Below are positions 1 through 64,000 of a stretch of DNA of 64,000 nt, one piece after another. Made by a program: the position numbers and the translations under genes. Below the pieces are notes generated by a model. That model saw only the letters and a list, made by a program, of their open reading frames with translations, did not search any database and was not told the origin of the DNA. Origin of the DNA: Candidatus Gastranaerophilales bacterium (GTDB taxonomy: Bacteria; Cyanobacteriota; Vampirovibrionia; Gastranaerophilales; Gastranaerophilaceae); NCBI GenBank assembly GCA_910587055.1, contig CAJUKY010000003.1, forward strand, positions 34,499 through 98,498, read 5' to 3'. Position 1 is the first letter of the stretch. Every line of letters starts with the position of its first letter.

Positions 1-123
1 CTTGGAGTAAGTATAAAATATTTTCTTGCGCGCTTAGGGCTTTATAAATCAAGAATATTTAAACACGGCGCCAAAAAGCTGGATGTTAATGCTAAGCTTG
101 ATTATTATTATGTAGGACAATAA
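1..123 (+). CDS. 3' end of a gene truncated by the window edge (last 40 aa, ...KLDYYYVGQ*); product unknown
   Basis: Frame 1 is open from base 1 to TAA at 121-123. The next start (131) is 7 nt downstream, so it is probably in the same operon. No recognisable motif. Confidence 0.3.
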   Translation, partial: LGVSIKYFLARLGLYKSRIFKHGAKKLDVNAKLDYYYVGQ

Positions 124-130
124 CCGTTAT

Positions 131-1615
131 ATGTTATTTTGCAATAAGGCTGTTAAAAACTTTAATATATACGAGTGTTTTTGCATGATTATCTTATTTA
201 TCGGAGTTTTATTGCGTGCAAAAGCCTGCTTTGCAGGTTATACTTTATGGCTTGATGAATGTTCATTATCTTTAAGCATTATGCACGAAAATATTTCCGG
301 TCTTTTTAAGCCGCTTGAACATACGCAGAGTGCACCTTTTTTGTTTATGGCGGCAACAAAGTGTATAACGGGTATCTTTGGTATAAATGAGTTTTCTTTA
401 AGATTTATTCCGTTTATAGCATCAATTCTAGCACTGCCCGTTTTTTATATTTTTTCCGGTAAATTCTTAAGCAAAAAATATTCAATATTAATTGCTTTTT
501 TATTATTCAGCATAAATTTTCATCTTGTATATTACAGTGTAGAATTCAAACAGTATTCGTCAGATGTTTTAATATGTATGCTTTTATTTTTATTTTTTGA
601 TAAATTCAATTTTTCAAAATACAAATATAGAAAAGCCTTCCTGTATGGCTTGGGAACTTTTACAGCTTTTCTTTTTTCATTCCCTTCAATTTTTATTACG
701 GGCGGTTTTGTTTTATACAATTTAATTAATATAAAAAAAGATATAAAAAAAATAGCAGTGTTCTTAAGTTCTTTTATATTTTTAATGCCTGTTTATTATA
801 TTTTTGTGCTATATCCTTCAAGACTCACAATGATGGAAACCTACGGAAATCTCTGGCAAAGCGGCTTTATTACCTTAAATCCCTTAAGTGTAATTATAAT
901 TTTGAAAGAAAATATCAGCTATTTTTTCAGCCAGAATTTATACACCCTTTTTGGCGCAATACTTTTAATAATCGGTTTTATTTGTATTTTCAAAAATATA
1001 AAACAGAATAATAAAACAAGTTTAATCTTCCTATATACTTTTGCTTGTATAATTACTGCATCTTTTTTGGAAATCTATCCGATAAAAGAACGTGCAGCGT
1101 TATATATTTTGCCGTTTTTTCTTATACTTATCATTAAACCGCTTGATTATGTAAACTTTAGAGATATAAAAAATATTGTTAATTCCTTAACTGCCGTTTT
1201 ATTATTTATATTTTTTATAAGTTCGTATAATATTCAATACTTTGCAAATTTTTACAAAAATATTGAACACAAAAAAGGATACGGCGATAAACTTATGCTT
1301 ATTTTAAAGGAAGGTTTTGAAACAGGCGATGTTGTAGTTTTTAATGATGCCTCAAGCCCGATATATGAATACAATTCTATGCGCTATAACTTTGAAAATA
1401 ATAATTTTATTATGGTAAAATCCGTAGAATCAGGTAAAGAATACTATATAAAAACATTAAACAGCCTTCCAAAAGGATATACATACTGGTTTTATTATCC
1501 AAACCAGTATTCGCATGAACACGTAATACCCTATGTGGAAGAATGGGCGCAAAATAAGGATATAATTGACCGTTATAAAATAAATGATGCATATCTTTTG
1601 CATATAAGGCTATAA
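131..1615 (+). CDS. Polytopic membrane protein, GT-C-fold glycosyltransferase-like (ArnT/PMT-like), paralogue 1
   Basis: 494 aa with many hydrophobic segments. W-L-DE acidic motif in the first loop (YTLWLDECSL). Soluble C-terminal region. Clear paralogue of the next ORF. Confidence 0.6.
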   Translation: MLFCNKAVKNFNIYECFCMIILFIGVLLRAKACFAGYTLWLDECSLSLSIMHENISGLFKPLEHTQSAPFLFMAATKCITGIFGINEFSLRFIPFIASILALPVFYIFSGKFLSKKYSILIAFLLFSINFHLVYYSVEFKQYSSDVLICMLLFLFFDKFNFSKYKYRKAFLYGLGTFTAFLFSFPSIFITGGFVLYNLINIKKDIKKIAVFLSSFIFLMPVYYIFVLYPSRLTMMETYGNLWQSGFITLNPLSVIIILKENISYFFSQNLYTLFGAILLIIGFICIFKNIKQNNKTSLIFLYTFACIITASFLEIYPIKERAALYILPFFLILIIKPLDYVNFRDIKNIVNSLTAVLLFIFFISSYNIQYFANFYKNIEHKKGYGDKLMLILKEGFETGDVVVFNDASSPIYEYNSMRYNFENNNFIMVKSVESGKEYYIKTLNSLPKGYTYWFYYPNQYSHEHVIPYVEEWAQNKDIIDRYKINDAYLLHIRL

Positions 1616-1617
1616 AA

Positions 1618-3096
1618 ATGAAGAATGCGCTAAAAAAGAACTTTTTTCATATTTCCGTTTGTTTAATCTTTTTGCTCGGGATTTTTCTCAGGTTCAAAAC
1701 ATATTTTTATTGCAAGCCGTTATGGGGTGACGAGGCGGCTCTTGCATTAAATGTTATGGACGGCAGTTTTTTAGATTTTTTAAAACCGCTTAATTATGTG
1801 CAATGCGCCCCTTTTCTTTTCCTTTCCTTTACAAAAATTTTAACCGGCATATTTGGAACAAGCGAATATGTTTTCAGGCTGATTCCATTTGTATCGGGGA
1901 TATTATCAATTTTTGCCTTTTATTTTCTGTCAAAACAATTTTTAAATAAAAAATGGTCAATTCTGGCCGCAAATTACCTGTTTTGCGTGAATTATAATAT
2001 GATTTATTACAGTGAAGAATTTAAACAATATTCAGTTGAAGTCCTTGTTACGATTTTATCCTTATTATATTTAACAAAACTTGACACCGGTTCGCTAAAT
2101 ACAAAAAAGTGTTTAATTATCGGCTTAATATTTTCTGTTTTATTTTTATTTTCAATACCTGTTATTTTTATATTAATAACTTTTATTATTTATATAGCCT
2201 ATAAAAATCAAAAAAAATCAATAAAACAAATATTTTTTATACTTACACCGTTTGTGCTTTTATTTATACCCTATTATATTTCATTCCTTCTGCCGAGCAA
2301 AAATATAATGCAGATGTATTATTGGGATGAAAAAAATATATACTTGAATTTTCAAAACTTCGGCTATATTACAAAGGAATTTATGCTCTATCTTTACAGA
2401 ATAAATATCAGTCCCTTGATTGCAATAGTTTTAACTGTCTTTGGAGCTCTTATTACCCTTATTAAGAAAAAAAGCGAAACAGATATATTGTTTCTTACCC
2501 TGATTTCCGTTGCCATTATAAGCTCATTTTTACACATATACATTCTTTATAACAGACTCGGGCTTTATTTGTATCCCGTTTTACTTTTACTTATAGTTAA
2601 ACCTTTAGATATTCTAAAATTAAATAAAAAATTAAATATACTTATAAGTTTAGTTATAGTTTTTATATTCGGATTTTATTTCAGAATGAACGGTATAAAA
2701 CATATACAGAAGTTTTATAACAGAGAAATTTTTTATGAGACAAAAGTCAATGATATAGTAAATTTTCTGCATAAAAAAATAAAAGATGACGATATTTTTA
2801 TTATTGGAAATTATACTGCAATTGAATATTATTGCAGACGCTTAAATCTGGATTTAAAACATAAAATATTACTTAAATACTCTGGTACAGAAAACGACAT
2901 TAAATTTTTAGATAAACTTGCACCCGATAAAGCATACTGGTTTTTAAATTCAGGCAGACCTTATGCAACACTGGATAGAGTTCCTTATAAATGGGCTGAA
3001 AGCGGTATGGGAAAAATCACGCAAGAATTCAGGTCTTCAATTAAAAACAAGCCCGATATTATTGACTATGCAATACAAATAAATAAATTAAAATAG
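1618..3096 (+). CDS. Polytopic membrane protein, GT-C-fold glycosyltransferase-like (ArnT/PMT-like), paralogue 2
   Basis: 492 aa. PLWGDEAAL motif. Long collinear similarity to 131-1615 (QCAPFLF..TGIFG..FRLIPF..YYSEEFKQYS). 2-nt gap from the upstream gene. Confidence 0.6.
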   Translation: MKNALKKNFFHISVCLIFLLGIFLRFKTYFYCKPLWGDEAALALNVMDGSFLDFLKPLNYVQCAPFLFLSFTKILTGIFGTSEYVFRLIPFVSGILSIFAFYFLSKQFLNKKWSILAANYLFCVNYNMIYYSEEFKQYSVEVLVTILSLLYLTKLDTGSLNTKKCLIIGLIFSVLFLFSIPVIFILITFIIYIAYKNQKKSIKQIFFILTPFVLLFIPYYISFLLPSKNIMQMYYWDEKNIYLNFQNFGYITKEFMLYLYRINISPLIAIVLTVFGALITLIKKKSETDILFLTLISVAIISSFLHIYILYNRLGLYLYPVLLLLIVKPLDILKLNKKLNILISLVIVFIFGFYFRMNGIKHIQKFYNREIFYETKVNDIVNFLHKKIKDDDIFIIGNYTAIEYYCRRLNLDLKHKILLKYSGTENDIKFLDKLAPDKAYWFLNSGRPYATLDRVPYKWAESGMGKITQEFRSSIKNKPDIIDYAIQINKLK

Positions 3097-3110
3097 TTAA
3101 ACTTTGTATA

Positions 3111-4970
3111 TTAAACCTCGGTTGAAAGAGAAGGCGCAATAACAATAAATTGCCTTACAAGCTCTCTGTCCCATTGAACGCCTGCACCAAGTTTTAAAAT
3201 TTCACAGGCCTTTTCAACTCCGAGCCCTTTTCTGTAAGGCCTATCTGATACAAGAGCATGATATGCATCAGCTATTGAAACAATTCTGGCTGATAACGGG
3301 ATTTCATCGCCTTTCAGACCAAATGGATATCCTGTACCGTCATAATGCTCATGGTGGAATTTTACCATCGGAATTAAATCCCTCAATGATTCATTAGGAG
3401 CCAGCACCTTTTCCGCACCGATTACAGGGTGCTGTTTCATAATTTCCCACTCATCATCATTCAGCATACTCGGTTTTTTAAGCACATTTTCAGGAATGCC
3501 GATTTTGCCTATATCATGAAGCAGGGCGCCAAGTTTAATGCGTTCAACTTCAGCTTCGGGAAGCCTTATGGCTCTTGCAAGGGCCTCAGAATACCTTGAA
3601 ACAAAGGTAGAATGGCCTTTTGTATAAGGGTCTTTTGCATCAATGGTACTTGCTAATGAAGTTACAACATCAAGAAGGTGTTTGTTTGAAATTATCTTTT
3701 CATTATGGAATTTGCTAATCAGTTCTTCTTCAAAGTCTACACCGATTTCAGCGTGTTTTTTGGTTAAAACTTCCGCAAAACATTTGAGCGCTTCATCATC
3801 CCAGAAATTATAATCTTCACTTGTTACAACTATGCAGTTGCCTGATTCGTATGATTTGCTTTTTGAGATATACATAGCCTGCTCTGCCAGAACAAGAAGT
3901 TTTTCCTGATTTTTTGAAGCAAGAGGATATGCCGCAATACCGGCACTGACCTTAATAGGGCCGACAGCATCAACAATAACGCAGGATAGAGTATATGATA
4001 AATATTCTGCGATATATTTTGCCTCTTCAAGCGGAGTATTGGGCATTAATACCGCAATCTCGTCACCGCCGTATCTGCCTGCAAAATCAGTATTTCTGAT
4101 GCTTTGCTTAATTTTATGCGCTACGGTTTTAATGATTTCATCACCTTTAGCATGGCCTAATTCTCTGTTGATTTGGGAAATATTTGAAATATCAAAAATG
4201 CAAATTGACAGCTGCGAATTTGCCTGCTCTGCAAGGTGTATTTGTTTTGACAGTTCTTCCTGCAGGTGCTTGTGGTTTGCAAGTCCTGTTAAAGTATCGG
4301 TATCAGAATTCTTTTCAACCATTTCAAGAAGGTTGATATTTTGAGCAAAAAGCCCTATTGAATTGCCTATAAATTGATACAATTCCGAATACATATCAGC
4401 CCTAAAATCGCCGATTGCATAAACACCCAGACACTCATTTGCCGCAATTAAGGGAAATAAAAGCATGGCTGAACTGTTCAAATAAGAGGCGCTCAAAAAA
4501 GCATTATCCGGAGTTCTCTGCATTTTTTTACCCTGAATACACTTAACAATGGGGTTTTCCGTATCTGCCAGCATAATTTTGCTTGAATAGGTTGAACCAA
4601 CTTTATCCACAAGTTTTATATTTACGCATCTTGATTGTTTATTTAACAACCCTAATGCAGAACAATTTATCTGCATTCTTGTGGATAAGATATTATGAAT
4701 AGAGTAAAACAATTGTCCGAGTTCGTTTTTACTTAAAAACGCCTCATTTATATGCTTTAAAATTTCCTGATAATTAATATTCAGCTGTTTTGCATAATTT
4801 TGAGTCGAATAACCGCCGTAAAGCCGATTTGCACTTGTGCTTGTATGAGCCTGTGTTTTTGAATTAATGGGGTTAGAAAATACGGAATTGATTTTTACTT
4901 CATTCCGGTTCTCTTCTGTATTTGACCTTTTATCATTAACAGGTTTATTTTGAGACTCTTTGAAACTCAC
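3111..4970 (-). CDS. GAF - GGDEF (with RxxD I-site) - HD-GYP composite c-di-GMP turnover protein
   Basis: RNTDFAGRYGGDEIAVLM carries the I-site RNTD five residues before GGDEI. C-terminal HDIGKIGIP and HHEHYDGTGYP are the HD-GYP signatures. GTG start. Confidence 0.9.
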   Translation of the reverse strand: MSFKESQNKPVNDKRSNTEENRNEVKINSVFSNPINSKTQAHTSTSANRLYGGYSTQNYAKQLNINYQEILKHINEAFLSKNELGQLFYSIHNILSTRMQINCSALGLLNKQSRCVNIKLVDKVGSTYSSKIMLADTENPIVKCIQGKKMQRTPDNAFLSASYLNSSAMLLFPLIAANECLGVYAIGDFRADMYSELYQFIGNSIGLFAQNINLLEMVEKNSDTDTLTGLANHKHLQEELSKQIHLAEQANSQLSICIFDISNISQINRELGHAKGDEIIKTVAHKIKQSIRNTDFAGRYGGDEIAVLMPNTPLEEAKYIAEYLSYTLSCVIVDAVGPIKVSAGIAAYPLASKNQEKLLVLAEQAMYISKSKSYESGNCIVVTSEDYNFWDDEALKCFAEVLTKKHAEIGVDFEEELISKFHNEKIISNKHLLDVVTSLASTIDAKDPYTKGHSTFVSRYSEALARAIRLPEAEVERIKLGALLHDIGKIGIPENVLKKPSMLNDDEWEIMKQHPVIGAEKVLAPNESLRDLIPMVKFHHEHYDGTGYPFGLKGDEIPLSARIVSIADAYHALVSDRPYRKGLGVEKACEILKLGAGVQWDRELVRQFIVIAPSLSTEV

Positions 4971-5117
4971 TTTTCCTATTTAAACCTTCTAAAATAGTTC
5001 TTGATTTTTTCACACTTGTATATTTTAAGTACCGAAGGAATAAAATATTGACATCATGTTTAATTTTTGTTACAAAAACTTATTATTTTTTTACAAAAAA
5101 TATTTTACAGCGACACT

Positions 5118-5429
5118 TCAAAAACATTCCTTCATTTGAATTATATTATTTTTTGCCTTAATTAGCAAGCATTTTTGAGATGACTTTTCACCGTTCAAAA
5201 TTGTAATATTACTTTTAGGAACATTACAAATATCGGAAAGATATTCTATCACGGCTTTATTAGCCTTTCCGTCAACCGCCGGCTTATTAATTTTTATTTT
5301 CAAAACATTATCGGAATCATCATCCAAAAATTCAAAACTGTTTTTTTTAGAATTTGCAGATACTTTTATTTTTAACTTATAACCCTCTTTAGAATTATTT
5401 ATAAGCTCTTTTAATTCATTGATATCCAT
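5118..5429 (-). CDS. DUF167 / YggU-family small protein
   Basis: 103 aa. VDGKANKAVIEYLSDICNVPKSNITILNGEKSSQK matches the characteristic YggU core. Confidence 0.75.
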   Translation of the reverse strand: MDINELKELINNSKEGYKLKIKVSANSKKNSFEFLDDDSDNVLKIKINKPAVDGKANKAVIEYLSDICNVPKSNITILNGEKSSQKCLLIKAKNNIIQMKECF

Positions 5430-5489
5430 TCAATCATTTTAATATAAATAACAGATTGAAATATCCTGAAAAAGATGTAAAATTAATCT

Positions 5490-7724
5490 ATGTCATATTT
5501 AATGCTGTTTAATGAATTAAAAGAAATATTAATATCTCAAGGCAGAGAGATGGAAGATATTGAAAAAATTGAGCATGCTTATCTTTTCGCATCCCGTCTG
5601 CATGAAGGACAATACCGTATATCAGAAGAACCCTATATAATCCACCCCATTGAAGTAGCTAAAATTTTAACGGAATTAAGACTCGATACAAATACAATCA
5701 TTGCAGCTTTTTTGCATGACATTTTGGAAGATACGGACACAAAGCCCGAAGAAATTGAAAATAACTTTGGCTCCGATGTTTTAAAGCTTGTAAACGGAGT
5801 GACGAAACTCGGCAAGTATCAATTTAAATCAAAAGAGGAGCGTCAGGCTGAAAACTTCCGCAGAATGTTTATTGCAATGGCGGAAGATGTCAGAATAATT
5901 TTCTTAAAGCTTGCAGACCGCCTTCACAATATGCGCACACTTAATTATATGGCGGCAAATAAGCAAAAGCGCATAGCACAGGAAACTCTTGATATTTTTG
6001 CACCGCTTGCAAACCGTCTCGGTATCGGAAAAATTAAAGCCGAGCTTGAAGATTTGTCGCTTAGATATATTAACCCTGAAAAATATTATGAAATCGCAAA
6101 GCTTGTTGCTCAAACAAAACACGACAGAGATAAAGTAGTTTCAAGTTTGATTGAAACAATTTCAAACAGCCTTAAAGATTCAGGAATTCATGCCACAATT
6201 TACGGCAGAGCAAAACACTATTACAGCATATACAATAAAATGAAACGTCAGAATGTTTCTTTTGATGAATTATACGATATTACGGCAATAAGAGTCATTG
6301 TAGATGATGTCAGAACCTGCTATAACGTCTTAGGTATAATCCACTCCCAGTTTAAACCAATCCCCGGACGTTTTAAAGATTACATAGCAATGCCGAAAGG
6401 CAATATGTACCGCTCTTTGCACACATCTGTTATAGGTTCAAAAAATAAGCCTTTTGAAATCCAGATAAGAACCAAAGAAATGCATGATGTTGCAGAATAC
6501 GGTGTTGCGGCGCACTGGAGATACAAAGAATCAGGCTCTGTCAAAGCAGAGGATAAAAATGATATTCAATTCAACTGGATGAGAAAGCTTGTTGAAATTG
6601 ATAAAGATACAACGGATGCTAAAGAATTTGTAGAAAGCGTAAAGCTTGATTTGTTTTCGGATCAAGTTTTTGCATTTACCCCCGCAGGAGATGTTGTTGA
6701 CCTTCCTTCTAATTCCACCCCCGTTGATTTTGCATACAGAATTCATACGGAAGTGGGCCACAGAACAGTAGGTGCATTAATAAACGGAAGAATTGTTCCG
6801 CTTGATACAAAACTTCAAAACGGTGATATTGTTGAAATTTTAACATCAAAACAATTTATGCCGAAAATTGACTGGCTTAATTTTGTTGTAACAAAAAGCG
6901 CCATTTCAAAAATCCGTTTATGGTTTAAAAAATACAAAAGAGAAGATAATATCGAAATCGGTAAATCCGCCCTTGAAACAAACTTGACCAAGGCTGTATT
7001 TGACGAATACTTAAAATCCGGCGAAATAGACAGATGCGCAAGAGAAATGAACTATAAAAGCGCGCCTGACTTATTTGCAGCGCTCGGATACGGTGAAACT
7101 ACAATACACAAGGTTTTAAACAAGCTTAAAAAACCCGAAAATAAACCTTTAGAAAATATTGAACAAAAAGAGCAGCCAAAAAATAAACGTAACCATAAGA
7201 AAAATGATATTATAGGGTTGGAAGGAATGCTCTGGAGCCTTGCAAAATGCTGTTCACCAATCCCCGGGGAACCCATTGTGGGGGTTGTTACCAAATCAAA
7301 AGGTGTTACTGTTCACAGGCTTGATTGTAAATGCCTGTTTGACATTATTCCTGAAAGGATGATGGATATCAAATGGGCGGATAATGTATCATCCGGCACA
7401 TATATTGCTCATTTAAGAATAGAATCACAGGACAGAGTGGGTATTTTAAAGGATATTTTAATCAAAATTGCAGATACAAACACAAATATAGCCTACGCAA
7501 ACAGTTATTTAAAAAGTAAAAAATTCGGCATTATGGATATCGGCGTTGAATTATCTGATATTGAAACATTGAAAAAAGTTATACTTAATATCCAAACAAT
7601 CCCCGATGTGCTCTCTGTGCGCAGGTTACAGCAAAAAAACGATTTAAACAGCCTGAATAAGGGTAAAAACAAGAATCAAAAAAACAGAAAACAAAACAAG
7701 CCTCAGGCAAAACAGCAGATATAA
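5490..7724 (+). CDS. rel: Bifunctional (p)ppGpp synthetase/hydrolase (RelA/SpoT homologue)
   Basis: HD hydrolase motifs (HPIEVA..FLHDILEDT). Synthetase core (RAKHYYSIYNKM, YRSLHTSV). TGS and C-terminal ACT-like regions. 744 aa. Confidence 0.95.
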   Translation: MSYLMLFNELKEILISQGREMEDIEKIEHAYLFASRLHEGQYRISEEPYIIHPIEVAKILTELRLDTNTIIAAFLHDILEDTDTKPEEIENNFGSDVLKLVNGVTKLGKYQFKSKEERQAENFRRMFIAMAEDVRIIFLKLADRLHNMRTLNYMAANKQKRIAQETLDIFAPLANRLGIGKIKAELEDLSLRYINPEKYYEIAKLVAQTKHDRDKVVSSLIETISNSLKDSGIHATIYGRAKHYYSIYNKMKRQNVSFDELYDITAIRVIVDDVRTCYNVLGIIHSQFKPIPGRFKDYIAMPKGNMYRSLHTSVIGSKNKPFEIQIRTKEMHDVAEYGVAAHWRYKESGSVKAEDKNDIQFNWMRKLVEIDKDTTDAKEFVESVKLDLFSDQVFAFTPAGDVVDLPSNSTPVDFAYRIHTEVGHRTVGALINGRIVPLDTKLQNGDIVEILTSKQFMPKIDWLNFVVTKSAISKIRLWFKKYKREDNIEIGKSALETNLTKAVFDEYLKSGEIDRCAREMNYKSAPDLFAALGYGETTIHKVLNKLKKPENKPLENIEQKEQPKNKRNHKKNDIIGLEGMLWSLAKCCSPIPGEPIVGVVTKSKGVTVHRLDCKCLFDIIPERMMDIKWADNVSSGTYIAHLRIESQDRVGILKDILIKIADTNTNIAYANSYLKSKKFGIMDIGVELSDIETLKKVILNIQTIPDVLSVRRLQQKNDLNSLNKGKNKNQKNRKQNKPQAKQQI

Positions 7725-7733
7725 CGGCTTATT

Positions 7734-8669
7734 ATGGAAATATTTAACACTTTAAAACATCCGATATCCCCTGATGACGGCAAAATTTCATCAATTGCAC
7801 TCGGTTTCTTTGACGGTGTGCATATTGCACATAAAAAAATCCTGAAAACCGCCGTTAATCTTGCAAAAAACGATAACGGGGGCAAAAAAAGCGCCATTAT
7901 AACATTCAAAAAGGCGCCGGGAGGGTATTTTAATCCCGCAAAGGGTATAAGTATTCAAAAACTTGATGATAAAATTAAAATGTTTGAGGCCATAGGGATT
8001 GATATTGCTTATATTCTGGATTTTGAAGAGTACAAAAACATTGAAGCCATAGAGTATTTAAGGCTTCTTGTTAAAAATTTTGCCCCTGATTATATAATAA
8101 CAGGCTTTAATCATACATTCGGCAAAAAGGAAGAGGGAAAAATACAGGGCAGCAGCAGCTTTTTAAAGGAACATCAAAACCTTGGATACAGGTATGTTGA
8201 AATTGAAAAAATGCGTCTTAATAATGTGCTTATCTCAAGCACAAATATTAAAAAATTTATAGAACTTGCATATATTAAAGAGGCAAATGAGCTTTTGGGA
8301 TATGATTTTAATATTAAAGGCAAAGTCATAAAAGGCATGGGTTTAGCGCGCAAACTGGGATTTAATACTGCAAATATTAAATGGCCGGAAAATATTGTAA
8401 AGCCGCCTTACGGAGTTTATTTCGGAACGGTTGAATATAATAATTTTCAATACAGAGCTCTTATCAACTGGGGAGTAAAGCCTACTGTCAATAATAACAA
8501 CGAAGCGATTCTTGAAGCTCATATTCTGGATTTCAATCAAGATATTTACGGAAAAGAAATAAGGGTTTATTTTAAAAAACCTTTGAGGGAAGAAAAAAAA
8601 TTTAAGAATATTGAAGAATTAAAGAATGCAATAGCAAATGATATTCAATGTATTATCAATCAAGAATAA
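7734..8669 (+). CDS. ribF: Bifunctional riboflavin kinase / FMN adenylyltransferase
   Basis: GFFDGVHIAHKKIL N-terminal adenylyltransferase motif. C-terminal riboflavin kinase region (GxxLGFNTANI, EAHILDF). Confidence 0.9.
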   Translation: MEIFNTLKHPISPDDGKISSIALGFFDGVHIAHKKILKTAVNLAKNDNGGKKSAIITFKKAPGGYFNPAKGISIQKLDDKIKMFEAIGIDIAYILDFEEYKNIEAIEYLRLLVKNFAPDYIITGFNHTFGKKEEGKIQGSSSFLKEHQNLGYRYVEIEKMRLNNVLISSTNIKKFIELAYIKEANELLGYDFNIKGKVIKGMGLARKLGFNTANIKWPENIVKPPYGVYFGTVEYNNFQYRALINWGVKPTVNNNNEAILEAHILDFNQDIYGKEIRVYFKKPLREEKKFKNIEELKNAIANDIQCIINQE

Positions 8670-8886
8670 AAAATGTAAGCATTGAAAACACTGCCCATAA
8701 ACCTAATAAATAAGCACTGCAAAATGTATATGATGATGGCTTCATAATAGTTAAATCCTTTATTAATAGTCTTTTTAATTTCCTTTTGTCAATAATTTAA
8801 AACAACGTTATTAAAAAATAACTCCTCCGACAGGATAGTATCAAATAACAATAGTGTTAAAAAACTTCATAATTCTCAAGAGTTAA

Positions 8887-8915
8887 TTGATAAAAATTTT
8901 AAATAGTGTTAAAAT
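8887..8915 (+). promoter_or_regulatory. Candidate sigma70-type promoter (TTGATA-17 nt-TAAAAT) for the 9118 operon
   Basis: Read directly: ttgata 8887-8892, 17-nt spacer, taaaat 8910-8915. Would give a leader of about 195 nt. AT-rich background, so only suggestive. Confidence 0.3.
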
Positions 8916-9117
8916 TACACTTCCGAAGGCTTAGAGTTTTAGATATAAATTACTATACCAAAATGCCTGTTTTATCACGCTTTAAGCTTGCGGAGCAGAA
9001 ATTTACAATCTGACAAAAATAAAAACTGTAAATTTTTGTTTAAAAAGTTGCTTCATGGTAGCAATTTATATCATTCAGATGTGTTATATTTCTTGTGATT
9101 ATTTTTTAAAGAAGTTT

Positions 9118-10245
9118 ATGAAGGTAAGAAGCGTAGATACAACAATTATTAATAATGCGGAAGGAAGCCGAAATGCAGCTTCACCAAATGCTGCTGTCTC
9201 AAAAGCTTCAAATAATAGCCCTTCTTTTAGGGGACTTGACCCCACCACTTCTTTAATTAACTTCTGGGCTGCTATTGCCCGCGGCGGTCTTGCTGCTTCA
9301 TTTACCGTTCAGGATATGCTCGGAACAAATTTCCCCAGAACATTTGCCGCACTGGATAGAAACAAAGATATTACGGGAAAAAATAATTACAAAGCGGCAG
9401 TAGAGGTTGCCATCCGCGAATTTACAACAGGACCCAGCATGTTTATTATTCCTGCACTTGTTTTGGCGGGTGCAAGCAGATATTCAGGCTCTGCAAACAA
9501 AGTTCCGGTTGATAATATTGCAATATTCAGTGATATTATGAAGGGCACAATAAACAATTTAAGTGAAAATAAATTTAAAGATGTTGATTTCAAAGCGCTT
9601 TCCAAAGAAGAATTAACGGAAGCAGGAATGCAAATCAAAAAAACATTCTATAAAGATGTGTTTGAAAGTATCTTTTCTCAATTTGATAATACTGCAGGCA
9701 TTAATACTGATGAATATGTGGAATTAATGCTGAAAGTTGAAGATTCCAACACTCCGAAGAGAAACTTTTTTATGAGCATGTTTAATAAAAAAGTAATGAA
9801 AAACGGTGTCCCCGTTGATTCAAAAGATGAAATCTTATCGCAATTAAGCACTAAATTTGTTGCAGATAAAAAATCTCACACAAAAGACTGGGGCAATTTC
9901 CTTTCCGCAAAAATAATTCCTGATGCAAAACCGTTAAACATTAGCGCAATCGCTGATGATATGAAGAATTTTTCAAACGACTTTGCAAAACAATACATTT
10001 CAGCTCAGGGAAAAGATATCAAAACGGGAAGCAGAGTTCTTATTGAAAAATTTGTTAATAATTTCAGAGATTCACGCATAGGCTCAAGATTTATAACAAA
10101 TGTTGTGATGGTTGTTGCAACAGGTTTATTTATGTCAATTATTCCGAAACTTTATACAAGAAGCAAAACAAACCCTGAAACCGAAGCAATTTATGCTCAG
10201 GTGAACAAGCAAAGACAAGGAGCGCCAAATGATGAAAATAAATAG
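9118..10245 (+). CDS. Hypothetical protein with C-terminal membrane anchor (orphan; paralogue-like partner downstream)
   Basis: Long ORF. I prefer the ATG at 9118 (MKVRSVD...) over 9055. Hydrophobic segments GPSMFIIPALVLAGA and FITNVVMVVATGLFMSIIPKLY. Overlaps the next ORF by 17 nt. Confidence 0.6.
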   Translation: MKVRSVDTTIINNAEGSRNAASPNAAVSKASNNSPSFRGLDPTTSLINFWAAIARGGLAASFTVQDMLGTNFPRTFAALDRNKDITGKNNYKAAVEVAIREFTTGPSMFIIPALVLAGASRYSGSANKVPVDNIAIFSDIMKGTINNLSENKFKDVDFKALSKEELTEAGMQIKKTFYKDVFESIFSQFDNTAGINTDEYVELMLKVEDSNTPKRNFFMSMFNKKVMKNGVPVDSKDEILSQLSTKFVADKKSHTKDWGNFLSAKIIPDAKPLNISAIADDMKNFSNDFAKQYISAQGKDIKTGSRVLIEKFVNNFRDSRIGSRFITNVVMVVATGLFMSIIPKLYTRSKTNPETEAIYAQVNKQRQGAPNDENK

Positions 10246-11236
10246 CGTTTCTCAAAATTTTAATAATACCTTAATAAAGCTTGGCAGAAGTGTTCAAAAA
10301 AAGGGCAGTTTCGCTTCAAAGGTAAATAAATTTACGGAAGGACGCGGCATCAATCCCGGACGCGGTGCTTTTCTTGCCTTAATTTCAATATGCACGCTTG
10401 TTCCAAGATTCCTGCAGGCGCGCGATGCGGATGAACGCAGTGAAATTGTAAGGCGCGATGTAACAACAATTGTGGTAATCACATTGGCAATGAAAGCTAT
10501 TAAGGCAGCTCTTTCATCCTTAATGGCAAAAAAATCAGGTCTGCCCTTAACATTTACCAATATTCCGGAAAATGCAAACCCGCTTAAAAAAACTATCGGT
10601 TACTTCCAGCAAAAGGGTACCACCGCATTTTCTGCTGAAGATATCACTGCAAATTATGCAAATATTGACGGCAAAGAAACTCTTACAAGATTTCTTACAT
10701 TCATTGATGATAACAAAGGCAATGCAGGAAAAGTATTAACATTTGACAGAGCAAAAGGTTCAAAAGGAGACGGCGCATTAACACAGGCTGCTAAAAAGTT
10801 ACTTGGCGAAAACTTTGACTTTACAAAACCGGGCAAAGAAATTATTGCCGCAATTCAAGGTAAAGACGCTTCAAATTCAGCATTTAATGAACTTTCAAAC
10901 ATCTTAAAAGATACAAATGCAAACCCGATATCAAAATTCGGCAAAGGTATCAATGCTAAATTTGAAACCATTGCATTAATCACAGTAGCAAGTTTCCTCG
11001 GGTTCGGGCTTCCGAAATTAAATGAAAAAATGACAAAAGACAAATACCTTCATAATGACGGCAACATTAAGGATACATATAAAGACCCGAATGTTGACCT
11101 GCCTTATTTAAAACCTGCAGCATATCATACATTAAATAATAATCAAAAAATGATTTTCCAGAATTTCCTCGGTTCCTATGACAAAGTCACAAACCAAAAC
11201 AACCGAAATGCGGCAGGAAAAATCTACAACGCCTAG
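10229..11236 (+). CDS. Hypothetical membrane-associated protein (orphan)
   Basis: 335 aa. Hydrophobic segments GAFLALISICTLVPRF, TTIVVITLAMKAI and FETIALITVASFLGFGLPKLN. The last echoes IIPKLY of the upstream protein. Confidence 0.6.
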   Translation: MMKINSVSQNFNNTLIKLGRSVQKKGSFASKVNKFTEGRGINPGRGAFLALISICTLVPRFLQARDADERSEIVRRDVTTIVVITLAMKAIKAALSSLMAKKSGLPLTFTNIPENANPLKKTIGYFQQKGTTAFSAEDITANYANIDGKETLTRFLTFIDDNKGNAGKVLTFDRAKGSKGDGALTQAAKKLLGENFDFTKPGKEIIAAIQGKDASNSAFNELSNILKDTNANPISKFGKGINAKFETIALITVASFLGFGLPKLNEKMTKDKYLHNDGNIKDTYKDPNVDLPYLKPAAYHTLNNNQKMIFQNFLGSYDKVTNQNNRNAAGKIYNA

Positions 11237-12012
11237 CCTACAACCTTAAGCCTTCTGTTTGTATCGGTTTTTTTTGAATAAATCTCAACAATTCTTCCTA
11301 CAAGCGCACGGGTTGTATCTGAATCCGGTTTTTTTGCAATATATTTTTTATAGTACCTTACCGCAAAATGCTGTCTTTTTAATTTATCAAAGCAAATTCC
11401 AAGCCCGAGATTTGCCCTGAAATAATTCGGATTAATTTTTAAAATTTGTTTAAAAACTCTTGCCGCTTCTTCAAATTCGCCAAGCTGCATATACAAACCG
11501 GCTTTATGATTATAGCAGAGAATAAAACCCGGTTTTTCTTCAAGAATTTTATCATAAATCATTAAAGACATCTCGGGTTCATCAAGCAATTCATGAGCTA
11601 TTGCAAGCTGTATTTGCGCATTAAGATTTTTCGGATTTAATTTTATTGCCTTTTTGAAGCAATCAACCGCAAGATAGGGTCTGGCAGATAAAAGATAATT
11701 AATGCCAAGCTCGTAATAAACTTCATAATTTATTTTTTCAGTTTTAAGTGCGGCTGTTAAATATTTAACAGCTTTGTCATAGTGCTTTAAACCCTTATAT
11801 GCTTTTGAAATGCCGATATACGTTTCAATATTATTTTTATTAATAAGCATAGAATTTAAATACGGAACAATGGCATTTTTATATTGTTTTTGTTTTAAAA
11901 ACCTGTTTGCCGCAGTATTTAATTCACTGTGAAAATCCCGCACGGCAGAGACTTCTTTTTTTTCTAATGCTTCTTTTGTCATAAACTCCTCTTTAATAAA
12001 GAGTGTAAACAA
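11233..12012 (-). CDS. TPR-repeat protein
   Basis: Repeated 34-aa A/Y/L pattern (AIxxYxKAIxLNPxN-like units). The true start may be the internal MTKEALEKKE. Confidence 0.8.
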   Translation of the reverse strand: MFTLFIKEEFMTKEALEKKEVSAVRDFHSELNTAANRFLKQKQYKNAIVPYLNSMLINKNNIETYIGISKAYKGLKHYDKAVKYLTAALKTEKINYEVYYELGINYLLSARPYLAVDCFKKAIKLNPKNLNAQIQLAIAHELLDEPEMSLMIYDKILEEKPGFILCYNHKAGLYMQLGEFEEAARVFKQILKINPNYFRANLGLGICFDKLKRQHFAVRYYKKYIAKKPDSDTTRALVGRIVEIYSKKTDTNRRLKVVG

Positions 12013-12118
12013 TTTTATAAAAAAGAAGATTAATCTTCGGATTGAACTTTAGGTTAATCTGCAGATTTAAATTCACCATGGTATAATTTCAAAAAAACTA
12101 AAATATGAAGGAAATATA

Positions 12119-12970
12119 ATGGAAAAAATTATTAACAGCACCGTTTTAAACTTTTTAAATAAAATTGATATGGGTCTTATGCTAAAAATAATTGTAGAAT
12201 TATTTCTGTTTTTTGCCGCATTAAAAATTGCAAATATTTTAATAAATAAGATTATGAAAAAAATAATCTTAAAGCTTGAAGATCTGGAATCAAAAAAGCA
12301 GTATAACACTTTAAGACTTATTTTGATTTCCGTTATGGATACTATTATCTTCTTATTTTTTGGAACAAATATTTTGGAAGATATAGGAATTGATATGAAG
12401 CCTATTCTTGCAACAGCAGGGGTTTTGGGTATTGCAGTCGGTTTTGGCGCACAGCGCTTTATACAGGATGTTATTGCAGGTCTTAATATACTTTTAACTG
12501 GGCAGATAAGAGTGGGTGATGTTGTAAAAGTGCAGGGTGTTGCAGGAACCGTGGAGCGCGTAACGCTTACCATGGTAATGTTAAGATCATACGAAGGCTG
12601 TGTGCACTATATAAGAAACGGGCTGATTGATATTGTAACAAATCAGACAAGAAGTTTTTCATATGCTGTTTTAGATATTTCAGTTGCATACAAGGAAGAT
12701 ATTTCGCACGTTATGGATATCCTTAAACAAACGGGCGATGAACTTAAAAATGATATAAAATTTAAAGATATGATTCTTGATGATATTGAAGTTTTAGGAT
12801 TGGACAGTTTTGATGACAGTTCCATTCTCATAAAATGCAGAATTAAAACTTATCCGCAATTTCAATGGGAAGTTAAAAGAGAATTTAATTTAAGAATAAA
12901 AGAAAAATTTGATTCTCTTGGAATTGAAATACCATTCCCGCAGATTGTTGTAAATAAACCCGCAGAATAA
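12119..12970 (+). CDS. Small-conductance mechanosensitive channel (MscS family)
   Basis: GIAVGFGAQRFIQDVIAGLNILLTGQIRVGDVV..GTVERVTL is the canonical TM3/beta-domain signature. Confidence 0.9.
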   Translation: MEKIINSTVLNFLNKIDMGLMLKIIVELFLFFAALKIANILINKIMKKIILKLEDLESKKQYNTLRLILISVMDTIIFLFFGTNILEDIGIDMKPILATAGVLGIAVGFGAQRFIQDVIAGLNILLTGQIRVGDVVKVQGVAGTVERVTLTMVMLRSYEGCVHYIRNGLIDIVTNQTRSFSYAVLDISVAYKEDISHVMDILKQTGDELKNDIKFKDMILDDIEVLGLDSFDDSSILIKCRIKTYPQFQWEVKREFNLRIKEKFDSLGIEIPFPQIVVNKPAE

Positions 12971-12983
12971 GTTTTTTATTAAA

Positions 12984-13013
12984 AATCCGCCCGCTAAACA
13001 TAACGGGCGGATT
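12984..13013. terminator. Bidirectional intrinsic terminator between convergent mscS-like and pepA genes
   Basis: aatccgcccg (12984-12993) pairs with cgggcggatt (13004-13013) around a 10-nt loop, with A/T-rich flanks on both sides. Confidence 0.7.
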
Positions 13014-13026
13014 ATTAATGCATTTT

Positions 13027-14484
13027 TTATTTTGTAATATGTTTTACAAGAGTGCGGACCATAGCGGCAGTAGCACCTTTATCAAGCTCTTTATAAGGTT
13101 TATCAATAAAGGCGGTTCCTGCAATATCAAGGTGAGCCCATTTTTTAGATTTTGTAAAGTTTGATAAAAATCTTGCGGCAACACTTGCACCTGCATATCT
13201 TGAACCTGTATTTCTCATATCTGCAATATCTGATTTTAAATTATCCTGCATATCATCTAAAATCGGCATTTTCCAGAGTGTCTCACCGACCTCTTTGCCA
13301 TCTTCAATGATTTCTTGAATAAGTTCATCATCATTTCCCATAACACCTGTTATGGTATTTCCGAGAGCAACAATTACAGCCCCCGTGAGAGTTGCAACGT
13401 CTATTACTTCATCAACATTAAGTTCATCCGCATAGGCAAGAACATCTGCAAGGGTTAATCTGCCTTCAGCATCCGTATTATCCACTTCAATCGTTTTTCC
13501 GTTCTTTGCAATAAGAACATCGCCTACTTTATAGCTTGAACCTGAGGGCATATTTTCACAAAGTGCAGAAAGTGCATGAACCTCAACATCGGGTTTAATT
13601 TTAGCAATTGCTTTCATTACACCTAAAACACAGGCGCAGCCTGACATATCCGTTCTCATGGTAAGCATTGAAGCAGGAGGTTTGATATCCAATCCGCCTG
13701 AATCAAAAGTGATGCCCTTTCCTATAATTGCAATTTTTTTCTTCGGATTTTCAGGGGTGTATTTTAAATGGATAAATTTAGGCTCTTGAGCGCTTCCCTG
13801 ACCCACTGCAAGAAAAGCGTTAAAATTCATCGATTTTAATTCATCTTTATTAAAGACTTTAATTTCAAGCCCGTTTTCTTTCGCAAGGTCTGCTGCAATT
13901 TCTGAAATTTTTGCCGGTGTTGCATATTCCGCAGGTTCAAAAATTAAATCTTTTGTAAAATTCATAGATTCGCCGATAATTTTTGCCTGTTCAATTGCGG
14001 GGGTCATTTTTTCAGGCTTGCAGTGGAAAATTTCAACCTCGTTAATCTTTTCTTCATTTTTCTTTGTTTTATATTTGTCAAAATCATATTCTCCCATAAT
14101 GGCGCCAAGAGCAGTATTATGAGAAATCTTGCAGCAGCACATAGCGCCGTTATTTTGAATATTAAAAGCCGCGATTTTATTTTTGCTCAATTTTTCAGCC
14201 TGTTTAATTGTTTTTGCGGCGATTTCTCTTACTTTATCAGTGTTAAATTCTTCTTTTTTACCGAGGCCTACCGCCATAATTTTTAAACCTTCAAGAGGAA
14301 GAACAAAAGTTTCAAGATATTTCCCTTTAAACCCTTCCGTTTCAATAATTTTTTTTGAAATAACGCTGCCGTATTTCTCATCCATGCCGGCTTGAATATC
14401 ATTCAGTGTTTTATCATCTTCAAAAAAACCTGTGATAACAACATCTGCACGTGATTCGGCGGGATTTTTTGCATAAATTTCCAT
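13027..14484 (-). CDS. pepA: Leucyl aminopeptidase (M17 family)
   Basis: NTDAEGRLTLAD signature. GKGITFDSGGLDIKP metal/substrate motif. Confidence 0.95.
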   Translation of the reverse strand: MEIYAKNPAESRADVVITGFFEDDKTLNDIQAGMDEKYGSVISKKIIETEGFKGKYLETFVLPLEGLKIMAVGLGKKEEFNTDKVREIAAKTIKQAEKLSKNKIAAFNIQNNGAMCCCKISHNTALGAIMGEYDFDKYKTKKNEEKINEVEIFHCKPEKMTPAIEQAKIIGESMNFTKDLIFEPAEYATPAKISEIAADLAKENGLEIKVFNKDELKSMNFNAFLAVGQGSAQEPKFIHLKYTPENPKKKIAIIGKGITFDSGGLDIKPPASMLTMRTDMSGCACVLGVMKAIAKIKPDVEVHALSALCENMPSGSSYKVGDVLIAKNGKTIEVDNTDAEGRLTLADVLAYADELNVDEVIDVATLTGAVIVALGNTITGVMGNDDELIQEIIEDGKEVGETLWKMPILDDMQDNLKSDIADMRNTGSRYAGASVAARFLSNFTKSKKWAHLDIAGTAFIDKPYKELDKGATAAMVRTLVKHITK

Positions 14485-14519
14485 TTGAATACTCCCTTAT
14501 AAATAAATTAACCTATATG

Positions 14520-15902
14520 TTATATCATATTTTTTAAATTATTAACATATTCAATTGCACGATTTGATAACAAAGTATTTTTTTCTTCTTTATTTTTGCG
14601 CACCTGACGCGGCATATCCATATCAGCCACGATACCCCAGTTTGAATTTACGGGCTGAAAATTTTTATGTTCACCAAATGTTATATAATCAAGCAAAGCG
14701 CCCAGCATGGAAATATTCTCTAATTCAATAAGCGGCTTATTTTCAAGGTATCTTGAAATATTAATAGCTGCAAAAAGCCCTGTTGCGATACTTTCCGTGT
14801 ATCCCTCCACCCCTGTTATCTGGCCTGCAAAAAATAAATCGGGGCGCGAAATTGTCTGCAAGCTTTTATTCAAAATTTTAGGGCTGTTTATAAATGTATT
14901 AGCGTGCATTACGCCATAGCGTACAATTTCAGCATTTTCAAGCCCGGGGATAGCCTGAATTAAGCGTTTTTGTTCACCCCATTTTAAATTAGTCTGAAAA
15001 CCGACAAGATTATATAAGCTTGCTTCTTTATCATCCTGACGGAGCTGCACCGCAGCATAAAACTGCTGTTTTTTAAATTTAACTTCATCCCCTTCTTTAA
15101 ATTTTCGCCTGTCAAACAAACCTACGGGTTTCATCGGCCCGAAACGCAGCGTATCAACTCCTCTGCTTGCAATCTGCTCAACAGGCATACATCCTTCAAA
15201 AAATTTTGCCCCGCCCACGGAATTACCATTTACGGCACCGTTCAGCATTTCTTTTTCAAAAGCCTTTAATTCTATTTTTTCAGCATTTATTAAAATATCA
15301 TAAAATTTCAGATACTCTTCTTTATTAAACGGGCAGTTTATAAAATCCGCATCGCCTTTATCCCATCTTGCCGCATAAAATGCTTTATCAAAATTTATAC
15401 TTTCTTTTTTAACAATAGGGGCTATTGCATCAAAAAATTTAAAATGCTCTTCTCCAAAATTCTTTTGTAAATCTTCACAAAGTGTATTTGATGTCAAAGG
15501 CCCTGTTGCAATAAGAGTGAGTCCTTCGGGAATCTTTTCAACCTCTTCATTTATAATGTTAATATTTTCATTATTTTTGATTAAATCAGACACGGCACTG
15601 CTAAAGCCAAATCTGTCTATAGACAAGGAATTCCCAGAAGGAACGGAGTGTTTCTTTGCAAGGGATATTAAATTTGAACCCAGAATTTCAATTTCTCTTT
15701 TTAATAACCCGCTTGCAGAAGTAACAGCAATACTTCCAAGACTGTTTGAACATACAAATTCCGCAAAGTCCCCTGTTGTATGTGCCCCTGTTTGTTTAGC
15801 AGGGCGCATTTCATATAAATCAACCTTATATCCTTTATTTGCAAGGTACAATGCCGCCTCCGAACCTGCCAAGCCCCCGCCTGTTATATTTATCTTTTCC
15901 AT
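14520..15902 (-). CDS. trmFO: Methylenetetrahydrofolate-tRNA-(uracil-5-)-methyltransferase
   Basis: N-terminal GGGLAGSEA FAD-binding motif and overall TrmFO/Gid-like sequence. Start moved to the ATG at 15902, which is preceded by AAGGGA. Confidence 0.93.
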   Translation of the reverse strand: MEKINITGGGLAGSEAALYLANKGYKVDLYEMRPAKQTGAHTTGDFAEFVCSNSLGSIAVTSASGLLKREIEILGSNLISLAKKHSVPSGNSLSIDRFGFSSAVSDLIKNNENINIINEEVEKIPEGLTLIATGPLTSNTLCEDLQKNFGEEHFKFFDAIAPIVKKESINFDKAFYAARWDKGDADFINCPFNKEEYLKFYDILINAEKIELKAFEKEMLNGAVNGNSVGGAKFFEGCMPVEQIASRGVDTLRFGPMKPVGLFDRRKFKEGDEVKFKKQQFYAAVQLRQDDKEASLYNLVGFQTNLKWGEQKRLIQAIPGLENAEIVRYGVMHANTFINSPKILNKSLQTISRPDLFFAGQITGVEGYTESIATGLFAAINISRYLENKPLIELENISMLGALLDYITFGEHKNFQPVNSNWGIVADMDMPRQVRKNKEEKNTLLSNRAIEYVNNLKNMI

Positions 15903-15932
15903 AAAAATTCCCTTAAATCTCATTTTTATTTT

Positions 15933-17012
15933 ATGTTAAAATTCTTCAATATGGAAGATATGAAAGAAAATGAAAAAATAAGGCTTTCAGGCTTAGATAA
16001 AAATGAGCTTGAAAAATTTATGGAAACTCTCGGAGAAAAGAAATTCAGAGCTTCACAGATTTTATCATGGCTTTATACAAAAAATGCAAAATCTTTTGAT
16101 GAAATGTCTGATATTAAAAAAGATTTAAGGGAAAAACTCTCTGAAATTGCATATATCACCGATATTAAGATTAAAACAAAACAAATAAGCACGGACGGCA
16201 CACTTAAATATCTTCTTGAATATAAGGACGGAAACACGGCAGAATGTGTTTTGATGCGCTTTGATAACAGGGCAAATTTAACAGCCTGCGTAAGCTCGCA
16301 GATAGGGTGCGCTATGGGGTGCAAATTTTGCGCCACAGGGCAGAGGGGAGTAATAAGAAACCTTGAACCGTATGAAATTCTGGAACAAATTTTAACAATT
16401 CAAAGAGATACGGGGCTAAAGGTTACAAATGTTGTATTTATGGGGCAGGGCGAGCCTTTTAATAATTATAACAATATGATGAGAGCAATTGAGCTTATAA
16501 ATAATTGCCTTATGATAGGAATAAGGCGCATAACGGTTTCTACATGCGGAATTGTACCAAAAATTTATGATATATCAAATGAAGAACTTGTGCCAACCCT
16601 TGCAATATCGCTTCATGCGCCAAACAGTGCTCTGCGCGGGCAGATTATGCCAGTTGAAAAACGCTATAACATTGAAGAATTAAAAAAGGCGTTAAAATTT
16701 TACACGGAAAAAACAGGTAAAAGGGTAACACTTGAATATGTTTTAATCGGCAAATTAAACGATACAAAGGAATGTGCGGCAGAACTTGCGCATTTTATGA
16801 AGGATTTAAAATGCAACGTTAATTTAATTCCTTATAACCCCGTTGACTCTAAGGATGATGGCTCTCCAATCTTTAAAAAACCCGATAAAAAAGATATTAT
16901 GAAATTTAAATACATTCTGGAAGCTTCAGGAAAAAAAGTGACAGTCCGCCTTGAGCGGGGGGCTAATATTGATGCTGCCTGCGGACAATTAAAAGGGAAG
17001 GTTGAAGGATAA
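15933..17012 (+). CDS. rlmN: Radical SAM 23S rRNA/tRNA adenine-C2 methyltransferase
   Basis: CAMGCKFCATG radical-SAM cluster motif. FMGQGEP. C-terminal DAACGQL. Exact start uncertain, with several in-frame Met. Confidence 0.95.
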   Translation: MLKFFNMEDMKENEKIRLSGLDKNELEKFMETLGEKKFRASQILSWLYTKNAKSFDEMSDIKKDLREKLSEIAYITDIKIKTKQISTDGTLKYLLEYKDGNTAECVLMRFDNRANLTACVSSQIGCAMGCKFCATGQRGVIRNLEPYEILEQILTIQRDTGLKVTNVVFMGQGEPFNNYNNMMRAIELINNCLMIGIRRITVSTCGIVPKIYDISNEELVPTLAISLHAPNSALRGQIMPVEKRYNIEELKKALKFYTEKTGKRVTLEYVLIGKLNDTKECAAELAHFMKDLKCNVNLIPYNPVDSKDDGSPIFKKPDKKDIMKFKYILEASGKKVTVRLERGANIDAACGQLKGKVEG

Positions 17013-17092
17013 AATAAGGAAACGGCACAGCGGTAGTATCCGCCATGCCGCACTCAAGGTCAAAAAAAAGGGTGAAACATTTCAATTATTCA

Positions 17093-17170
17093 ACAAAAGG
17101 GGCGAAAAAACGCCCTCGCTGAATTATATTTAGTTTGAAATCTGTTAACACCGCAATACTAATGACCCAT
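17093..17170 (-). ncRNA. Candidate small RNA of about 75-80 nt (orphan promoter to intrinsic terminator, no ORF)
   Basis: Lies downstream of a TTGACA-16-TATAAT promoter on the minus strand. Ends in a GC-rich hairpin (17099-17116) followed by TTTTGTTG on the minus strand. The only ORF is ATG GGT CAT TAG. Confidence 0.35.
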
Positions 17171-17176
17171 ATTTTA

Positions 17177-17204
17177 ATTATAACAGATTGTATACCATTG
17201 TCAA
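17177..17204 (-). promoter_or_regulatory. Consensus sigma70 promoter on the minus strand (TTGACA-16 nt-TATAAT)
   Basis: Read directly. -35 is the reverse complement of 17199-17204. -10 is the reverse complement of 17177-17182. There is no annotated minus-strand gene downstream. Confidence 0.5.
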
Positions 17205-17294
17205 GATGTAATAAGACATCTATATCAAGATTTAATACATCCTTATTTTTATACTAAATAAACATTAGTATTATGCAAGTTAGAAGAAGGAACA

Positions 17295-17627
17295 ATGTCT
17301 AAAAATAAGGATTTAAAAACTTTATTGGGCTTGCGTATTGCAAAGTTAAGGAAAATACGCGCATTTTCGCAAGAAAAACTTGCCGAGGCAATTGATATTT
17401 CGCAAAGAAACTTGTCTAACATAGAAACAGGGGTAAATTTTGTTAAAGCAAGCACCCTTGAAAAAATTGCTGATGTTCTTGGACTTTCACTCGGGGATTT
17501 ACTTAATTTTAATGAAGATTATACCGAAAAAGAGCTGCTTGACGCCATCATTAAAAAAGTTAAGTTTATGAAAAACGATATTGATAAGCTAAGAACCGTT
17601 AATGAATTTCTAAATAAGATGTTTTAG
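17295..17627 (+). CDS. XRE-family helix-turn-helix transcriptional regulator
   Basis: LRIAKLRKIRAFSQEKLAEAIDISQRNLSNIETG is a typical Cro/C1 HTH. 110 aa. Confidence 0.85.
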   Translation: MSKNKDLKTLLGLRIAKLRKIRAFSQEKLAEAIDISQRNLSNIETGVNFVKASTLEKIADVLGLSLGDLLNFNEDYTEKELLDAIIKKVKFMKNDIDKLRTVNEFLNKMF

Positions 17628-18583
17628 TTTGAGCTGACGAGGTTTTGCGGTTCTTTGCACATTCCGCATTTGTCACGGTTCCCGCTGATACAGTTTGGTT
17701 CTGCATGAATAATAACGGAAGAATTAATAAAGCATTCCCCGAGGGAGCGTTCAATTTTATCACACAGGATATGTGCATCAAGAAGGGTCAATTTACAGGG
17801 AAGATAAATTGTAAGCTGAATTACTCTTTTAGAGCCGGATTTAGAGGTTTTAATCGATTTTACACCCATTAAACCGTCACCTTTAAAATGCTCAAGCACA
17901 TTTTTAATCGTTTCTTTTTCACATTCAGGCAATGTACCGTCCAAAAGGTTATTTGAAGCCTGTCTTGTAAGGTTTAAACCTGTTTTTAAAATTATCCCTG
18001 CTACTATTATTGCAAAAACGGGGTCTAAAATATAAAACCCTGTTAATTTAACTGCAAACAAGCCTAAAAATATTGCAAGGGAAGAATATACATCCATATT
18101 CAAATGCTCGGCATCAGTTTGAAGAGCAATGGAATCACTTTGTTTTGCCATATGGAACAGATATCTTGAAACGATAAAGTTTACAACTGTAGATATAAGC
18201 ATGACAATTAAGCCCAGATTTGTTTCAAATTCATAATCCATACCGAATTTTACAAGTTTTTCAATTGCAATATAAAAAATATAACAGGCGGTTAAAATTA
18301 TAAGCAAAGCTTCAATAAAACCTGCCAAATCTTCATATTTTCCATGACCGAAGGGATGATCGTCATCCGCGGGTTCAGAGGATTTCATTATTGAAAAATA
18401 GGCAATAAAAGAGGCTGCTAAATCTGCAAGAGAATGAAGAGCTTCAGATATTATTGAAATACTGCCCGAAATCAGGCCTGCCGCAATTTTCATAACAATT
18501 AAAGAAGAATTTGAAATAATCGAAACGCCCGCAGCTATTTTTTTCTTAACATTTATGCTGCGGTTTTTTTCTTCTTGTATCAT
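17624..18583 (-). CDS. Cation diffusion facilitator (CDF) metal efflux transporter
   Basis: HSLADLAAS...DDDHPFGHGKYE motif, six hydrophobic segments and a C-terminal cytoplasmic domain with a Cys-rich tail (CISGNRDKCGMC). Confidence 0.9.
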   Translation of the reverse strand: MIQEEKNRSINVKKKIAAGVSIISNSSLIVMKIAAGLISGSISIISEALHSLADLAASFIAYFSIMKSSEPADDDHPFGHGKYEDLAGFIEALLIILTACYIFYIAIEKLVKFGMDYEFETNLGLIVMLISTVVNFIVSRYLFHMAKQSDSIALQTDAEHLNMDVYSSLAIFLGLFAVKLTGFYILDPVFAIIVAGIILKTGLNLTRQASNNLLDGTLPECEKETIKNVLEHFKGDGLMGVKSIKTSKSGSKRVIQLTIYLPCKLTLLDAHILCDKIERSLGECFINSSVIIHAEPNCISGNRDKCGMCKEPQNLVSSN

Positions 18584-18736
18584 TCGTTAAAATGCCCTTC
18601 TTACGTAGTATTTATTATATCATATTAAATTAAATGGTGTATTTATTGAATTCAGGTATTTATTTTAAATGTAAATTCTATTATAATACATCTAGTTAGT
18701 ATTAAGTTAGCATGGATTAAAATAAGGTATTAAGTT

Positions 18737-19489
18737 TTGAGCGAACAAAGAGTTTCAGAATTATTTTTAAATAATATTTACGTATTGCCTTTATGGGTAA
18801 AACAGGTAATTTATCTTAAAACAAAAGAAAAATTAACTGAAGAATTGGCTGAATTTTTGGATTTGTTAAATCCTGAAAATCTTATGCAGCATTATATACC
18901 CGAGCTTACTTTTAAAGGAAAAAGAGAACTTGAAAAAAGAGAATTGGGGCTTCCTGAAAACTTTTATATTTTCCTTTCAAACTGTGCGCATGAAAATGAT
19001 TTATTTGAAATAACACTTTCTAATTACTGGACAATGGCTGAAACTTCAAAGATTTTTGTTCGAAGCGTTGAATTAGAACTTGTTAACCTGCCCGAATCAG
19101 AAAAAACCTATGCCGTTTCGCAATTTTTAGCAGGAAAAATCAGAACAGGTGAAGTTTTAAAGAAACTTGGAAAAATTGATATAACCCAGCTTGAAAAAGC
19201 AATCAGAGAACAAAAAGAAAGACAAAAACGCGGCGAAAATATTAAAATCGCAGACTGCATGATTTCTTTAGGATATATTACAGAAAAAGACGTTAAGGTT
19301 CTTCTTGCATTCAAAGAAGAATCAAGAAAAAGATTTATCATGGGCATGGGCTTATCATTCATCAAAGCCGATACGCCGTCTGATCAGCAAAAAATCTATG
19401 CAAATATGCAAAGACAAATGAAAAAACTTGATCAGGAAAATAAAATTCTTAAAAACAGATTAAGAAAAATCCTTAATATTCAAGAGTAA
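18737..19489 (+). CDS. Hypothetical protein with two MshEN/T2SSE_N-like 24-residue motifs (possible c-di-GMP receptor)
   Basis: TTG start. RTGEVLKKLGKIDITQLEKAIREQ (aa 136-159) and KIADCMISLGYITEKDVKVLLAFK (aa 170-193) resemble RLGxxLLxxGLLxxxxLxxxLxxQ. C-terminal coiled coil. Confidence 0.5.
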   Translation: MSEQRVSELFLNNIYVLPLWVKQVIYLKTKEKLTEELAEFLDLLNPENLMQHYIPELTFKGKRELEKRELGLPENFYIFLSNCAHENDLFEITLSNYWTMAETSKIFVRSVELELVNLPESEKTYAVSQFLAGKIRTGEVLKKLGKIDITQLEKAIREQKERQKRGENIKIADCMISLGYITEKDVKVLLAFKEESRKRFIMGMGLSFIKADTPSDQQKIYANMQRQMKKLDQENKILKNRLRKILNIQE

Positions 19490-19504
19490 TAAGGGATTTT
19501 AATA

Positions 19505-20485
19505 ATGAATTTTCCGATTTATTTCCCCGCGATAGATTTAATGCGCGGGGATTTTATCGACCAGAGATATTTTGCAATTGCATCCTTTTTTAAAATGGAG
19601 AATTTTTCCTGCGAAGAACCTCTGCAAGAAAAAGTTATATGCGGGGAGCATAATAACTATCCTTTCTTTTTAAGAAGCCTGCTAAAGCCAATACAGGCAA
19701 GTATTGTGGCTGATTTTAATACAAAAGAGTATTTTAATTTTTCAGATGAAGAAATTGCAATAATGCAAGCCTCCCATGCAGGAGAAGAAATTCACACAAA
19801 TCTTGTTTTATCGATATTAAAAAAAACGGGTCTTGATAAAACTTATTTAAAATGCCCCGCAATTGAACCGTTAAATCCAAATGTATTAAAAAACGGCACC
19901 CTGCCTGAAAAAATTCATAACAATTGCTCTGCAAAACATGCCATGATGCTTGCTCTGTCAAAACAGCTTAATTTTCCATTAGATAGTTATACAAATGTTA
20001 ACCATCCTTTGCAAAAATTAATATATGAAAAAATCCGCGAGCTTTCAGAATATAATAATCCTCCGCAGGCTTGTGACGGATGCACTCTTCCCGTATGGGG
20101 TCTGCCGTTTGAAAACATTGCAAAAGCTTTCTTTAAACTTTATAACAATAAAGAATATGAATTTTTAAAAACAGCATATATTAAAAACCCGTATATTATA
20201 GGCGGAACAGATAATTCAGGCTTAAGGCAGGATACTTTAATAATGAAATTAAACCCTGATTTAATCTCAAAAACAGGTGCAGGCGGGTTTTTATCAATTT
20301 ATAACAATAAAACGAGTGAATTTCTTCTTATAAAGATGGCACAGGATAATAATAAAGTCCGCATACTTCTTGCGGCAGATATTCTAAGGCAGCTCGGGTG
20401 GATAAAAGAAAACCCGCTTGATTATAATTTTTATAATGAAAATAATGAATCCGTCGGGCTCTACAGGGTAAATGCTAAATTATAA
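19505..20485 (+). CDS. Asparaginase II family protein (Rhizobium etli AnsA-type)
   Basis: LRSLLKPIQA, ASHAGEEIH and HNNCSAKHAMML resemble the conserved blocks of that family as I remember them. Confidence 0.75.
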   Translation: MNFPIYFPAIDLMRGDFIDQRYFAIASFFKMENFSCEEPLQEKVICGEHNNYPFFLRSLLKPIQASIVADFNTKEYFNFSDEEIAIMQASHAGEEIHTNLVLSILKKTGLDKTYLKCPAIEPLNPNVLKNGTLPEKIHNNCSAKHAMMLALSKQLNFPLDSYTNVNHPLQKLIYEKIRELSEYNNPPQACDGCTLPVWGLPFENIAKAFFKLYNNKEYEFLKTAYIKNPYIIGGTDNSGLRQDTLIMKLNPDLISKTGAGGFLSIYNNKTSEFLLIKMAQDNNKVRILLAADILRQLGWIKENPLDYNFYNENNESVGLYRVNAKL

Positions 20486-20535
20486 CCTGCAAAACAAAGG
20501 TGGTTTTTAATTAAATTTTAGTGTAATATTTTTTT

Positions 20536-21003
20536 ATGGCACTGGATCATGTTAATACAATAGCTAAAGATAACCTTAAAAATAAGGTTTATAAAGAACA
20601 AAAAAAGAAGAATACCAAAATCAGATTTTATCATTCTTTTGTAACGGTTGTTCTTCTTTTATGCGTGTTTCAAATAGGCTACAGTGCACTTTTAAATATT
20701 TCAAAAATTGTAATTTACAGAGCAAAAATAATAAAATCAAACGATTTAAAATTAAAAGCACAAAAAAGAAATGAAAAATTAAAAGAAGAATTAAATAATT
20801 TTAATTCAATGCAAAGGGTTGAATCCATTGCAAGAAATAACCTGAAAATGGCTGCCGAAAATGAGGTTTTAGTTATAATAAATGAACCGGAGCCTGAAAC
20901 TTATGTTCCAAAAACATTTAAGCAAAAACTTATATTCTTCTTTGAAGAAAATATTGCAAAGAAATTTGTACAGCAGGATTCAATAACAACAGGAATTCAA
21001 TAA
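20536..21003 (+). CDS. Septum formation initiator (FtsB/DivIC/FtsL-like) protein
   Basis: Single TM (FVTVVLLLCVFQIGYSALL), then a coiled coil and VESIARNNLKMAAENEVLV, which is the typical DivIC C-terminal block. Confidence 0.7.
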   Translation: MALDHVNTIAKDNLKNKVYKEQKKKNTKIRFYHSFVTVVLLLCVFQIGYSALLNISKIVIYRAKIIKSNDLKLKAQKRNEKLKEELNNFNSMQRVESIARNNLKMAAENEVLVIINEPEPETYVPKTFKQKLIFFFEENIAKKFVQQDSITTGIQ

Positions 21004-21008
21004 AACTC

Positions 21009-21041
21009 AAAGCCGGCTCTGTTTATTAAAGAACCGGCTTT
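21009..21041. terminator. Possible hairpin terminator
   Basis: aaagccgg (21009-21016) pairs with ccggcttt (21034-21041). The loop is large (17 nt) and the T tracts are short. Confidence 0.35.
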
Positions 21042-21101
21042 CAGCTGTTGTTAATGTTGTTTGTTATGTGCGAATTAGTGCGTTTGAAGATTTTCAAGAT
21101 G

Positions 21102-21278
21102 TTATCTGAACATAACTACGTTGGTTTTGCCCGCATTGTTATCCAGAGATTTAATTGCACAAAGAGCCATCATCCTGCGTTTTTTTGCTCCGTTTATCAT
21201 CATTTCTATGCAATTAAAACTATTGCTCTGCGGTTTTGTACTCTTCTTTAACATCTGAAAATCCTTATAATTTGCCAT
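21102..21278 (-). CDS. Possible small basic protein (58 aa); coding status uncertain
   Basis: ORF MANYKDFQMLKK...GKTNVVMFR sits between two hairpins (21009-21041 and 21373-21408). No clear SD. A competing plus-strand ORF (21048-21251) looks non-protein-like. Confidence 0.2.
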   Translation of the reverse strand: MANYKDFQMLKKSTKPQSNSFNCIEMMINGAKKRRMMALCAIKSLDNNAGKTNVVMFR

Positions 21279-21372
21279 GTGCGTTGACAATTATTAAATC
21301 GGTATTTTTAAATGAAAACTTTATATTTTCATCATTTATTGTTACAAAAGTTTATAATAAAATTCAGCACTA

Positions 21373-21408
21373 AAAAAGCAGGCTTATTCCTTTAATAGCC
21401 TGCTTTTT
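21373..21408. terminator. Intrinsic terminator downstream of the glutaredoxin gene (bidirectional shape)
   Basis: aaaaagcaggct (21373-21384) pairs with agcctgcttttt (21397-21408). A run upstream and T run downstream. Confidence 0.75.
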
Positions 21409-21425
21409 ATCTAAAATAAAATATA

Positions 21426-21677
21426 TTAAAATTTAATTTTTCCATCCTCATAAGCGGCAATTAAATCAGTATATCCGCCCAGTCTTTCACCGTCAATTAT
21501 AATCTGGGGAACCGTTACATCGCCTTCAATACAATATTTTTCGCCGAGTTTTTTTCTCATTTCTTCTTCATTGCCGTCAATTTTATATTGCGTAAAATTA
21601 ACATTATGTTCATTTAAAAAAGCAAGTGCGCGTTTGCAAAAAGGGCAGTAGTCAAGTGTATAAATTTCAACGTTCAT
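21426..21677 (-). CDS. Glutaredoxin
   Basis: 83 aa. YTLDYCPFCKRA active site. TVPQIIIDGERLGGYTDL. Confidence 0.9.
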   Translation of the reverse strand: MNVEIYTLDYCPFCKRALAFLNEHNVNFTQYKIDGNEEEMRKKLGEKYCIEGDVTVPQIIIDGERLGGYTDLIAAYEDGKIKF

Positions 21678-22174
21678 TTTTTAATCCTCTCTAAAATTTT
21701 TACTACACTGTCCTTTTCATCTTCCGCTATATCAAGTTTCAAATAGTCTTCAAAATACTCAGCGGCGCTTTCCATATCGCCTCTTGCCATAAACAGCATG
21801 CCGAGTTTTTTATACGCAAAAGGGAAATTTTCATTTACGGTTATTGCCTTTAAATATGCCCCTATTGCTTTATCTATCTGTTCATCTGCCTGATAAGCTT
21901 CACCGAGCATGAAATATAATAAAGAGCTTTGAGTTTTTTCCAACACCAATTCTAAATTACAAACAGCCGAAGAGTAATTACCCATCTCCATAAATATTCT
22001 GGCTAATTCGTAATTGTAATCCACATTATCAGGTTCATCTTCCGTTGCAATTTGAAGCATTTCAATTGCATCATCGTATCTGCAATCGGCTATCAGGCTT
22101 CTTATAAAATCAAGTCTTGAAAGTTCCGCCTGCTGAGTATCATCTTTTTGTTGATTTATTTCTTTTTTATCCAT
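21674..22174 (-). CDS. TPR-repeat protein
   Basis: TPR-like 34-aa repeats (AIEMLQ..DPDN, YELARIFMEMGNY, AIGAYLKAITVNENF). 4-nt overlap with the glutaredoxin start. Confidence 0.8.
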   Translation of the reverse strand: MDKKEINQQKDDTQQAELSRLDFIRSLIADCRYDDAIEMLQIATEDEPDNVDYNYELARIFMEMGNYSSAVCNLELVLEKTQSSLLYFMLGEAYQADEQIDKAIGAYLKAITVNENFPFAYKKLGMLFMARGDMESAAEYFEDYLKLDIAEDEKDSVVKILERIKK

Positions 22175-22212
22175 AAAATTATTATATAAGGAAAACTAAA
22201 AAAGGAAATAAT

Positions 22213-23004
22213 ATGTCAGGGCATTCAAAGTGGGCAAATATTAAACATAAAAAAGCAAAAGCAGATGCTGCGCGCGGTGTAAACTTTGCTAAATTTTCAA
22301 GAGAAATAATTATCGCAGCAAAAATGGGCGGAGGAGACCCCGCGGGAAATTTCCGTTTAAGAACTGCAATTGATAAAGCAAAAGCAGGCGGATTGCCCAA
22401 CGATACAATTAAAAGAGCCATTGAAAAAGGTGCAGGCGGCGGAGGCTCCGAAAACTTTGAAGAACTAACATATGAAGGATACGGTGCAGGCGGTGCCGCA
22501 ATTTTTATTGAAGCTGCAACCGATAACAAAAACAGAACCGCAGGAGATATCAGAAGCTATTTTACAAAATTTGGCGGAAACCTTGGCGCAGACGGCTGTG
22601 TGGGCTGGATATTCGAGCCCTGCGGTATGCTTACCTTTGATAAAATAGTTGAACCTGAGGATAAAAAGAGCAAGGAAAAGCCGAAAGAAATTACTCTGGA
22701 TGAAATTTTAGAAGCAAGTCTTGAATTTGAACCAAAAGATGTTTTTGAAGAGGATGACGAGATAAAAGTAACAACAACGGTTGAAAACTTCCAAAAGACC
22801 GTTGAAGGCTTTGAAGGATTAGGCCTGAAACCAAAAACGGCAGAACTTACGAGAATTCCTTCAAATTCAACGGAAATAACCGATGCCGATACTGCTAAAA
22901 AAATTCTTCTTCTGATGGAAAAGCTTGAAGAACATGATGATGTTCAAAACGTTTATTCAAACTTTGATATCGACGAAGATTTAATGAATTCAATAAATCT
23001 GTAA
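22213..23004 (+). CDS. yebC: YebC/PmpR-family DNA-binding regulator
   Basis: MSGHSKWANIKHKKAKADAARG is the family N-terminus. Carries a Lys/Glu-rich insertion (EPEDKKSKEKPKEITLDE). Confidence 0.95.
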   Translation: MSGHSKWANIKHKKAKADAARGVNFAKFSREIIIAAKMGGGDPAGNFRLRTAIDKAKAGGLPNDTIKRAIEKGAGGGGSENFEELTYEGYGAGGAAIFIEAATDNKNRTAGDIRSYFTKFGGNLGADGCVGWIFEPCGMLTFDKIVEPEDKKSKEKPKEITLDEILEASLEFEPKDVFEEDDEIKVTTTVENFQKTVEGFEGLGLKPKTAELTRIPSNSTEITDADTAKKILLLMEKLEEHDDVQNVYSNFDIDEDLMNSINL

Positions 23005-23025
23005 AGAAAGGTAAAACCCTTATAA

Positions 23026-26000
23026 ATGGCAGCACAGACAGCATCTGAAATGATTTTGCCAAAAAAAATAACCCCTAATGCAAGACAGCAAGAGGCAATT
23101 GATACGCTTTTAGGTCCCGTAATGCTTCTTGCAGGCCCGGGTACGGGAAAAACATTTACTTTGATTGAGCGCATTAAAAGTATGCTGAATCAAGGGGTAA
23201 AACCGTCAGAGATTTTATGCTTAACTTTTTCAGAAGCCGCAAGCTCTGAGATGAAAACAAGGCTTGTAAAAACCATGGGAGAAAATAATACAGGGGCAAT
23301 GAGCGTCTGCATTTCAACTTATCACAGTTTTTGCAAGGATATTATTGACCGTTTCCCGAGCAAATTTGAACTTCTTGATAACATTCAAGTCGTAGATGAT
23401 ATTACAAAACAAACCATCGTAAAAGAATGTATTGATAAATATCACGCAGATAAAGGGATTGAATTTTTAAAGGATAAATGGAATAACCGCTACCACTATG
23501 TAAGCCAGATGATTTCAGCTATTGACCTAATTAAAAGAGAACGCATCACAAGAGAAGAATATTTTGAATACTTTAATTCAAACCCTGATTGGCTGCCAAA
23601 ACTTGAAGAATTAAAAATTGAATACAAAGAAAGAGAACAAAAAGGCAAACTTGTAAAAACTTTTGTTGAAAAAATTGAAAAATTTGAAAACAAACTCGGC
23701 AAAGCAAAAGAATTTTACGAAATTTGCGAGCTGTATGAACAGGGGCTCCGCCAGCATAATTTAATAGATTTTTCCGATATGCTGAATCTTGTCTTAAAAA
23801 CACTTTTCTATGATGATGAGCTTTTATATGAAATTGCTTCAGGATTTAAATATATCCTTGTTGATGAATATCAGGATACAAACTCGGGACAAAATGAACT
23901 TATTTTTAATATTGCACGCGGCGCAAAGACGGATAATGTTTTTGTTGTAGGGGATGATGACCAGATTATTTATTCTTTTCAGGGTGCAAGGTGCGACAAC
24001 CTTAAAACATTCCTTAAAAAATACCCTGAAACAAAAGTAATCTGCTTAAAAGAAAATAACCGCTCAAGCCAGCTTGTGCTTGATTTTGCGGAAGATATAA
24101 TAAAAAATGATAAATCCCGCCTTTCAAATGACCCTGAATTTAAATTACACAATATTGATAAAAAACTCATTGCAAAAAACGAAAATGTAATTAAAAAAGA
24201 AGAAAAAATTCAATTTTCATTCTATTCAAACACCCTGCAGGAAAACAATGATATAGTTGATAAAATTGAAAATCTTATAAAAAAAGGAATTGAACCGAAG
24301 GAAATTGCAATTTTATCAAAAAGAAACGACCTTTTAATTCCTTTTGCAAAAATTCTAAAGGCAAAAAATATTCCGTATCAGCTAAACAGACAAAAAAGCG
24401 TTTTTGAAATTCCCGCTTTTATTATTTCTTATTTTTATTTAAAATGTCTTGATAATACTTACACTGGTGCGGACAAGCTTTTCGGGCTTCTTGTAAATGA
24501 ACCGTTTTTAATTGATGAGAGAGATTATTTCGAGCTTTTAAGATTAAACCGCACAGGAAACCTTGATGCCGATAAAAAAAGAACCTTTTTTGACAATATC
24601 AAAGAAAACCTTGAAACCGTTTTTAAAGATTCAAAAAAAATTCATGATTTCTACTCAACATTTATAGAATTAAAAAAGCAAAAATCCGCTAAAAGCCTCT
24701 CTGCTATAGTATATGATGTTATTTTAAAAACAGGAATTTTAGAATACTTTTCAAACAGAGCGGATGAAAAATTTGAAAACCTTGCCGCCATAAAAAGACT
24801 TCTGCAGGAAGTTTATTCTTATGTATCATTACATAAAACGGCAGCCCTGTCTGATTTTATGAGCCATCTGGATACATATTTAAAGCAGGGCATAAAGATG
24901 GAAATTGAAAAAAAACCTTATTGCGGCAATGCTGTTCAGCTTTTAACCTATCATGGCTCAAAAGGAAGAGAATTTGAATATGTATTTTTGCCCCAATTGA
25001 CTGCGCGCCTTTGGGAAAAATCCCGTTCGCCCGTGAGTCTTGATATACCGGTTCAAAAATCACAATTTCTTGATGATAAAGAAGAAAATAAAAAAGCGGA
25101 GCAGTTGAAACTTTTATTTGTAGGTATTACGCGCTCAAAATTCGGTCTGTATTTAAGCTATGCAAATTGCGATGATGAAATGAACGTTCAGGCTATGAGC
25201 GAATATTTATCATCAGATATGTTTAATAATCCTGCAATGTGCGATAAAAAGACTTTTGATACAAACCTTGAAGGGTATATGGAAGAGCTTAAACGCTCAC
25301 TTCTGTATCAAAATTCATCAGATGTTCAAAATGAATTAAAACAAAGAACCGATGATGTTACGGTCAGCGCTTCCGCTTTAAATGAATATTTAAGCTGCCC
25401 CAAAAAATATTATTATTCAAGCATTCTTAATATCCCCGTATATTTTGAGGAGGTTGACAATCTTTCATTCGGTTCTGCTGTCCACTTTGCTCTTGAAAAA
25501 ATGGCAAGAAGCGGAAAAGAACGGGGGAATTACCCTTCTCTTGATGAAACTCTGGCATTTTTTAAAGAAAAGATGAATACTCTTGAATTTAAAGATGAAG
25601 AATCGAGACAAAATTTTATGCAGCGCGGAGAGGATATCTTCAACGAAAATTATTTAAAATTAACGGAAACTCCGCTTGAAAATATTATTGCAAGCGAATT
25701 AAGACTTGAGACAAAAGAAGACGGATATACTTTAAAAGGCTTTGTGGACAGGGTTGTAAAAGCCGGCGGTAAATTATACATTTATGATTTTAAAACAGGA
25801 TCTGTTAAAAAGATTAAACCCGATGAAGATTATCATAACCAGCTCAGGTTTTATAAATATTTATATGAAAAAATAAACCCGGGGGCTGAAATTTGCGACT
25901 GTTCGCTTTTATATCTTGAAAAAGGTTTTACATATTCAAATGCAAACCTGACGGAAGAAGATAATATTGAAATTGAAAATAAAATTAAAGATTTTGTTTT

Positions 26001-26097
26001 AAATGTTAAAAATTTGAATTTTGAGCCTACACCATCAAATGAAGCTTGCAAATACTGCCCTTATACCATGATTTGCAAACTTGCAATGAAGGATTAA
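23026..26097 (+). CDS. UvrD/PcrA-type SF1 helicase fused to a C-terminal Cas4/AddB-like PD-(D/E)XK Fe-S nuclease domain
   Basis: Helicase motifs AGPGTGKT, LVDEYQDTN, VGDDDQIIYSFQGA, TYHGSKGREFEYVF and VGITRSK. Nuclease part: CPKKYYY...IYDFKTG...QLRFYKYL...CKYCPYTMIC (1+3 Cys). Confidence 0.9.
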   Translation: MAAQTASEMILPKKITPNARQQEAIDTLLGPVMLLAGPGTGKTFTLIERIKSMLNQGVKPSEILCLTFSEAASSEMKTRLVKTMGENNTGAMSVCISTYHSFCKDIIDRFPSKFELLDNIQVVDDITKQTIVKECIDKYHADKGIEFLKDKWNNRYHYVSQMISAIDLIKRERITREEYFEYFNSNPDWLPKLEELKIEYKEREQKGKLVKTFVEKIEKFENKLGKAKEFYEICELYEQGLRQHNLIDFSDMLNLVLKTLFYDDELLYEIASGFKYILVDEYQDTNSGQNELIFNIARGAKTDNVFVVGDDDQIIYSFQGARCDNLKTFLKKYPETKVICLKENNRSSQLVLDFAEDIIKNDKSRLSNDPEFKLHNIDKKLIAKNENVIKKEEKIQFSFYSNTLQENNDIVDKIENLIKKGIEPKEIAILSKRNDLLIPFAKILKAKNIPYQLNRQKSVFEIPAFIISYFYLKCLDNTYTGADKLFGLLVNEPFLIDERDYFELLRLNRTGNLDADKKRTFFDNIKENLETVFKDSKKIHDFYSTFIELKKQKSAKSLSAIVYDVILKTGILEYFSNRADEKFENLAAIKRLLQEVYSYVSLHKTAALSDFMSHLDTYLKQGIKMEIEKKPYCGNAVQLLTYHGSKGREFEYVFLPQLTARLWEKSRSPVSLDIPVQKSQFLDDKEENKKAEQLKLLFVGITRSKFGLYLSYANCDDEMNVQAMSEYLSSDMFNNPAMCDKKTFDTNLEGYMEELKRSLLYQNSSDVQNELKQRTDDVTVSASALNEYLSCPKKYYYSSILNIPVYFEEVDNLSFGSAVHFALEKMARSGKERGNYPSLDETLAFFKEKMNTLEFKDEESRQNFMQRGEDIFNENYLKLTETPLENIIASELRLETKEDGYTLKGFVDRVVKAGGKLYIYDFKTGSVKKIKPDEDYHNQLRFYKYLYEKINPGAEICDCSLLYLEKGFTYSNANLTEEDNIEIENKIKDFVLNVKNLNFEPTPSNEACKYCPYTMICKLAMKD

Positions 26098-28625
26098 TTT
26101 TTAAATTTATACATTTTTTCTTTATTAAAAAATGTATAAATTTTAATATCGCCGTCTTTTTTAAATGAAAATTTTACTGCGCCATTATCTTTTGTGGAAT
26201 AAATTTTACTGCCTGAATTTTCAAGCAGTTTTATTGTTTCAATATGCGGATGCCCGTAGTGGTTCAAACCTGTTGAAATTATTGTATATTCAGGCCTTAG
26301 ATAATTGAGCATATTTTTATCAACAACGCCTTTTGCCCCATGGTGCCCTGCTTTTAAAATTTTAATATCAGAAGGAATGTTCTTTTTTACCGAATTAAAG
26401 GCTTTTATACAGCCGTCACCCATAAAAAGAACTTTGTTTCCTTTATAGTCTGCAAGTGTAATTATGGAATTTTCATTATCATCTTCCCTGCCGGTTTTCA
26501 AGTTATCAGGAACAAGGGTTTTGATTTCAAGTTCATTTTCTTTATAAATAATTTCATTATTCGCTGCAAGGGCATATTTTATCTTATTTTTATTCATATA
26601 GCTGAAAATAGAACAGGAATTAACCGTATTGCAGGTTTTTCTTTGAACAAGCACGTTATTAACTTTAATATTTTCAAGTATATCAATTGTTCCGCCCGAA
26701 TGATCACTATCAAAATGAGTTATAATTAAATATTCAAGCTCCTTTATATTTTTATCATAAAGATATTCAAGCGTTATGCGTTTTGCACCCGAAACCCCTC
26801 TATATGGCAATTTTGCCGCATCAATCATTATATATTTATTACTTGGAGTTTTAATTAAAAAATTATCAGCATTTCCGACAGAAAAAGCGGTAATTTCAAA
26901 ATCGCAGTTGAAAAACCGCCTTCCTGCACTGTATAAAATTGAACTTGTAAAAAATATGACAAAGATAAGTAAAATAATATTGTGTTTTTTCTTTTTAAAA
27001 TTATCACGTATACATTGAATAAAGGTTAAAATAATCAAATAATATGCAGTAATTTGAAAAACCTGCCCCGAGGGCATTTTTATAACCGCATCGGGAAGTT
27101 TTGAGAAAAAATTTGAAATAAAAAGCAAGGCTGTTATTAAAGGATTTAATATAAAACTTGAAATTTTTATTATAAAATCGCCAAAAAAAGGTATCCACGC
27201 CATAACAGAACTTGAAAACCCGACAAAACTAACAACACCGATAAAGGGTAAAACCGCAATATTTGCAAAAACACCGTACGGGGTAAATGTATTAAAATAG
27301 TACATCTGCAAAGGCGCAGCCCAGATTTGTGCTATTAAAGGCACAAGAACCATTGAAAGAAGAGATACAGGTGAAAAAATAAATAAAAAGCCGAGAATAA
27401 ATTTTGAACCTGTAAAATCAGGCGGAAAATGCAAAGAAACAAGTTTATAAACCCGTTTTTTGTAAATTTTGTCGGCATTTTTCATTTTAGAACACAGAGG
27501 TTCAATACATGTTATAAGCCCGCCCGTTACAAGAAACGATAGCTGAAACCCGACATCATTTAAAAGTTTGGGATTACAAATAAGCATAATAAGAGCCGTA
27601 AAGAAAACAAGGGTAATATTATCTGCTGTTTTAAACATCAATTTGCCGGCTAAAATTATGATAAGCATTATGGAGGCCCTTAATATGGAGGGCGGAAACC
27701 CTGTCATAAAGGTATAAAAAACAATAATCCCCATTCCGGCCGCAAGTCTTGCTTTATAGGAAAAATTCAAAAATCCGCTTAAAGCCCACCATATACTAAA
27801 AATCAGCGCTACATTAAGGCCTGATGCTGCAAGAAGATGTAAAAGCCCCGAATTTATGAAAGATTGTTTGATGCTGTCAGGAGGATTTACAGCATCATCC
27901 CCGAAAACAATCCCGCCCAGAACCTCTAAATTCGGGCTTTTTATATATTGCCCGTGCTTTGCAATAATTTTATCGCGCGTATTATCAAGCCCCTGTAAAA
28001 TGCACCACCACAGTTCTTTGATTTTATTTTCAGCATTGAAAATATTAGGGTGATTTAAAACTTTAAATTCTTTATTATTTGAATAAAGAATGGCAAAAAT
28101 ATCTTTATTTTGAAGATATTTTTTATAATCAAATTCGGAAGGATTTGAGGCTTCCGCAGGTTTTCTTAAATTACCTTTAATTTCAATGATATCGCCTATT
28201 TTAACATCTTTATATCTTTCTTTATCGCTTTGGATTGAAACCAGAATTTTTGTATTTGAAGGCTTAATATCATCATTAAAAATTTGTGCTTCATATACAC
28301 CGAGGGCAAATTTTGCCGTCTTTTTTTCTTTAGCAATATCTGGTATAGAATAAACTCTGCCTTTTAAAATAACATTATTTACGGAATTTATATTCGAAAG
28401 ACCGTCAAATTCTTTATAGTGCAGCTTTGCATTAAAAAACCCAAAAATAAAAACAAAATTTAAAATAATGCAGAGCAAAGGTTTTAATTTTTTACATAAA
28501 ATGAGTAATATTAAAGCCAGTGTTATAAAGCAGGCAAAAGCCACGTGACATCCCCCGTAAAAAGCACACAAACCAAATATATAAAAAACCGTAATCAGCG
28601 CTAATGCAGAAATTTTATTTTCCAT
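26094..28625 (-). CDS. comEC: DNA internalisation competence protein ComEC/Rec2 (with metallo-beta-lactamase domain)
   Basis: 843 aa polytopic protein. C-terminal ITHFDSDHSGG and AGHHG MBL motifs. Stop overlaps the helicase stop (TTAA). Confidence 0.9.
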   Translation of the reverse strand: MENKISALALITVFYIFGLCAFYGGCHVAFACFITLALILLILCKKLKPLLCIILNFVFIFGFFNAKLHYKEFDGLSNINSVNNVILKGRVYSIPDIAKEKKTAKFALGVYEAQIFNDDIKPSNTKILVSIQSDKERYKDVKIGDIIEIKGNLRKPAEASNPSEFDYKKYLQNKDIFAILYSNNKEFKVLNHPNIFNAENKIKELWWCILQGLDNTRDKIIAKHGQYIKSPNLEVLGGIVFGDDAVNPPDSIKQSFINSGLLHLLAASGLNVALIFSIWWALSGFLNFSYKARLAAGMGIIVFYTFMTGFPPSILRASIMLIIILAGKLMFKTADNITLVFFTALIMLICNPKLLNDVGFQLSFLVTGGLITCIEPLCSKMKNADKIYKKRVYKLVSLHFPPDFTGSKFILGFLFIFSPVSLLSMVLVPLIAQIWAAPLQMYYFNTFTPYGVFANIAVLPFIGVVSFVGFSSSVMAWIPFFGDFIIKISSFILNPLITALLFISNFFSKLPDAVIKMPSGQVFQITAYYLIILTFIQCIRDNFKKKKHNIILLIFVIFFTSSILYSAGRRFFNCDFEITAFSVGNADNFLIKTPSNKYIMIDAAKLPYRGVSGAKRITLEYLYDKNIKELEYLIITHFDSDHSGGTIDILENIKVNNVLVQRKTCNTVNSCSIFSYMNKNKIKYALAANNEIIYKENELEIKTLVPDNLKTGREDDNENSIITLADYKGNKVLFMGDGCIKAFNSVKKNIPSDIKILKAGHHGAKGVVDKNMLNYLRPEYTIISTGLNHYGHPHIETIKLLENSGSKIYSTKDNGAVKFSFKKDGDIKIYTFFNKEKMYKFKN

Positions 28626-28806
28626 AACAGTTTATAAACAGAATTATATTATGAAAAAATCTTTATAAATATTAAGAAATATTAACTCTGAAAATTGCTA
28701 CCGTAGAAGGGTTTGAATAAATTTTATATACTTTTTAAGCAATTTTTATAAACCAAAAATCTTTATTTAAATATAAGAGAGAAAAATATTATTGAGGAGA
28801 GAGCCT

Positions 28807-30195
28807 ATGTCAATGCCTTATGCCATTGATACGAATTATCAACCTGCTTATTTAACTGCACCAAACGGTACGGGGGGGGTAACAAACACAACACCGGCAG
28901 AAGAAGATGTTTCTATTTTAACCTCCAGCAGTGAAACCAAAACCGAAAAACTGGATGCAGATTATGCCTGTACAGACGGAAAAGAGGATGGAAGGCTTAG
29001 CACCGGTGAAAAAATCGAAAGTGTCGGCAAGGGCGTTTTGAAATCGGCCGTAAATATGATAAAGGCTCCTTTTACCGAAGCAGCTAAAGGAAACTTTTTA
29101 CCGGCAATTGTAGCAGCAGGGGGTGCTCTACTTGGCGTTGCAGCTCTGGGTGTTTTCGGCACCGGTATTGCAGCTGTAGCCTGCACTATTGGCGGGCCTA
29201 TTGCTTTTGTAGGCGGCGCAATTGGAATTGCAAAAGGTATCGGTACTATTGTAACCGGATTACAAAAAGCTGATGAAATAGCTAATTCCGGTACCGGAAC
29301 AGATGGCGAAGCAAAAGCAGCTTGTGAACAGGTAGGTTCCGGAATATTCACCACAGGACTTTCAATAGGAGCTGTTGCAGGCGGTATTAAGTCAATAAAA
29401 GGCAGGGCTAAAACTTTTGCAGAAACAAAAGGCAGTAACATGAATAAGTTGTCACAAAAAGTTGCAAGCGGCGAGAAAGTAAGTTTTAGAGAAAAAGTAA
29501 AAGCTTATACCTCAGATAGTTTAGAACCATGCAAATTTGGAAAATTAACAAATAGAAACAATAAATCTTCAACAGAAACCTCGGAACCAAAACCTTCGGA
29601 ACCAAAAATCGAACCGGAAACAAAACCTGCACAAGAAAGTGGCATTAAACAGGATGACTGGCAGTCAAGCCGTGCTGAGGTAAAAGTTGGCTCAAAGTCA
29701 AATTCAAATATTGAACCAACAAATAAAAATCTCACAATTGAGCAGGCACAAAAAGAATTAAGCAATGCTATAAAAACACAACAAGAGGGAATAAACAATA
29801 GAACTCTTACAAAAGCAGATTACAAAGCTAATCAGAAGGCCATCGAACAAGCACAAGCAAATCTTGATTATGCAAAAACACATTCAACACAACCAACACA
29901 ACCAGTTCAAGCGCAATCTCAAGTACAACAATCAACAGACAGTGTCAGCAAAATACAACAGCAAGCAAATACTCCTCTTGATAAAGCGGCAGTAAAATTG
30001 CAAAGTGAACAAGATGCCTTAACTAGGCTTATGAATAGTAAACCTGATAAGTACCTTGACCCCGAGGGTTATAACAATTGGCTTAAAGATGTTGAGAGAT
30101 GCAATGAGTTTATAATCAAAGCAAATAATAATATAACATCTTTACAGGATCAATTTTCTGACGCATATTTTGATAGTTCATTTTTTGATACATAA
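28807..30195 (+). CDS. Orphan membrane protein with glycine-zipper hydrophobic core and Pro/Glu/Lys- and Gln-rich C-terminal half
   Basis: GAGGAG SD precedes the ATG at 28807. Core AAGGALLGVAALGVFGTGIAAVACTIGGPIAFVGGAIGIAKGIGTIVTG. Also SEPKPSEPKIEPETKP. The C-terminus is predicted helical. Confidence 0.65.
   Translation: MSMPYAIDTNYQPAYLTAPNGTGGVTNTTPAEEDVSILTSSSETKTEKLDADYACTDGKEDGRLSTGEKIESVGKGVLKSAVNMIKAPFTEAAKGNFLPAIVAAGGALLGVAALGVFGTGIAAVACTIGGPIAFVGGAIGIAKGIGTIVTGLQKADEIANSGTGTDGEAKAACEQVGSGIFTTGLSIGAVAGGIKSIKGRAKTFAETKGSNMNKLSQKVASGEKVSFREKVKAYTSDSLEPCKFGKLTNRNNKSSTETSEPKPSEPKIEPETKPAQESGIKQDDWQSSRAEVKVGSKSNSNIEPTNKNLTIEQAQKELSNAIKTQQEGINNRTLTKADYKANQKAIEQAQANLDYAKTHSTQPTQPVQAQSQVQQSTDSVSKIQQQANTPLDKAAVKLQSEQDALTRLMNSKPDKYLDPEGYNNWLKDVERCNEFIIKANNNITSLQDQFSDAYFDSSFFDT
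28872..28879 (+). repeat. G8 homopolymer inside the 5' end of the 28807 CDS (codons 22-25)
   Basis: Read directly: a cggggggggt a. Encodes ...GT-GG-V.... Unusual in this AT-rich sequence. Confidence 0.9.
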
Positions 30196-30225
30196 ATTAA
30201 AATTAAACATTAAAATATTAGATTT

Positions 30226-30254
30226 AATCCCCGCAATTCCGGCGGGGATTTTAA
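30226..30254 (+). terminator. Intrinsic terminator after the 28807 gene
   Basis: aatccccgc (30226-30234) pairs with gcggggatt (30242-30250), followed by tt. Confidence 0.75.
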
Positions 30255-30300
30255 CATAAAGCAAATTGAATATTTTTAAATTATCAAAATATATTCAGAT

Positions 30301-31053
30301 TTAATATATCACCTTTACTCCGCAGCCGCCTGAAGACGAACTTAGGTTTCTTCTGTATCTGCCGTCATCATAATAGGTTTCAGAGCCTGATTGTCCGTTT
30401 GAAAATAAATTCGTAAAATTATTTGGATTGCTTGCAGCACCTGTGTAATAACCGTTTGAAGACGGATAAGATGTAAATGAATTATTATAGAAAGTATCCT
30501 GGCTGTATGTATTTACAGGCGGGGTATAACCTGTAAGAGAACCGTTATTCCTTATCGTTCTGAATAATCTTCTTATACCCTGTCTTGCATAAGGATTATT
30601 ATAGGGTCTATACGGCGTATATCTGTTATAATACGGATTGTTATAAGCATTGTAATAGTTATAATAATTTCCGTTATTATATGCAGTGTATTCAGGATAC
30701 TTGTTTGCATAGTTTTGCGTAGCGCTTGAAAGTCTTTTCAGGCGGTTGTTTTCATCTCCCGTTTGCACCGCACCGAATACGTTTGATTCAAGTCTTTGGA
30801 GCCTGTTTGTTGCATCATCGCCTACGTACGTACGGCCAAATACTTTTCTTTCAACTTTGCTTAATTGCCCGCTGTTTAGATTATAAGTTCTTTTTGCGGT
30901 AGTGCTGCCCGTGTTATAAAAAGGCACATGGTTATTATATGTTGTTTTCGGCCCGTTTAAATATTCAGGGTCTTCAAGTTTATCTATTACAATTTCAGCA
31001 TATACATTATTGCAGAAAAACAATAAAATAAAGGCAAATACAGCTCTTTTCAT
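30301..31053 (-). CDS. Secreted Asn/Tyr-rich low-complexity protein (orphan)
   Basis: Signal peptide MKRAVFAFILLFFCNNVYA. Duplicated VFG...D..NRL(Q/K)RL(E/S) motif. YNNGNYYNYYNAYNNPYYNRYTPYRPYNNPY tract. Confidence 0.65.
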   Translation of the reverse strand: MKRAVFAFILLFFCNNVYAEIVIDKLEDPEYLNGPKTTYNNHVPFYNTGSTTAKRTYNLNSGQLSKVERKVFGRTYVGDDATNRLQRLESNVFGAVQTGDENNRLKRLSSATQNYANKYPEYTAYNNGNYYNYYNAYNNPYYNRYTPYRPYNNPYARQGIRRLFRTIRNNGSLTGYTPPVNTYSQDTFYNNSFTSYPSSNGYYTGAASNPNNFTNLFSNGQSGSETYYDDGRYRRNLSSSSGGCGVKVIY

Positions 31054-31145
31054 AAAATTTTTCCCTTTTAAAGATTTATTTTCATAAAGAAATTTATCTT
31101 AAAGGTTTAAAATTTTCATTAACCAAAGCAAAGCAAATGGGGCTA

Positions 31146-32021
31146 TTATTTTAACTGTTCTAATGTAAATATTGTTTTATTAAGTTCCATTAAAAGCTCG
31201 TAATCTTTCTTTTCAATATTTTCACTTGAATAAACAGTACCTGTTAAAGGCATATATTTTGAATAAAAATTAGCCTCATATTTTAAATTCCCCTGCAACT
31301 TTGCAAGATAGGCTATATTTTGTATTAAATAAAAACTTTCGTTTTGGCTGTCGGGCGTCATTCCGTAATCTTTTTCAAGACGCCTTGCGTATAAATCAAC
31401 CGTATTAACATTTGCATTAAATCTTTGTATGTCGCAGTTATTTTCGATACAATTTTTAAAATTATTCAAAAGCGGAATCATTTTAAGGGCATCTTTTGTA
31501 AACTTTGTATCTTTTTCTTTCTTTAAAATGACATCGAGAAATAATTCATCCTCAAGCGGAGCTTTTTTTAAATTTTCTTCATCAATAAAACCGTCTTTAT
31601 ATCTGCCATCCGGGCTCATTTTTCTGCTTTTTTGCTTAAGATAGTCAAATTCTCTTTCGATATTGGGCAGAGTACCGTAATATCCGTTATCCTGATATTT
31701 TAGAATTAATTCTTCGCGTTCTTTTTTTGTAAGCCCTTTTGGCGTACTTCCTGTGGGTTTTCCTGTTTTACTCAGAATTTTATTTCCGGTTTTTTCTTTG
31801 GCGGCATCAACCTTTTCTTTTGCAGCATCTATTTTTTCCACGCTTTTATTTTTTAAATTAACAGCTTTTTGCCTTCCTTTATTTAAAAAAGTTTTAGTTG
31901 AATCTTTTATACCGGAAAAATCCGGCATATCAAGCACTATTTCTTCTTCGGCAAAAGCGGGCACCGTTAAAGCTGCCGCAAAAATTAAAATAAATATATG
32001 CTTAATGATAGTTTTTGCCAT
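31146..32021 (-). CDS. Secreted hypothetical protein (orphan)
   Basis: Signal peptide ...AAALTVPAFA/EEE. Short tandem EKIDAAKEKVDAAKEK. No recognised domain. Confidence 0.65.
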   Translation of the reverse strand: MAKTIIKHIFILIFAAALTVPAFAEEEIVLDMPDFSGIKDSTKTFLNKGRQKAVNLKNKSVEKIDAAKEKVDAAKEKTGNKILSKTGKPTGSTPKGLTKKEREELILKYQDNGYYGTLPNIEREFDYLKQKSRKMSPDGRYKDGFIDEENLKKAPLEDELFLDVILKKEKDTKFTKDALKMIPLLNNFKNCIENNCDIQRFNANVNTVDLYARRLEKDYGMTPDSQNESFYLIQNIAYLAKLQGNLKYEANFYSKYMPLTGTVYSSENIEKKDYELLMELNKTIFTLEQLK

Positions 32022-32075
32022 ACATTTATTATTATACTTTTATTATTAAAAAAGCCAAAAGAAGATTGAAGTATG

Positions 32076-32630
32076 CTAAAACCACTTTTTATTATATTTA
32101 GATTGAAGGTGTTCAAAATCGGTACTCACCCAGTCAAGTGCCGCATCTTTTGCAATTTCGGCTGTTTTTTCCATTTTTTCATTCTCTTCTTTTGTAAACT
32201 TTTGCAACACAAAATTTGCCAGATCCATATCACCTTTATAAGGTCCCACGCCTACTTTCAGCCTGTTAAAATCTTTGCTTGAAAGATGTTTTATTATCGA
32301 TTTAATGCCGTTATGTCCGCCATCTGAGCCGTCTTTTCTAAATCTTAGTGTTCCCATATCAAGACTTATATCGTCATAAATTACAAGAATATCCTGAGGC
32401 TTTAGTTTATAAAAATTTACAATTTGAATTACTGCTTCACCTGATAAATTCATATATGTAAGGGGCAAAAGAAAAATTAAATCATCCTTTTTTGCAAAAA
32501 AGGATTTAAATTTTTCACATAATCTGATATCTTTAGAATAGAGGATTTTGTTCACAACCATAAAGCCTATATTGTGTCTGGTAGAATTATATTTAGTTTC
32601 AGGGTTTCCGAGCCCTATAATAGCTTTCAT
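32076..32630 (-). CDS. pth: Peptidyl-tRNA hydrolase
   Basis: MKAIIGLGNPETKYNSTRHNIGF and GGHNGIKSI motifs. Confidence 0.95.
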   Translation of the reverse strand: MKAIIGLGNPETKYNSTRHNIGFMVVNKILYSKDIRLCEKFKSFFAKKDDLIFLLPLTYMNLSGEAVIQIVNFYKLKPQDILVIYDDISLDMGTLRFRKDGSDGGHNGIKSIIKHLSSKDFNRLKVGVGPYKGDMDLANFVLQKFTKEENEKMEKTAEIAKDAALDWVSTDFEHLQSKYNKKWF

Positions 32631-32729
32631 AGGCTAATACCTCTTTCGTTAGTATTTGTAGTTTGAAATTAATTAATCTTATATTTAGTTAAACAAGGTA
32701 TTTTAAAAAAGTTTAATAAAAGTTAAATA

Positions 32730-33350
32730 ATGCGTATTACTATGTATGATAACATAAAATCAGGAGCAAAAGCTATGCAGGATAAAAAAACAGACAAAAA
32801 AAACGAACAAAAAAGTTCAAAAAAAGTATTTGACTTTTTAGAAAAAAACAAAATTCATAAAAAAGACTTCGCGCAAATGATTGGCGTAACTCTTTCTTAT
32901 GTATACAATCTTATTGATGAGACCATTCCTTTTTCAACCAGAACAACAACTCTGGAAAGAATTGCAACGGTTATGGATATAATGCCTGAAGAATTTGATG
33001 AGTACGTGATTTCATCAGATCCTGTGCCGTATAATAAAAATCTTGAAACCATAAAAGAACACATGAAAAAAAATAAACTTTCAACGGTTGAATTTTTGAA
33101 AAAATTTGAAAGAAAGAAAAGACTTGCACTTGTTGATATCTTAAGAGGTGCAAAACCTTTATACATCGACTTTTCAGAATTTCAAAAAATCGGAGAAATT
33201 TTAAATATTAAAGATGCCGATTTATTTGAATTATGGAAAAATATATTTATTGAGCATCTGGAAGACAGCGGCTTTGACACTTCATGCAATAAAGAATTTT
33301 TAGATGCCATGTTTGCCGGTGCCAAAAAATACGCAGTATCCAAAAAATAG
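32730..33350 (+). CDS. HTH-domain protein (XRE-like), 206 aa
   Basis: KKDFAQMIGVTLSYVYNLIDE helix-turn-helix-like segment. The rest is unassigned. Confidence 0.55.
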   Translation: MRITMYDNIKSGAKAMQDKKTDKKNEQKSSKKVFDFLEKNKIHKKDFAQMIGVTLSYVYNLIDETIPFSTRTTTLERIATVMDIMPEEFDEYVISSDPVPYNKNLETIKEHMKKNKLSTVEFLKKFERKKRLALVDILRGAKPLYIDFSEFQKIGEILNIKDADLFELWKNIFIEHLEDSGFDTSCNKEFLDAMFAGAKKYAVSKK

Positions 33351-33453
33351 CGCTGAAAATTAGTTCGAATGTAATATTTCTTAATGCGTATATTTCTTTT
33401 TCTTGAAATGCAGCCTTGTTTTTATTACTATTGTAGAGAATAATTTATAAACG

Positions 33454-34059
33454 GTGATAAATCCAACTATGAAAAGCTCTACTCTCCACAGATCAAATTT
33501 AACGAAAGAAAGAATGTCTATGCTTGAAAATGTTAAGTTTCAAGCAACAAAGAGAGTGTCTTCAGATGCTAATCAATTTTTAAGAACAAGTAAAAACCCT
33601 GAACTTGATGTTTTATACAGAAGCTTTATGAAAAACGTCACAGCGGGTTCAGGTTCCTCGGGAAATGTTTCAAATACGGGAAAAATTAAGATAAAAGTAA
33701 AAGCTAAAACCGACGGAGTATATTTAAGCATCGGCATTATAGGCGGTCTTATTTTTCTTATAATTGTAAGCCTGATTGTATGGGTTTCATCAATGCCTGC
33801 CAAAAAAGAAGATATCCCTGAACCCCCTAAAAAAGCTGCGGGGCTTGAAGTGGTATCTGAGGCAAAAGAAATTACGGAAACAGGCAGCAGAGAACAATAT
33901 ACAATAAAGAGCGGGGATACTCTGAATAAAATTGCATACAGATTTTACGGAAAATATGACACAAAAAAAATCGAAGAAATAAAGAAGATTAACAACATTC
34001 AAAGCCCTGAAAGCCTGCAGATAGGGCGGGTTTTGATTATTCCCGTGGATAAACAGTAA
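33454..34059 (+). CDS. Single-pass membrane protein with C-terminal LysM domain
   Basis: TM GIIGGLIFLIIVSLIVWV. LysM block YTIKSGDTLNKIAYRFYG...LQIGRVLIIP. Start uncertain (GTG at 33454 or ATG at 33469). Confidence 0.8.
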   Translation: MINPTMKSSTLHRSNLTKERMSMLENVKFQATKRVSSDANQFLRTSKNPELDVLYRSFMKNVTAGSGSSGNVSNTGKIKIKVKAKTDGVYLSIGIIGGLIFLIIVSLIVWVSSMPAKKEDIPEPPKKAAGLEVVSEAKEITETGSREQYTIKSGDTLNKIAYRFYGKYDTKKIEEIKKINNIQSPESLQIGRVLIIPVDKQ

Positions 34060-34068
34060 ATAAAACGA

Positions 34069-35649
34069 GTGAGAGAATTTATGGCAAAAAATATATTAAA
34101 CAGGCTGTTTCTGATGCCCGCAGTAATCCTGACGTTTTTAGCGGCTCCGATGAGCGCATATGCTGCAAGCATTGATGAGAAAATAGATGAATATTTTGCG
34201 CCGTTTTCCGATGTTTTTTCAAAAATTGTATTTTTTTCTGTTGATATTGCAGGGGTAAAGGTGCCTGTTGTTATACTTTTTCTTCTTATCTCCAGCATAA
34301 TTGCAACTTTTTACCTTAGATGGATAGGTATCTGGGGTTTTAAGCATTCTTTAAAGCAAATATTTGTTAAAAAGAAAACGGAATTTAATGAATCACACAA
34401 TTCAAAATGCGGTGAAGTATCATCTTTCGGCGCTCTTGCTACTGCTTTATCGGGCACGGTCGGTTTAGGAAATATCGCAAGTGTTGCAATAGCAATATCA
34501 ATCGGCGGCCCCGGGGCAATGTTCTGGATGGGAGTCGGCGCAATATTCGGTATGGCCTTAAAATTTTGCGAAGTAACATTATCATTAAAATACAGACGTT
34601 TTAACGCTGACGGCTCAGTTTCAGGCGGCCCTATGTTTTATATAGCTCACGGGCTTACAAGAAAGGGCTTAAGATGGCTCGGGCAGCCTATGGCTATATT
34701 TTTTGCGCTAATGTGCATACCCGGAGCTTTGAGCGGCGGATGTATGTTTCAGGCAAATCAGGCAACACAGCAGATGGTGAATATAACCGGAGGGGAAAAC
34801 AGCATATTTTTCGCTCACAGCTGGTTATTCGGGCTTATTATTGCAATTCTTGTAGGGCTTGTAATTGTGGGCGGGATTAAAAGTATCGCAAATGTAACTT
34901 CAAAAATTGTTCCGTTTATGTGCGGGCTTTATATAGTAATAAGCCTTGTTATAATTTTTGCAAATATTACCCATATACCTCAGGCACTCTGCACGATTAT
35001 TGAAGAAGCATTTTTCCCGAAAGCAGTTACGGGCGGTATAGTGGGGTGTATTATAATGGGAATGAGACGCTCAATTCAATCAAATGAAGCAGGTTCAGGT
35101 TCCGCACCCATCGCATATGCTGCCGTTAAAACAAAGGAGCCTGTTTCTCAAGGTTTTGTTTCTTTGATGGAGCCGTTTTTTGATACGGTTATAGTGTGCT
35201 CTATGACTGCATTTGTGATAATCATAACCGGCAAATATTTAGATTATAATGAAGGAATATCGGGCGTTGAATTAACTTCTGCCGCTTTTGCAAGCGCCAT
35301 AAGCTTTTTCCCTTATATTCTGGCATTTATTATTATCCTTTTTGCAATCTCAACCATTATTTCTTGGTCTTATTACGGTCAGAAAGCATGGGGGTATATC
35401 TTTGGCGAAGGTTTTAAAAGAACAAAAATTTACCAGATTTTATTCTGCCTGTTTATTATAATAGGCTCATCAATGAATATTCAAAGCGTTATAGATTTCA
35501 CGGATGCAACCTTGCTTGCAATGGCTGTGCCAAACCTTATTGCGGTTTTCATTTTGATTAAAGAAATAAAAAGCGATTTAATCGAATATTGCAAAAAGCA
35601 TAATTTAATCTGCGCTATGAATAAAGTATGGTTTGAAGATGAAAAATAA
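34069..35649 (+). CDS. Alanine/glycine:cation symporter (AGCS family)
   Basis: LSGTVGLGNIASVAIAISIGGPGAMFWMG plus about 10-11 TM segments typical of sodium:alanine symporters. Confidence 0.9.
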   Translation: MREFMAKNILNRLFLMPAVILTFLAAPMSAYAASIDEKIDEYFAPFSDVFSKIVFFSVDIAGVKVPVVILFLLISSIIATFYLRWIGIWGFKHSLKQIFVKKKTEFNESHNSKCGEVSSFGALATALSGTVGLGNIASVAIAISIGGPGAMFWMGVGAIFGMALKFCEVTLSLKYRRFNADGSVSGGPMFYIAHGLTRKGLRWLGQPMAIFFALMCIPGALSGGCMFQANQATQQMVNITGGENSIFFAHSWLFGLIIAILVGLVIVGGIKSIANVTSKIVPFMCGLYIVISLVIIFANITHIPQALCTIIEEAFFPKAVTGGIVGCIIMGMRRSIQSNEAGSGSAPIAYAAVKTKEPVSQGFVSLMEPFFDTVIVCSMTAFVIIITGKYLDYNEGISGVELTSAAFASAISFFPYILAFIIILFAISTIISWSYYGQKAWGYIFGEGFKRTKIYQILFCLFIIIGSSMNIQSVIDFTDATLLAMAVPNLIAVFILIKEIKSDLIEYCKKHNLICAMNKVWFEDEK

Positions 35650-36799
35650 CCTTTATGCACCATATATTACGGCTCTTGAAGAATTAAAGAAAAATTCTTC
35701 ATACAGATATATTAAAGATATTAAACATGATAAAAAGTATATAATTTTAGATGATAAAAGGCTTTTAAACTTTTCAAGCAATGATTATCTCGGTATTTCA
35801 AATGATTTTGATTTGAGGAATGAATTTTTAAAAGAATACATTGAAGGCGGAGAAAAAATTTCAAACCCTTCCGCAAGACTGCTCTGCGGCACAAGCCCCG
35901 TTTATTTAAAGATGGAAAATTTTCTGGCGGAACTTTTTAATAAAGAACGCGCTTTAATCTTCAACAGCGGCTACCATGGAAATGTCGGGTTATATTCTTC
36001 GCTTGTAAATTCAGATGATGTCGTCTTTGTTGACAGATTAAATCATGCAAGTATCATAGACGGTATAAGGCTTTCCGGCGCAAAAATTATACCCTATAAA
36101 CACCTTGATTACGATGATTTAAGACAAAAACTCCTGCGTTACAGAAAAAACCATAAAAAAGCTATAATATCCTCAGAAAGCCTGTTCAGCATGGACGGCG
36201 ATATAACGGATATCAACAAACTTGCAGATTTAAAAGAAGAATTTAATACGCTTTTAATAATTGATGAAGCGCACAGTTTCGGGGTTTACGGAGGCGGGAC
36301 AGGAATTTGCAAAGAGCAAAATGCCCTGAACCGTGTTGATTTAATACTTGCGACGTTTGGAAAAGCCGCAGGCTCATACGGCGCTTTTACTGTCGGGAGC
36401 GAAGTCTTAATTAATTATCTTGTAAATTTTGCACGCAGTTTTATTTTTTCAACCACACTGCCTGAAATCAGCGTTGCATTTTCTTACTATGCCCTAAAAA
36501 AGCGGATTTTAGCCGATAATTCTCTTCAAAAAAAACTTTTTAATTTAAACACGCACTTTAGAAAAAGTTTAAAAAGCTTTAGAATTATGGGAGAAAGCTA
36601 CATCGCACCCGTTCTTGTCGGCGAAAACTCCCGCACCGTAGAGTTTTCAAAGAATTTAATTGAAAACTGTTTTTATATTCTGCCGATAAGGTACCCGACG
36701 GTGGCTAAAAACACCGCCCGTCTTAGAATTTCCCTGAATTCTTCGCTTGAAATCAGTGATATAGACAAACTTACAGAATGTTTGAATTCTTTAAAATAA
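35633..36799 (+). CDS. PLP-dependent alpha-oxoamine synthase (BioF/KBL/SPT family)
   Basis: DRLNHASIIDG, DEAHSFGVYG and TFGKAAGSYGA (PLP lysine). Overlaps the symporter by 17 nt. Subfamily not determinable by eye. Confidence 0.8.
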   Translation: MKMKNNLYAPYITALEELKKNSSYRYIKDIKHDKKYIILDDKRLLNFSSNDYLGISNDFDLRNEFLKEYIEGGEKISNPSARLLCGTSPVYLKMENFLAELFNKERALIFNSGYHGNVGLYSSLVNSDDVVFVDRLNHASIIDGIRLSGAKIIPYKHLDYDDLRQKLLRYRKNHKKAIISSESLFSMDGDITDINKLADLKEEFNTLLIIDEAHSFGVYGGGTGICKEQNALNRVDLILATFGKAAGSYGAFTVGSEVLINYLVNFARSFIFSTTLPEISVAFSYYALKKRILADNSLQKKLFNLNTHFRKSLKSFRIMGESYIAPVLVGENSRTVEFSKNLIENCFYILPIRYPTVAKNTARLRISLNSSLEISDIDKLTECLNSLK

Positions 36800-36804
36800 A
36801 ATTT

Positions 36805-39800
36805 TTATTTTTCAAACCCGCTAAAAATCAAATACAGTGCAGGCGCAGCAAGAAGAGCAATAAAAACGGAGGCCAAAAGCCCGAAAATTATTGCTATTGC
36901 AAGGGATGAGAACATGGGGTCATTACCAAGCCACAAAGGAAGCATTCCGCCGATTGTTGTCACCGCAGTTAAAAATACGGGCGTAACCCTTGATATAGCC
37001 GTGTTTTTAACCATAGTTTTAATTTCTAAAAAGGATGGCTTTAGCGCGGGAGCAGAATTCAAACTTTCTTCATAAGGGTCTTCCCGTCTGTCATTCAGCG
37101 ATTCAAGGAAAATAACACAATTGTTTACGGCAATTCCCACAAGACAGATATAGCCTAAAAATGTCATAAATCCAAAATAAGAACCTGTTATAAAAAGCCC
37201 GAAATTAGCGCCGGATAAGGCTAAAAGCGCACATATAATCGTAATTAAAGGTTTTTTAATCTGCCTAAAAAGAATAATTAAAATAAGAATAATAACGGAA
37301 AAGGCAGTCGGGATTTCCCTCATAATTGAGTTATTGCCTTTTTTAGAGTTTTCATAGGTGCCGCCAAGCTCAAAACCATAGCCCAGCTGCCAGTTTTCTT
37401 TTTCCAAATCAGGCTTAATCTTTTCTATCACAGCATTTGCGGTGGTTGATTCATCTATCCACCCCTGCAGAGTTACGGTGAGTCTGTTATCCCGTCTGAA
37501 AATTTTAGGATATTCAAAGCCGGGCACTGTTTTTGCCACCGATGACAGCGGAATGCTTTTGCCATTTGAAGCTAAAATTTGAATATTCTCAATGTCTTTA
37601 CCGTTCCTGAAATCCTCTGAAAGCCTGTAAATTATAGGGATAGAGGTTGTTCCTTCCATATAGCTTGAAATTATATTTCCCTGATAACCCGCACGGATAG
37701 CGGATAACACATCATAAGACGTTAAATTAAGCCTTGCTGCAGCTGAATTATCAATTTCAATTTTTATCCTTGGAGTCTTACTCCCCCAGTCATTTTTAAC
37801 CAGATAAACCCCTTCAATGTTTTTTAATTTTTCTTGAAATTTATATACATATTTGAAAATTTGAATTTTATCAAGCCCGAAAATTCTAATCTCTACAGGG
37901 GCATCATAAGGCGGTCCCAGAGGCACTTTGCGCACAACGGAATTTACATCGGCAAAATTATCGTCTATAAATTTTTTAACCTCTTTTATACTGTTATCAA
38001 CGCTTTTATAGGAATCTGTATTCACAAGAATCATGCCGAAATTCTCTCTATCTGCCACAGGGCTTGAAGATAAGACATATCTGGGGGCTGATGTTCCTAT
38101 ATAGCTTGAGAAATTTCCCGTTTCAGGTCTTTTTTTAATAAAATTTTCAATTTTAACAATGTAATCCCTTGTCTTGTATATATTTGAGCCCTCTTGAAGA
38201 TTTAATCTGATTTCATACATATTTCTGTCCGAATCTGGAAAGAAAATTTTTGGCACAAAGGCAAACAAAAACAGGCTAAAAAGTGCAAAAACAGAAGCTA
38301 TTAACATAATTTTTTTCGGATTTTCCACACTATAGTTGATTAAAGGGGTAAATAATTTTACCGCATCAATTTTGCTGCTTTTTTCATCGGAGGGTTTTAT
38401 CCTGAAAACCGTTATAAAATAAGGCAAAAGGGCAGTTGAGTAAAACCAGCTTAACATAAGCGTTATAAACACAACTTTAAAAAGTGCTGAAGAGTATTCG
38501 CTCACTGCACTTTTAGCAAGATAAACAGGCAAAAACGCGCATGAGGTAATAATGCTGGCGCACAGAAGAGGGGTTTGATATTTACGGGTGACTTCAATTA
38601 CAGTATTCATAAGGCTTTTAGGGTTATTAACGCTGTTTTGCATTTCTGCTTTAATTTGCCCTAAAACCCCCTCTGCAACAACAATTGAGTTATCTACAAG
38701 AATTCCTAAGGAAATAATCAGCGCACTTAATGAAATTTTATCAAGCCCGATTCCGCATTTTTCCATAATAAAAATTGCAGACAAAATAATACAGAAAATA
38801 ATTCCTGATATTATAAGCCCTGTCTTTATTCCAAGGATTATAAGAACCATAATCCCAACGATAACAATACTTTGCGCCAGACTTGAAGTAAATTTATCCG
38901 TCAGAATTTTAACGTAATCTCCCTGCAGAGCCATAATTTCAAAATTGAGTCCTATAGGGTAATACTCTTTCAAATGGCGAATTTCGGCCTTAATCTCGTC
39001 ACTCCATTTTAAAATATTCCCGCCGTCTTTCATTGATAAAATAAAAAGAATTGCATTTTTGCCGTTTGCCCTGCAAATGCTTGCAGGAGGGTCGACATAG
39101 CCTTTTTTGATATTATAAATATCGGATAATCTTATGCTTTTATTAAAAATTTCAAGCGGCATATTTTTTATATCGTTTACTCTGTCAAAACTGCTTGTAC
39201 CTTCGATAAACAGGCTTTTTCCGCCCGTTTTAATATGGCCGCCGAGCCCCAGAACATTTGTTTTTTGCAGATAATCCTGTAAAATTGTATGATTAATTTT
39301 GTTATTTATAGTGTCATTAGGGCTGTAATTAAGATATACCGCTTCTTTTTGAGCCCCCATCAGCTGTACCTTGCCTGCATTTTCAAGGGTTAAAAGTTCA
39401 TCCTGAATATCATCTGCAATATCCTTCAATTCCTTGTAGGAGTAGTCATCTCCCGATATTGAAAAAATTGTACCGAAGACATCGGCAAATTCATCATTTA
39501 CAATGGGTTCTAAACCGGAAGGCAGAAGCTTTTTTGCAATTTCAACCTTTCGCCTGAGCCTGTCCCAGATGGGTTGAATTACGGTATAGGTTTCATAAAT
39601 TTCCACAAAAATCATCGAAAGTCCGTCATATGACTGGGTTTTAATATGCTCTACTTCATCCATTTCAAGGATAATATCCTCAATCTGGCGGCTGACGTAT
39701 CTATCCACCTCATCTGCGGTCATATTCGGGCAAACAGTTGTGACTGTAGCAGTTCTTATTTTAAACCCCGGGTCTTCATTTCTTTTTATGTTTTTATAGG

Positions 39801-39876
39801 AAAAAATCCCCCCAATTGTAAGTATCAGGGTTAAGACAATCAGAAAAATTTTATTTTTTATAAAAAATTCACCCAT
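36805..39876 (-). CDS. RND-family efflux transporter (AcrB/HAE-type inner-membrane pump)
   Basis: 1023 aa. 12-TM, two-large-loop architecture with typical N-terminus (FFIKNKIFLIVLTLILTIGG). Confidence 0.9.
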   Translation of the reverse strand: MGEFFIKNKIFLIVLTLILTIGGIFSYKNIKRNEDPGFKIRTATVTTVCPNMTADEVDRYVSRQIEDIILEMDEVEHIKTQSYDGLSMIFVEIYETYTVIQPIWDRLRRKVEIAKKLLPSGLEPIVNDEFADVFGTIFSISGDDYSYKELKDIADDIQDELLTLENAGKVQLMGAQKEAVYLNYSPNDTINNKINHTILQDYLQKTNVLGLGGHIKTGGKSLFIEGTSSFDRVNDIKNMPLEIFNKSIRLSDIYNIKKGYVDPPASICRANGKNAILFILSMKDGGNILKWSDEIKAEIRHLKEYYPIGLNFEIMALQGDYVKILTDKFTSSLAQSIVIVGIMVLIILGIKTGLIISGIIFCIILSAIFIMEKCGIGLDKISLSALIISLGILVDNSIVVAEGVLGQIKAEMQNSVNNPKSLMNTVIEVTRKYQTPLLCASIITSCAFLPVYLAKSAVSEYSSALFKVVFITLMLSWFYSTALLPYFITVFRIKPSDEKSSKIDAVKLFTPLINYSVENPKKIMLIASVFALFSLFLFAFVPKIFFPDSDRNMYEIRLNLQEGSNIYKTRDYIVKIENFIKKRPETGNFSSYIGTSAPRYVLSSSPVADRENFGMILVNTDSYKSVDNSIKEVKKFIDDNFADVNSVVRKVPLGPPYDAPVEIRIFGLDKIQIFKYVYKFQEKLKNIEGVYLVKNDWGSKTPRIKIEIDNSAAARLNLTSYDVLSAIRAGYQGNIISSYMEGTTSIPIIYRLSEDFRNGKDIENIQILASNGKSIPLSSVAKTVPGFEYPKIFRRDNRLTVTLQGWIDESTTANAVIEKIKPDLEKENWQLGYGFELGGTYENSKKGNNSIMREIPTAFSVIILILIILFRQIKKPLITIICALLALSGANFGLFITGSYFGFMTFLGYICLVGIAVNNCVIFLESLNDRREDPYEESLNSAPALKPSFLEIKTMVKNTAISRVTPVFLTAVTTIGGMLPLWLGNDPMFSSLAIAIIFGLLASVFIALLAAPALYLIFSGFEK

Positions 39877-39925
39877 ATTTTACCGTAAATACGCTGCACA
39901 CAAAGTTTTAGGGTATATAATCTTG

Positions 39926-41011
39926 TTAAAATTGTTCCGCACCCCTGATTTTGACCTTTTGCCCGTCCATAATTTCGCTTGCCCCTTTGATTACAACCAA
40001 ATCATTCCTGTGAAGCCCGTCTACTACTATGTTTTCATCATTTATATCTATAGCTTTAATATTCTGTCTTCTGGTTTTTGCAACCCCCTTTTTGACATCC
40101 ACCAGAAGCCAGACATAGCTTGAATTTTCATCTTCAAGAACAGCGGATGCTGGCAATTCTATTACTTTTTCCGTACTATCAGGCGTAAATTCCACAATAG
40201 CTCGAATTGCCATACCGTCCTTTAGCTCAGGGTATTTTTTATCAAGAATAAGAGTTACCCTGTAGGCGCCTTCATCTATGCTTGTCTTAGTAATACTCTT
40301 AATTTTAGCGGTTTTCGGTTCAATGTCTTCATCCGATTTAAGTACAACTTCTTTACCTTTATAAAAATTATTTATATATTTTTCAGATACAAAAATTTTG
40401 GCTTCCGATTTTCTGTTATCCTGAAAAATAACCACAGGCTGCCCGGGGTCAGCGTACTGGTTTTCCTCTTTTACTTTTTTTAAAATTATTCCGTTATCAG
40501 GTGCATATAATTTCCCGTAACCTACGCGCTTTCTTGCTATTTCAAGCTGTTCTTTTGCAATCTGGATTTGATGCTCTTTTGACTGCATATCGGTTCTTGC
40601 CCTGTCCCAATCGTTATCCGAAATTCCGCCCACGGCGTGCAGTTTATCAATTCTTTCATAATAATTTTTTGCATTTTGATACTGATTTCTTGCATCCATA
40701 AGTGCAGCACGGTTTTCCACCTCTTCCAATTCCAGAATTTTATTGTCAATTTCCGCTATAACCTGACCTTTGCGCACGATATCGCCGTCAGTAAAATTTA
40801 TTTTTGTGATAACACCCGAGGTTTCAAAGCTTAATTCCATATCTCCGCCCGCTTTTATATAGCCGAAGAATTCTTTTTTGTTGTCCTGAATTTTAGGTTC
40901 AACAACTTCGTATTCAACAAACCTTAACTGTGCAATTTCGCGTTTTGCGCAGGATACAAGAAAAATTGCACAAAATAAAACCGTACCTGATATTATCAAT
41001 ATTTTTTTCAT
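39926..41011 (-). CDS. Efflux RND periplasmic adaptor (HlyD/MFP family)
   Basis: Lipoprotein-like N-terminus (FLVSC), coiled-coil hairpin and beta-barrel region. Immediately upstream of the RND pump. Confidence 0.85.
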   Translation of the reverse strand: MKKILIISGTVLFCAIFLVSCAKREIAQLRFVEYEVVEPKIQDNKKEFFGYIKAGGDMELSFETSGVITKINFTDGDIVRKGQVIAEIDNKILELEEVENRAALMDARNQYQNAKNYYERIDKLHAVGGISDNDWDRARTDMQSKEHQIQIAKEQLEIARKRVGYGKLYAPDNGIILKKVKEENQYADPGQPVVIFQDNRKSEAKIFVSEKYINNFYKGKEVVLKSDEDIEPKTAKIKSITKTSIDEGAYRVTLILDKKYPELKDGMAIRAIVEFTPDSTEKVIELPASAVLEDENSSYVWLLVDVKKGVAKTRRQNIKAIDINDENIVVDGLHRNDLVVIKGASEIMDGQKVKIRGAEQF

Positions 41012-41098
41012 AGTACGAAAAATTTTATTTAAATTTATTTTGAAAAAATATTGCCCGCAGGAGCTAATACCATCCGTATTTAAGCAGCAAAGAGTATA

Positions 41099-42001
41099 TT
41101 ATGCTCTCGGGTGGGTTTTTTCATATACCGTTTTTAATCTTTGAATTGAAACATGGGTGTAAATCTGCGTATTTGAAATGCTTGCATGCCCGAGCAATTC
41201 CTGCACTATCCTTAAATCTGCCCCGTTTTCAAGCAATTTTGTTGCAAAAGAATGGCGAAAAACGTGCGGGGTTACTTTTTTTGGCAGTTCAATATTATCT
41301 ACAACTTCTTTTAAAGCTTTTCTGATACTTTGATTTTGCAGCCTAAAACCGTGATTATTAATAAATACAGGGTTTTTTGGGCCTTTTGGCGTTTTGCAGA
41401 TTAAATCCGAAACATTTTCTATATAGTTTTTAAGCGTTTCTTTTGTTTTATTCGGAATTAGCACTATACGCTCTTTTGCACCTTTTCCGTATACGGTAAT
41501 TTCATTCTGCTCTAAATTTAAATTTTCATAATTCAGCCCTGAAAGTTCGCTTATACGCATGCCTGAAGCCCACAAGAGCTCAAATATAACACGGTTTCTA
41601 AATCCTGAAGGGGTCGCAGTTTTAACGTTTGCAAGAATTGTTTCCACCTCATTATCAGATAAAAAATTAGGCAGGCTTTTTGTTCTTTTCGGGCCTGAAA
41701 CAGTATCTGTCGGGTTAAAATCTATGATTTCTTCTCTGTATAAAAATTTATAAAATGCCCTGATTGAAGCAATTTTTCTTGCAATTGTTGTTTTTGTATA
41801 ATTTAATTGCCCGATAAAATAAAGATATTCGGAAAATTTCTTTGTATCAATTTCTTCAATATCAGCCTCATTCACCCAGATTAAGAAGGTTAAAACATCA
41901 GCCGAGTATGCTCTTAAGGTATGCTCCGAAAAATTCTTTTCAATTTTTAGATATTCATTAAATTTTTCAAGATATTCTTTTGATTTCAGGTTAATTCCCA
42001 A
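41099..42001 (-). CDS. Tyrosine recombinase, XerC/XerD type
   Basis: ARxxSxL-like box, HVFRHSFATKLLENGADLRIVQELLGHASISNTQIYTHV (R..HxxR..Y). TTG start. Confidence 0.9.
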   Translation of the reverse strand: MGINLKSKEYLEKFNEYLKIEKNFSEHTLRAYSADVLTFLIWVNEADIEEIDTKKFSEYLYFIGQLNYTKTTIARKIASIRAFYKFLYREEIIDFNPTDTVSGPKRTKSLPNFLSDNEVETILANVKTATPSGFRNRVIFELLWASGMRISELSGLNYENLNLEQNEITVYGKGAKERIVLIPNKTKETLKNYIENVSDLICKTPKGPKNPVFINNHGFRLQNQSIRKALKEVVDNIELPKKVTPHVFRHSFATKLLENGADLRIVQELLGHASISNTQIYTHVSIQRLKTVYEKTHPRA

Positions 42002-42204
42002 GTTTTTAAATTCCCCGCATACTTTAATTTATTCTATTATAGCGCACTTATTTAAGCCTGATAAACTTATTTTCTACATTTTTTTAAAAAAATTAATATA
42101 AATCAAGTATTCAAAATTGTAAAAAAAATATTATGATGATATTAACTAACCCCATATTTAAGGTATCATGCTAATAAGTTAAGAAAAGCGGACTAACACA
42201 AAAA

Positions 42205-42825
42205 TTGCAAAATAATTTTGAAAGTTTGAATAATCTTGAAGACCATATAAGAAAATCCTCCGTTGTACAGGAAAGAACGGGGCTTGTTGCAGTTTATATG
42301 TATAAGCAGTTTCTGGATTTTCAAAAATCTACCCATAATACGGCTGAAACATTTATAAAAATTACCGATATTATGGAACAGGTGGCAGAATCCATGAAGC
42401 AGTCTTTCAAGGTTAGAAATATTCCGGATAATGTTTTTGTAAATGTTGATTCAACAGGCACAATCGCCACAATTAATATCCTCTGGCACACCATCACCTT
42501 TACAAACCGCTTTAATATTGCGCCGAAAGCAATCCCCAGAGAAGGCCAGCCGCCTCTGTTCTGCGGAAGAATTTTTGCCATAAACGGTGATTACGGAGCG
42601 CTTATGAAAGATGCGCACGATGCGGAAGCTCAGATGCGCGTACTTTTAGATAATGAGATAGCTTCGCTTTATATTCCTGCGGAAAAAAACCAAAGCGTTA
42701 TTATGACAATCCGTCATAAAGATAATCAGGAGCATTTTTTAACCCATGTGGACGCGCCGAGGGATTTTCTTTTAAAAGTTATTGAAATTATCTGTGCGGG
42801 CGGCCAGTTCCACGAACAGAAATAG
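42205..42825 (+). CDS. Hypothetical soluble protein (orphan)
   Basis: 206-aa ORF with protein-like composition and no motif recognised. Start uncertain (TTG at 42205 or ATG at 42298). Confidence 0.5.
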   Translation: MQNNFESLNNLEDHIRKSSVVQERTGLVAVYMYKQFLDFQKSTHNTAETFIKITDIMEQVAESMKQSFKVRNIPDNVFVNVDSTGTIATINILWHTITFTNRFNIAPKAIPREGQPPLFCGRIFAINGDYGALMKDAHDAEAQMRVLLDNEIASLYIPAEKNQSVIMTIRHKDNQEHFLTHVDAPRDFLLKVIEIICAGGQFHEQK

Positions 42826-42877
42826 TTTTTGCCGCCGGGCAGGCAAGCTGCGGAAAGACGTTATTGTATAAACGATG

Positions 42878-43066
42878 CTATACAAGCTTGCAGGGCATTA
42901 ATTTTCTGATTAAACTTGCGCAAAGGCCTGTATTTTCTTCCTTTTTTTCAGGCTTTAAAATGCTTTGAATTTCCTTTTTTACTTCTTCACTCAAAGGGTT
43001 GTATTCCGAATAAACAGGGCTGTATTCATAATCCCACTGGTCAAATTCTAATTCTTTGTTTTCCAT
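42878..43066 (-). CDS. Small acidic hypothetical protein (62 aa)
   Basis: AAGGA about 10 nt upstream of the ATG. MENKELEFDQWDYEYSPVYSEYNPLSEE. Confidence 0.45.
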   Translation of the reverse strand: MENKELEFDQWDYEYSPVYSEYNPLSEEVKKEIQSILKPEKKEENTGLCASLIRKLMPCKLV

Positions 43067-43171
43067 AGTTTAACATCCTTATCGCTTCATCCTTATATTT
43101 TTTATATCGTTCATGCCTTTTGAAAACTTTATAAAAAAAGCGCATTTGTATATTTATGTTACAATTGCTTT

Positions 43172-43687
43172 ATGAAAATTAAGACAAATGATATTAAAGA
43201 TACTGAAAAGCTTGCAAAAATTTTTGCAAAGAATTTACCCGAAACAGGGGCTTTTGTATCACTATTCGGGGATATAGGCGCAGGAAAAACAGCATTTGTG
43301 CGCTTTGTATTAAACAATTCAGGCGTAAGCGAAAAAATCACAAGCCCGAGTTTTGTAATCTTAAATGAATATAAAGGTGCCATAAATCCTTCAAGCGGTG
43401 CAAAAATGCCAGTGTATCATTTTGATCTTTACCGCCTTGAAAACGAAGGGCTTGAAACCATAAAGGAAGAATTGAGAGAATATTCAAAAGCAGGGGTGCT
43501 CACATTTGTTGAATGGGCGGATTTCGGCTCCGGCGAACTGCCTTATGACAGGCTGAATATTAAAGTATACTATGATGAAGCGGAATTTAACGATACAAGA
43601 TATTATGAATTTATCCCCGAAGGTAAAATATATGAAGATTTTGTCACAAAACTTCAAACGGAAGCAAAGAAAGAAGGGCTTTTATAA
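43172..43687 (+). CDS. tsaE: tRNA t6A biosynthesis ATPase TsaE (YjeE)
   Basis: LFGDIGAGKTAFVR Walker A. HFDLYRL motif. Confidence 0.9.
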   Translation: MKIKTNDIKDTEKLAKIFAKNLPETGAFVSLFGDIGAGKTAFVRFVLNNSGVSEKITSPSFVILNEYKGAINPSSGAKMPVYHFDLYRLENEGLETIKEELREYSKAGVLTFVEWADFGSGELPYDRLNIKVYYDEAEFNDTRYYEFIPEGKIYEDFVTKLQTEAKKEGLL

Positions 43688-44356
43688 ATGAATATTCTTG
43701 CTTTTGACACATCTTTAAATAAAACGTATATAGTTCTTTCAAAGGGCGATTTTACGGTATCAAAAATTTATGAATCAGATGAAAATAATTATCACAGCGC
43801 TTATTTAATTTCAGGAATAAAAAAATTACTTGAAGAAAATAATACAACCCTTCAGGAAATTGATTTCTTTGCGGTGAATAACGGCCCCGGGAGCTTTACG
43901 GGGATAAGAGCAGGCGTTACGGTTGCAAAAACCCTTGCAAAAGAATTGAATAAAAATGTTAAGGGCTTAAATTCGCTTGATATTTTATATAAAACATATC
44001 AAAACCTTGACCCTGATGTGATTTTAGATGCCAGGCGCGGACAATTCTACTTTAGAAGCACAGTATCCGGCTGCACCGATATATATACCTGCAGTGAAAC
44101 AAGACTTATTCCGTATTCTGAAATTTCAAGCCTGATAACAAAAAATACACTTATTTGCGACACTTCAAGCTTAAAAAGTATTAAAGAATACCTGCAGGAT
44201 AGAGATATCAACATTATAAATTTTGAAGAAGACGGCGCTGATTTATCAAATGCGCTGATTACCCTTGCAAAAGAATATTCAAATGATGATAATTTAAGCC
44301 GGAATACACTGAATGCCGCCTATATTCAGGCTCCCCCCATTCATAATAAAAAATAA
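43688..44356 (+). CDS. tsaB: tRNA t6A biosynthesis protein TsaB (YeaZ)
   Basis: MNILAFDTS..., GPGSFTGIRAG. Start abuts the tsaE stop. Confidence 0.85.
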   Translation: MNILAFDTSLNKTYIVLSKGDFTVSKIYESDENNYHSAYLISGIKKLLEENNTTLQEIDFFAVNNGPGSFTGIRAGVTVAKTLAKELNKNVKGLNSLDILYKTYQNLDPDVILDARRGQFYFRSTVSGCTDIYTCSETRLIPYSEISSLITKNTLICDTSSLKSIKEYLQDRDINIINFEEDGADLSNALITLAKEYSNDDNLSRNTLNAAYIQAPPIHNKK

Positions 44357-44388
44357 AAACGATAAAACATTTTAAAAAACCGCATATT

Positions 44389-44787
44389 TTAGATGATTGA
44401 ATTTATGTAAAACCAGATATTCAGCATCTTTTCGCGGTCTTTTTCAATAATTTTCATTTTGCGGTAAATTTCTTTTCTGATTTTTTCATCAGATTCAACG
44501 TTCGGGAAACAAAATAAATCCGCAGGCTGAATATCAAGCGCATCAATGATTTTAGCAAAACTTTCAGATGACGGGAAATTTTGCCCGCGTTCAATTCTGC
44601 TGTATGAATTAGGGGAAATACCTATTGCTTCAGATAAATACTCCTGACTGTAACCTCTGTATTTTCTGATTTTGGCGATATTTTCGCCTACATATTTTTT
44701 AAAATCCGTACCGTTCACAGTATTTTCGCTCCGTTTTAATAGTAATTTGTATACGTTCAAAAAATAACGACTTAAAAATGTTGACAC
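44389..44787 (-). CDS. XRE-family HTH regulator, divergent from the glycine-rich gene
   Basis: IAKIRKYRGYSQEYLSEAIGISPNSYSRIERG. A GTG at 44718 with GGAG 10 nt upstream is a plausible alternative start that would clear the divergent promoter. Confidence 0.8.
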   Translation of the reverse strand: MSTFLSRYFLNVYKLLLKRSENTVNGTDFKKYVGENIAKIRKYRGYSQEYLSEAIGISPNSYSRIERGQNFPSSESFAKIIDALDIQPADLFCFPNVESDEKIRKEIYRKMKIIEKDREKMLNIWFYINSII

Positions 44788-44809
44788 TATACTTAATAAG
44801 TCGTATTAT
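44781..44809 (+). promoter_or_regulatory. Near-consensus sigma70 promoter (TTGACA-17 nt-TATTAT) for the glycine-rich gene
   Basis: Read directly: ttgaca 44781-44786 and tattat 44804-44809. About 90 nt upstream of the ATG at 44907. Confidence 0.5.
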
Positions 44810-44906
44810 TTAATTAAGTTTAAATTTTATGCATGGAAAAATCTGTCTTCTTTAAGACAATACTCCTGCAAAACGTTTTGTTTATCTTAAATAAAGGTTA
44901 CGAAAA

Positions 44907-47480
44907 ATGAAAAGTTCATCGCTTATCAGTGCACTTTATCGTGCATTATCAAATTTACACAAAAGCACGGGCGCGCAATTTGCTGCATTTTCGCTAGTTG
45001 AAATGCTCATGGCTCTCCTTGTGGCTTCGCTTTTGCTTGCAGCATTAGCCCCTGTTATGACAAGAAGACTCGGGGATAATGTTAACGTAAATGTAAATGC
45101 GGGAGGCACAAAATCGGATTATTCCCGTACTTTTTATGAAGATTTTGAATGGGCTGTTCCAAACGGCGTTAATGTAATTAATGTTACTTCAGTCGGCGGA
45201 GGCGGAGCCGGCGGGGGTGCAACGTATGGTTTTAAAGAGGTAACATCATCTGAAAGCAATTGGACTGTTCCTGCAGGTGTTACCAAATTAAGAGTGTTTA
45301 TGGTAGGTGCAGGCGGAGGCGGTGCAGGCGGCGGGCTGAACACTGATTTTGATTATGCTAATATTCCCGCAATAAATAATGCAGAATTACAGCAAACAAA
45401 TGCAGGTACATATGTGTTTACAAATATTGCAGCCATACCAAGCACATATACTGCACCCGCTTTAACGGCAAGATGCTCTGATTCAGGCATAACGCAATGG
45501 ACCATTGCATCAGACAATACAACGGTTAATCCCAATGCAAAGTTTGGCAAGTTTTTAAATAATATCACCTTAAATAAGGTTACCGCATGCGGTGCAGGAG
45601 GCGGAGGAAGCACTGCACCAGGCGGTTCAGGCGGTTATTTGGTTAATAACGCACTTAATATAACAGCCCCCGCCTCTTCCATTACGGTAAAAGTAGGTAG
45701 TCCTGGCGGCAATGGTAGATATACCGGCGCTTCAATCTCTTATGCTTTAGTTGTAGCGGGAGGTGCTGGAGGTACAGGCGGTACTGCAGGTAGTGCAGGC
45801 GCAAGAGCAGATTGCAACGGAAATTCCGCCACAGCCTGTGATGCAAGTAGCAGCGGGGGCGGGGGCGGTTCTACAGCTATCTTAAATGCAGGAACTATGG
45901 TTTTTGAAGCACCGGGCGGGGGCGGGGGCGGGGGCGGTGGTGCTATCTCCAGCTTTCCTTGCGCTGACACTAATGCATATGGTCTTTCAAATGGCGGAGG
46001 GGGTAATGGAGGAGGTTCCTTTAATCCAAATTTTGGCCGTGGCGGGGGCGGGGGTCAAGCTTGGTGTAATGGACGAGGACTTATAGCTGGCAGCGGGGGT
46101 TCAGGATATGTTGCAGGAGCAAACGGGGCTGCCGGCGGCAACCGTGCAAACGGCGGAGGCGGCGGGGGCGGTATAGGCGGTGTTGGAGGCGGCAAGGGCA
46201 CATTAAATTCAATTTTTGGAACATCAAAATGTAATGCAGGCTGCTCTGGTGCTATTAAATTATGGTACAGCGTAGCTTCCGTTGCAAACGGTTTAAAATG
46301 TCAGTATTATGCAAAATCTAACAGCGGCGGCGGAGGCGGTGCGGGCCAGATATGGATTGGCGAAATATCCGTAACACCGGGGCAAAAACTCAATTTTAAT
46401 ATAGGAATAGGAGGAGAAGGCACATCTTCCTACGGCAATAACGGATACGGAAGAAACGGCGGTGACGGGGGAAGTACATCAATTTCCGCGGGCTCTTCCG
46501 CTTTGATTTCCGTATCAGGCGGCAAAGGAGGCAAATACGAATCATCCGATAATGAAACATATATTAATAATACATACGGTATGGGCGGAGGAATAAAAAC
46601 AACAAGCGCTACTGTCGGAAACAACGTTATAAAGTATGTTAATTGGAAAGGAAGCAATTTTCATACAGGCGGAGAAAACGGCGGAAGCGCCAAATCATAT
46701 AATAATGGCGGAGGCGGAGGCGGAGGCAAAGGCGGACAGCTTTATAATCTAAACGGCATTCTTGTTAAAGGCGGTGTTGAAGGTGGAGCCCAATCAAACG
46801 GAGGTGATGCACTATCTTCAAGCTACGGCGCAGGCGGCGGAGGGGGCGGAGGCATAGTTAATGACGGCAAAAGACCGGGGCACGGCGGCAAGGGTGCTAA
46901 CGGATATATATACATTGAATGGGGAAGCACAAACGGCGGCGGCGGAGCATCCGGCCAAATAGCAAATTATAACGGTGTTTGGGTAACACCCGGAACAAAA
47001 GTGCAAATAACCGTAGGGAAAGGCGGTGAAGCACCGGCAATAAGCACTGCGGGAAATATTCAGCAAGGGTTAAAAGGAAATAACGGCGGCGACAGCTTTA
47101 TCACAACAAATGAAGGTAAAAAAGCCGTAGCTAAAGGCGGTGAAGGCGGATATGCAGGAAGCTCAAGCCATGGTAAGGGCGGAAACTATGATAATTCTGT
47201 TACTGATTCTATAAAAGGAGAGGATGGCTCTGATGATTACGGAGGAATCGGAGGAACAATAACTCCCGATATATGTCCTTTGTTTGATTCTCTTATGGGA
47301 TTAGGAGGATGTGGAGGTAATATGCCTAACGGTAATTGTAACGGAGCATATTCAAGCGGAGCAGGAAAAAATGCAGGAAAAACAGGCGGAGGCGGTGGAG
47401 GCGGAGCTATTAATAACGGTACGGCATACACGGGCGGTAAAGGTGCAAACGGTATGGTAGTGATTGAATGGAATAACTAA
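44907..47480 (+). CDS. 857-aa glycine-rich modular protein with prepilin-type (class III signal-like) N-terminus
   Basis: Basic leader, then AA/FSLVEMLMALLVASLLLAALAPV (Glu at +5, about 20 hydrophobic aa). Repeated modules: VPxGV...GGGGAGGG; GQI..VTPG.K..I.IG.GGE; G(K)GANGxxxIEW. Confidence 0.8.
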   Translation: MKSSSLISALYRALSNLHKSTGAQFAAFSLVEMLMALLVASLLLAALAPVMTRRLGDNVNVNVNAGGTKSDYSRTFYEDFEWAVPNGVNVINVTSVGGGGAGGGATYGFKEVTSSESNWTVPAGVTKLRVFMVGAGGGGAGGGLNTDFDYANIPAINNAELQQTNAGTYVFTNIAAIPSTYTAPALTARCSDSGITQWTIASDNTTVNPNAKFGKFLNNITLNKVTACGAGGGGSTAPGGSGGYLVNNALNITAPASSITVKVGSPGGNGRYTGASISYALVVAGGAGGTGGTAGSAGARADCNGNSATACDASSSGGGGGSTAILNAGTMVFEAPGGGGGGGGGAISSFPCADTNAYGLSNGGGGNGGGSFNPNFGRGGGGGQAWCNGRGLIAGSGGSGYVAGANGAAGGNRANGGGGGGGIGGVGGGKGTLNSIFGTSKCNAGCSGAIKLWYSVASVANGLKCQYYAKSNSGGGGGAGQIWIGEISVTPGQKLNFNIGIGGEGTSSYGNNGYGRNGGDGGSTSISAGSSALISVSGGKGGKYESSDNETYINNTYGMGGGIKTTSATVGNNVIKYVNWKGSNFHTGGENGGSAKSYNNGGGGGGGKGGQLYNLNGILVKGGVEGGAQSNGGDALSSSYGAGGGGGGGIVNDGKRPGHGGKGANGYIYIEWGSTNGGGGASGQIANYNGVWVTPGTKVQITVGKGGEAPAISTAGNIQQGLKGNNGGDSFITTNEGKKAVAKGGEGGYAGSSSHGKGGNYDNSVTDSIKGEDGSDDYGGIGGTITPDICPLFDSLMGLGGCGGNMPNGNCNGAYSSGAGKNAGKTGGGGGGGAINNGTAYTGGKGANGMVVIEWNN

Positions 47481-47504
47481 ATTTTTACGATAAAACAACT
47501 TTTT

Positions 47505-47541
47505 GGGTGCTGTTACCATGTAACCTCAGCACCCTTTTTTT
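47505..47541 (+). terminator. Intrinsic terminator of the glycine-rich gene
   Basis: gggtgctg (47505-47512) pairs with cagcaccc (47527-47534), followed by T7. Confidence 0.85.
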
Positions 47542-47689
47542 ACATTTTATAAAGGATGATTAAAAACACAATACATTATAAAATTATATTTAATCACTGA
47601 ATTATATTGTCCTCGACATCCACCCCACAAAATACTAGTTGAAAAGCGAGGTGGAAAGGAAAAAGAAAGATGAACAAGATAATGCTCAT

Positions 47690-47714
47690 CAAAAAAGCCT
47701 TACTGTTAGTAAGG
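47690..47714 (-). terminator. Minus-strand intrinsic terminator (probably for the 47843-51203 operon)
   Basis: gccttac (47696-47702) pairs with gtaaggc (47708-47714). A6 on the plus strand (47690-47695) gives T6 after the stem on the minus strand. Confidence 0.55.
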
Positions 47715-47842
47715 CTCATGATTGACCTAGTTTTGCTCTTTTTCTAGGACAAGGGAAGCGGTAAGGCAAAAGCTTTGCCGTTTCCTTTTATATTATAGCT
47801 TATTATTGATGTTTTGCAACTTGCTATTTTAAAAATTAAACA

Positions 47843-48910
47843 CTACGGCAGGCGGCGAATTAAGACAGAACCGTTTGTAGATATTTCAAAGCCTTCATCC
47901 GCGGTTTTTGAAAGCAAGCCTATTTCGCCAGTTTCAAGGTTTATACCCCAGCTTCCAAGGAAAAGGTGTTCTTTATTTTTCTTATCATAGGTATACGCAA
48001 CGCACACTACAATATTTTCATCTTTCGCATAAAATCCAAGAGGCTTTATATCCCATCTATAGCGGTTTAAATTTAAAAGTTCCTCATTAAACCAGTATTG
48101 TTTTATTGTTTCATTTAATTCATCATATTTAACGGCACGGGAGGCGGAATAATAAGCGCCGTCCAAATCGCCTTCCGCATCCTGCAGGTCATCCTCAAAG
48201 GATTCATCCAGAAAATAAACCCAGACATTCGTTTCATAGATACCATTATAGGCAGAACCTCTCTGTTCTTTAACAAGCACCTTTTTATTATCTTTTGACC
48301 AGTCAACTACGGCAAACGCGGAAAAAAGTGCTGTTTTCATATTTTCGTTTGTGCTTGAAATCAAGGGTTTTTTCTTTGCGCCTGCAAACACATTAGCATC
48401 AATTACGCGCTGCTTTTTGCCCTTCATTGTATCAAGCGGATAGATAAAAAATGCGGAAGTTGTCTGCCTTGATGAAGGATAATAATAGCATTCGGTGTAT
48501 GCCATAAATTTATAATCCGGGCTTATTACCCCCTGCGAACGGGCGCTTTTTTCAGCCTGCAATTTTTCAAGATTAAATTCGCGGCTTCCCGGGGCATTAT
48601 TATATTTTTCAAAAAATACGGGCCATTCAAGCTTTTTTACAAGGTTTTTATTTTCTTCTTCCTTATACGGCTCTGCTATTCTGTGTTCCATTTTTATATC
48701 CGTGGCGCGCTCCATCCATTCCTGAACTGTCTGCACCATGGGTTCGGCTTCTTTTTGCTGTTTTTTTTCAAGTTTCCTTTGTTTATATTCTTCAACAAAA
48801 TCACTCCATGGAAATTCCATTGCAGGGGTGCAGTTTTGAATAATAAGTACTAAAAACAGGGCTGCAAAAAGCCTTTCGGGTTTAATACCGTTAATTTTAA
48901 AACAGGGCAT
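47843..48910 (-). CDS. Exported or membrane-anchored hypothetical protein, last gene of the two-component operon
   Basis: N-terminal hydrophobic segment LFAALFLVLIIQNC. No recognised domain. Its start shares a base with the response-regulator stop. Confidence 0.65.
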   Translation of the reverse strand: MPCFKINGIKPERLFAALFLVLIIQNCTPAMEFPWSDFVEEYKQRKLEKKQQKEAEPMVQTVQEWMERATDIKMEHRIAEPYKEEENKNLVKKLEWPVFFEKYNNAPGSREFNLEKLQAEKSARSQGVISPDYKFMAYTECYYYPSSRQTTSAFFIYPLDTMKGKKQRVIDANVFAGAKKKPLISSTNENMKTALFSAFAVVDWSKDNKKVLVKEQRGSAYNGIYETNVWVYFLDESFEDDLQDAEGDLDGAYYSASRAVKYDELNETIKQYWFNEELLNLNRYRWDIKPLGFYAKDENIVVCVAYTYDKKNKEHLFLGSWGINLETGEIGLLSKTADEGFEISTNGSVLIRRLP

Positions 48911-49590
48911 TAAACAAGCCCTTCTTTTATGGCTTTTACCACAGCTTTTGTCCTATCTTCGAGATAAAGTTTCTGCAAAATATTATGAACATGGGCTTTT
49001 GTTGTTGAAATAGAAATTACAAGTCTTTCGGAGATTTCCTGATTTGTAAGCCCGTCAGAAAGCAGGCTTAAGACTTCAAGTTCTTTTCGTGTAAGCCCGT
49101 ATGAATTATTTTCGGATTTTTCTTTTTTTTCTATCATGGCGCTATTTTGAATATTACCAAGAACAACCCTTGCTATCACAGGGTCAAGCCAGCCGGCTTT
49201 TTGATTAACCGATTTTATTGCACCCGTAAGGGTTTCAAGGTTTGAGCCCTTCATAATATACCCGTCAGCTCCTGCACTCAATGCGGCAAAAACATCTTCC
49301 TTATCCTCGCGTGATGTAAGCATCAAAATCGAAGCATCCGAACCGTTTTCTTTAATTTTTTTTGTGGCTTCAATACCGTCAATTTTAGGCAGGCCTATAT
49401 CCATCAATATAACATCGGGATTTAAACGTGAGGCTAAATCTATCGCTTGAAGGCCGTCTTCCGCCTGTCCCACAAGGTCAAATTCAGGATTATTTTTAAT
49501 ATATAAAGCTGTGCCCATCCTTGCCATAATATGGTCTTCAACAAGGAGGATTTTTATTGTTTTTTGAGGCGCAGTTTCAACATTTATCAT
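48910..49590 (-). CDS. Response regulator, NarL/LuxR (REC + HTH_LuxR) family
   Basis: ILLVEDH...ILMDIGLPKIDG receiver. C-terminal LTRKELEVLSLLSDGLTNQEISERLVISISTTKAHV. Confidence 0.95.
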   Translation of the reverse strand: MINVETAPQKTIKILLVEDHIMARMGTALYIKNNPEFDLVGQAEDGLQAIDLASRLNPDVILMDIGLPKIDGIEATKKIKENGSDASILMLTSREDKEDVFAALSAGADGYIMKGSNLETLTGAIKSVNQKAGWLDPVIARVVLGNIQNSAMIEKKEKSENNSYGLTRKELEVLSLLSDGLTNQEISERLVISISTTKAHVHNILQKLYLEDRTKAVVKAIKEGLV

Positions 49591-51203
49591 ATTTTCACCG
49601 TATCAACAATTGCATTTTTTAGTATAAAACTGAATGTACAGCCTTTATCGGGTTCTCCCGATGCAAAAATATCTTTTGCCGTGCTTTTATTTTGAAGATT
49701 GGCACCGTTTGCCTGCGCATTGTGCGCTTCAATAATCTGCCTTGAAAGATACAACCCGAGACCCGTTGAGGCAGAGCGCTTTTTGCTTGTGCCTTGAGAA
49801 AATCTGTTAAACAACTTTTCAATATCTTCTTTACTTAAACCTTCGCCAAAGTCAACAATATCAACTCTTGCATCTTTTTTATCATAAGAAACATTGATTT
49901 TTATAATGCCGTCTTTTTTACTGTGCTTAATTGCATTGCCGAGCAGATTGGAAATAACCCTTCTTATTTCATTTTTATCGGCATTAATAAGGGTTTCGCC
50001 ATTACTGCCGTTATTTGTATCAGGAAAACTAAATTCAAACTTTAAATTATCTTCATATAAAAGAGGGGATAATTTAGAAGTACAGTCTTTAATCAGCTCT
50101 TCAAGGCTGAAGTGCGTTTTGCACAAAAACAGCTTGCCTGATTCATAGCGGTATACCTCCAAAAGCGCATTAACAAGCCCCAGCATATCTTCCGAGCTTT
50201 TTTTCATAACGGATAAAAGCTCTTTCAATTCATTATTAATATCCCCGAGCTCGCCATTCAGTGCAAAATCAAGAGCATTAATTGAAGCAAGAAGCGGCGT
50301 TCTAAGGTCGTGCGTTAACGTTGCAATAAAATCATCTCTAAGACGTTCATTTTCCTTCTGGAAAGTAATATCGCGGATGAGCGCTATTGTAAAATCTTCC
50401 CCGTTAAGGCTTACTTTTGCAAGATTGATTTCAACGGGAATTTTTTTATTTTCACTATAGTCTATTACGCTGAAATCCCTCAAAGTTTTTTCATCTTTTT
50501 TAATTTTTTGATTCTTTTCATTAATTATAAGTTCAAAGAAATTTTTTCCTGAAAGATTATCTTTTTCATTTGTACAAAAGAGCTTTTTTGCCTGATTGTT
50601 AACCTGAACAATCCTGTTATTTAAATCAAATAAAATAAGCGCATCGGATAAATTTTCAATTATTGTATTTAATTTAATATTTGAAACGTTTAAATCTTTT
50701 GTGCGCTCTTCAACCTTTTCTTCCAAAGATTTTGAATATTCTTCAAGTTTTTTATTTGCAATTTCAAGTTTTTCAATTTTATCTTTAAGCTGTTCTTTAA
50801 GCCTTGTACGCTCAATTCCGTTTTTAATATTTAAAATAATATCATCGTTGCCCCAGGGTTTTTCAATATATTTAAAAATGCCGAGCTCATTAATTGCCCT
50901 TATGGCATTTTCTTTATCGGCATACCCTGTTAAAAGAATCTGCGTGGTATCGGGGTGAATTTTCTTTGCCTTTGATAAAAATTCAATACCGTTCATTTTA
51001 GGCATAATAAAATCGGAAATAATAAGGTCGCAAGGGTTATTTTCAATGAATTTAAGCGCCTCTTCGGGATTGTTAAAGATATCTACGTTTGAAAAGCCCT
51101 CAATCTTTAAAAGAGTTTTGAGGGTTTTAATTACCATATCTTCATCGTCAACGATTACTATCTTACCGGTGATTAACATAATTACAGAATAATTTATTTT
51201 CAA
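49587..51203 (-). CDS. Histidine kinase with N-terminal receiver, coiled coil, PAS, HisKA and HATPase_c domains
   Basis: REC (IVIVDDEDM..DLIISDFIMPKMNG). H-box FIATLTHDLRTPL. N box (LLGNAIKHS). G boxes (DFGEGL, GLGLYLS). 4-nt overlap with the RR gene. Confidence 0.9.
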   Translation of the reverse strand: MKINYSVIMLITGKIVIVDDEDMVIKTLKTLLKIEGFSNVDIFNNPEEALKFIENNPCDLIISDFIMPKMNGIEFLSKAKKIHPDTTQILLTGYADKENAIRAINELGIFKYIEKPWGNDDIILNIKNGIERTRLKEQLKDKIEKLEIANKKLEEYSKSLEEKVEERTKDLNVSNIKLNTIIENLSDALILFDLNNRIVQVNNQAKKLFCTNEKDNLSGKNFFELIINEKNQKIKKDEKTLRDFSVIDYSENKKIPVEINLAKVSLNGEDFTIALIRDITFQKENERLRDDFIATLTHDLRTPLLASINALDFALNGELGDINNELKELLSVMKKSSEDMLGLVNALLEVYRYESGKLFLCKTHFSLEELIKDCTSKLSPLLYEDNLKFEFSFPDTNNGSNGETLINADKNEIRRVISNLLGNAIKHSKKDGIIKINVSYDKKDARVDIVDFGEGLSKEDIEKLFNRFSQGTSKKRSASTGLGLYLSRQIIEAHNAQANGANLQNKSTAKDIFASGEPDKGCTFSFILKNAIVDTVKI

Positions 51204-51312
51204 GCTTTAGACAAATATTTAACAAAAATTTAAAAAGCATAATTTAAAAAGGCTGATTTTTCTTTGTGGTAGAATTAAAAACAAGAGTTTAACAAATGAG
51301 GAATAATTTCTT

Positions 51313-53523
51313 ATGCAAAATTTAGAAAAAATGCTGATGGAAGGCGTAGAAAAAAATACACCCGAAAGCGTTAAAAATGATAGAGTTTTTGATTATACAA
51401 ATAAAGATAAATTCACATTCACTTTAACAAAGGATCTGGTTGAAAAACTGGGTTTAAAAAAATGGTTTGAAGGATATAAAAAAGAAGCAATGGTATCAAC
51501 CGCAGGCATAAGAGGCCCTCAGAATATTATATACCCGCATGATACAAGATTTCCGATTAATACAATCGGTATAACCCTTGCCACTCTTGCAAAAGCACTT
51601 GTTTTAAAAGAAAAATACCCCGATAAAGAGCTTGTAAAACTTGCAGGATGCGAAGTAAGATACAATTCAAAAACATATCTTGATTTAATTGCAAGAATTC
51701 AAGCGGCGCTTGGTATTAAAACGCTTGTACCTTCAAACAGGCAGACTGTTCCCATATGGCTTGCTTCATTTTTAGCCTTTAAGCTTGATTTAGTAGGGGC
51801 GGAATACATTACAAGCTCGCACGGTATAAGCGTTAAAAACGCAACAAAAGATTTAAACAACCAAGGGTCGCAGTTTTTGCCGAATGAAAGCCTTGAATTT
51901 GTAAATAAGATTGAAGAAATCTTAAACATTGCAGAAACAAAAGGCGAGTACAAAATTGAATTTTCAGCTTCAAATGATTCTTTAATTGATGAAAAATCAA
52001 TGGAGCGGCTGAATAACGGAATTGACCTTTATGTTGAATATTTAAGAGCAAATGTTGCAAACGATACAATTTTAAATAAAATCAAAAATTTTGATAAAAA
52101 AATCGTGATAGACGCTGTAGGCGGAGCTGCTTATAATACTTTATCAAAGATTTTAAACAAACTCGGTGTTGAAAAAACTTTCGACTGGCTGAATATTGAA
52201 GAAGACCCGTTTTTCCATTCAATCGGAAAAGATACTAAAAACGGTGCTTTTTATGATTGGTCGCTTGATATTACAGTGGTTTCCAAAAAGGATGGAAAAC
52301 CTTATTTCCCCGTGATTGAATCTTTAAAATATGATGAAAAACTTGCAAAATACCCGATTGGCACAGTCTGCCTTGTGACTGACCCCGATCATGACAGATT
52401 AAGCGTGGTACAAGTTGAAGATGCTTCAAAAAAAGATGAAGTTATAAAAGCGGGGGTAGATATTTCAGAACTTGGAAGCGGCAGGATTTTGTGTATATTC
52501 AGTGCAAATCAGGCATTTTTAATGATTATGGACTTCTGGACAAAATTATTAAAAGAAACCGGCGAATTTGATAAGCACACAAGATTTATCGTAAAAACCA
52601 CAGCAAGCTCAAAAAGCTGGGATGAATGGGCAAAAGCAAACGGTATTAAGGTAATCAATACTCCCGTAGGCTTTAAAGAAATTGCAAACGCTATTAAAAA
52701 GATTGAATTCCAGCTTGAAAAAGGGGTTCAAAATATTACGGTTGAGGATATTTTCAAAAATAAGGTTGAACTTGGCGGTTATTCAGACGGCGGGCCGAGA
52801 ATGATTTTCGGCGGTGAAGAATCAGGCGGAATGATTATAGGTTCAAACGATATTATAAAATCATTAAACGGCCGCTCAGCCCTTGCAATGAGAGAAAAGA
52901 GCGCAACTGAAGCTATAATTATTGCCTCAGGACTTGTTGCAAGTTTAAATGTACCTTTGTGGAAACATTTAGAGAATATTTACGATGAAAACAATATTAA
53001 AGCAAGGTATGATGTGCGCGACGATATTTCTTATTACAATGAATCAGAACCTGATATTGAAAAATTAAAGGCCGCAAAAACAGAAGGGGAAGCGCTTCGC
53101 ACAAAAAATGACGTGTTTTATTTATCAATTGCAATAGCGCTTGAAGAAGGGCTTATTACTTTAGATAATGCAAAAGAAATATTGTCTAAAACATTCACTG
53201 AACTTGATTTTTCAAATCTTACCGCCGTTAAATTTGTGGGAGACGGCACTTACCTTGATTTTGATGATAAATTTATCGAAATAAGACCCTCCGGCACGGA
53301 TGCTAAAACAAAAGCCTATGCAGGCGGAGGCGATAAGGCGCTTTTAGCGGAATGGTCAAAGACTCTTGGGAATTATTCAGGGGATTTAAATGAAACATAC
53401 AGAAAATATATAAGCGAAGAATTCGTAAATAATGCAAAAGAAAAATCATTAAAACTCTATGATATTTTTGCAAATAAAGACATAGATACCCGCGAATTTA
53501 AAATCCCTGAATATAAGTTTTAA
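51313..53523 (+). CDS. Divergent alpha-D-phosphohexomutase superfamily protein (PGM/PMM-like), 736 aa
   Basis: Four motif positions present but altered: ITSSHGIS (vs TASHNP), TDPDHDR (vs DGDGDR), GGEESGG, RPSGTDAKTK (vs RPSGTEP). Confidence 0.8.
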   Translation: MQNLEKMLMEGVEKNTPESVKNDRVFDYTNKDKFTFTLTKDLVEKLGLKKWFEGYKKEAMVSTAGIRGPQNIIYPHDTRFPINTIGITLATLAKALVLKEKYPDKELVKLAGCEVRYNSKTYLDLIARIQAALGIKTLVPSNRQTVPIWLASFLAFKLDLVGAEYITSSHGISVKNATKDLNNQGSQFLPNESLEFVNKIEEILNIAETKGEYKIEFSASNDSLIDEKSMERLNNGIDLYVEYLRANVANDTILNKIKNFDKKIVIDAVGGAAYNTLSKILNKLGVEKTFDWLNIEEDPFFHSIGKDTKNGAFYDWSLDITVVSKKDGKPYFPVIESLKYDEKLAKYPIGTVCLVTDPDHDRLSVVQVEDASKKDEVIKAGVDISELGSGRILCIFSANQAFLMIMDFWTKLLKETGEFDKHTRFIVKTTASSKSWDEWAKANGIKVINTPVGFKEIANAIKKIEFQLEKGVQNITVEDIFKNKVELGGYSDGGPRMIFGGEESGGMIIGSNDIIKSLNGRSALAMREKSATEAIIIASGLVASLNVPLWKHLENIYDENNIKARYDVRDDISYYNESEPDIEKLKAAKTEGEALRTKNDVFYLSIAIALEEGLITLDNAKEILSKTFTELDFSNLTAVKFVGDGTYLDFDDKFIEIRPSGTDAKTKAYAGGGDKALLAEWSKTLGNYSGDLNETYRKYISEEFVNNAKEKSLKLYDIFANKDIDTREFKIPEYKF

Positions 53524-53537
53524 AGGGCGCCTAATCA

Positions 53538-54407
53538 ATGCACAATCTGGTACTTTTCTGCAAAACTTTTATAAGAGATTTAGATAAAATGAAGACGCTC
53601 AAACAGAGTGTTGATAAATTTAATGCGGATAAAATACCGTTTTGTATAGCATGCCCTGAAGCTGAAATTGAGATATTTAAAAAGCATCTTAAAACCGGTA
53701 AGGAAGATTATGAATTAATTTTCCTTACCGATGAAGAAATTGCGGGCAGAGAACTTACAGCAAAATATAAAGACAAAGGCTGGGTAGGCCAGCAGTTTAT
53801 AAAACTTTTATTTTATAAAACAAATGTGTGCAATTTTTATGTAATTCTTGATTCGGATTTGTATTTTATACAAGATTTCCACATCAGCGACTTTATGTAT
53901 GATGAAAGCACACCTTATATCTCAATGACGGAAGAGAGAAAAGAAGAATACGCGAAAATTCAAAACTATTTAAAGAGAAAAGGCAAAACATACGGATTTG
54001 TAAGGCACGGGCAGGTTTTTTCATGCCGGCTCCTTTATGATATGGAAGAAAATCTGCTCAATAAAAACAATATTACATTTGAAGATTTGCTTAAAATTTC
54101 CCCCTTTGAGATGCAATGGTACGGCGAATATTATATGATTAAGAGACCTTTTGAACTTTATCCCTGTAACAGGTTATTCAGATATTTCTGGGGGGAAGAT
54201 TTATACCTTGATGCAAAAAGAAGAGGACTAACCGTTGAAGATTTTATAAAAGAAGGATGTCTCGGGATTTTAATGCAAACATACTGGATAAAAGACAACA
54301 TTTACAAACCTTCTTTATTTTATGTATTTTTAAGAAAATTGCGCACCATACCAAGAAGAACACAAAACTTTATAAAAAATAAAATTTTACGCCGTTTTAA
54401 AAGATAA
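53538..54407 (+). CDS. Hypothetical protein, possibly nucleotide-sugar transferase-like
   Basis: 289 aa. GWVGQQFIKLL and ILDSDLYF (DxD-like) segments. Follows the mutase-like gene by 14 nt. Assignment is tentative. Confidence 0.5.
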   Translation: MHNLVLFCKTFIRDLDKMKTLKQSVDKFNADKIPFCIACPEAEIEIFKKHLKTGKEDYELIFLTDEEIAGRELTAKYKDKGWVGQQFIKLLFYKTNVCNFYVILDSDLYFIQDFHISDFMYDESTPYISMTEERKEEYAKIQNYLKRKGKTYGFVRHGQVFSCRLLYDMEENLLNKNNITFEDLLKISPFEMQWYGEYYMIKRPFELYPCNRLFRYFWGEDLYLDAKRRGLTVEDFIKEGCLGILMQTYWIKDNIYKPSLFYVFLRKLRTIPRRTQNFIKNKILRRFKR

Positions 54408-54459
54408 TAAAAACAGAACCCGTATAAAGCCCTGTTTTTAAAATAAAATTATAAACCTT

Positions 54460-54786
54460 TTAGCCTAAATACTTTTCAATATTTGAAACGATGGCGGATT
54501 TCGGCATTAAGCCTACAAGGGTTTCTTTCGGCTCGCCGTTTTTAAAGATTACAATACTCGGAAGCCCTGAAATTTGATATTCTTTTGCGGTTTTAAGGTT
54601 TTCATCCGTATTAATTTTTGCAACCCTGATTTTACCTTCAAATTCGCCTGCAATTTCATCAAGAACAGGTCCCATTTTTCTGCAGGGTCCGCACCAGGGT
54701 GCCCAAAAATCAACCACGGTTACAGAATCATTTTTTAAAACTTCACTTTCAAAAGTAGAGTCTGTTATATCGATAGCATTACTCAT
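54460..54786 (-). CDS. trxA: Thioredoxin
   Basis: VVDFWAPWCGPCRKMGP active site. 108 aa. Confidence 0.95.
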   Translation of the reverse strand: MSNAIDITDSTFESEVLKNDSVTVVDFWAPWCGPCRKMGPVLDEIAGEFEGKIRVAKINTDENLKTAKEYQISGLPSIVIFKNGEPKETLVGLMPKSAIVSNIEKYLG

Positions 54787-54852
54787 AAAAGCTTAATTCT
54801 CCTTATTTATATCATTTTGTATTATAATCATGACCATATTATATGTCAAAAA

Positions 54853-55503
54853 ATGAGTCATGGTATGAATATTGATAAAATAGTTGAAAGCTTAAAAAAA
54901 GACAATTCGACAAATAGAGTAGTCCAAACGGAATTTGTAAAATTTATGGAAAAGGTAAATGACCCTTTTCTTGTTTTAATTTGCTGCATTTTAAGCTTGC
55001 GCACCAATGATAAAACAACATATCCCTGCTCTATGAGAATGCTGGAACTTGGCAAAACGCCTGAAGAGATTTCAAAACTTGATGTTGACACCCTTGCAAA
55101 GGCAATTTATCCTGTGGGTTTTTATCAAAACAAAGCAGAGCAGATTATCAATTTATCAAAAGAACTTGTGGAAAAATATAATTCAAAAGTGCCTGATACC
55201 ATTGAAGAACTTGTAAAATTTAAAGGCGTGGGGCGAAAAACAGCAAATCTTGTTTTAACAAAGGGATTTAATAAGCCTGCAATATGCGTGGATGTGCATG
55301 TTCACAGGATAAGCAACCGTCTCGGGTATGTTGAAACAAAAAATCCCGAGGAAACAGAATTTGCACTAAGAGAGAAACTCCCGAAAAAATACTGGATAGA
55401 TTTTAACACGCTGCTTGTAACACATGGGCAGAATGTATGTAAACCCATAAAGCCAAACTGTGCAGAATGTTCAATTGAAAAGTATTGTAAAAAGAGGATA
55501 TAA
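54853..55503 (+). CDS. nth: Endonuclease III (DNA glycosylase/AP lyase)
   Basis: HhH GVGRKTANLVL. Catalytic-region VDVHVHRISNRLG. Fe-S cluster C-x6-C-x2-C-x5-C (CKPIKPNCAECSIEKYC). The ORF-track TTG start (54817) overlaps a TATAAT box, so I prefer the ATG at 54853. Confidence 0.9.
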   Translation: MSHGMNIDKIVESLKKDNSTNRVVQTEFVKFMEKVNDPFLVLICCILSLRTNDKTTYPCSMRMLELGKTPEEISKLDVDTLAKAIYPVGFYQNKAEQIINLSKELVEKYNSKVPDTIEELVKFKGVGRKTANLVLTKGFNKPAICVDVHVHRISNRLGYVETKNPEETEFALREKLPKKYWIDFNTLLVTHGQNVCKPIKPNCAECSIEKYCKKRI

Positions 55504-55578
55504 GACTTGGTGAAATCAGATTTTCTACTCTGGTTTTTGTTAATTCATCTATGTGTTGATTATAGCATTATTACAATA

Positions 55579-55845
55579 TTAATCAAAATCAAATAAATCT
55601 TTAGGATGAACACCCAGACGGTCAGCTATAATCTTGATTTTTGACAAGGTTATATCAGTTTTCCCTATTTCAACCATACTGATAGTTGAACGCGAAATAT
55701 TTTTCAGATTTGAAAAATCATCTTGCACTAAACCCTTTTCCTTTCTTATTTTTTTTAAATGTTTTGCAAATTTTTGTAAATATTCCTTGTCCATTTTTAA
55801 ATTATCAACTATACTGGCATTATTAACAACCAATATCATTGGCAT
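55579..55845 (-). CDS. Small XRE-family HTH regulator
   Basis: LKKIRKEKGLVQDDFSNLKNISRSTISMVEIGK. The likely true start is the internal Met at 55794 (71 aa). Confidence 0.75.
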   Translation of the reverse strand: MPMILVVNNASIVDNLKMDKEYLQKFAKHLKKIRKEKGLVQDDFSNLKNISRSTISMVEIGKTDITLSKIKIIADRLGVHPKDLFDFD

Positions 55846-55866
55846 TTTATCAAAGGAGATTTTAAA

Positions 55867-56046
55867 ATGAACGATAAAGAAAAACTTGAATTTGTTAAAG
55901 AAGAAATAACTAAATTAAACTATTTAAATTCCATCCTTACGGATGCAATATCATACCATCAGGAAACATCCGATATAAACCCGCAATTCCTCTATCTTAA
56001 CGATATCATGAAAGACAAGTTCGCCAATATTTTAAGCACTTTATAA
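55867..56046 (+). CDS. 59-aa hypothetical protein (below the ORF-track cutoff)
   Basis: AAGGAG SD 8 nt upstream of the ATG at 55867. MNDKEKLEFVKEEITKLNYLNSILTDAISYHQETSDINPQFLYLNDIMKDKFANILSTL. Stop at 56044-56046. Confidence 0.4.
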   Translation: MNDKEKLEFVKEEITKLNYLNSILTDAISYHQETSDINPQFLYLNDIMKDKFANILSTL

Positions 56047-56048
56047 TA

Positions 56049-56077
56049 TTGACAACCGTTAGTTTACAGTTTATAAT
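56049..56077 (+). promoter_or_regulatory. Perfect consensus sigma70 promoter (TTGACA-17 nt-TATAAT) for higBA
   Basis: Read directly: ttgaca 56049-56054 and tataat 56072-56077. The higB ATG is only 8 nt past the -10 box. Confidence 0.65.
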
Positions 56078-56085
56078 ATAGATGT

Positions 56086-56364
56086 ATGATAAAATCATTC
56101 AAACATAAAGGCTTGGAAAATTTCTTTAAAACCGGCTCCACAAAAGGCATCCAAGCCATACATCAATATAAAATCAGAGAAATTTTGTCAATTTTAAACA
56201 AAATGAAAGATTTTGCACCTTTAACATTACCATCATATAGACTACATAAATTAAAAGGTGATATGAAAGACATCTGGTCAGTTACAGTACAGGCAAATTG
56301 GCGCATAACTTTTGATTTTAAGGATGAAGATGTTTATATAGTTGATTATAAAGACTATCACTAA
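56086..56364 (+). CDS. higB: HigB-type toxin (plasmid maintenance system killer, RelE/ParE superfamily)
   Basis: MIKSFKHKGLENFF...LHKLKGDMKDIWSVTVQANWRITFDF..VDYKDYH is a very typical family sequence. Confidence 0.9.
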   Translation: MIKSFKHKGLENFFKTGSTKGIQAIHQYKIREILSILNKMKDFAPLTLPSYRLHKLKGDMKDIWSVTVQANWRITFDFKDEDVYIVDYKDYH

Positions 56365-56378
56365 GAAAGGAATAACTT

Positions 56379-56663
56379 ATGGAAATGTACAATCCATGCC
56401 ATCCGGGCGAGATATTAAAAAATACCTATTTGCCTGATTATAATTTGTCCGTTTCAGCTTTTGCCATAAAAATCGGTGTATCAAGAACAACTGCATCAGA
56501 ACTTGTAAACTGCAAAAATCGCATTACGGCTGAAATGGCGGTTAAACTTGAAAAAGCTTTCAAAGTACCTGCGCAATTCTGGCTTGATATGCAGCAGCAA
56601 TACGATTTATGGCATGCCAGACAGCGCGTAAACCTTGATAACGTGGAAGTTATAGCATTATAA
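56379..56663 (+). CDS. higA: HigA-type antitoxin (HTH, XRE family)
   Basis: HPGEILKNTYLPDYNLSVSAFAIKIGVSRTTASELVNCKNRITAEMAVKLEKAF..FWLDMQQQYDL. Confidence 0.9.
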   Translation: MEMYNPCHPGEILKNTYLPDYNLSVSAFAIKIGVSRTTASELVNCKNRITAEMAVKLEKAFKVPAQFWLDMQQQYDLWHARQRVNLDNVEVIAL

Positions 56664-56666
56664 TTT

Positions 56667-56694
56667 AAAAGCCCCATATTTCAGGGGCTTTTTT
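56667..56694. terminator. Bidirectional intrinsic terminator between higA and the ferritin gene
   Basis: aaaagcccc (56667-56675) pairs with ggggc (56684-56688), followed by tttttt (56689-56694). Confidence 0.8.
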
Positions 56695-56762
56695 AAGAAT
56701 CGGAAATTGTTTTAACAAGAAAGTCTTTTATTCCGGCAAATTTTTATATTTTCTGTCAGAAA

Positions 56763-57266
56763 TTATTCCACATAATTATTTTCAATTTTCAATTCGCGGT
56801 CAATATTTACAATTTCGCATTCACAATCTTTAATATAGCTCATCTTATCAAGCATAGATTGGAAAAGATGCTCTTCTTCAACCTGTTCCTGTACAAACCA
56901 CTGCATAAAAACTTCGAGCGGATAATCATTTTTTTCTTTAGAATCTTTATAAATTCTATGAATATTATCGGTTACAAATTTTTCATGGTCTAAAGCCGCA
57001 TTAATCGCATCAATAGGGTTATTCCAGTTTGTATCAGGTGCATCAATTTTTAACAAGTTCACCTTTTCATCACGAAGAATTATGTAATCATAAATTCTTT
57101 TAGCATGTTCAAGTTCTTCTTTTGCATGGTTTTTTGTTAATTTTGCAAAGCCTTCCATATTAATTTCGGCAAAATATGTTGCCATACCAAAATAAAGGTA
57201 GGAGGCAAAAAATTCTCTGTTTAATTGAGCGTTTAAATCTTCTAAAAGTTTTGTATCCATTCTCAT
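56763..57266 (-). CDS. ftn: Non-haem ferritin
   Basis: LNAQLNREFFASYLYFGMATYF...EELEHAKRIYDYI ferroxidase-centre residues. Confidence 0.9.
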   Translation of the reverse strand: MRMDTKLLEDLNAQLNREFFASYLYFGMATYFAEINMEGFAKLTKNHAKEELEHAKRIYDYIILRDEKVNLLKIDAPDTNWNNPIDAINAALDHEKFVTDNIHRIYKDSKEKNDYPLEVFMQWFVQEQVEEEHLFQSMLDKMSYIKDCECEIVNIDRELKIENNYVE

Positions 57267-57269
57267 TTT

Positions 57270-57716
57270 TTATTCCTCCCCTTGATTTGCGTAAAGTCCA
57301 TGGATATTGCAATATTCCCTTGCTTTAAGGCCGTCTGCCTTCCCGAGGTTGCTTCTGCAGTTTATTGTGATTTCCGGTGCTTCGCCGGGGTATAAATATT
57401 CTCTGTGAATGGTTTTGCCGCTTTTTGAAATTGCTTCAATGAATTGAATGTAATGGCTTTCTTCCATCGGGTGCGGAAACTCCCCCACTCTGATTTTCAC
57501 CCCTGATCTTTCACATTCATAATCAATAACGGGAACATGCTTTTCATTCTTGCCGCAGTTGCCGTCAATACTGCAAGAGCCTTCCGAATCACTTGATGCG
57601 GGAATTAACAGCTCCATCTCCTCGCCGCAGCAAACAAGTGCGCCATCCCCGTTTAATACAACTTCTACAATGTTTTTGCAGACATTACACCTGTATAGTT
57701 CTAATTTTTGTGTCAT
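57270..57716 (-). CDS. dfx: Desulfoferrodoxin (2Fe superoxide reductase)
   Basis: N-terminal desulforedoxin CNVCKN...VCCGEEM. C-terminal SOR centre (EKHVPVI, HPMEESHYIQF, CNIHGL). 3-nt gap to ftn. Confidence 0.9.
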   Translation of the reverse strand: MTQKLELYRCNVCKNIVEVVLNGDGALVCCGEEMELLIPASSDSEGSCSIDGNCGKNEKHVPVIDYECERSGVKIRVGEFPHPMEESHYIQFIEAISKSGKTIHREYLYPGEAPEITINCRSNLGKADGLKAREYCNIHGLYANQGEE

Positions 57717-57789
57717 TTTAATATCCTTTTACCTTAATCCTGAATTCACCTCAGGATTAAACGGTATACCGGAGAAAAACCCTGAAGTA

Positions 57790-59442
57790 TCACTTTTTAA
57801 AATGAAACAAAAATCCGTGTTTTTTATTCACTGCCCTGTTATTACCCAGCTTTATATAATTTCTGAATTCTTCTTTTGCTTTTTGAATTGCATCAATTTC
57901 TTCAAAGAAAATTTCATCATCATTAAGCTGTCTTTCAATATTTAATTCATTTATCTGTTTTAAGATATCAACATTTCTTAAAACCAGATAAACCTTTACT
58001 CCCTGTGATTTTAACCTTGTTAAAATATCCTCAAGTGCAAAAACCGCACTTATATCAAGCTTTCTGTCCGAATCATAACAAAGAATTATATGTTTTGTAC
58101 CCAAAAGTTCTTCAAACTGCGAAATAATCTGCGAAGCGGAGCCAAAGAAAAATTCTCCCTGAATATGCACAACCCTTATTTTATAATCACTTTCATCATG
58201 GAGCCTTTTTTCAAGCCTTACAATTTCGCTGTCATCCACTTCTTTAATATTGAGAGTCGTTTTATCCGCAAGCTGTTTTGCAAAAAGTGCCGCAGAAAGC
58301 GTAATTCCAACCCCCACTGCAAAAATAATATCGTGAAAAATCGTAAGGAAGAAAACAAGCAGCATTACGGTTAAATCTTCCTTCGGGGCACAGTGGAGAA
58401 CCTTTAAAAGTTTTGTATCAATAATATTGTACCCGACACGTATCAAAATAGCCGCAAGTGTTGCCATAGGCACCATATTGACAAGTTCATCCCCGTAGAG
58501 AATTGCAAAAAGTATTAATATTCCGCAAAAAATTGTGGATAATTTTGTTGTTGCACCCGTTTTAATAGCCGCAACGGAACGCATAGCTGCACCTGCGCCT
58601 GAAATTCCGCCAAAGAGCGAGGCTATCGAATTACCTATGCCCTGTGCAAAAATAAGAGCTTGATTATTTATTTTCTTTTTGGTTAAAGATGTTACAACAA
58701 GCCCGCTCATAAGGCTTTCTGTAGAGCAGATTACAGCAACCATAACAGCAAGGCTGGATATTCTTATAATATTTGAAAAATCGGCAGTCACAATTGAAGG
58801 CAGAGTTCCTGTTAAGCCTGAGATTGTGGGTACATCCATTTTATAAGCCCAGGCAATAATTGTACCAAAAATTATCGCAAAAATTTCAGACGGTATATAT
58901 TTTTTTATGATTTTCGGGGTGTAAATTAAAACCCCAAGGCTGAATAAACCTATTACAAGGGCATCTGTATTAATATTTGATAAAATATGAGAGAAATTTT
59001 TAAACGTTGCAAGCGGTGTAGAATAAGCTTTTATACCCATTAAAGGAGCAATCTGCAAAATAATAAGAATAACACCCACGCCGTTCATAAAACCGGAAAT
59101 TACAGGATACGGCACATATTTTACAAGGTTTGGGATTTTTGTAAAAGATAAAATAATCTGAAAAACGCTTGCCAGGAATAATACAGCCCACAGGGCATTT
59201 ACGTTGCCGCCGAGACCCGCATAAATTGATGCGATGATAATAGCCGTAGGGCCTGTCGGGCCTGAAATTAAGGGTACATTTATCCCGAAAATCCCTGAAA
59301 ATAAACACAGAAACATCGCACCGTAAAGTCCCGAAAGCGCCCCTGCTCCTGTCATTGTACCGAAAGCAAGCGCCTGCGGAAGTGCAATTGCCGCCGCGAT
59401 AAAACCGCCTATTAAATCTCCTGACACATTTCTTATATTCAT
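57790..59442 (-). CDS. SulP-family anion transporter with C-terminal STAS domain
   Basis: DLIGGFIAAAIALPQALAFG N-terminus, polytopic core and a STAS-like C-terminus (IRVVHIQGEFFFGSA). Confidence 0.9.
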   Translation of the reverse strand: MNIRNVSGDLIGGFIAAAIALPQALAFGTMTGAGALSGLYGAMFLCLFSGIFGINVPLISGPTGPTAIIIASIYAGLGGNVNALWAVLFLASVFQIILSFTKIPNLVKYVPYPVISGFMNGVGVILIILQIAPLMGIKAYSTPLATFKNFSHILSNINTDALVIGLFSLGVLIYTPKIIKKYIPSEIFAIIFGTIIAWAYKMDVPTISGLTGTLPSIVTADFSNIIRISSLAVMVAVICSTESLMSGLVVTSLTKKKINNQALIFAQGIGNSIASLFGGISGAGAAMRSVAAIKTGATTKLSTIFCGILILFAILYGDELVNMVPMATLAAILIRVGYNIIDTKLLKVLHCAPKEDLTVMLLVFFLTIFHDIIFAVGVGITLSAALFAKQLADKTTLNIKEVDDSEIVRLEKRLHDESDYKIRVVHIQGEFFFGSASQIISQFEELLGTKHIILCYDSDRKLDISAVFALEDILTRLKSQGVKVYLVLRNVDILKQINELNIERQLNDDEIFFEEIDAIQKAKEEFRNYIKLGNNRAVNKKHGFLFHFKK

Positions 59443-59515
59443 AGTATAATTTGATTATAACAAAAACTTTTTTAAAAATAATTTTTAAATACACTTTTTG
59501 GAGTTGGATTAAAGT

Positions 59516-61231
59516 ATGACAAAAGAATTATATTCAGGTGCCGAAATAATTTTAAAATCACTGGTACAGGAGGGTGTAACAGAAATTTTCGGATACCCCG
59601 GCGGTCAGGTTATAAAAATTTACGATGCACTATATATGCAAAATGAAATTAAACATTACCTCGTGCGTCATGAACAGGCTGCAATCCATGCTGCTGAAGG
59701 ATATGCAAGAGCAACGGGAAAATGCGGGGTTGCACTTGTAACATCAGGCCCCGGAGCATGCAACACTATTACGGGTATTGCAAATGCTTATTATGACGGA
59801 TACCCGATTGTTGTTTTAACAGGGCAGGTAGGCTTAGCTCAAATAGGAAACGATGCCTTTCAGGAAGCCGATATAGTTGGAATTACACGCTCTTGCTGCA
59901 AGCACAATTATCTTGTAAAAGATATTAAAGACATTCCGCGTGTTATAAAAGAAGCTTTTCATATTGCAACCACAGGAAAACCGGGGCCTGTTGTAATAGA
60001 TTTACCGAGAGATGTTCAAACAGCACAATCAACCTTTGAATACCCTGAAACCATTAAACTTGCAGGATATAACCCGAATTATAAAGGGCATCCGCTTCAA
60101 ATTGCAAAAGCGGTTAAAATGCTGACAGAAGCCCACAGGCCTGTAATTATCTCAGGCGGCGGAGTTTTGATGAGCGATGCACATAAAGAATTACAGAAAT
60201 TTGCACAGCTGATACAAGCGCCCGTTACACACACCCTTATGGGAACGGGAACCTATCCCGATTCGCTTGAATCAAGCCTCGGAATGCTTGGTATGCACGG
60301 TAATTACTGGGCAAATTACGCCGTTGTACATGCTGATGTAATTCTGGCTCTCGGCACACGCTTTAACGATAGAATTACAGGATGCTTAAAACGTTTTGCA
60401 AGGGATTCGCACGTTATCCACGTGGATATCGACCCATGCTCAATTTCAAAAAACGTTAAGGCAGATATACCGATTGTGGGAGATTGTAAGAACGTTCTTC
60501 TCGGTATGATTGAATATTTTGAAAAAAAACAGCCCAATATCTACAAAGATGATAAAGATAAGTGGTTTGCCCAAATTGATGAATGGAAGCAAAAACGCGC
60601 CATTCCGCCGTTTACCGGTGATAAATTAAGCGCAATTACCGTTATACAAAAGCTTTATGAATTAACAAAAAAATACCAGCCCATTGTATGTACGGAAGTA
60701 GGACAGCATCAAATGTGGGCGGCACAGTTGTTTCAGTTTAATGAACCCAGAAAACTTATAACCTCAGGCGGTTTAGGGACTATGGGATTTGGTTTCCCCG
60801 CCGCTATGGGCGCCTGCGCCGGAAAACCGGAACAGCTTGTATTGAATATTGCAGGCGACGGCTCAATCCAGATGAATATTCAAGAGCTTGCAACCTGCGT
60901 GGATTACGGATTTAAAGTAATAAACTGCATTATAAATAACGGATACCTCGGCATGGTGCGCCAGTGGCAGGAAAAGCTTTTTAATAAACACTACAGCGAG
61001 ACAAAAATTTCCGCACCGGATTTTGTAAAAGTGGCTGAAGCATACGGCGCTGTAGGTATTCGGGTAGAACATGAGGATGAAATTGAGCCTGCAATTATAA
61101 AAGCTATTGAGTCAAAATCTCCCGTCTTCATTGATTTTGTGGTTGAAAGCTGTGAGATGGTTTATCCATGGGTACTTGCGGGTGAACCTTTAACAAAGGT
61201 ATTATTATCAAACGAATGTACCGCAAAATAG
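59516..61231 (+). CDS. ilvB: Acetolactate synthase large (catalytic) subunit
   Basis: ThDP enzyme. GYPGG, VTSGPGACN, GGLGTMGFGFPAAMGA, GDGSIQMNIQEL. Confidence 0.95.
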   Translation: MTKELYSGAEIILKSLVQEGVTEIFGYPGGQVIKIYDALYMQNEIKHYLVRHEQAAIHAAEGYARATGKCGVALVTSGPGACNTITGIANAYYDGYPIVVLTGQVGLAQIGNDAFQEADIVGITRSCCKHNYLVKDIKDIPRVIKEAFHIATTGKPGPVVIDLPRDVQTAQSTFEYPETIKLAGYNPNYKGHPLQIAKAVKMLTEAHRPVIISGGGVLMSDAHKELQKFAQLIQAPVTHTLMGTGTYPDSLESSLGMLGMHGNYWANYAVVHADVILALGTRFNDRITGCLKRFARDSHVIHVDIDPCSISKNVKADIPIVGDCKNVLLGMIEYFEKKQPNIYKDDKDKWFAQIDEWKQKRAIPPFTGDKLSAITVIQKLYELTKKYQPIVCTEVGQHQMWAAQLFQFNEPRKLITSGGLGTMGFGFPAAMGACAGKPEQLVLNIAGDGSIQMNIQELATCVDYGFKVINCIINNGYLGMVRQWQEKLFNKHYSETKISAPDFVKVAEAYGAVGIRVEHEDEIEPAIIKAIESKSPVFIDFVVESCEMVYPWVLAGEPLTKVLLSNECTAK

Positions 61232-61281
61232 CCGCAAGAGCTATACGGCAAAGCTAAAAGAAAAATAAAGGAATTTAATAA

Positions 61282-61788
61282 ATGGGCGTTTTTCATACAA
61301 TTTCAATATTGGTTACAAATGAATCAGGTGTGCTTTCGCGCGTAGTAGACCTGTTTTCAGGACGCGGCTATAACATTGAAAGCTTAACCGTGGCACCAAC
61401 CATCGACAGATTATATTCAAGAATAACAATTGTAACGGACGGCGATAATGCCGCAATTGAACAGATAAACAAGCAATTAAACCGTTTAATCCCTGTTATC
61501 AAAGTTGCGGATTTAAATTTAAATGAGGCGCTTGAATGTGAAGTGGCGCTTGTAAAATTAAACTGCAAGGATGAAGAAAAATCAGATATTTTAAGGATAG
61601 TAGATGCTACAGGGTCCAAGATTATTGATGTAACCGATAAATCTTATACAATTCAAACAGTAGGCTCGGAAAAGCAAATTCAGGCACTTGCGGAATTAAT
61701 CAGACCGTATGGCGTGAAAGAGTTTGTAAGAAGCGGAAAAATAGCTATGAGCCGCAGCAACCAGTTTGTAAATATTAAGAATCTGTAG
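61282..61788 (+). CDS. ilvN: Acetolactate synthase small (regulatory) subunit
   Basis: ACT domain HTISILVTNESGVLSRVVDLFSGRGYNIESLTV. 168 aa. Directly after ilvB. Confidence 0.9.
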   Translation: MGVFHTISILVTNESGVLSRVVDLFSGRGYNIESLTVAPTIDRLYSRITIVTDGDNAAIEQINKQLNRLIPVIKVADLNLNEALECEVALVKLNCKDEEKSDILRIVDATGSKIIDVTDKSYTIQTVGSEKQIQALAELIRPYGVKEFVRSGKIAMSRSNQFVNIKNL

Positions 61789-61939
61789 GAGTTTCAGCCT
61801 GCTCTTCATTCTGTTTCATATAAAAAAGATGCGACAGGGAAACTTTCTCGCCATAAGCATCAAGAAGAGCCTGCAGACTTTCTTTTATACACTGGTCAAG
61901 CACTTTCAGCCTTCTTTCAATAAGATTATCAATATCCAT
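61775..61939 (-). CDS. Possible 54-aa helical protein
   Basis: AAAGGA SD about 6 nt before the ATG at 61939. MDIDNLIERRLKVLDQCIKESLQALLDAYGEK.... The 3' end overlaps the ilvN stop by 14 nt. Confidence 0.35.
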   Translation of the reverse strand: MDIDNLIERRLKVLDQCIKESLQALLDAYGEKVSLSHLFYMKQNEEQAETPTDS

Positions 61940-62119
61940 TTTTAATCCTTTCTTTATAAAATGGAGTACAAAACAGAGGGGTACAAAATCTAAAGCGCTT
62001 GATATTTTCAAGGCTTTCAATTAAAATTAAATAGTATTTTAAACTTAATGATTATTTATATAATAAAACAATTGTTTTCTTTTGTCAAGCTTTGTTTTAT
62101 TAAGACAAATTGGAGTTTT

Positions 62120-62326
62120 ATGGAAAAGAATTTTATTAAAGGATATATTGCACAAAACAATTTAAGTATTAAAGAGGTTCATTCCAGATTAGCTGAAAAA
62201 TATGGCTGGAAAGACACGGTACAAAATTTTACAATGAAAATAAACCGCCAAACTCTAAAATACAATGAAATTCTACAAATTGCAGATGTTCTTGGGTATG
62301 AAATTAAATGGGTTGAAAAACCTTAG
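62120..62326 (+). CDS. Possible 68-aa HTH-like small regulator
   Basis: GGAG 4 nt before the ATG at 62120. MEKNFIKGYIAQNNLSIKEVHSRLAEKYG...YNEILQIADVLGYEIKW resembles short phage/XRE-type regulators. Confidence 0.45.
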   Translation: MEKNFIKGYIAQNNLSIKEVHSRLAEKYGWKDTVQNFTMKINRQTLKYNEILQIADVLGYEIKWVEKP

Positions 62327-62357
62327 ACAAACATTACCAAAAGCCCTGCGGCATGGC

Positions 62358-62374
62358 AAAAAAAAAGGGGGGGG
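62358..62374. repeat. A9 G8 double homopolymer tract
   Basis: Read directly: ggc aaaaaaaaa gggggggg tatttt. Intergenic, between the small HTH-like ORF and fliA. Confidence 0.9.
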
Positions 62375-62531
62375 TATTTTCGCAAAATAACCAGGATAGT
62401 ATTCAGTTCTTTAACTTATTTTTTTAAATTTACATCATGTTGCGTAACATTTCTTTACATTTTCATCTGAATAAATGATGTAAAAAACCCGTAATTTTTA
62501 GACAATAAATATGTAAATTGCTATCACATAA

Positions 62532-62560
62532 TTTGCTGTAAATATAGTTTTTACAGCAAA
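62532..62560. promoter_or_regulatory. Perfect 11-bp inverted repeat 38 nt upstream of the fliA start
   Basis: tttgctgtaaa (62532-62542), 7 nt, then tttacagcaaa (62550-62560). Confidence 0.5.
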
Positions 62561-62597
62561 AATTGGTTTTTGTGTTAAAGACTTGGAAAATTAAAAG

Positions 62598-63422
62598 ATG
62601 AGTGAAAATTTTGAAATAGACTCTTTTAAAAAAATTGTAAGATTATCCGATGAAGAAATTGCAGAGCTTTGGAAAATATATCTTGAAGACAAAACTAACA
62701 AGGCCGTCCGCGATAAATTAATCGTTCAATACATCTATTTAACAAGGTATGTAATAGGCAGAATAAAAGTAAATCTACCGTCTACGTACAGTTATGAAGA
62801 CATTACAAGCTACGGCGTAGAAGGTTTAATTGATGCTGTTGAAAAATTTTCACCGCAAAAAGGTGCAAAATTTGAAACCTATGCACTTATGCGCATCAGA
62901 GGAAGCATAATCGACAGAATAAGAGCGGCGGACTGGCTCCCAAGAACCGTAAGAAAAAAGATTAAAGACGTAAAACAGGCAATCGAAACCCTGAAACAAA
63001 AATTAGACAGGAACCCTACCACAAGCGAAATTGCCGAATTTATGGATCTTGAAAAAGAAAAAGTGGAAGAGATTTTAGCGCAGGATACAGGGGTTGATTC
63101 ACTCTATGATAAAAAGGGGCAGGGAGATGAGAGTGTTGAAATCATTGATACCATTGAAGATAAAAAATCCGAACGGCCGGAAGAAGCGGTAGAGAAAAAA
63201 GATGCCAAAAGAGAACTTGAACATGCTCTAAAAAAACTTCCCGAGCGCGAAAGAATGCTTCTTGTATTTTATTACCACGAAAATATGACCTTAAAAGAAA
63301 TCGGCGAAGCTATAAATGTTTCAGAATCAAGAGTCTGCCAGCTTCATGCGCAGGCAATTATGAAATTGAGGAAAATTTTAAGTACATCAAGAAGCGAACG
63401 CCTTGCAAAATCAATAGTTTAA
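62598..63422 (+). CDS. fliA: FliA/WhiG-type (sigma-28 family) RNA polymerase sigma factor
   Basis: Region 2 (YGVEGLIDAVEKF, FETYALMRIRGSIIDRIRAADWLPRTVRKK). Region 4 (MTLKEIGEAINVSESRVCQLHAQAI). Confidence 0.9.
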   Translation: MSENFEIDSFKKIVRLSDEEIAELWKIYLEDKTNKAVRDKLIVQYIYLTRYVIGRIKVNLPSTYSYEDITSYGVEGLIDAVEKFSPQKGAKFETYALMRIRGSIIDRIRAADWLPRTVRKKIKDVKQAIETLKQKLDRNPTTSEIAEFMDLEKEKVEEILAQDTGVDSLYDKKGQGDESVEIIDTIEDKKSERPEEAVEKKDAKRELEHALKKLPERERMLLVFYYHENMTLKEIGEAINVSESRVCQLHAQAIMKLRKILSTSRSERLAKSIV

Positions 63423-63490
63423 TGTTTGGCGAGCTTTTGAAAATTTTCAAAATGTTTATGGGTGCCTTTTAGCCTGTATTTTAAGCAAAA

Positions 63491-63527
63491 AAAATGTTTG
63501 CCCTAATCTTTGATTTTAGCAAACATT
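63491..63527 (-). terminator. Minus-strand intrinsic terminator in an ORF-free region
   Basis: aaatgtttgc (63491-63500) pairs with gcaaacattt (63518-63527). The plus-strand A run just upstream gives a T run after the stem on the minus strand. Confidence 0.5.
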
Positions 63528-63902
63528 TAATAAACACGAGGATATTAAGAGAGAGTAAAAAATATCTGTTTTAAAGTATACAAGCTTATTATCAAGAACC
63601 TGTAATACTTATTTTTGCATCATTCCCATGATGACATTGTCTGTATTATTCCGTTTTCTTCCTTTAAAATTGACCTATCCGCCGGATTATATCCGCTTTT
63701 GCTGATTTTGATTTAATTCCCTTACTCTTTAATAAAGTATTTTTGTTTCAAAAAATTGCCTTTGCGGAAAGTAAATATTAAGAAATATTAAGAACACATC
63801 CCGAAGTATCACAAAATGTCAAAGTATACTAAAATACCCTAACAGTCTTTATTTTATAAAGTTTTTTGCCTTTTACACACGGTTTTTTACACAAAATAAA
63901 AA

Positions 63903-63925
63903 GCGCTTTTTAACACAAAAAGCGC
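63903..63925 (-). terminator. Minus-strand intrinsic terminator (probably for a gene beyond the window end)
   Basis: gcgcttttt (63903-63911) pairs with aaaaagcgc (63917-63925). On the minus strand it is followed by TTTTTATTTT. Confidence 0.5.
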
Positions 63926-64000
63926 AAATTCAAGATAAACATTTTTGAAGATTTCTCTTCTTCGTCTGGTATTTATTAATCTTCTTTATTTTCTATATCT

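Follow-up and report, generated by a model that had tools for sequence, protein, structure and literature searches.

Does a run of eight G near the start of a gene switch that gene on and off in a gut bacterium of the order Gastranaerophilales? An earlier note had proposed so for a membrane protein gene in a metagenome-assembled genome of Candidatus Gastranaerophilales from the mouse gut (assembly 94% complete), of which a 64-kb stretch, here called the window, was analyzed as a whole. Poly-G phase variation is textbook knowledge for Campylobacter, Helicobacter, Neisseria, and Haemophilus; in the literature that we searched, no description of it was found for Melainabacteria/Gastranaerophilales.

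The G8 tract and its reading frame

The features of the locus are listed in Table 1. The G8 lies in the codons in which the earlier note had placed it, and the strong Shine-Dalgarno (SD) sequence that had been described was present as well. Contingency loci are recognized by an uninterrupted G/C homopolymer of at least 7 to 8 bases in a coding region or promoter and by the loss of the full-length product upon a one-base change in a tract located 3' of the true start; both features were found here. A start codon downstream of the tract, which had been named as an objection to switching, was ruled out because orthologues conserve the SD and the first 20 residues of the protein, as well as the upstream block. 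The SD position is occupied by a conserved GGAGAG in the orthologues, the N-terminus MSMPYAIDTNYQPAY was kept in homologues in the protein alignment, and the upstream block, a putative promoter element, showed a single A-to-G change in the only strain with a shorter tract (see below). The claim that the gene has its own terminator also held: the hairpin (stem at 30226-30250) had a folding energy of -15.5 kcal/mol and a z score of -3.5, and 0 of 200 shuffled sequences folded equally well. A simple terminator scan left it unflagged. As noted earlier, a single other G/C run of at least 8 bases exists in the window, at 62367-62374.

With eight G's, the protein of 462 amino acids would be made. The loss of one G would bring a TAA right after the tract into frame and stop translation at codon 25, and the gain of one G would yield a peptide of 42 amino acids that ends at the TGA at 28932.

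Table 1. Features of the G8 locus (positions in the window)
Feature	Position	Strand	Basis or remarks
Upstream block CTTTATTTAAATATAAGAGAGAAAAA, putative -10 element and leader	28761..28786	+	Near-identical before the L017, L018, and L019 orthologues
Shine-Dalgarno GAGGAG	28794..28799	+	7 nt 5' of the ATG; sequence reading
CDS of 462 aa, ON state	28807..30195	+	ORF from ATG 28807; all-helical, Gastranaerophilales-specific membrane protein
G8 homopolymer, candidate slippage site	28872..28879	+	Codons 22-25; ACG GGG GGG GTA (T22 G23 G24 V25)
TAA, in-frame stop (codon 25) upon loss of one G	28880..28882	+	L008 translation
TGA closing the +1 G frame	28932..28934	+	Sequence reading; 42-aa peptide, truncation at codon 43
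CTDGKEDGRL, most conserved family motif	28969..28998	+	Consensus CTDGKDDGKI
Hydrophobic Gly/Ala-rich hairpin, residues 95-152 (58 aa)	29089..29262	+	Kyte-Doolittle windows >1.4
TDGEAKAACE motif, then third, weakly hydrophobic helix (176-194) with GxxxGxxxG	29299..29388	+	Hydropathy, motif
Mosaic hypervariable cassette, codons 291-400	29677..30006	+	Part of the region of C-terminal helical hairpins
Hairpin resembling a terminator (stem of 9 bp, loop of 7 nt), then U's	30226..30253	+	Between convergent genes

Tract length variation and mismatch repair

The tract was compared among 13 public contigs, which are not all independent samples and in which assembly reports the majority allele. The source runs of the contigs include ERR4082023, ERR4082024, and those of the GCA_9485-9490 MAG series. 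An in-frame G8 was observed in 12 of them, all encoding the exact protein and including L001 to L007, whereas the remaining one, Logan contig SRR27675763 (L008), had G7 between identical flanks. The L008 sequence reads ACG GGG GGG TAA and is translated into MSMPYAIDTNYQPAYLTAPNGTGG followed by the stop. This contig is 95.8% identical to the window across 5.3 kb, the lost G is its sole frame-breaking indel, and 3' of the tract the frame remains open up to the usual stop. There is thus a tract length polymorphism with identical flanks, although a weak one, consisting of a single variant at the consensus level. The earlier note had proposed to count the tract in related strains and had stated that a uniform G8 would speak against switching; the tract is not uniform, given the G7 strain, but 12 of the 13 contigs are identical at the consensus level. 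The single G7 stems from one short-read assembly and may represent a loss-of-function mutation that has become fixed; an assembly error in SRR27675763 is less likely than that. No G9 allele was observed among the 13 contigs, JGI metagenome contigs, when scanned for tracts of G5 to G13 between these flanks, returned 0 matches, and a search for further OFF alleles through the adjoining gene of 250 amino acids and ComEC found none. An interruption of the tract in orthologues was a further objection that had been anticipated. The orthologues and paralogues at 14 other loci contain no G/C run of at least 7 bases, and the tract site reads ACA GCA GTA in the nearest species.

Long G/C runs were in excess in this genome. 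The window contained 2 runs of at least 8 bases as compared to 0.09 expected at this composition. In the whole genome, runs of exactly 8 bases showed only a two-fold excess (5 versus 2.5 expected), and there were 8 runs of at least 9 bases versus ~0.5 expected. GGG is the rarest glycine codon of the genome (14.6%), and GGG-GGG accounts for 0.5% of the Gly-Gly pairs versus 2.1% expected, so that this codon pair is otherwise four-fold depleted. All 8 genic runs of at least 8 bases are in the 5' half of their gene and 3 of the 8 within the first 30 codons; among control runs of 5 to 6 bases, 8.9% fell within the first 30 codons, and the median relative position was 0.47.

The longest tracts varied largely among assemblies of the same species. 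The lengths were 10, 12, 12, 13, 13, 14, 14, 14, 15, and 17 for a G14 tract (G000:C4:77984) in a gene for a protein of 215 aa; 11, 12, 12, 14, 14, 14, 14, and 16 for a C14 tract that adjoins a TATAAT box; and 10, 10, 10, 11, 11, 11, 12, 13, and 13 for a G10 tract (G000:C6:59068) in a 5'-nucleotidase gene. Gene calls at the long variable tracts flip between intact and split with tract length, which means that such calls in metagenome-assembled genomes vary with the sample. Three shorter tracts were invariant, namely, the A9G8 at 62358-62374 (5 of 5 contigs), a C8 in a RelA_SpoT-like gene (G000:C2:16509-16516; 6 of 6), and a G9 in the signal peptide region of an autotransporter gene (G000:C1:78510-78518; all 3 contigs shown). 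The tract-bearing genes encode a Chlam_PMP autotransporter, a polysaccharide pyruvyl transferase, the 5'-nucleotidase, and an AvrB_AvrC-like protein, and are typical phasome cargo. A phasome is recognized by a genome-wide excess of long tracts together with variability in their length, and this genome displays both. Tracts of at least G10 were present in 22 of the 24 genomes of the family. A G-run followed by TA is not an order-wide rule, since of 20 tracts examined in relatives, only 3 had this context.

The MutL domain (PF01119) was detected in 0 of the 13 genomes of the genus, as compared to 26 of the 28 other genomes of the order, and a tblastn search of this genome with a relative's MutL gave a best E value of 0.64; MutS is present. 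The genus-wide absence of MutL is a plausible mechanistic basis of the phasome. However, MutL loss was rejected as the sole cause of the tracts, since the MutL-bearing genera of the family are also rich in tracts of at least G10.

A rapidly evolving helical protein family

The protein had been described as an orphan, which it is not: its family comprises 110 representative clusters at 50% identity, and the gene, which is syntenic and adjoins comEC, was present in all 12 genus-mates searched. This is an unannotated all-helical family restricted to the order Gastranaerophilales. Searches of Pfam, NCBIfam, PADLOC, and PHROGs provided nothing usable for the family; a Pfam scan at E values up to 1 returned DUF4175 alone, at 0.2, and no glycine-zipper family, and 0 of 70 family members matched PF13488, PF13441, or PF05433. 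Searches of the PDB by sequence, by profile, and with the two halves of the protein yielded no usable match.

The earlier description mostly holds: the N-terminus is hydrophilic, the linker is rich in EPK, and the C-terminus is helical and rich in Gln. The first 49 residues show poor conservation and low pLDDT values. C55, D57, G58, G62, and D166 are invariant and K170 and G177 nearly so in alignments of 27 and 70 sequences. Concerning the claimed zipper core of some 70 residues, two GxxxGxxxG motifs were found (residues 136-144 and 184-192), but hydropathy places the core at residues 95-152 plus a weaker segment at 176-194. The zipper at 136-144 is common to the orthologues P0004 and P0005, whereas that at 184-192 and an insertion of 14 residues in the first lobe (29134-29175, approximately residues 110-123) are not; the latter was seen in the alignment only in the protein of this species and in the P0002 allele. 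Residues 95-152 likely form two transmembrane helices, as judged from their sequence. Positive charges flank this hairpin on either side and no signal peptide was found, and the charge distribution suggests that both termini are cytoplasmic, unlike the surface exposure typical of contingency gene products.

The AlphaFold2 (AF2) model obtained with 27 sequences was all-helical, with a mean pLDDT of 64 and helical hairpins at 311-359 of high confidence (pLDDT of 92-96); that obtained with 9 sequences (pLDDT of 41.5) was unusable. A Foldseek search of the PDB with the former gave a best E value of 1.4, which is non-significant, and a match to the talin rod fold was rejected for this reason. The fold of alpha-pore-forming toxins (ClyA; AhlB/SmhB) was likewise rejected (SmhB/AhlB E values of 1.9-8.8, probability of at most 0.14, TM score of ~0.15-0.19), and the pore-forming or membrane-inserting module suggested earlier may be considered a resemblance only.

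The protein shares 51% identity with its nearest orthologue, as compared to 78-88% for the syntenic flanking genes, and relatives carry between 1 and 3 tandem copies. Relative to L008, the cassette at codons 291-400 showed 37 differences per 100 nt, whereas codons 1-290 showed 0.1 per 100 nt. A hydrophobic hairpin combined with fast evolution would fit a product that acts at a conflict interface.

Interpretation of the tract and comparison with known systems

Taken together, the evidence leans towards slipped-strand ON/OFF switching at the G8, as at the poly-G sites of Campylobacter, with a low rate. The switch that had been proposed on the basis of the tract is backed in principle by its in-frame position, the natural G7, the hypervariable longer tracts, and the failure to find MutL; the G8 in 12 of 13 contigs, the uniform other 8- and 9-mers, and the orthologues that lack the tract speak against a fast switch. 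A low-rate contingency switch that is usually ON is plausible, and within the set of G-run switches of the genome the G8 is the slow, minor, and weakest tract. Because the genus appears to lack MutL, slippage in G/C runs would be poorly repaired, and the switching rate would increase sharply as tracts lengthen. If Campylobacter jejuni is taken as a guide, the G8 would switch at ~10⁻⁴ to 10⁻³ per division, 10 to 100 times more slowly than the genome's own G10-G14 tracts; assemblies would nearly always display G8 (ON) because of this low rate and because they report the majority allele. The product would consist of a disordered N-terminus, the conserved CTDGKDDGK motif, a hydrophobic hairpin of helices, and exchangeable helical hairpins at the C-terminus. 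The most probable function of this product, although the case is weak, would be that of a membrane-embedded interface protein under diversifying selection by phage, host, or competitors, the presence of which would sometimes be costly. We infer that the switch is reversible and generates mixtures within populations, as we infer its rate and the membrane topology and function of the product.

Alternatively, the tract may be incidental, encoding Thr-Gly-Gly-Val in a disordered and tolerant N-terminus with an occasional slip and no selection for switching, and the G7 strain may simply have lost, through an ordinary frameshift, the function of a gene that is dispensable and evolves fast. We regard this as possible, if rather doubtful. 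The near-uniformity of the G8, the invariance of the other 8- and 9-mers, the absence of the tract from every orthologue and paralogue examined, the merely two-fold enrichment of exact 8-mers, and the poorly conserved N-terminal 49 residues with their low pLDDT all agree with it. Yet the genome otherwise avoids GGG-GGG four-fold, runs of at least 8 bases are skewed to gene 5' ends, the tract was retained in two alleles that differ by a swapped C-terminal cassette, the G7 allele bears no secondary damage, and a stop lies immediately 3' of the tract in the -1 G frame.

An artefact, be it two-color Illumina poly-G or a homopolymer miscall in one Logan contig, is very improbable for either the tract or the G7. 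Poly-G artefacts do occur elsewhere in this assembly: on contig C57, a G7 comes after an Illumina adapter, C13 opens with a C18, and on C6 a C16 adjoins a gap of N's. The G8, however, is situated mid-way along a contig of 133 kb and reads identically in at least 7 contigs that were deposited separately, Illumina indel errors are low at 7- and 8-mers, and the G7 contig retains the A9G8 tract of the same sample unchanged. We assign the lowest probability to an event at the RNA level, namely, transcriptional slippage or ribosomal frameshifting, by which a single DNA sequence would give rise to a mixture of products. Slippage may in principle be induced by G-runs and might partly rescue the G7 allele, but nothing direct favors this explanation, the observed variation sits in the DNA, and known transcriptional slippage prefers longer A/T runs.

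A slow switch at the G8 would be one element of a broader picture, which we advance tentatively and hold to be somewhat short of probable: a MutL-less genus of gut Melainabacteria whose poly-G/C phasome, similar to that of Campylobacter, turns a set of adhesin- and effector-like genes on and off at random. This set would comprise the PMP autotransporter, the 5'-nucleotidase, the AvrB-like protein, the pyruvyl transferase, and the Inc-like helical membrane protein studied here, the G8 of which would be young and recently recruited. Selection would act on the TA(A) found after most long tracts, as an immediate stop to out-of-frame translation. If sequencing reads bear this picture out, these uncultured relatives of cyanobacteria, which do not photosynthesize, would use a phasome for bet-hedging in the mammalian gut. 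The unannotated, rapidly diversifying membrane protein family would probably act where the cell meets phage, host, or competitors; for the G8 at 28872 specifically, the practical value is modest.

Several known systems resemble this locus in part. The two GxxxGxxxG motifs in Gly/Ala-rich hydrophobic helices recall Gly-zipper_Omp, Gly-zipper_YMGG, and Rick_17kDa_Anti, unlike which the protein has no HMM match even at E values up to 1. Chlamydial Inc proteins and other secreted effectors with bilobed hydrophobic domains (PMC3290821, PMC3656976) share with it the missing signal peptide, a variable unstructured N-terminus, a bilobed hydrophobic hairpin of 40-60 residues, helical or coiled C-terminal domains, low conservation, and rapid evolution. 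Residues 95-152, with a Gly/Pro turn, correspond to the hydrophobic domain of ~40-60 residues with hydrophilic flanks of the Inc type, which is a resemblance only, as sequence homology to Inc proteins is lacking and the organism is not known to be intracellular. A type III effector was rejected for want of an injectisome: no non-flagellar type III system was found in the 94%-complete assembly, and the FHIPEP matches were a full FlhA and an isolated protein with only the FlhA_C domain among housekeeping genes. Neither VirB4 nor TssC was found in the genome.

The closest parallel in tract biology is C. jejuni, the poly-G/C contingency loci of which include cj1139 (G8) and cj0031 (G9), with rates per division of 0.4 × 10⁻⁴ (G8 to G7), 6.9 × 10⁻⁴ (G8 to G9), 17.9 × 10⁻⁴ (G10 to G9), and 38.8 × 10⁻⁴ (G11 to G10) (Bayliss et al. 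2012, PMC3401435). Common to both are a low-GC genome, intragenic G tracts of at least 8 bases near 5' ends, an excess of long G/C runs, length-dependent variability, surface and glycan cargo, and an incomplete MutS/MutL set. The host, in contrast, is an uncultured gut commensal of the Gastranaerophilales (Melainabacteria/Vampirovibrionia) that has MutS and misses MutL alone, the gene encodes an unannotated helical membrane protein instead of a glycosyltransferase or a restriction-modification enzyme, and variation was seen at the consensus level in 1 of 13 contigs, with a rate that is taken from C. jejuni by analogy alone. Poly-G variation also occurs in the pmp genes of Chlamydia pneumoniae, and the likeness to these lies in the Chlam_PMP-repeat autotransporter of the same genome, with its G9, which is a different gene from that containing the G8.

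Reading frame of the G8 tract and its G7 allele

The window corresponds to G000:C3:34499-98498, where G000 is its own genome assembly (2.07 Mb, 35% GC, 81 contigs, labeled C1, C2, etc.). Direct reading and the ORF listing bore out that the G8 tract lies in codons 22-25 of a gene with a strong Shine-Dalgarno sequence, the target gene, and folding supported a terminator of its own, a hairpin that a simple terminator scan did not call. The window contains 2 G/C runs of at least 8, against 0.09 expected at its composition; as noted earlier, the second is found at 62367-62374, and there are no others. The N-terminal peptide MSMPYAIDTNYQPAY.. is kept in homologues at 33-56% identity, and the upstream block ..TTTAAATATAAGAGAGAAAAA.. 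and the Shine-Dalgarno sequence are likewise conserved in orthologues. The tract is therefore inside the translated gene, and a start codon 3' of it, which the earlier note had raised as an objection, was ruled out. Apart from this peptide, the first 49 residues are poorly conserved and disordered in the AF2 model, so that the region would tolerate extra glycines. If one G is lost, the sequence reads ACG GGG GGG TAA and translation would end at codon 25; if one is gained, the frame continues for 18 further codons to the TGA at 28932.

The exact 462-aa protein was present on 12 public contigs, with G8 in 7/7 of those listed. The adjoining 250-aa gene was found on 14 public contigs, the two additional ones being a contig that ends short of the tract and L008/L013 (Logan, SRR27675763). 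In L008, the tract is G7 and its flanks are identical to those of the window; at the level of assemblies, the uniform G8 across strains that the earlier note had held against a switch was not observed. On L008, the gene caller returned only a 407-aa ORF from an internal TTG (P0002), and the downstream frame is open from 5' of the tract through to the normal stop. L008 and the window share 95.8% identity over 5.3 kb, and the lost G is the sole frame-breaking indel, the remaining ones all lying inside a diverged cassette. The lost G is also the single difference in codons 1-290, and codons 291-400 contain 37 differences per 100 nt. Consequently, there is one natural OFF allele, which is recent and in a different allele background. 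Codons 291-400 form a swapped, highly diverged cassette between the two strains (window 29677-30006 and L008:3640-4030); outside it, gene and flanking sequence hardly differ, and ComEC differs by 3.5%. A ComEC-based look-up of contigs retrieved no further OFF copies, and a pattern scan of JGI metagenomes for the tract gave no matches.

Family, locus and structure of the target protein

The initial view of the protein as an orphan had to be abandoned: its family comprises 110 representative clusters at 50% identity and was detected in 12/12 genus-mates and 16/24 family genomes searched, often in 2-3 tandem copies. In the eight genus loci compared, the gene adjoins comEC wherever the locus extends to that side, and a 250-aa Tyr/Asn-rich secreted protein is encoded on the opposite side in 3/8. 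Identity to the nearest species is 51% for the target versus 78-88% for the flanking genes. Orthologues of the gene occur in Candidatus Gastranaerophilales entries of the mouse gut catalogue MGBC. Orthologues and paralogues at 14 loci of other species contained no G/C run of at least 7, and the nearest species reads ACA GCA GTA at the tract site. The tract is thus missing from orthologues (the earlier note had listed its interruption there as adverse) and is therefore young and species-specific. In a distant family member, the part of the gene that encodes the hydrophobic core has an in-frame G8 at codon 110 (GCG GGG GGG GTA).

Conserved features include C55-T-D-G-K-D-D-G-K-I followed by an amphipathic helix, and T165-D-A-E-A-K with a third, weakly hydrophobic helix. 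The hydrophobic Gly/Ala hairpin is also conserved; here it spans residues 95-152, including an insertion of 14 aa that no other species showed. The protein contains two GxxxGxxxG motifs. It was not recognized by Pfam, NCBIfam, PADLOC, PHROGs, or PDB by sequence. The AF2 model (27 sequences) is all-helical with a mean pLDDT of 64 and confident C-terminal helical hairpins; Foldseek against the PDB gave nothing below E 1.4. No injectisome context, VirB4 or TssC was found in G000. Because library and fold matches and these systems are all lacking, the likeness to Inc-type effectors or pore-forming modules is a mere resemblance. The FlhA-type genes of G000 are a flagellar flhA (C1) and an isolated FlhA_C-domain gene, which sits amid housekeeping genes, apart from the full-length flhA.

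Poly-G/C tracts across the genome

G000 contains 5 G/C runs of exactly 8 (2.5 expected) and 8 of at least 9 (about 0.5 expected). Three of the longest runs are artefact-like, located at a contig start (C18, C13:1-18), beside an N run (C16, C6:30842-30857) and after an Illumina adapter (G7, C57:42-48). GGG is the least used Gly codon (14.6%), and GGG-GGG is four-fold depleted among Gly-Gly pairs (0.5% versus 2.1% expected). Genic runs of at least 8 were in the first half of the gene in 8/8 cases and within the first 30 codons in 3/8, and 5/13 runs of this length were intergenic; control runs of 5-6 were evenly distributed, with 8.9% of them in codons 1-30 and a median relative position of 0.47. 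G-runs of at least 7 were followed by TA, often TAA, in 10/21 cases versus about 9% for runs of 4-6 (e.g., window 28872-28882 and 62367-62376). The 5'-nucleotidase tracts of genus-mates and the G8 of the distant family member on L123 likewise run into TAA; among tracts sampled across the order, TA followed in 3/20. One possible reason is selection for a stop codon that is reached at once in one of the shifted frames.

Features and tracts (unprefixed coordinates refer to the window; L, retrieved public loci; G008 and G010, other genomes of the genus; lengths are from same-species assemblies)
Feature	Location	Strand	Details
Target ORF, 462 aa	ATG 28807 to TAA 30195	+	ORF listing
G8 homopolymer	28872-28879	+	ACG GGG GGG GTA, codons 22-25 of target ORF
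Shine-Dalgarno GAGGAG	7-nt spacing 5' of target ATG	+	Read from sequence
9-bp hairpin 3' of target stop	30226-30250	+	dG -15.5 kcal/mol, z -3.5
G8, distant family member	L123:1779-1786; L124:1779-1786		Two JGI/ENA metagenome contigs
G14	G000:C4:77984-77997		In 215-aa gene; lengths 10, 12, 12, 13, 13, 14, 14, 14, 15, 17 (L039-L048)
C14	G000:C10:62111-62124		Directly upstream of TATAAT box; lengths 11, 12, 12, 14, 14, 14, 14, 16 (L032-L038)
G10	G000:C6:59068-59077		In 5'-nucleotidase; lengths 10, 10, 10, 11, 11, 11, 12, 13, 13 (L067-L076)
5'-nucleotidase homologue tracts	L128 (G010:C119) position 2367; L129 (G008:C17) position 1511		
A9G8	62358-62374		Same in 5/5 other contigs covering the site
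C8	G000:C2:16509		RelA_SpoT-like gene; same in 6/6
G9	G000:C1:78510		Chlam_PMP autotransporter; same in 3/3 among matches listed
Chlam_PMP-repeat autotransporter	G000:C1:75136-78576		G9 in signal-peptide region
Calpain-like Peptidase_C2 protein	G000:C1:158594-159877		G11 272 nt upstream
RelA_SpoT-domain protein	G000:C2:16424-17599		N-terminal poly-C tract
Second protein, similar to RelA_SpoT-domain protein	G000:C6:30724-31659		Visual likeness only
AvrB_AvrC-like protein	G000:C10:61027-62022		Tract-associated (C14)
FlhA_C-only protein, 489 aa	G000:C5:39309-40778		FHIPEP positions 321-656, cytoplasmic C-terminal half

Calls of the 215-aa gene alternate between intact and split among assemblies, and the 5'-nucleotidase is intact at tract lengths 10 and 13 and split at 11 and 12. 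Two further species of the genus have 5'-nucleotidase homologues with tracts of their own, a G9 and a G13, located elsewhere than the G10. The C14 tract is placed between the AvrB_AvrC-like gene and a 197-aa gene. Among the tracts compared, the target G8 was the only short one with any length variant. The A9G8 tract, 231 nt upstream of a sigma-28-type sigma factor gene (62598-63422), was unchanged even in the sample carrying G7 at the target tract. Several of the tract-linked genes look effector-like or adhesin-like. Overall, variability climbs steeply from 9 to 10 repeats, in agreement with the length dependence of rates measured in C. jejuni (per division, 0.4e-4 for G8>G7, 6.9e-4 for G8>G9, 17.9e-4 for G10>G9 and 38.8e-4 for G11>G10; PMC3401435).

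Mismatch repair and the status of the target tract

A MutS with domain I is encoded in G000 (C24:7133-7465). The MutL domain PF01119 was detected in 0/13 genomes of the genus and in 26/28 other Gastranaerophilales genomes, and the best tblastn match in G000 to the MutL of a relative from the same family had an E of 0.64. These data point to a probable genus-wide loss of MutL, which could plausibly raise homopolymer slippage. Tracts of G10 or longer were present in 22/24 family genomes, including genera with MutL, so that its absence is not the whole cause of the tracts.

Clearly, G000 runs a poly-G/C phasome, of which the target G8 is plausibly a mechanistically valid but slow member. The slippage switch proposed in the earlier note was thus supported in part. 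The phasome, the frame effects and the G7 allele argue for it. Nearly all assemblies have the gene ON, and a single strain has it OFF; this near-uniformity speaks against a fast switch and would suit an incidental tract that was not selected as a switch, which we consider the less likely reading. The literature searched contained no description of phase variation in Gastranaerophilales or Melainabacteria.

Follow-up and report, generated by a model that had tools for sequence, protein, structure and literature searches.

The glycine-rich gene at 44907-47480 (+) of the window, the whole stretch of 64,000 nucleotides analysed here from a mouse-gut Gastranaerophilales bacterium (Melainabacteria), appears from its sequence relatives to belong to a Gastranaerophilales-specific multigene family. 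The members of this family are most likely surface-exposed ligand-binding proteins that act as adhesins or in receptor recognition, an explanation that, taken as a whole, we hold with slightly better than even confidence. The best reading of the family is a modular-pilin-like, XRE-controlled adhesin repertoire that lacks the pilin globular module. Genes bearing the same N-terminal head number at least 14-15 per genome and are scattered around the chromosome; what the initial annotation had presented as a single odd gene is one of a lineage-specific set. The features of the locus are as follows.

44389..44718, minus strand: XRE-family (Cro/CI-type HTH) regulator gene, 109-aa form, gene-called in four assemblies.
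44767..44804, no strand assigned: candidate XRE operator, with the palindrome ACTTA-A-TAAGT (44791-44801) in the promoter spacer.
44781..44809, plus strand: sigma-70-type promoter of the glycine-rich gene, with -35 TTGACA at 44781-44786, a 17-nt spacer and -10 TATTAT at 44804-44809.
44875..44901, plus strand: conserved 5'UTR block GTTTTGTTTATCTTAAATAAAGGTTAC, with a Shine-Dalgarno-like AAAGG at 44893-44897.
44907..44987, plus strand: leader peptide MKSSSLISALYRALSNLHKSTGAQFAA (residues 1-27), ending in Ala and differing among family members in both length and sequence.
44988..45068, plus strand: pilin alpha1N-like head FSLVEMLMALLVASLLLAALAPVMTRR (residues 28-54) with Phe+1, Glu+5 and Pro+22, a match of the N_methyl/TIGR02532 type that is sub-threshold here.
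45069..45137, plus strand: low-confidence linker (residues 55-77), little conserved, with pLDDT <50 at residues 47-69.
45138..46286, plus strand: glycine-rich domain 1 (residues 78-460), PF21722 25.0 bits, pLDDT mostly >90.
46287..46931, plus strand: glycine-rich domain 2 (residues 461-675), PF21722 E=2e-7 over profile positions 33-225.
46932..47477, plus strand: glycine-rich domain 3 (residues 676-857), PF21722 E=1.8e-8 and PHROG 863 (tail category) E=3.9e-10.
47505..47541, plus strand: intrinsic terminator, a GGGUGCUGUUAC...CAGCACCC hairpin (47505-47534) followed by U7, identified by folding.

All of the elements described in the initial annotation were found in the window: the ORF of 857 aa and its glycine modules, the XRE gene divergent from it, the promoter and the terminator. 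Glycine accounts for 25.8% of the protein, including 13 runs of G4-G9. The two short glycine units that had been described lie at residues 80-104 and 119-143, and the closing motifs of all three long units could be placed (GAIKLWYS at 448-455, GKGANGYIYIEW at 661-672 and GKGANGMVVIEW at 844-855). The block '(A/S)GQI...VTPG.K...G.GGE' that had been attributed to each of the three long units is present in strict form in two of them (474-505 and 677-709), the first unit being divergent. The ORF is no chance feature, because it matches PF21722 with E=2.6e-16, has 272 homologues and shows a dN/dS of ~0.10 against the closest homologue.

The N-terminus appears to be a genuine class III (prepilin-type) signal. 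In the definitions that we applied (IPR012902/PF07963/TIGR02532), such a signal consists of a hydrophilic leader ending in Gly or Ala and 20-25 hydrophobic residues, usually with Glu at +5. Here, AA|FSLVEMLMALLVASLLLAALAPVMTRR spans residues 26-54, with Ala27 as the -1 residue, and the hydrophobic stretch after Ala27 comprises 21 residues (FSLVEMLMALLVASLLLAALAPVMT) and is accompanied by Phe+1, Glu+5 and Pro+22, all three of which are invariant in the 79 head copies analysed. The Ala at -1 had been regarded as an exception to the class III layout; it is found in 65 of the 79 copies (Gly in 14), and leaders of varying length that end in Gly or Ala are the rule, Ala being a normal alternative to Gly (PMC10191384). 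The profile comparison that had been proposed supports the layout at the level of the family: N_methyl was matched by all 14 of the diverse members tested (E<=0.1, best 1.4e-5), and the 857-aa protein itself scores below the curated cutoffs of both PF07963 (14.5 versus 21.2 bits) and TIGR02532 (11.9 versus 16.3 bits). Some relatives with the same head pass the PF07963 gathering score, as does one in the related genome L064 (21.4 bits), and PF07963 is the precomputed assignment of some cluster representatives.

The 25-residue head is near-identical among the 79 copies, and yet synonymous sites are saturated and all 79 nucleotide sequences differ; entropy is 1.41 bits at third codon positions versus 0.12 at second positions. 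The combination of near-invariant residues with 79 distinct nucleotide sequences points to residue-by-residue purifying selection rather than gene conversion. Behind the head, the remainder of the protein is not pilin-like, as had been claimed: no pilin-domain HMM matches were found past residue 54, and the 'lollipop' pilin fold (a long alpha1 helix on a globular beta-sheet head) is absent from the AF2 model, in which a helix is predicted at residues 30-46 only and is followed by a low-confidence linker to residue 69. Since the helix stops near residue 46 and gives way to a disordered linker, with no alpha1C or beta-sheet module, polymerisation into a filament is uncertain.

These features bear on the alternative that survives best, namely that the class III-like head does no more than anchor the protein in the membrane or tag it for sorting. 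Cleaved or not, the protein would then stay tethered to the inner membrane and act in the periplasm or envelope, for example in a bindosome-like binding assembly, and would not become part of a pilus filament. This alternative agrees with the lack of a pilin globular module behind the head and with the absence of pilus genes among the annotated genes of the 64-kb window, and it has a precedent in the Sulfolobus bindosome, where class III signals occur on non-pilin sugar-binding proteins (PMC3047682). However, the conservation of ~25 head residues, including Glu+5 and Pro+22, at saturated synonymous divergence suggests purifying selection well beyond what a plain membrane anchor would require. 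Conservation of this strictness suggests that the head makes specific contacts, whether with other subunits or with a machinery for processing or assembly. Moreover, the bindosome itself depends on a pilus-like assembly system, which also weighs against a simple anchor. We regard this alternative as possible but rather doubtful.

As to the machinery itself, the absence of pilus assembly genes from the window, already recorded in the initial annotation, is borne out by the Pfam search, which found no pilus-assembly domain among the annotated genes of the 64-kb window; several ORFs in the window have no Pfam match. A complete type IV filament system would comprise a prepilin peptidase, an extension ATPase and a platform protein and, in diderms, a secretin as well. 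Motif searches of 1.36 Mb of related loci found no prepilin peptidase or pilus genes except those of one operon in L064, and no peptidase motif. In that related genome, a secretin gene, a PilB-like ATPase gene (T2SSE with an MshEN domain) and a PilC-like platform gene (T2SSF) lie ~5 kb from a head-bearing gene, and canonical G|FTLAE pilin-sized ORFs are present in related genomes. In addition, pilA, pilB, pilC, pilT and pilD have been reported in a Gastranaerophilus genome (PMC5877343). The evidence for genes of type IV pili or of type II secretion comes from a related genome and from order-level literature, not from the source genome.

The body of the protein, which had been supposed to be a beta-solenoid-like repeat, is better described as three tandem PF21722 (Gly_rich_2) domains, as judged from profile matches and the predicted structure. 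The whole protein matches this family with 60.8 bits against a gathering cutoff of 24.3, a value that the three segments also surpass one by one (25.0, 31.7 and 35.1 bits), and all 14 relatives tested match as well. Domain 1 contains two 'W.VP.GV..(I/L).V...GGGGAGGG' strand units together with large variable insertions. The AF2 model has a pLDDT of 87.2 and a pTM of 0.59, and the latter value means that the relative arrangement of the domains is uncertain. Residues 363-445, 578-665 and 743-849 are modelled almost without DSSP secondary structure, with block-mean pLDDT values of ~65-97 (lowest near residues 791-800). Confidence is mostly 86-97 throughout domain 2, including the block means of its polyglycine stretch, and domain 3 modelled alone reaches a pLDDT of 88.8, with the Bxb1 tail tip (9d93_Qb) as its best PDB match.

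In the model, the folds nearest to the body are the TNF-like and polyglycine domains known from ALK/LTK and from the tips of phage tail fibres. Domains of this class are defined by a beta-sandwich with strands that run on into a lattice of extended, glycine-rich segments. Foldseek searches of the PDB retrieved the Pam3 fibre protein gp24 (probability 1.0), the Bxb1 tail tip and the ALK/LTK TG domain, and the top matches, with probabilities of 0.9-1.0, are weak in absolute terms (best E 2.4e-3, TM-scores 0.34-0.40). The PF21722 triplet and these fold matches speak against a beta-solenoid body. Among viral sequences, 73 matches were obtained at E<=1e-3, mostly to tail fibre and minor tail proteins, and predicted viral structures match the passenger down to E=3.9e-13. 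ALK chains were found at a non-significant level in the profile search (~240 residues, E=2.7-4.9) and by fold at E 0.03-0.5, and PF12810 (ALK/LTK-type Gly_rich) did not match the 857-aa protein even at E<=1. Homologues in the family have non-glycine residues and cysteines in common; the glycine motifs stay constant and variation falls in the loops, with indel hot spots at residues 281-320 and 381-460. In Pam3 gp24, domains of this type recognise the host receptor via hypervariable distal loops (PMC9608196).

The similarity of these domains to phage tail fibre and minor tail proteins would also be expected if the gene were a prophage or tailocin tail-fibre remnant that serves no function in the cell itself. 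However, the locus is flanked by tsaE, tsaB, a two-component system and phosphoglucomutase, housekeeping neighbours that are syntenic in four species and include no phage genes; each genome carries at least 14-15 copies, every one with a pilin-type head that phage fibres lack; and the dN/dS of ~0.10 indicates constraint, which together make a remnant very improbable. Identity as a phage tail fibre gene was likewise rejected, the neighbourhood being non-phage and the N-terminus pilin-type.

The divergent regulator is matched by HTH_3 (PF01381) with 49.8 bits against a cutoff of 23 (E=3.5e-13) and carries a C-terminal extension of ~40 residues. Its open frame reaches a GTG at 44787 (ORF 44389-44787, minus strand), giving a protein of 109-132 aa. 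The promoter, described earlier as near-consensus, matches 11 of the 12 consensus positions (TTGACA-17-TATTAT). Support for it lies in its conservation in the positional orthologues L025, L027 and L033, because the promoter scan count is no higher than in shuffled sequence. The candidate operator, in which the palindrome is enclosed by an outer inverted repeat (ACGACTTA at 44767-44774 and TAAGTCGT at 44797-44804), is conserved in the same three orthologues with 0-1 mismatches, and the XRE protein probably binds the palindrome. The 5'UTR block is near-identical in four positional orthologues and lies at a fixed distance from the ATG; no Rfam match to it was found. The terminator, called strong in the initial annotation, folds at -15.1 kcal/mol (z=-4.0), and none of 200 shuffles folds equally well.

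Whether the adjacency of the XRE and glycine-rich genes is kept across relatives had been left to neighbourhood comparison, and this comparison found a divergent XRE gene within 1.5 kb upstream of 49 of the 74 testable head ORFs, at a median distance of 245 nt; approximately one-third of the head ORFs have no XRE neighbour. Conversely, 1.21 Mb of sequence contained 71 XRE-like ORFs, of which 49 stand in such a pair with a head ORF. The regulators are conserved by locus, positional orthologues being 77-84% identical, whereas the passenger proteins are diverged or swapped (25-50%). That the ORF is a low-complexity artefact, or its XRE neighbour a coincidence, might be suggested by the GGN-rich sequence, by the promoter scan and by the frequency of XRE genes (at least four others in the window), but this reading is effectively refuted by the 272 homologues with their conserved non-glycine residues and cysteines, the confident model, the purifying selection (dN/dS ~0.10) and the pairing at 49 of 74 paralogous loci.

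In the favoured explanation, that of surface-exposed ligand-binding proteins, each protein would be made with a class III signal whose basic, variable leader stays cytoplasmic, and a prepilin peptidase would cut after Ala27. The invariant alpha1N-like head (Phe1, Glu5 and Pro22) would anchor the protein in the inner membrane and then let it dock, probably at the tip or close to it, into a type IV filament, either a pilus or a pseudopilus. The three TNF-like/polyglycine-rich domains would provide a conserved glycine scaffold from which indel-rich loops contact the ligand. Transcription would start from the sigma-70 promoter under the control of the cognate divergent XRE protein, probably acting as a repressor via the spacer palindrome. 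With domains that resemble the receptor-binding ones of phage tips and, in most cases, an adjoining regulator of its own for each member, the family looks like a variable set of surface adhesins. A more far-reaching version, which we put forward as speculative and improbable as it stands, is that a dozen or more 'warheads' of the phage receptor-binding type are carried on an invariant pilin alpha1N stub, each with its own locus-specific XRE regulator; this would let a cell display different binding specificities on a type IV filament without DNA rearrangement, a regulator-based kind of surface variation. In this version, passenger cassettes would be exchanged among loci and perhaps also between bacteria and phages, and a bare pilin helix of 25 residues would suffice for attaching ~800 residues of cargo to a type IV filament.

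Gastranaerophilales are relatives of cyanobacteria that are widespread in the gut and uncultured. For the organism studied here, the family is the obvious candidate for a surface-recognition apparatus. It may occupy ~1.5-2% of a small genome, assuming 14-15 genes of ~2.7 kb and a genome of ~2 Mb. If the favoured explanation is true, a polyglycine-rich receptor-binding fold so far studied in phage tail fibres and ALK/LTK has a cellular use, and the 'modular pilin' idea extends to proteins that keep the alpha1N helix only. One regulator per adhesin, with stable regulators and fast-changing passengers, makes a testable model of variable surface display. Mouse-gut metatranscriptomes that could be used for this model already exist.

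Our searches of sequence homologues, databases and the literature found no characterised protein that combines a pilin-type head with such a glycine-rich body, in agreement with the initial annotation. The archaeal bindosome is similar in that a prepilin-type signal delivers and organises large binding proteins without a pilin fold (PMC3047682), but it belongs to another domain of life and carries other passengers. Beside the head-bearing genes, we identified no dedicated Bas-like assembly genes. The ALK/LTK TG domain (7MZY, 7NX1 and 7LRZ) is a recurrent structural match whose fold also binds a ligand, although the E-values are non-significant, PF12810 is not matched, and ALK/LTK are eukaryotic receptor kinases. 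The likeness to phage receptor-binding domains (Pam3 gp24, 7YPX/7YFW; Salmonella phage S16 gp38; the Bxb1 tail tip) includes PF21722, Foldseek probabilities of 0.9-1.0, GGGGxGG-type motifs that are predicted to form an ordered lattice without helix or sheet, and conserved glycine stems with variable loops. In contrast to the phage proteins, the context here is cellular, a pilin-type membrane head replaces the baseplate- or fibre-attachment helix, and three domains stand in tandem with no adjoining tail-fibre chaperone gene.

The term 'undescribed system' used earlier was an overstatement, because a pilin signal with a grafted functional module is a known modular pilin strategy, for which >1,200 proteins in 264 architectures have been described (PMC8179133). 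PilB and PilC of Streptococcus sanguinis, with a vWA and a lectin module, respectively, are modular type IV pilins of this kind (Raynaud et al. 2021, PMC8179133). The definition in that study asks for an IPR012902 signal and a pilin module at the N-terminus, together with one or more further domains that have no part in pilus biology. Judged by it, the signal and the extra domains are present here and the pilin module is absent: in the AF2 model, alpha1N leads to the passenger with no pilin globular module in between. Unlike the modular pilins, the passenger consists of three PF21722 domains, and the at least 14-15 genes per genome lie scattered instead of in a pilus operon, and most have an XRE regulator of their own. 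Like the modular pilins, which are predicted to occupy filament tips, the protein has a class III signal with a bulky, presumably adhesive module behind it.

The 857-aa glycine-rich ORF, the XRE gene located back-to-back with it, and the associated signals are as follows.

44907-47480, plus strand: glycine-rich gene (ORF, 857 aa)
44389-44787, minus strand: XRE/Cro-CI helix-turn-helix gene (HTH_3, E=3.5e-13)
44781-44809, plus strand: promoter of the glycine-rich gene, TTGACA-17-TATTAT (11 of 12 positions match)
44791-44801: palindrome ACTTAATAAGT in the promoter spacer, nested in ACGACTTA/TAAGTCGT
Nine bases 5' of the ATG of the glycine-rich gene, plus strand: Shine-Dalgarno-like sequence AAAGG
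47505-47534, plus strand: terminator hairpin, followed by U7 (-15.1 kcal/mol, z=-4.0)

The divergent XRE gene, the promoter, and the terminator described in the initial annotation are all present. The gene callers used in four assemblies chose a 109-aa form of the XRE gene, corresponding to 44389-44718. The glycine-rich protein contains 25.8% glycine, 13 glycine runs of four to nine residues, and 12 cysteines. All of the motifs quoted previously were found in it, but just two of the three long units contain the '(A/S)GQI...VTPG.K' block in its strict form. The GC content of the glycine-rich region (41-45% versus ~33% in the surroundings) is raised because of its GGN codons. No riboswitch or known RNA element was detected in the 98-nt 5'UTR of the gene. 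This 5'UTR contains a perfect 6-bp inverted repeat (TGTCTT-cttt-AAGACA, 44844-44859) without a counterpart in three positional orthologues, and the repeat thus looks like a local insertion. A convergent operon located downstream (47843-51203, minus strand) encodes a 355-aa protein without a Pfam match, a LuxR/GerE-type response regulator, and a hybrid PAS histidine kinase. In three of four related loci (L025, L033, and L079), this operon and the glycine-rich slot are likewise syntenic; the fourth locus (L027) ends earlier at a contig edge.

The glycine-rich body had been considered beta-solenoid-like, but it consists of PF21722 (Gly_rich_2) domains. The whole protein matches this Pfam family (E=2.6e-16), and residues 78-460, 461-675, and 676-857 (domains 1-3), each scanned alone, score above the PF21722 gathering score. 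The AF2 model based on a 78-sequence alignment (mean pLDDT 87.2, pTM 0.59) comprises beta-sandwich strands and long stretches (363-445, 578-665, and 743-849) that are nearly devoid of DSSP assignments, with pLDDT ranging from ~65 to 97 in 10-residue block means; this is the pattern that would be expected for a polyglycine lattice. A Foldseek search against PDB identified the cyanophage Pam3 fibre protein gp24 (7YPX/7YFW, probability 1.0), the mycobacteriophage Bxb1 tail tip, and ~20 ALK/LTK TG-domain entries. TNF-like/polyglycine-rich domains occupied the top ranks, and no beta-helix or solenoid was present among the PDB matches. When domain 3 was modelled alone, the Bxb1 tail tip was matched again (probability 0.90, TMq 0.40), but the fold assignment became no sharper, probably because the first strands of this domain belong to the preceding domain. 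Among predicted viral structures, 73 matches were obtained at E<=1e-3 (best, 3.9e-13), the majority being phage and giant-virus proteins of the tail fibre, minor tail, or 'glycine-rich domain-containing' kind, and domain 3 also matched PHROG 863 of the tail category (E=3.9e-10). Because the statistics of the PDB matches are modest (E no better than 2.4e-3, TM 0.34-0.40), we regard the detailed fold equivalence with TNF-like/polyglycine-rich domains as probable, whereas membership in PF21722 can be taken as established from the profile matches.

Polyglycine-rich domains are also carried by the central fibre of Bxb1 (PMC13252515). In the gp24 domain, the GGGGxGG stems are conserved whereas the distal loops are hypervariable, and its fold is related to those of phage S16 gp38 and the ALK ligand-binding domain (PMC9608196). 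The family of the window protein resembles gp24 in that the glycine motifs, together with the core strands, are conserved and variation is concentrated elsewhere, with indels clustering at residues 281-320, 381-460, and 741-800. Comparison with an 84%-identical homologue at another locus (L005 10055-12532) yielded a dN of 0.116 and a dS of 1.14 for the gene, showing that it is under purifying selection overall. In the same comparison, the dN/dS values were ~0.07-0.13 across the three glycine-rich domains, and pervasive positive selection was not seen at the whole-domain level.

The N-terminal head is strongly constrained. The leader differs in length and sequence across the family, but the sequence from residue -1 on is almost invariant, with the consensus (A/G)↓FSLVEMLMALLVASLL(L/M)AALAPVMT(K/R)(K/R). 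Phe+1, Glu+5, and Pro+22 are unchanged in all 79 copies; Pro22 is a classic alpha1N position in type IVa pilins, such as the PAK pilin of P. aeruginosa. At position 14, the window protein has Ser, where type IVa pilins usually have Gly. All 79 head-coding nucleotide sequences are distinct, and codon-position entropy is 1.41 bits at the third position versus 0.12 at the second. The conservation of the head is therefore due to residue-by-residue purifying selection on the protein; gene conversion, recent duplication, and a DNA-level signal such as a recombination site were rejected as its cause, since every copy differs and synonymous sites are saturated. The class III prepilin-type layout proposed in the initial annotation is supported by N_methyl matches in 14 of 14 diverse members tested (best E=1.4e-5), some relatives being above the cutoff; the window protein itself is below threshold (14.5 versus 21.2 for PF07963 and 11.9 versus 16.3 for TIGR02532). 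Alanine at -1, flagged previously as an exception, is an ordinary alternative and is found in 65 of the 79 copies (glycine in 14). The last residue of class III leaders is 'invariably' Gly or Ala; the length of these leaders is variable, and 20-25 hydrophobic residues, often with Glu5, come after them (PMC10191384). In the AF2 model, only residues 30-46 form a helix, which is followed by a low-confidence linker up to residue 69. Pilin-domain models gave no match past residue 54 of the window protein, and the remainder of a pilin is missing behind the head. In some paralogues, the leader spans ~100 aa from the conserved ATG to the AFSLVEML head (noted at L027 9755-10088, L033 9734-10004, and L014 1572-1595). 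These long leaders contain in-frame repeat elements, such as GTCATTGCGAGGAGCGAAGCGACG, translated as 'RHCEERSDVAIQ'-type peptides, and long repeat-derived leaders likewise occur in many database homologues.

An HMM constructed from XRE homologues was run on 78 loci of other genomes. Upstream sequence of 1.5 kb or more was available for 74 head-bearing ORFs, and 49 of these have a divergent XRE-like ORF within 1.5 kb (median distance, 245 nt); the adjacency noted initially is thus conserved to this extent. Conversely, the 1.21 Mb contain 71 XRE-like ORFs, and 49 of them are such partners. Part of the unpaired third is explained by tandem arrays such as L007, in which three head-bearing genes (836, 8822, and 12783) lie in tandem on a single strand without an XRE neighbour. 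XRE paralogues within one genome are just ~30% identical (maximum, 49%), in line with a separate regulator for each locus. The source genome is rich in XRE regulators: other XRE-type ORFs in the window are located at 17295-17627 and 32730-33350, and 55579-56663 contains a HigB-like toxin and HTH antitoxin pair plus one more XRE gene.

The window and three other species share a syntenic order of XerC/D, hyp206, TsaE, TsaB, XRE, head protein, hyp355, LuxR-type response regulator, hybrid kinase, and phosphoglucomutase. Flanking genes are 47-91% identical (most, 63-91%), TsaB being the most diverged (47-58%). The XRE genes of these species are 77-84% identical, whereas the head proteins are just 36-50% identical. 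In the species with the closest flanks (89-94% amino acid identity), the slot (L079 207-2516) is occupied by a different 770-aa head protein that is 25% identical to the window protein and contains a sub-threshold Lcl_C-like region and one Gly_rich_2 domain. The 84%-identical homologue in L005 lies beside an XRE gene that is just 34% identical. Together, these two cases imply cassette replacement or relocation between loci, and the regulators are stable while their passengers turn over. The promoter, the ACTTAATAAGT palindrome in its spacer, and a 27-nt 5'UTR block are common to the four positional orthologues, and we propose the palindrome as a candidate XRE operator. This proposal draws solely on the four orthologues, because the strict -35/-10 pattern is not family-wide: just 11 of the 48 paired loci have it (12 of 49 if the window, which is listed twice, is counted both times), and no promoter or operator common to all paralogues was found. 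An invertible promoter or phase-variation switch found no support: the promoter has no flanking inverted repeats, and the nearby XerC/D-like integrase is a syntenic housekeeping gene.

An identical protein occurs in several mouse-gut MAGs (e.g. GCA_948712025.1), and every relative from a species-representative genome bears the label Candidatus Gastranaerophilales, 'Vampirovibrio sp.', or Melainabacteria. A word-indexed search yielded 272 homologues, nearly all of which are unnamed PF21722-bearing proteins of 850-1,100 aa. An exhaustive phmmer search of 1.84 billion representatives returned just 209 matches at E<=1e-3 and 34 at E<=1e-30; therefore, the glycine-rich head family is narrow. Within single genomes the family is large: among the fetched loci, at least 15 copies belong to MGBC162268 and at least 14 to MGBC159851, partly in tandem arrays. 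No description of the family was found in the searchable literature on PF21722/Gly_rich_2 or on prepilin/pseudopilin and glycine-rich proteins of Melainabacteria/Vampirovibrio.

As noted initially, the window contains no pilus assembly genes, and Pfam annotation detected no pilus- or secretion-related domain in any gene of the 64 kb. In a related Gastranaerophilales locus (L064), an operon encoding a secretin, a T2SSE ATPase with an MshEN domain, and a T2SSF platform protein (125-4850) lies ~5 kb upstream of an XRE and head-protein pair (8605-12892); this head protein (1,033 aa) is above the N_methyl threshold and has no Gly_rich_2 match. Canonical pilin-sized ORFs (~190-250 aa) with G↓FTLAE heads and Pro22 are present in related genomes (L005 3675-4457, minus strand; L024 12417-13049; and L062 18063-18833), and two of these ORFs exceed the N_methyl gathering threshold. 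They are candidates for the subunits of a filament in which the glycine-rich proteins could be included. No prepilin peptidase was detected by a motif scan of 1.36 Mb of fetched loci; pilA, pilB, pilC, pilT, and pilD have been reported from a Gastranaerophilus single-cell genome (PMC5877343). The window also encodes a ComEC-type competence channel (26094-28625, minus strand; DUF4131 plus Competence domains), consistent with a capacity for DNA uptake, a process for which a type IV filament is usually needed. A GGDEF plus HD-GYP protein for c-di-GMP turnover (3111-4970, minus strand) adjoins a RelA/SpoT homologue (5490-7724, plus strand); pili and adhesins are often under c-di-GMP control.

The best-supported reading, to which we lean with some reserve, is an XRE-controlled, modular-pilin-like surface adhesin docked to a type IV filament machine. 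Beyond the sequence and comparative evidence on this family, we infer that the class III signal would direct membrane insertion followed by cleavage after Ala27, that the invariant alpha1N stub would dock the protein to the machine, that the three phage-type receptor-binding domains may present variable loops, and that each gene would be governed by its own XRE regulator. The main rival, which we think rather unlikely, keeps all of this except filament incorporation: the head would serve just to anchor or sort the protein, similarly to the archaeal bindosome. The lack of a pilin globular module speaks for this rival, but the fact that every head residue is extremely conserved speaks for specific assembly contacts. 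A prophage remnant is highly improbable and an artefact even more so; synteny, copy number, the head, and selection effectively rule out both. The family offers a solid and testable starting point for studying the surface biology of this uncultured gut lineage.

The general design of the family is already known among modular pilins, which comprise >1,200 proteins with 264 architectures (PMC8179133), and the PF21722 domain is known from phage fibres and ALK/LTK. What appears to be new is the pairing of a class III signal with this domain, the alpha1N-only head, the lineage-specific expansion, which has given single genomes a dozen or more of these genes, and the near one-to-one pairing with XRE regulators whose passengers turn over.
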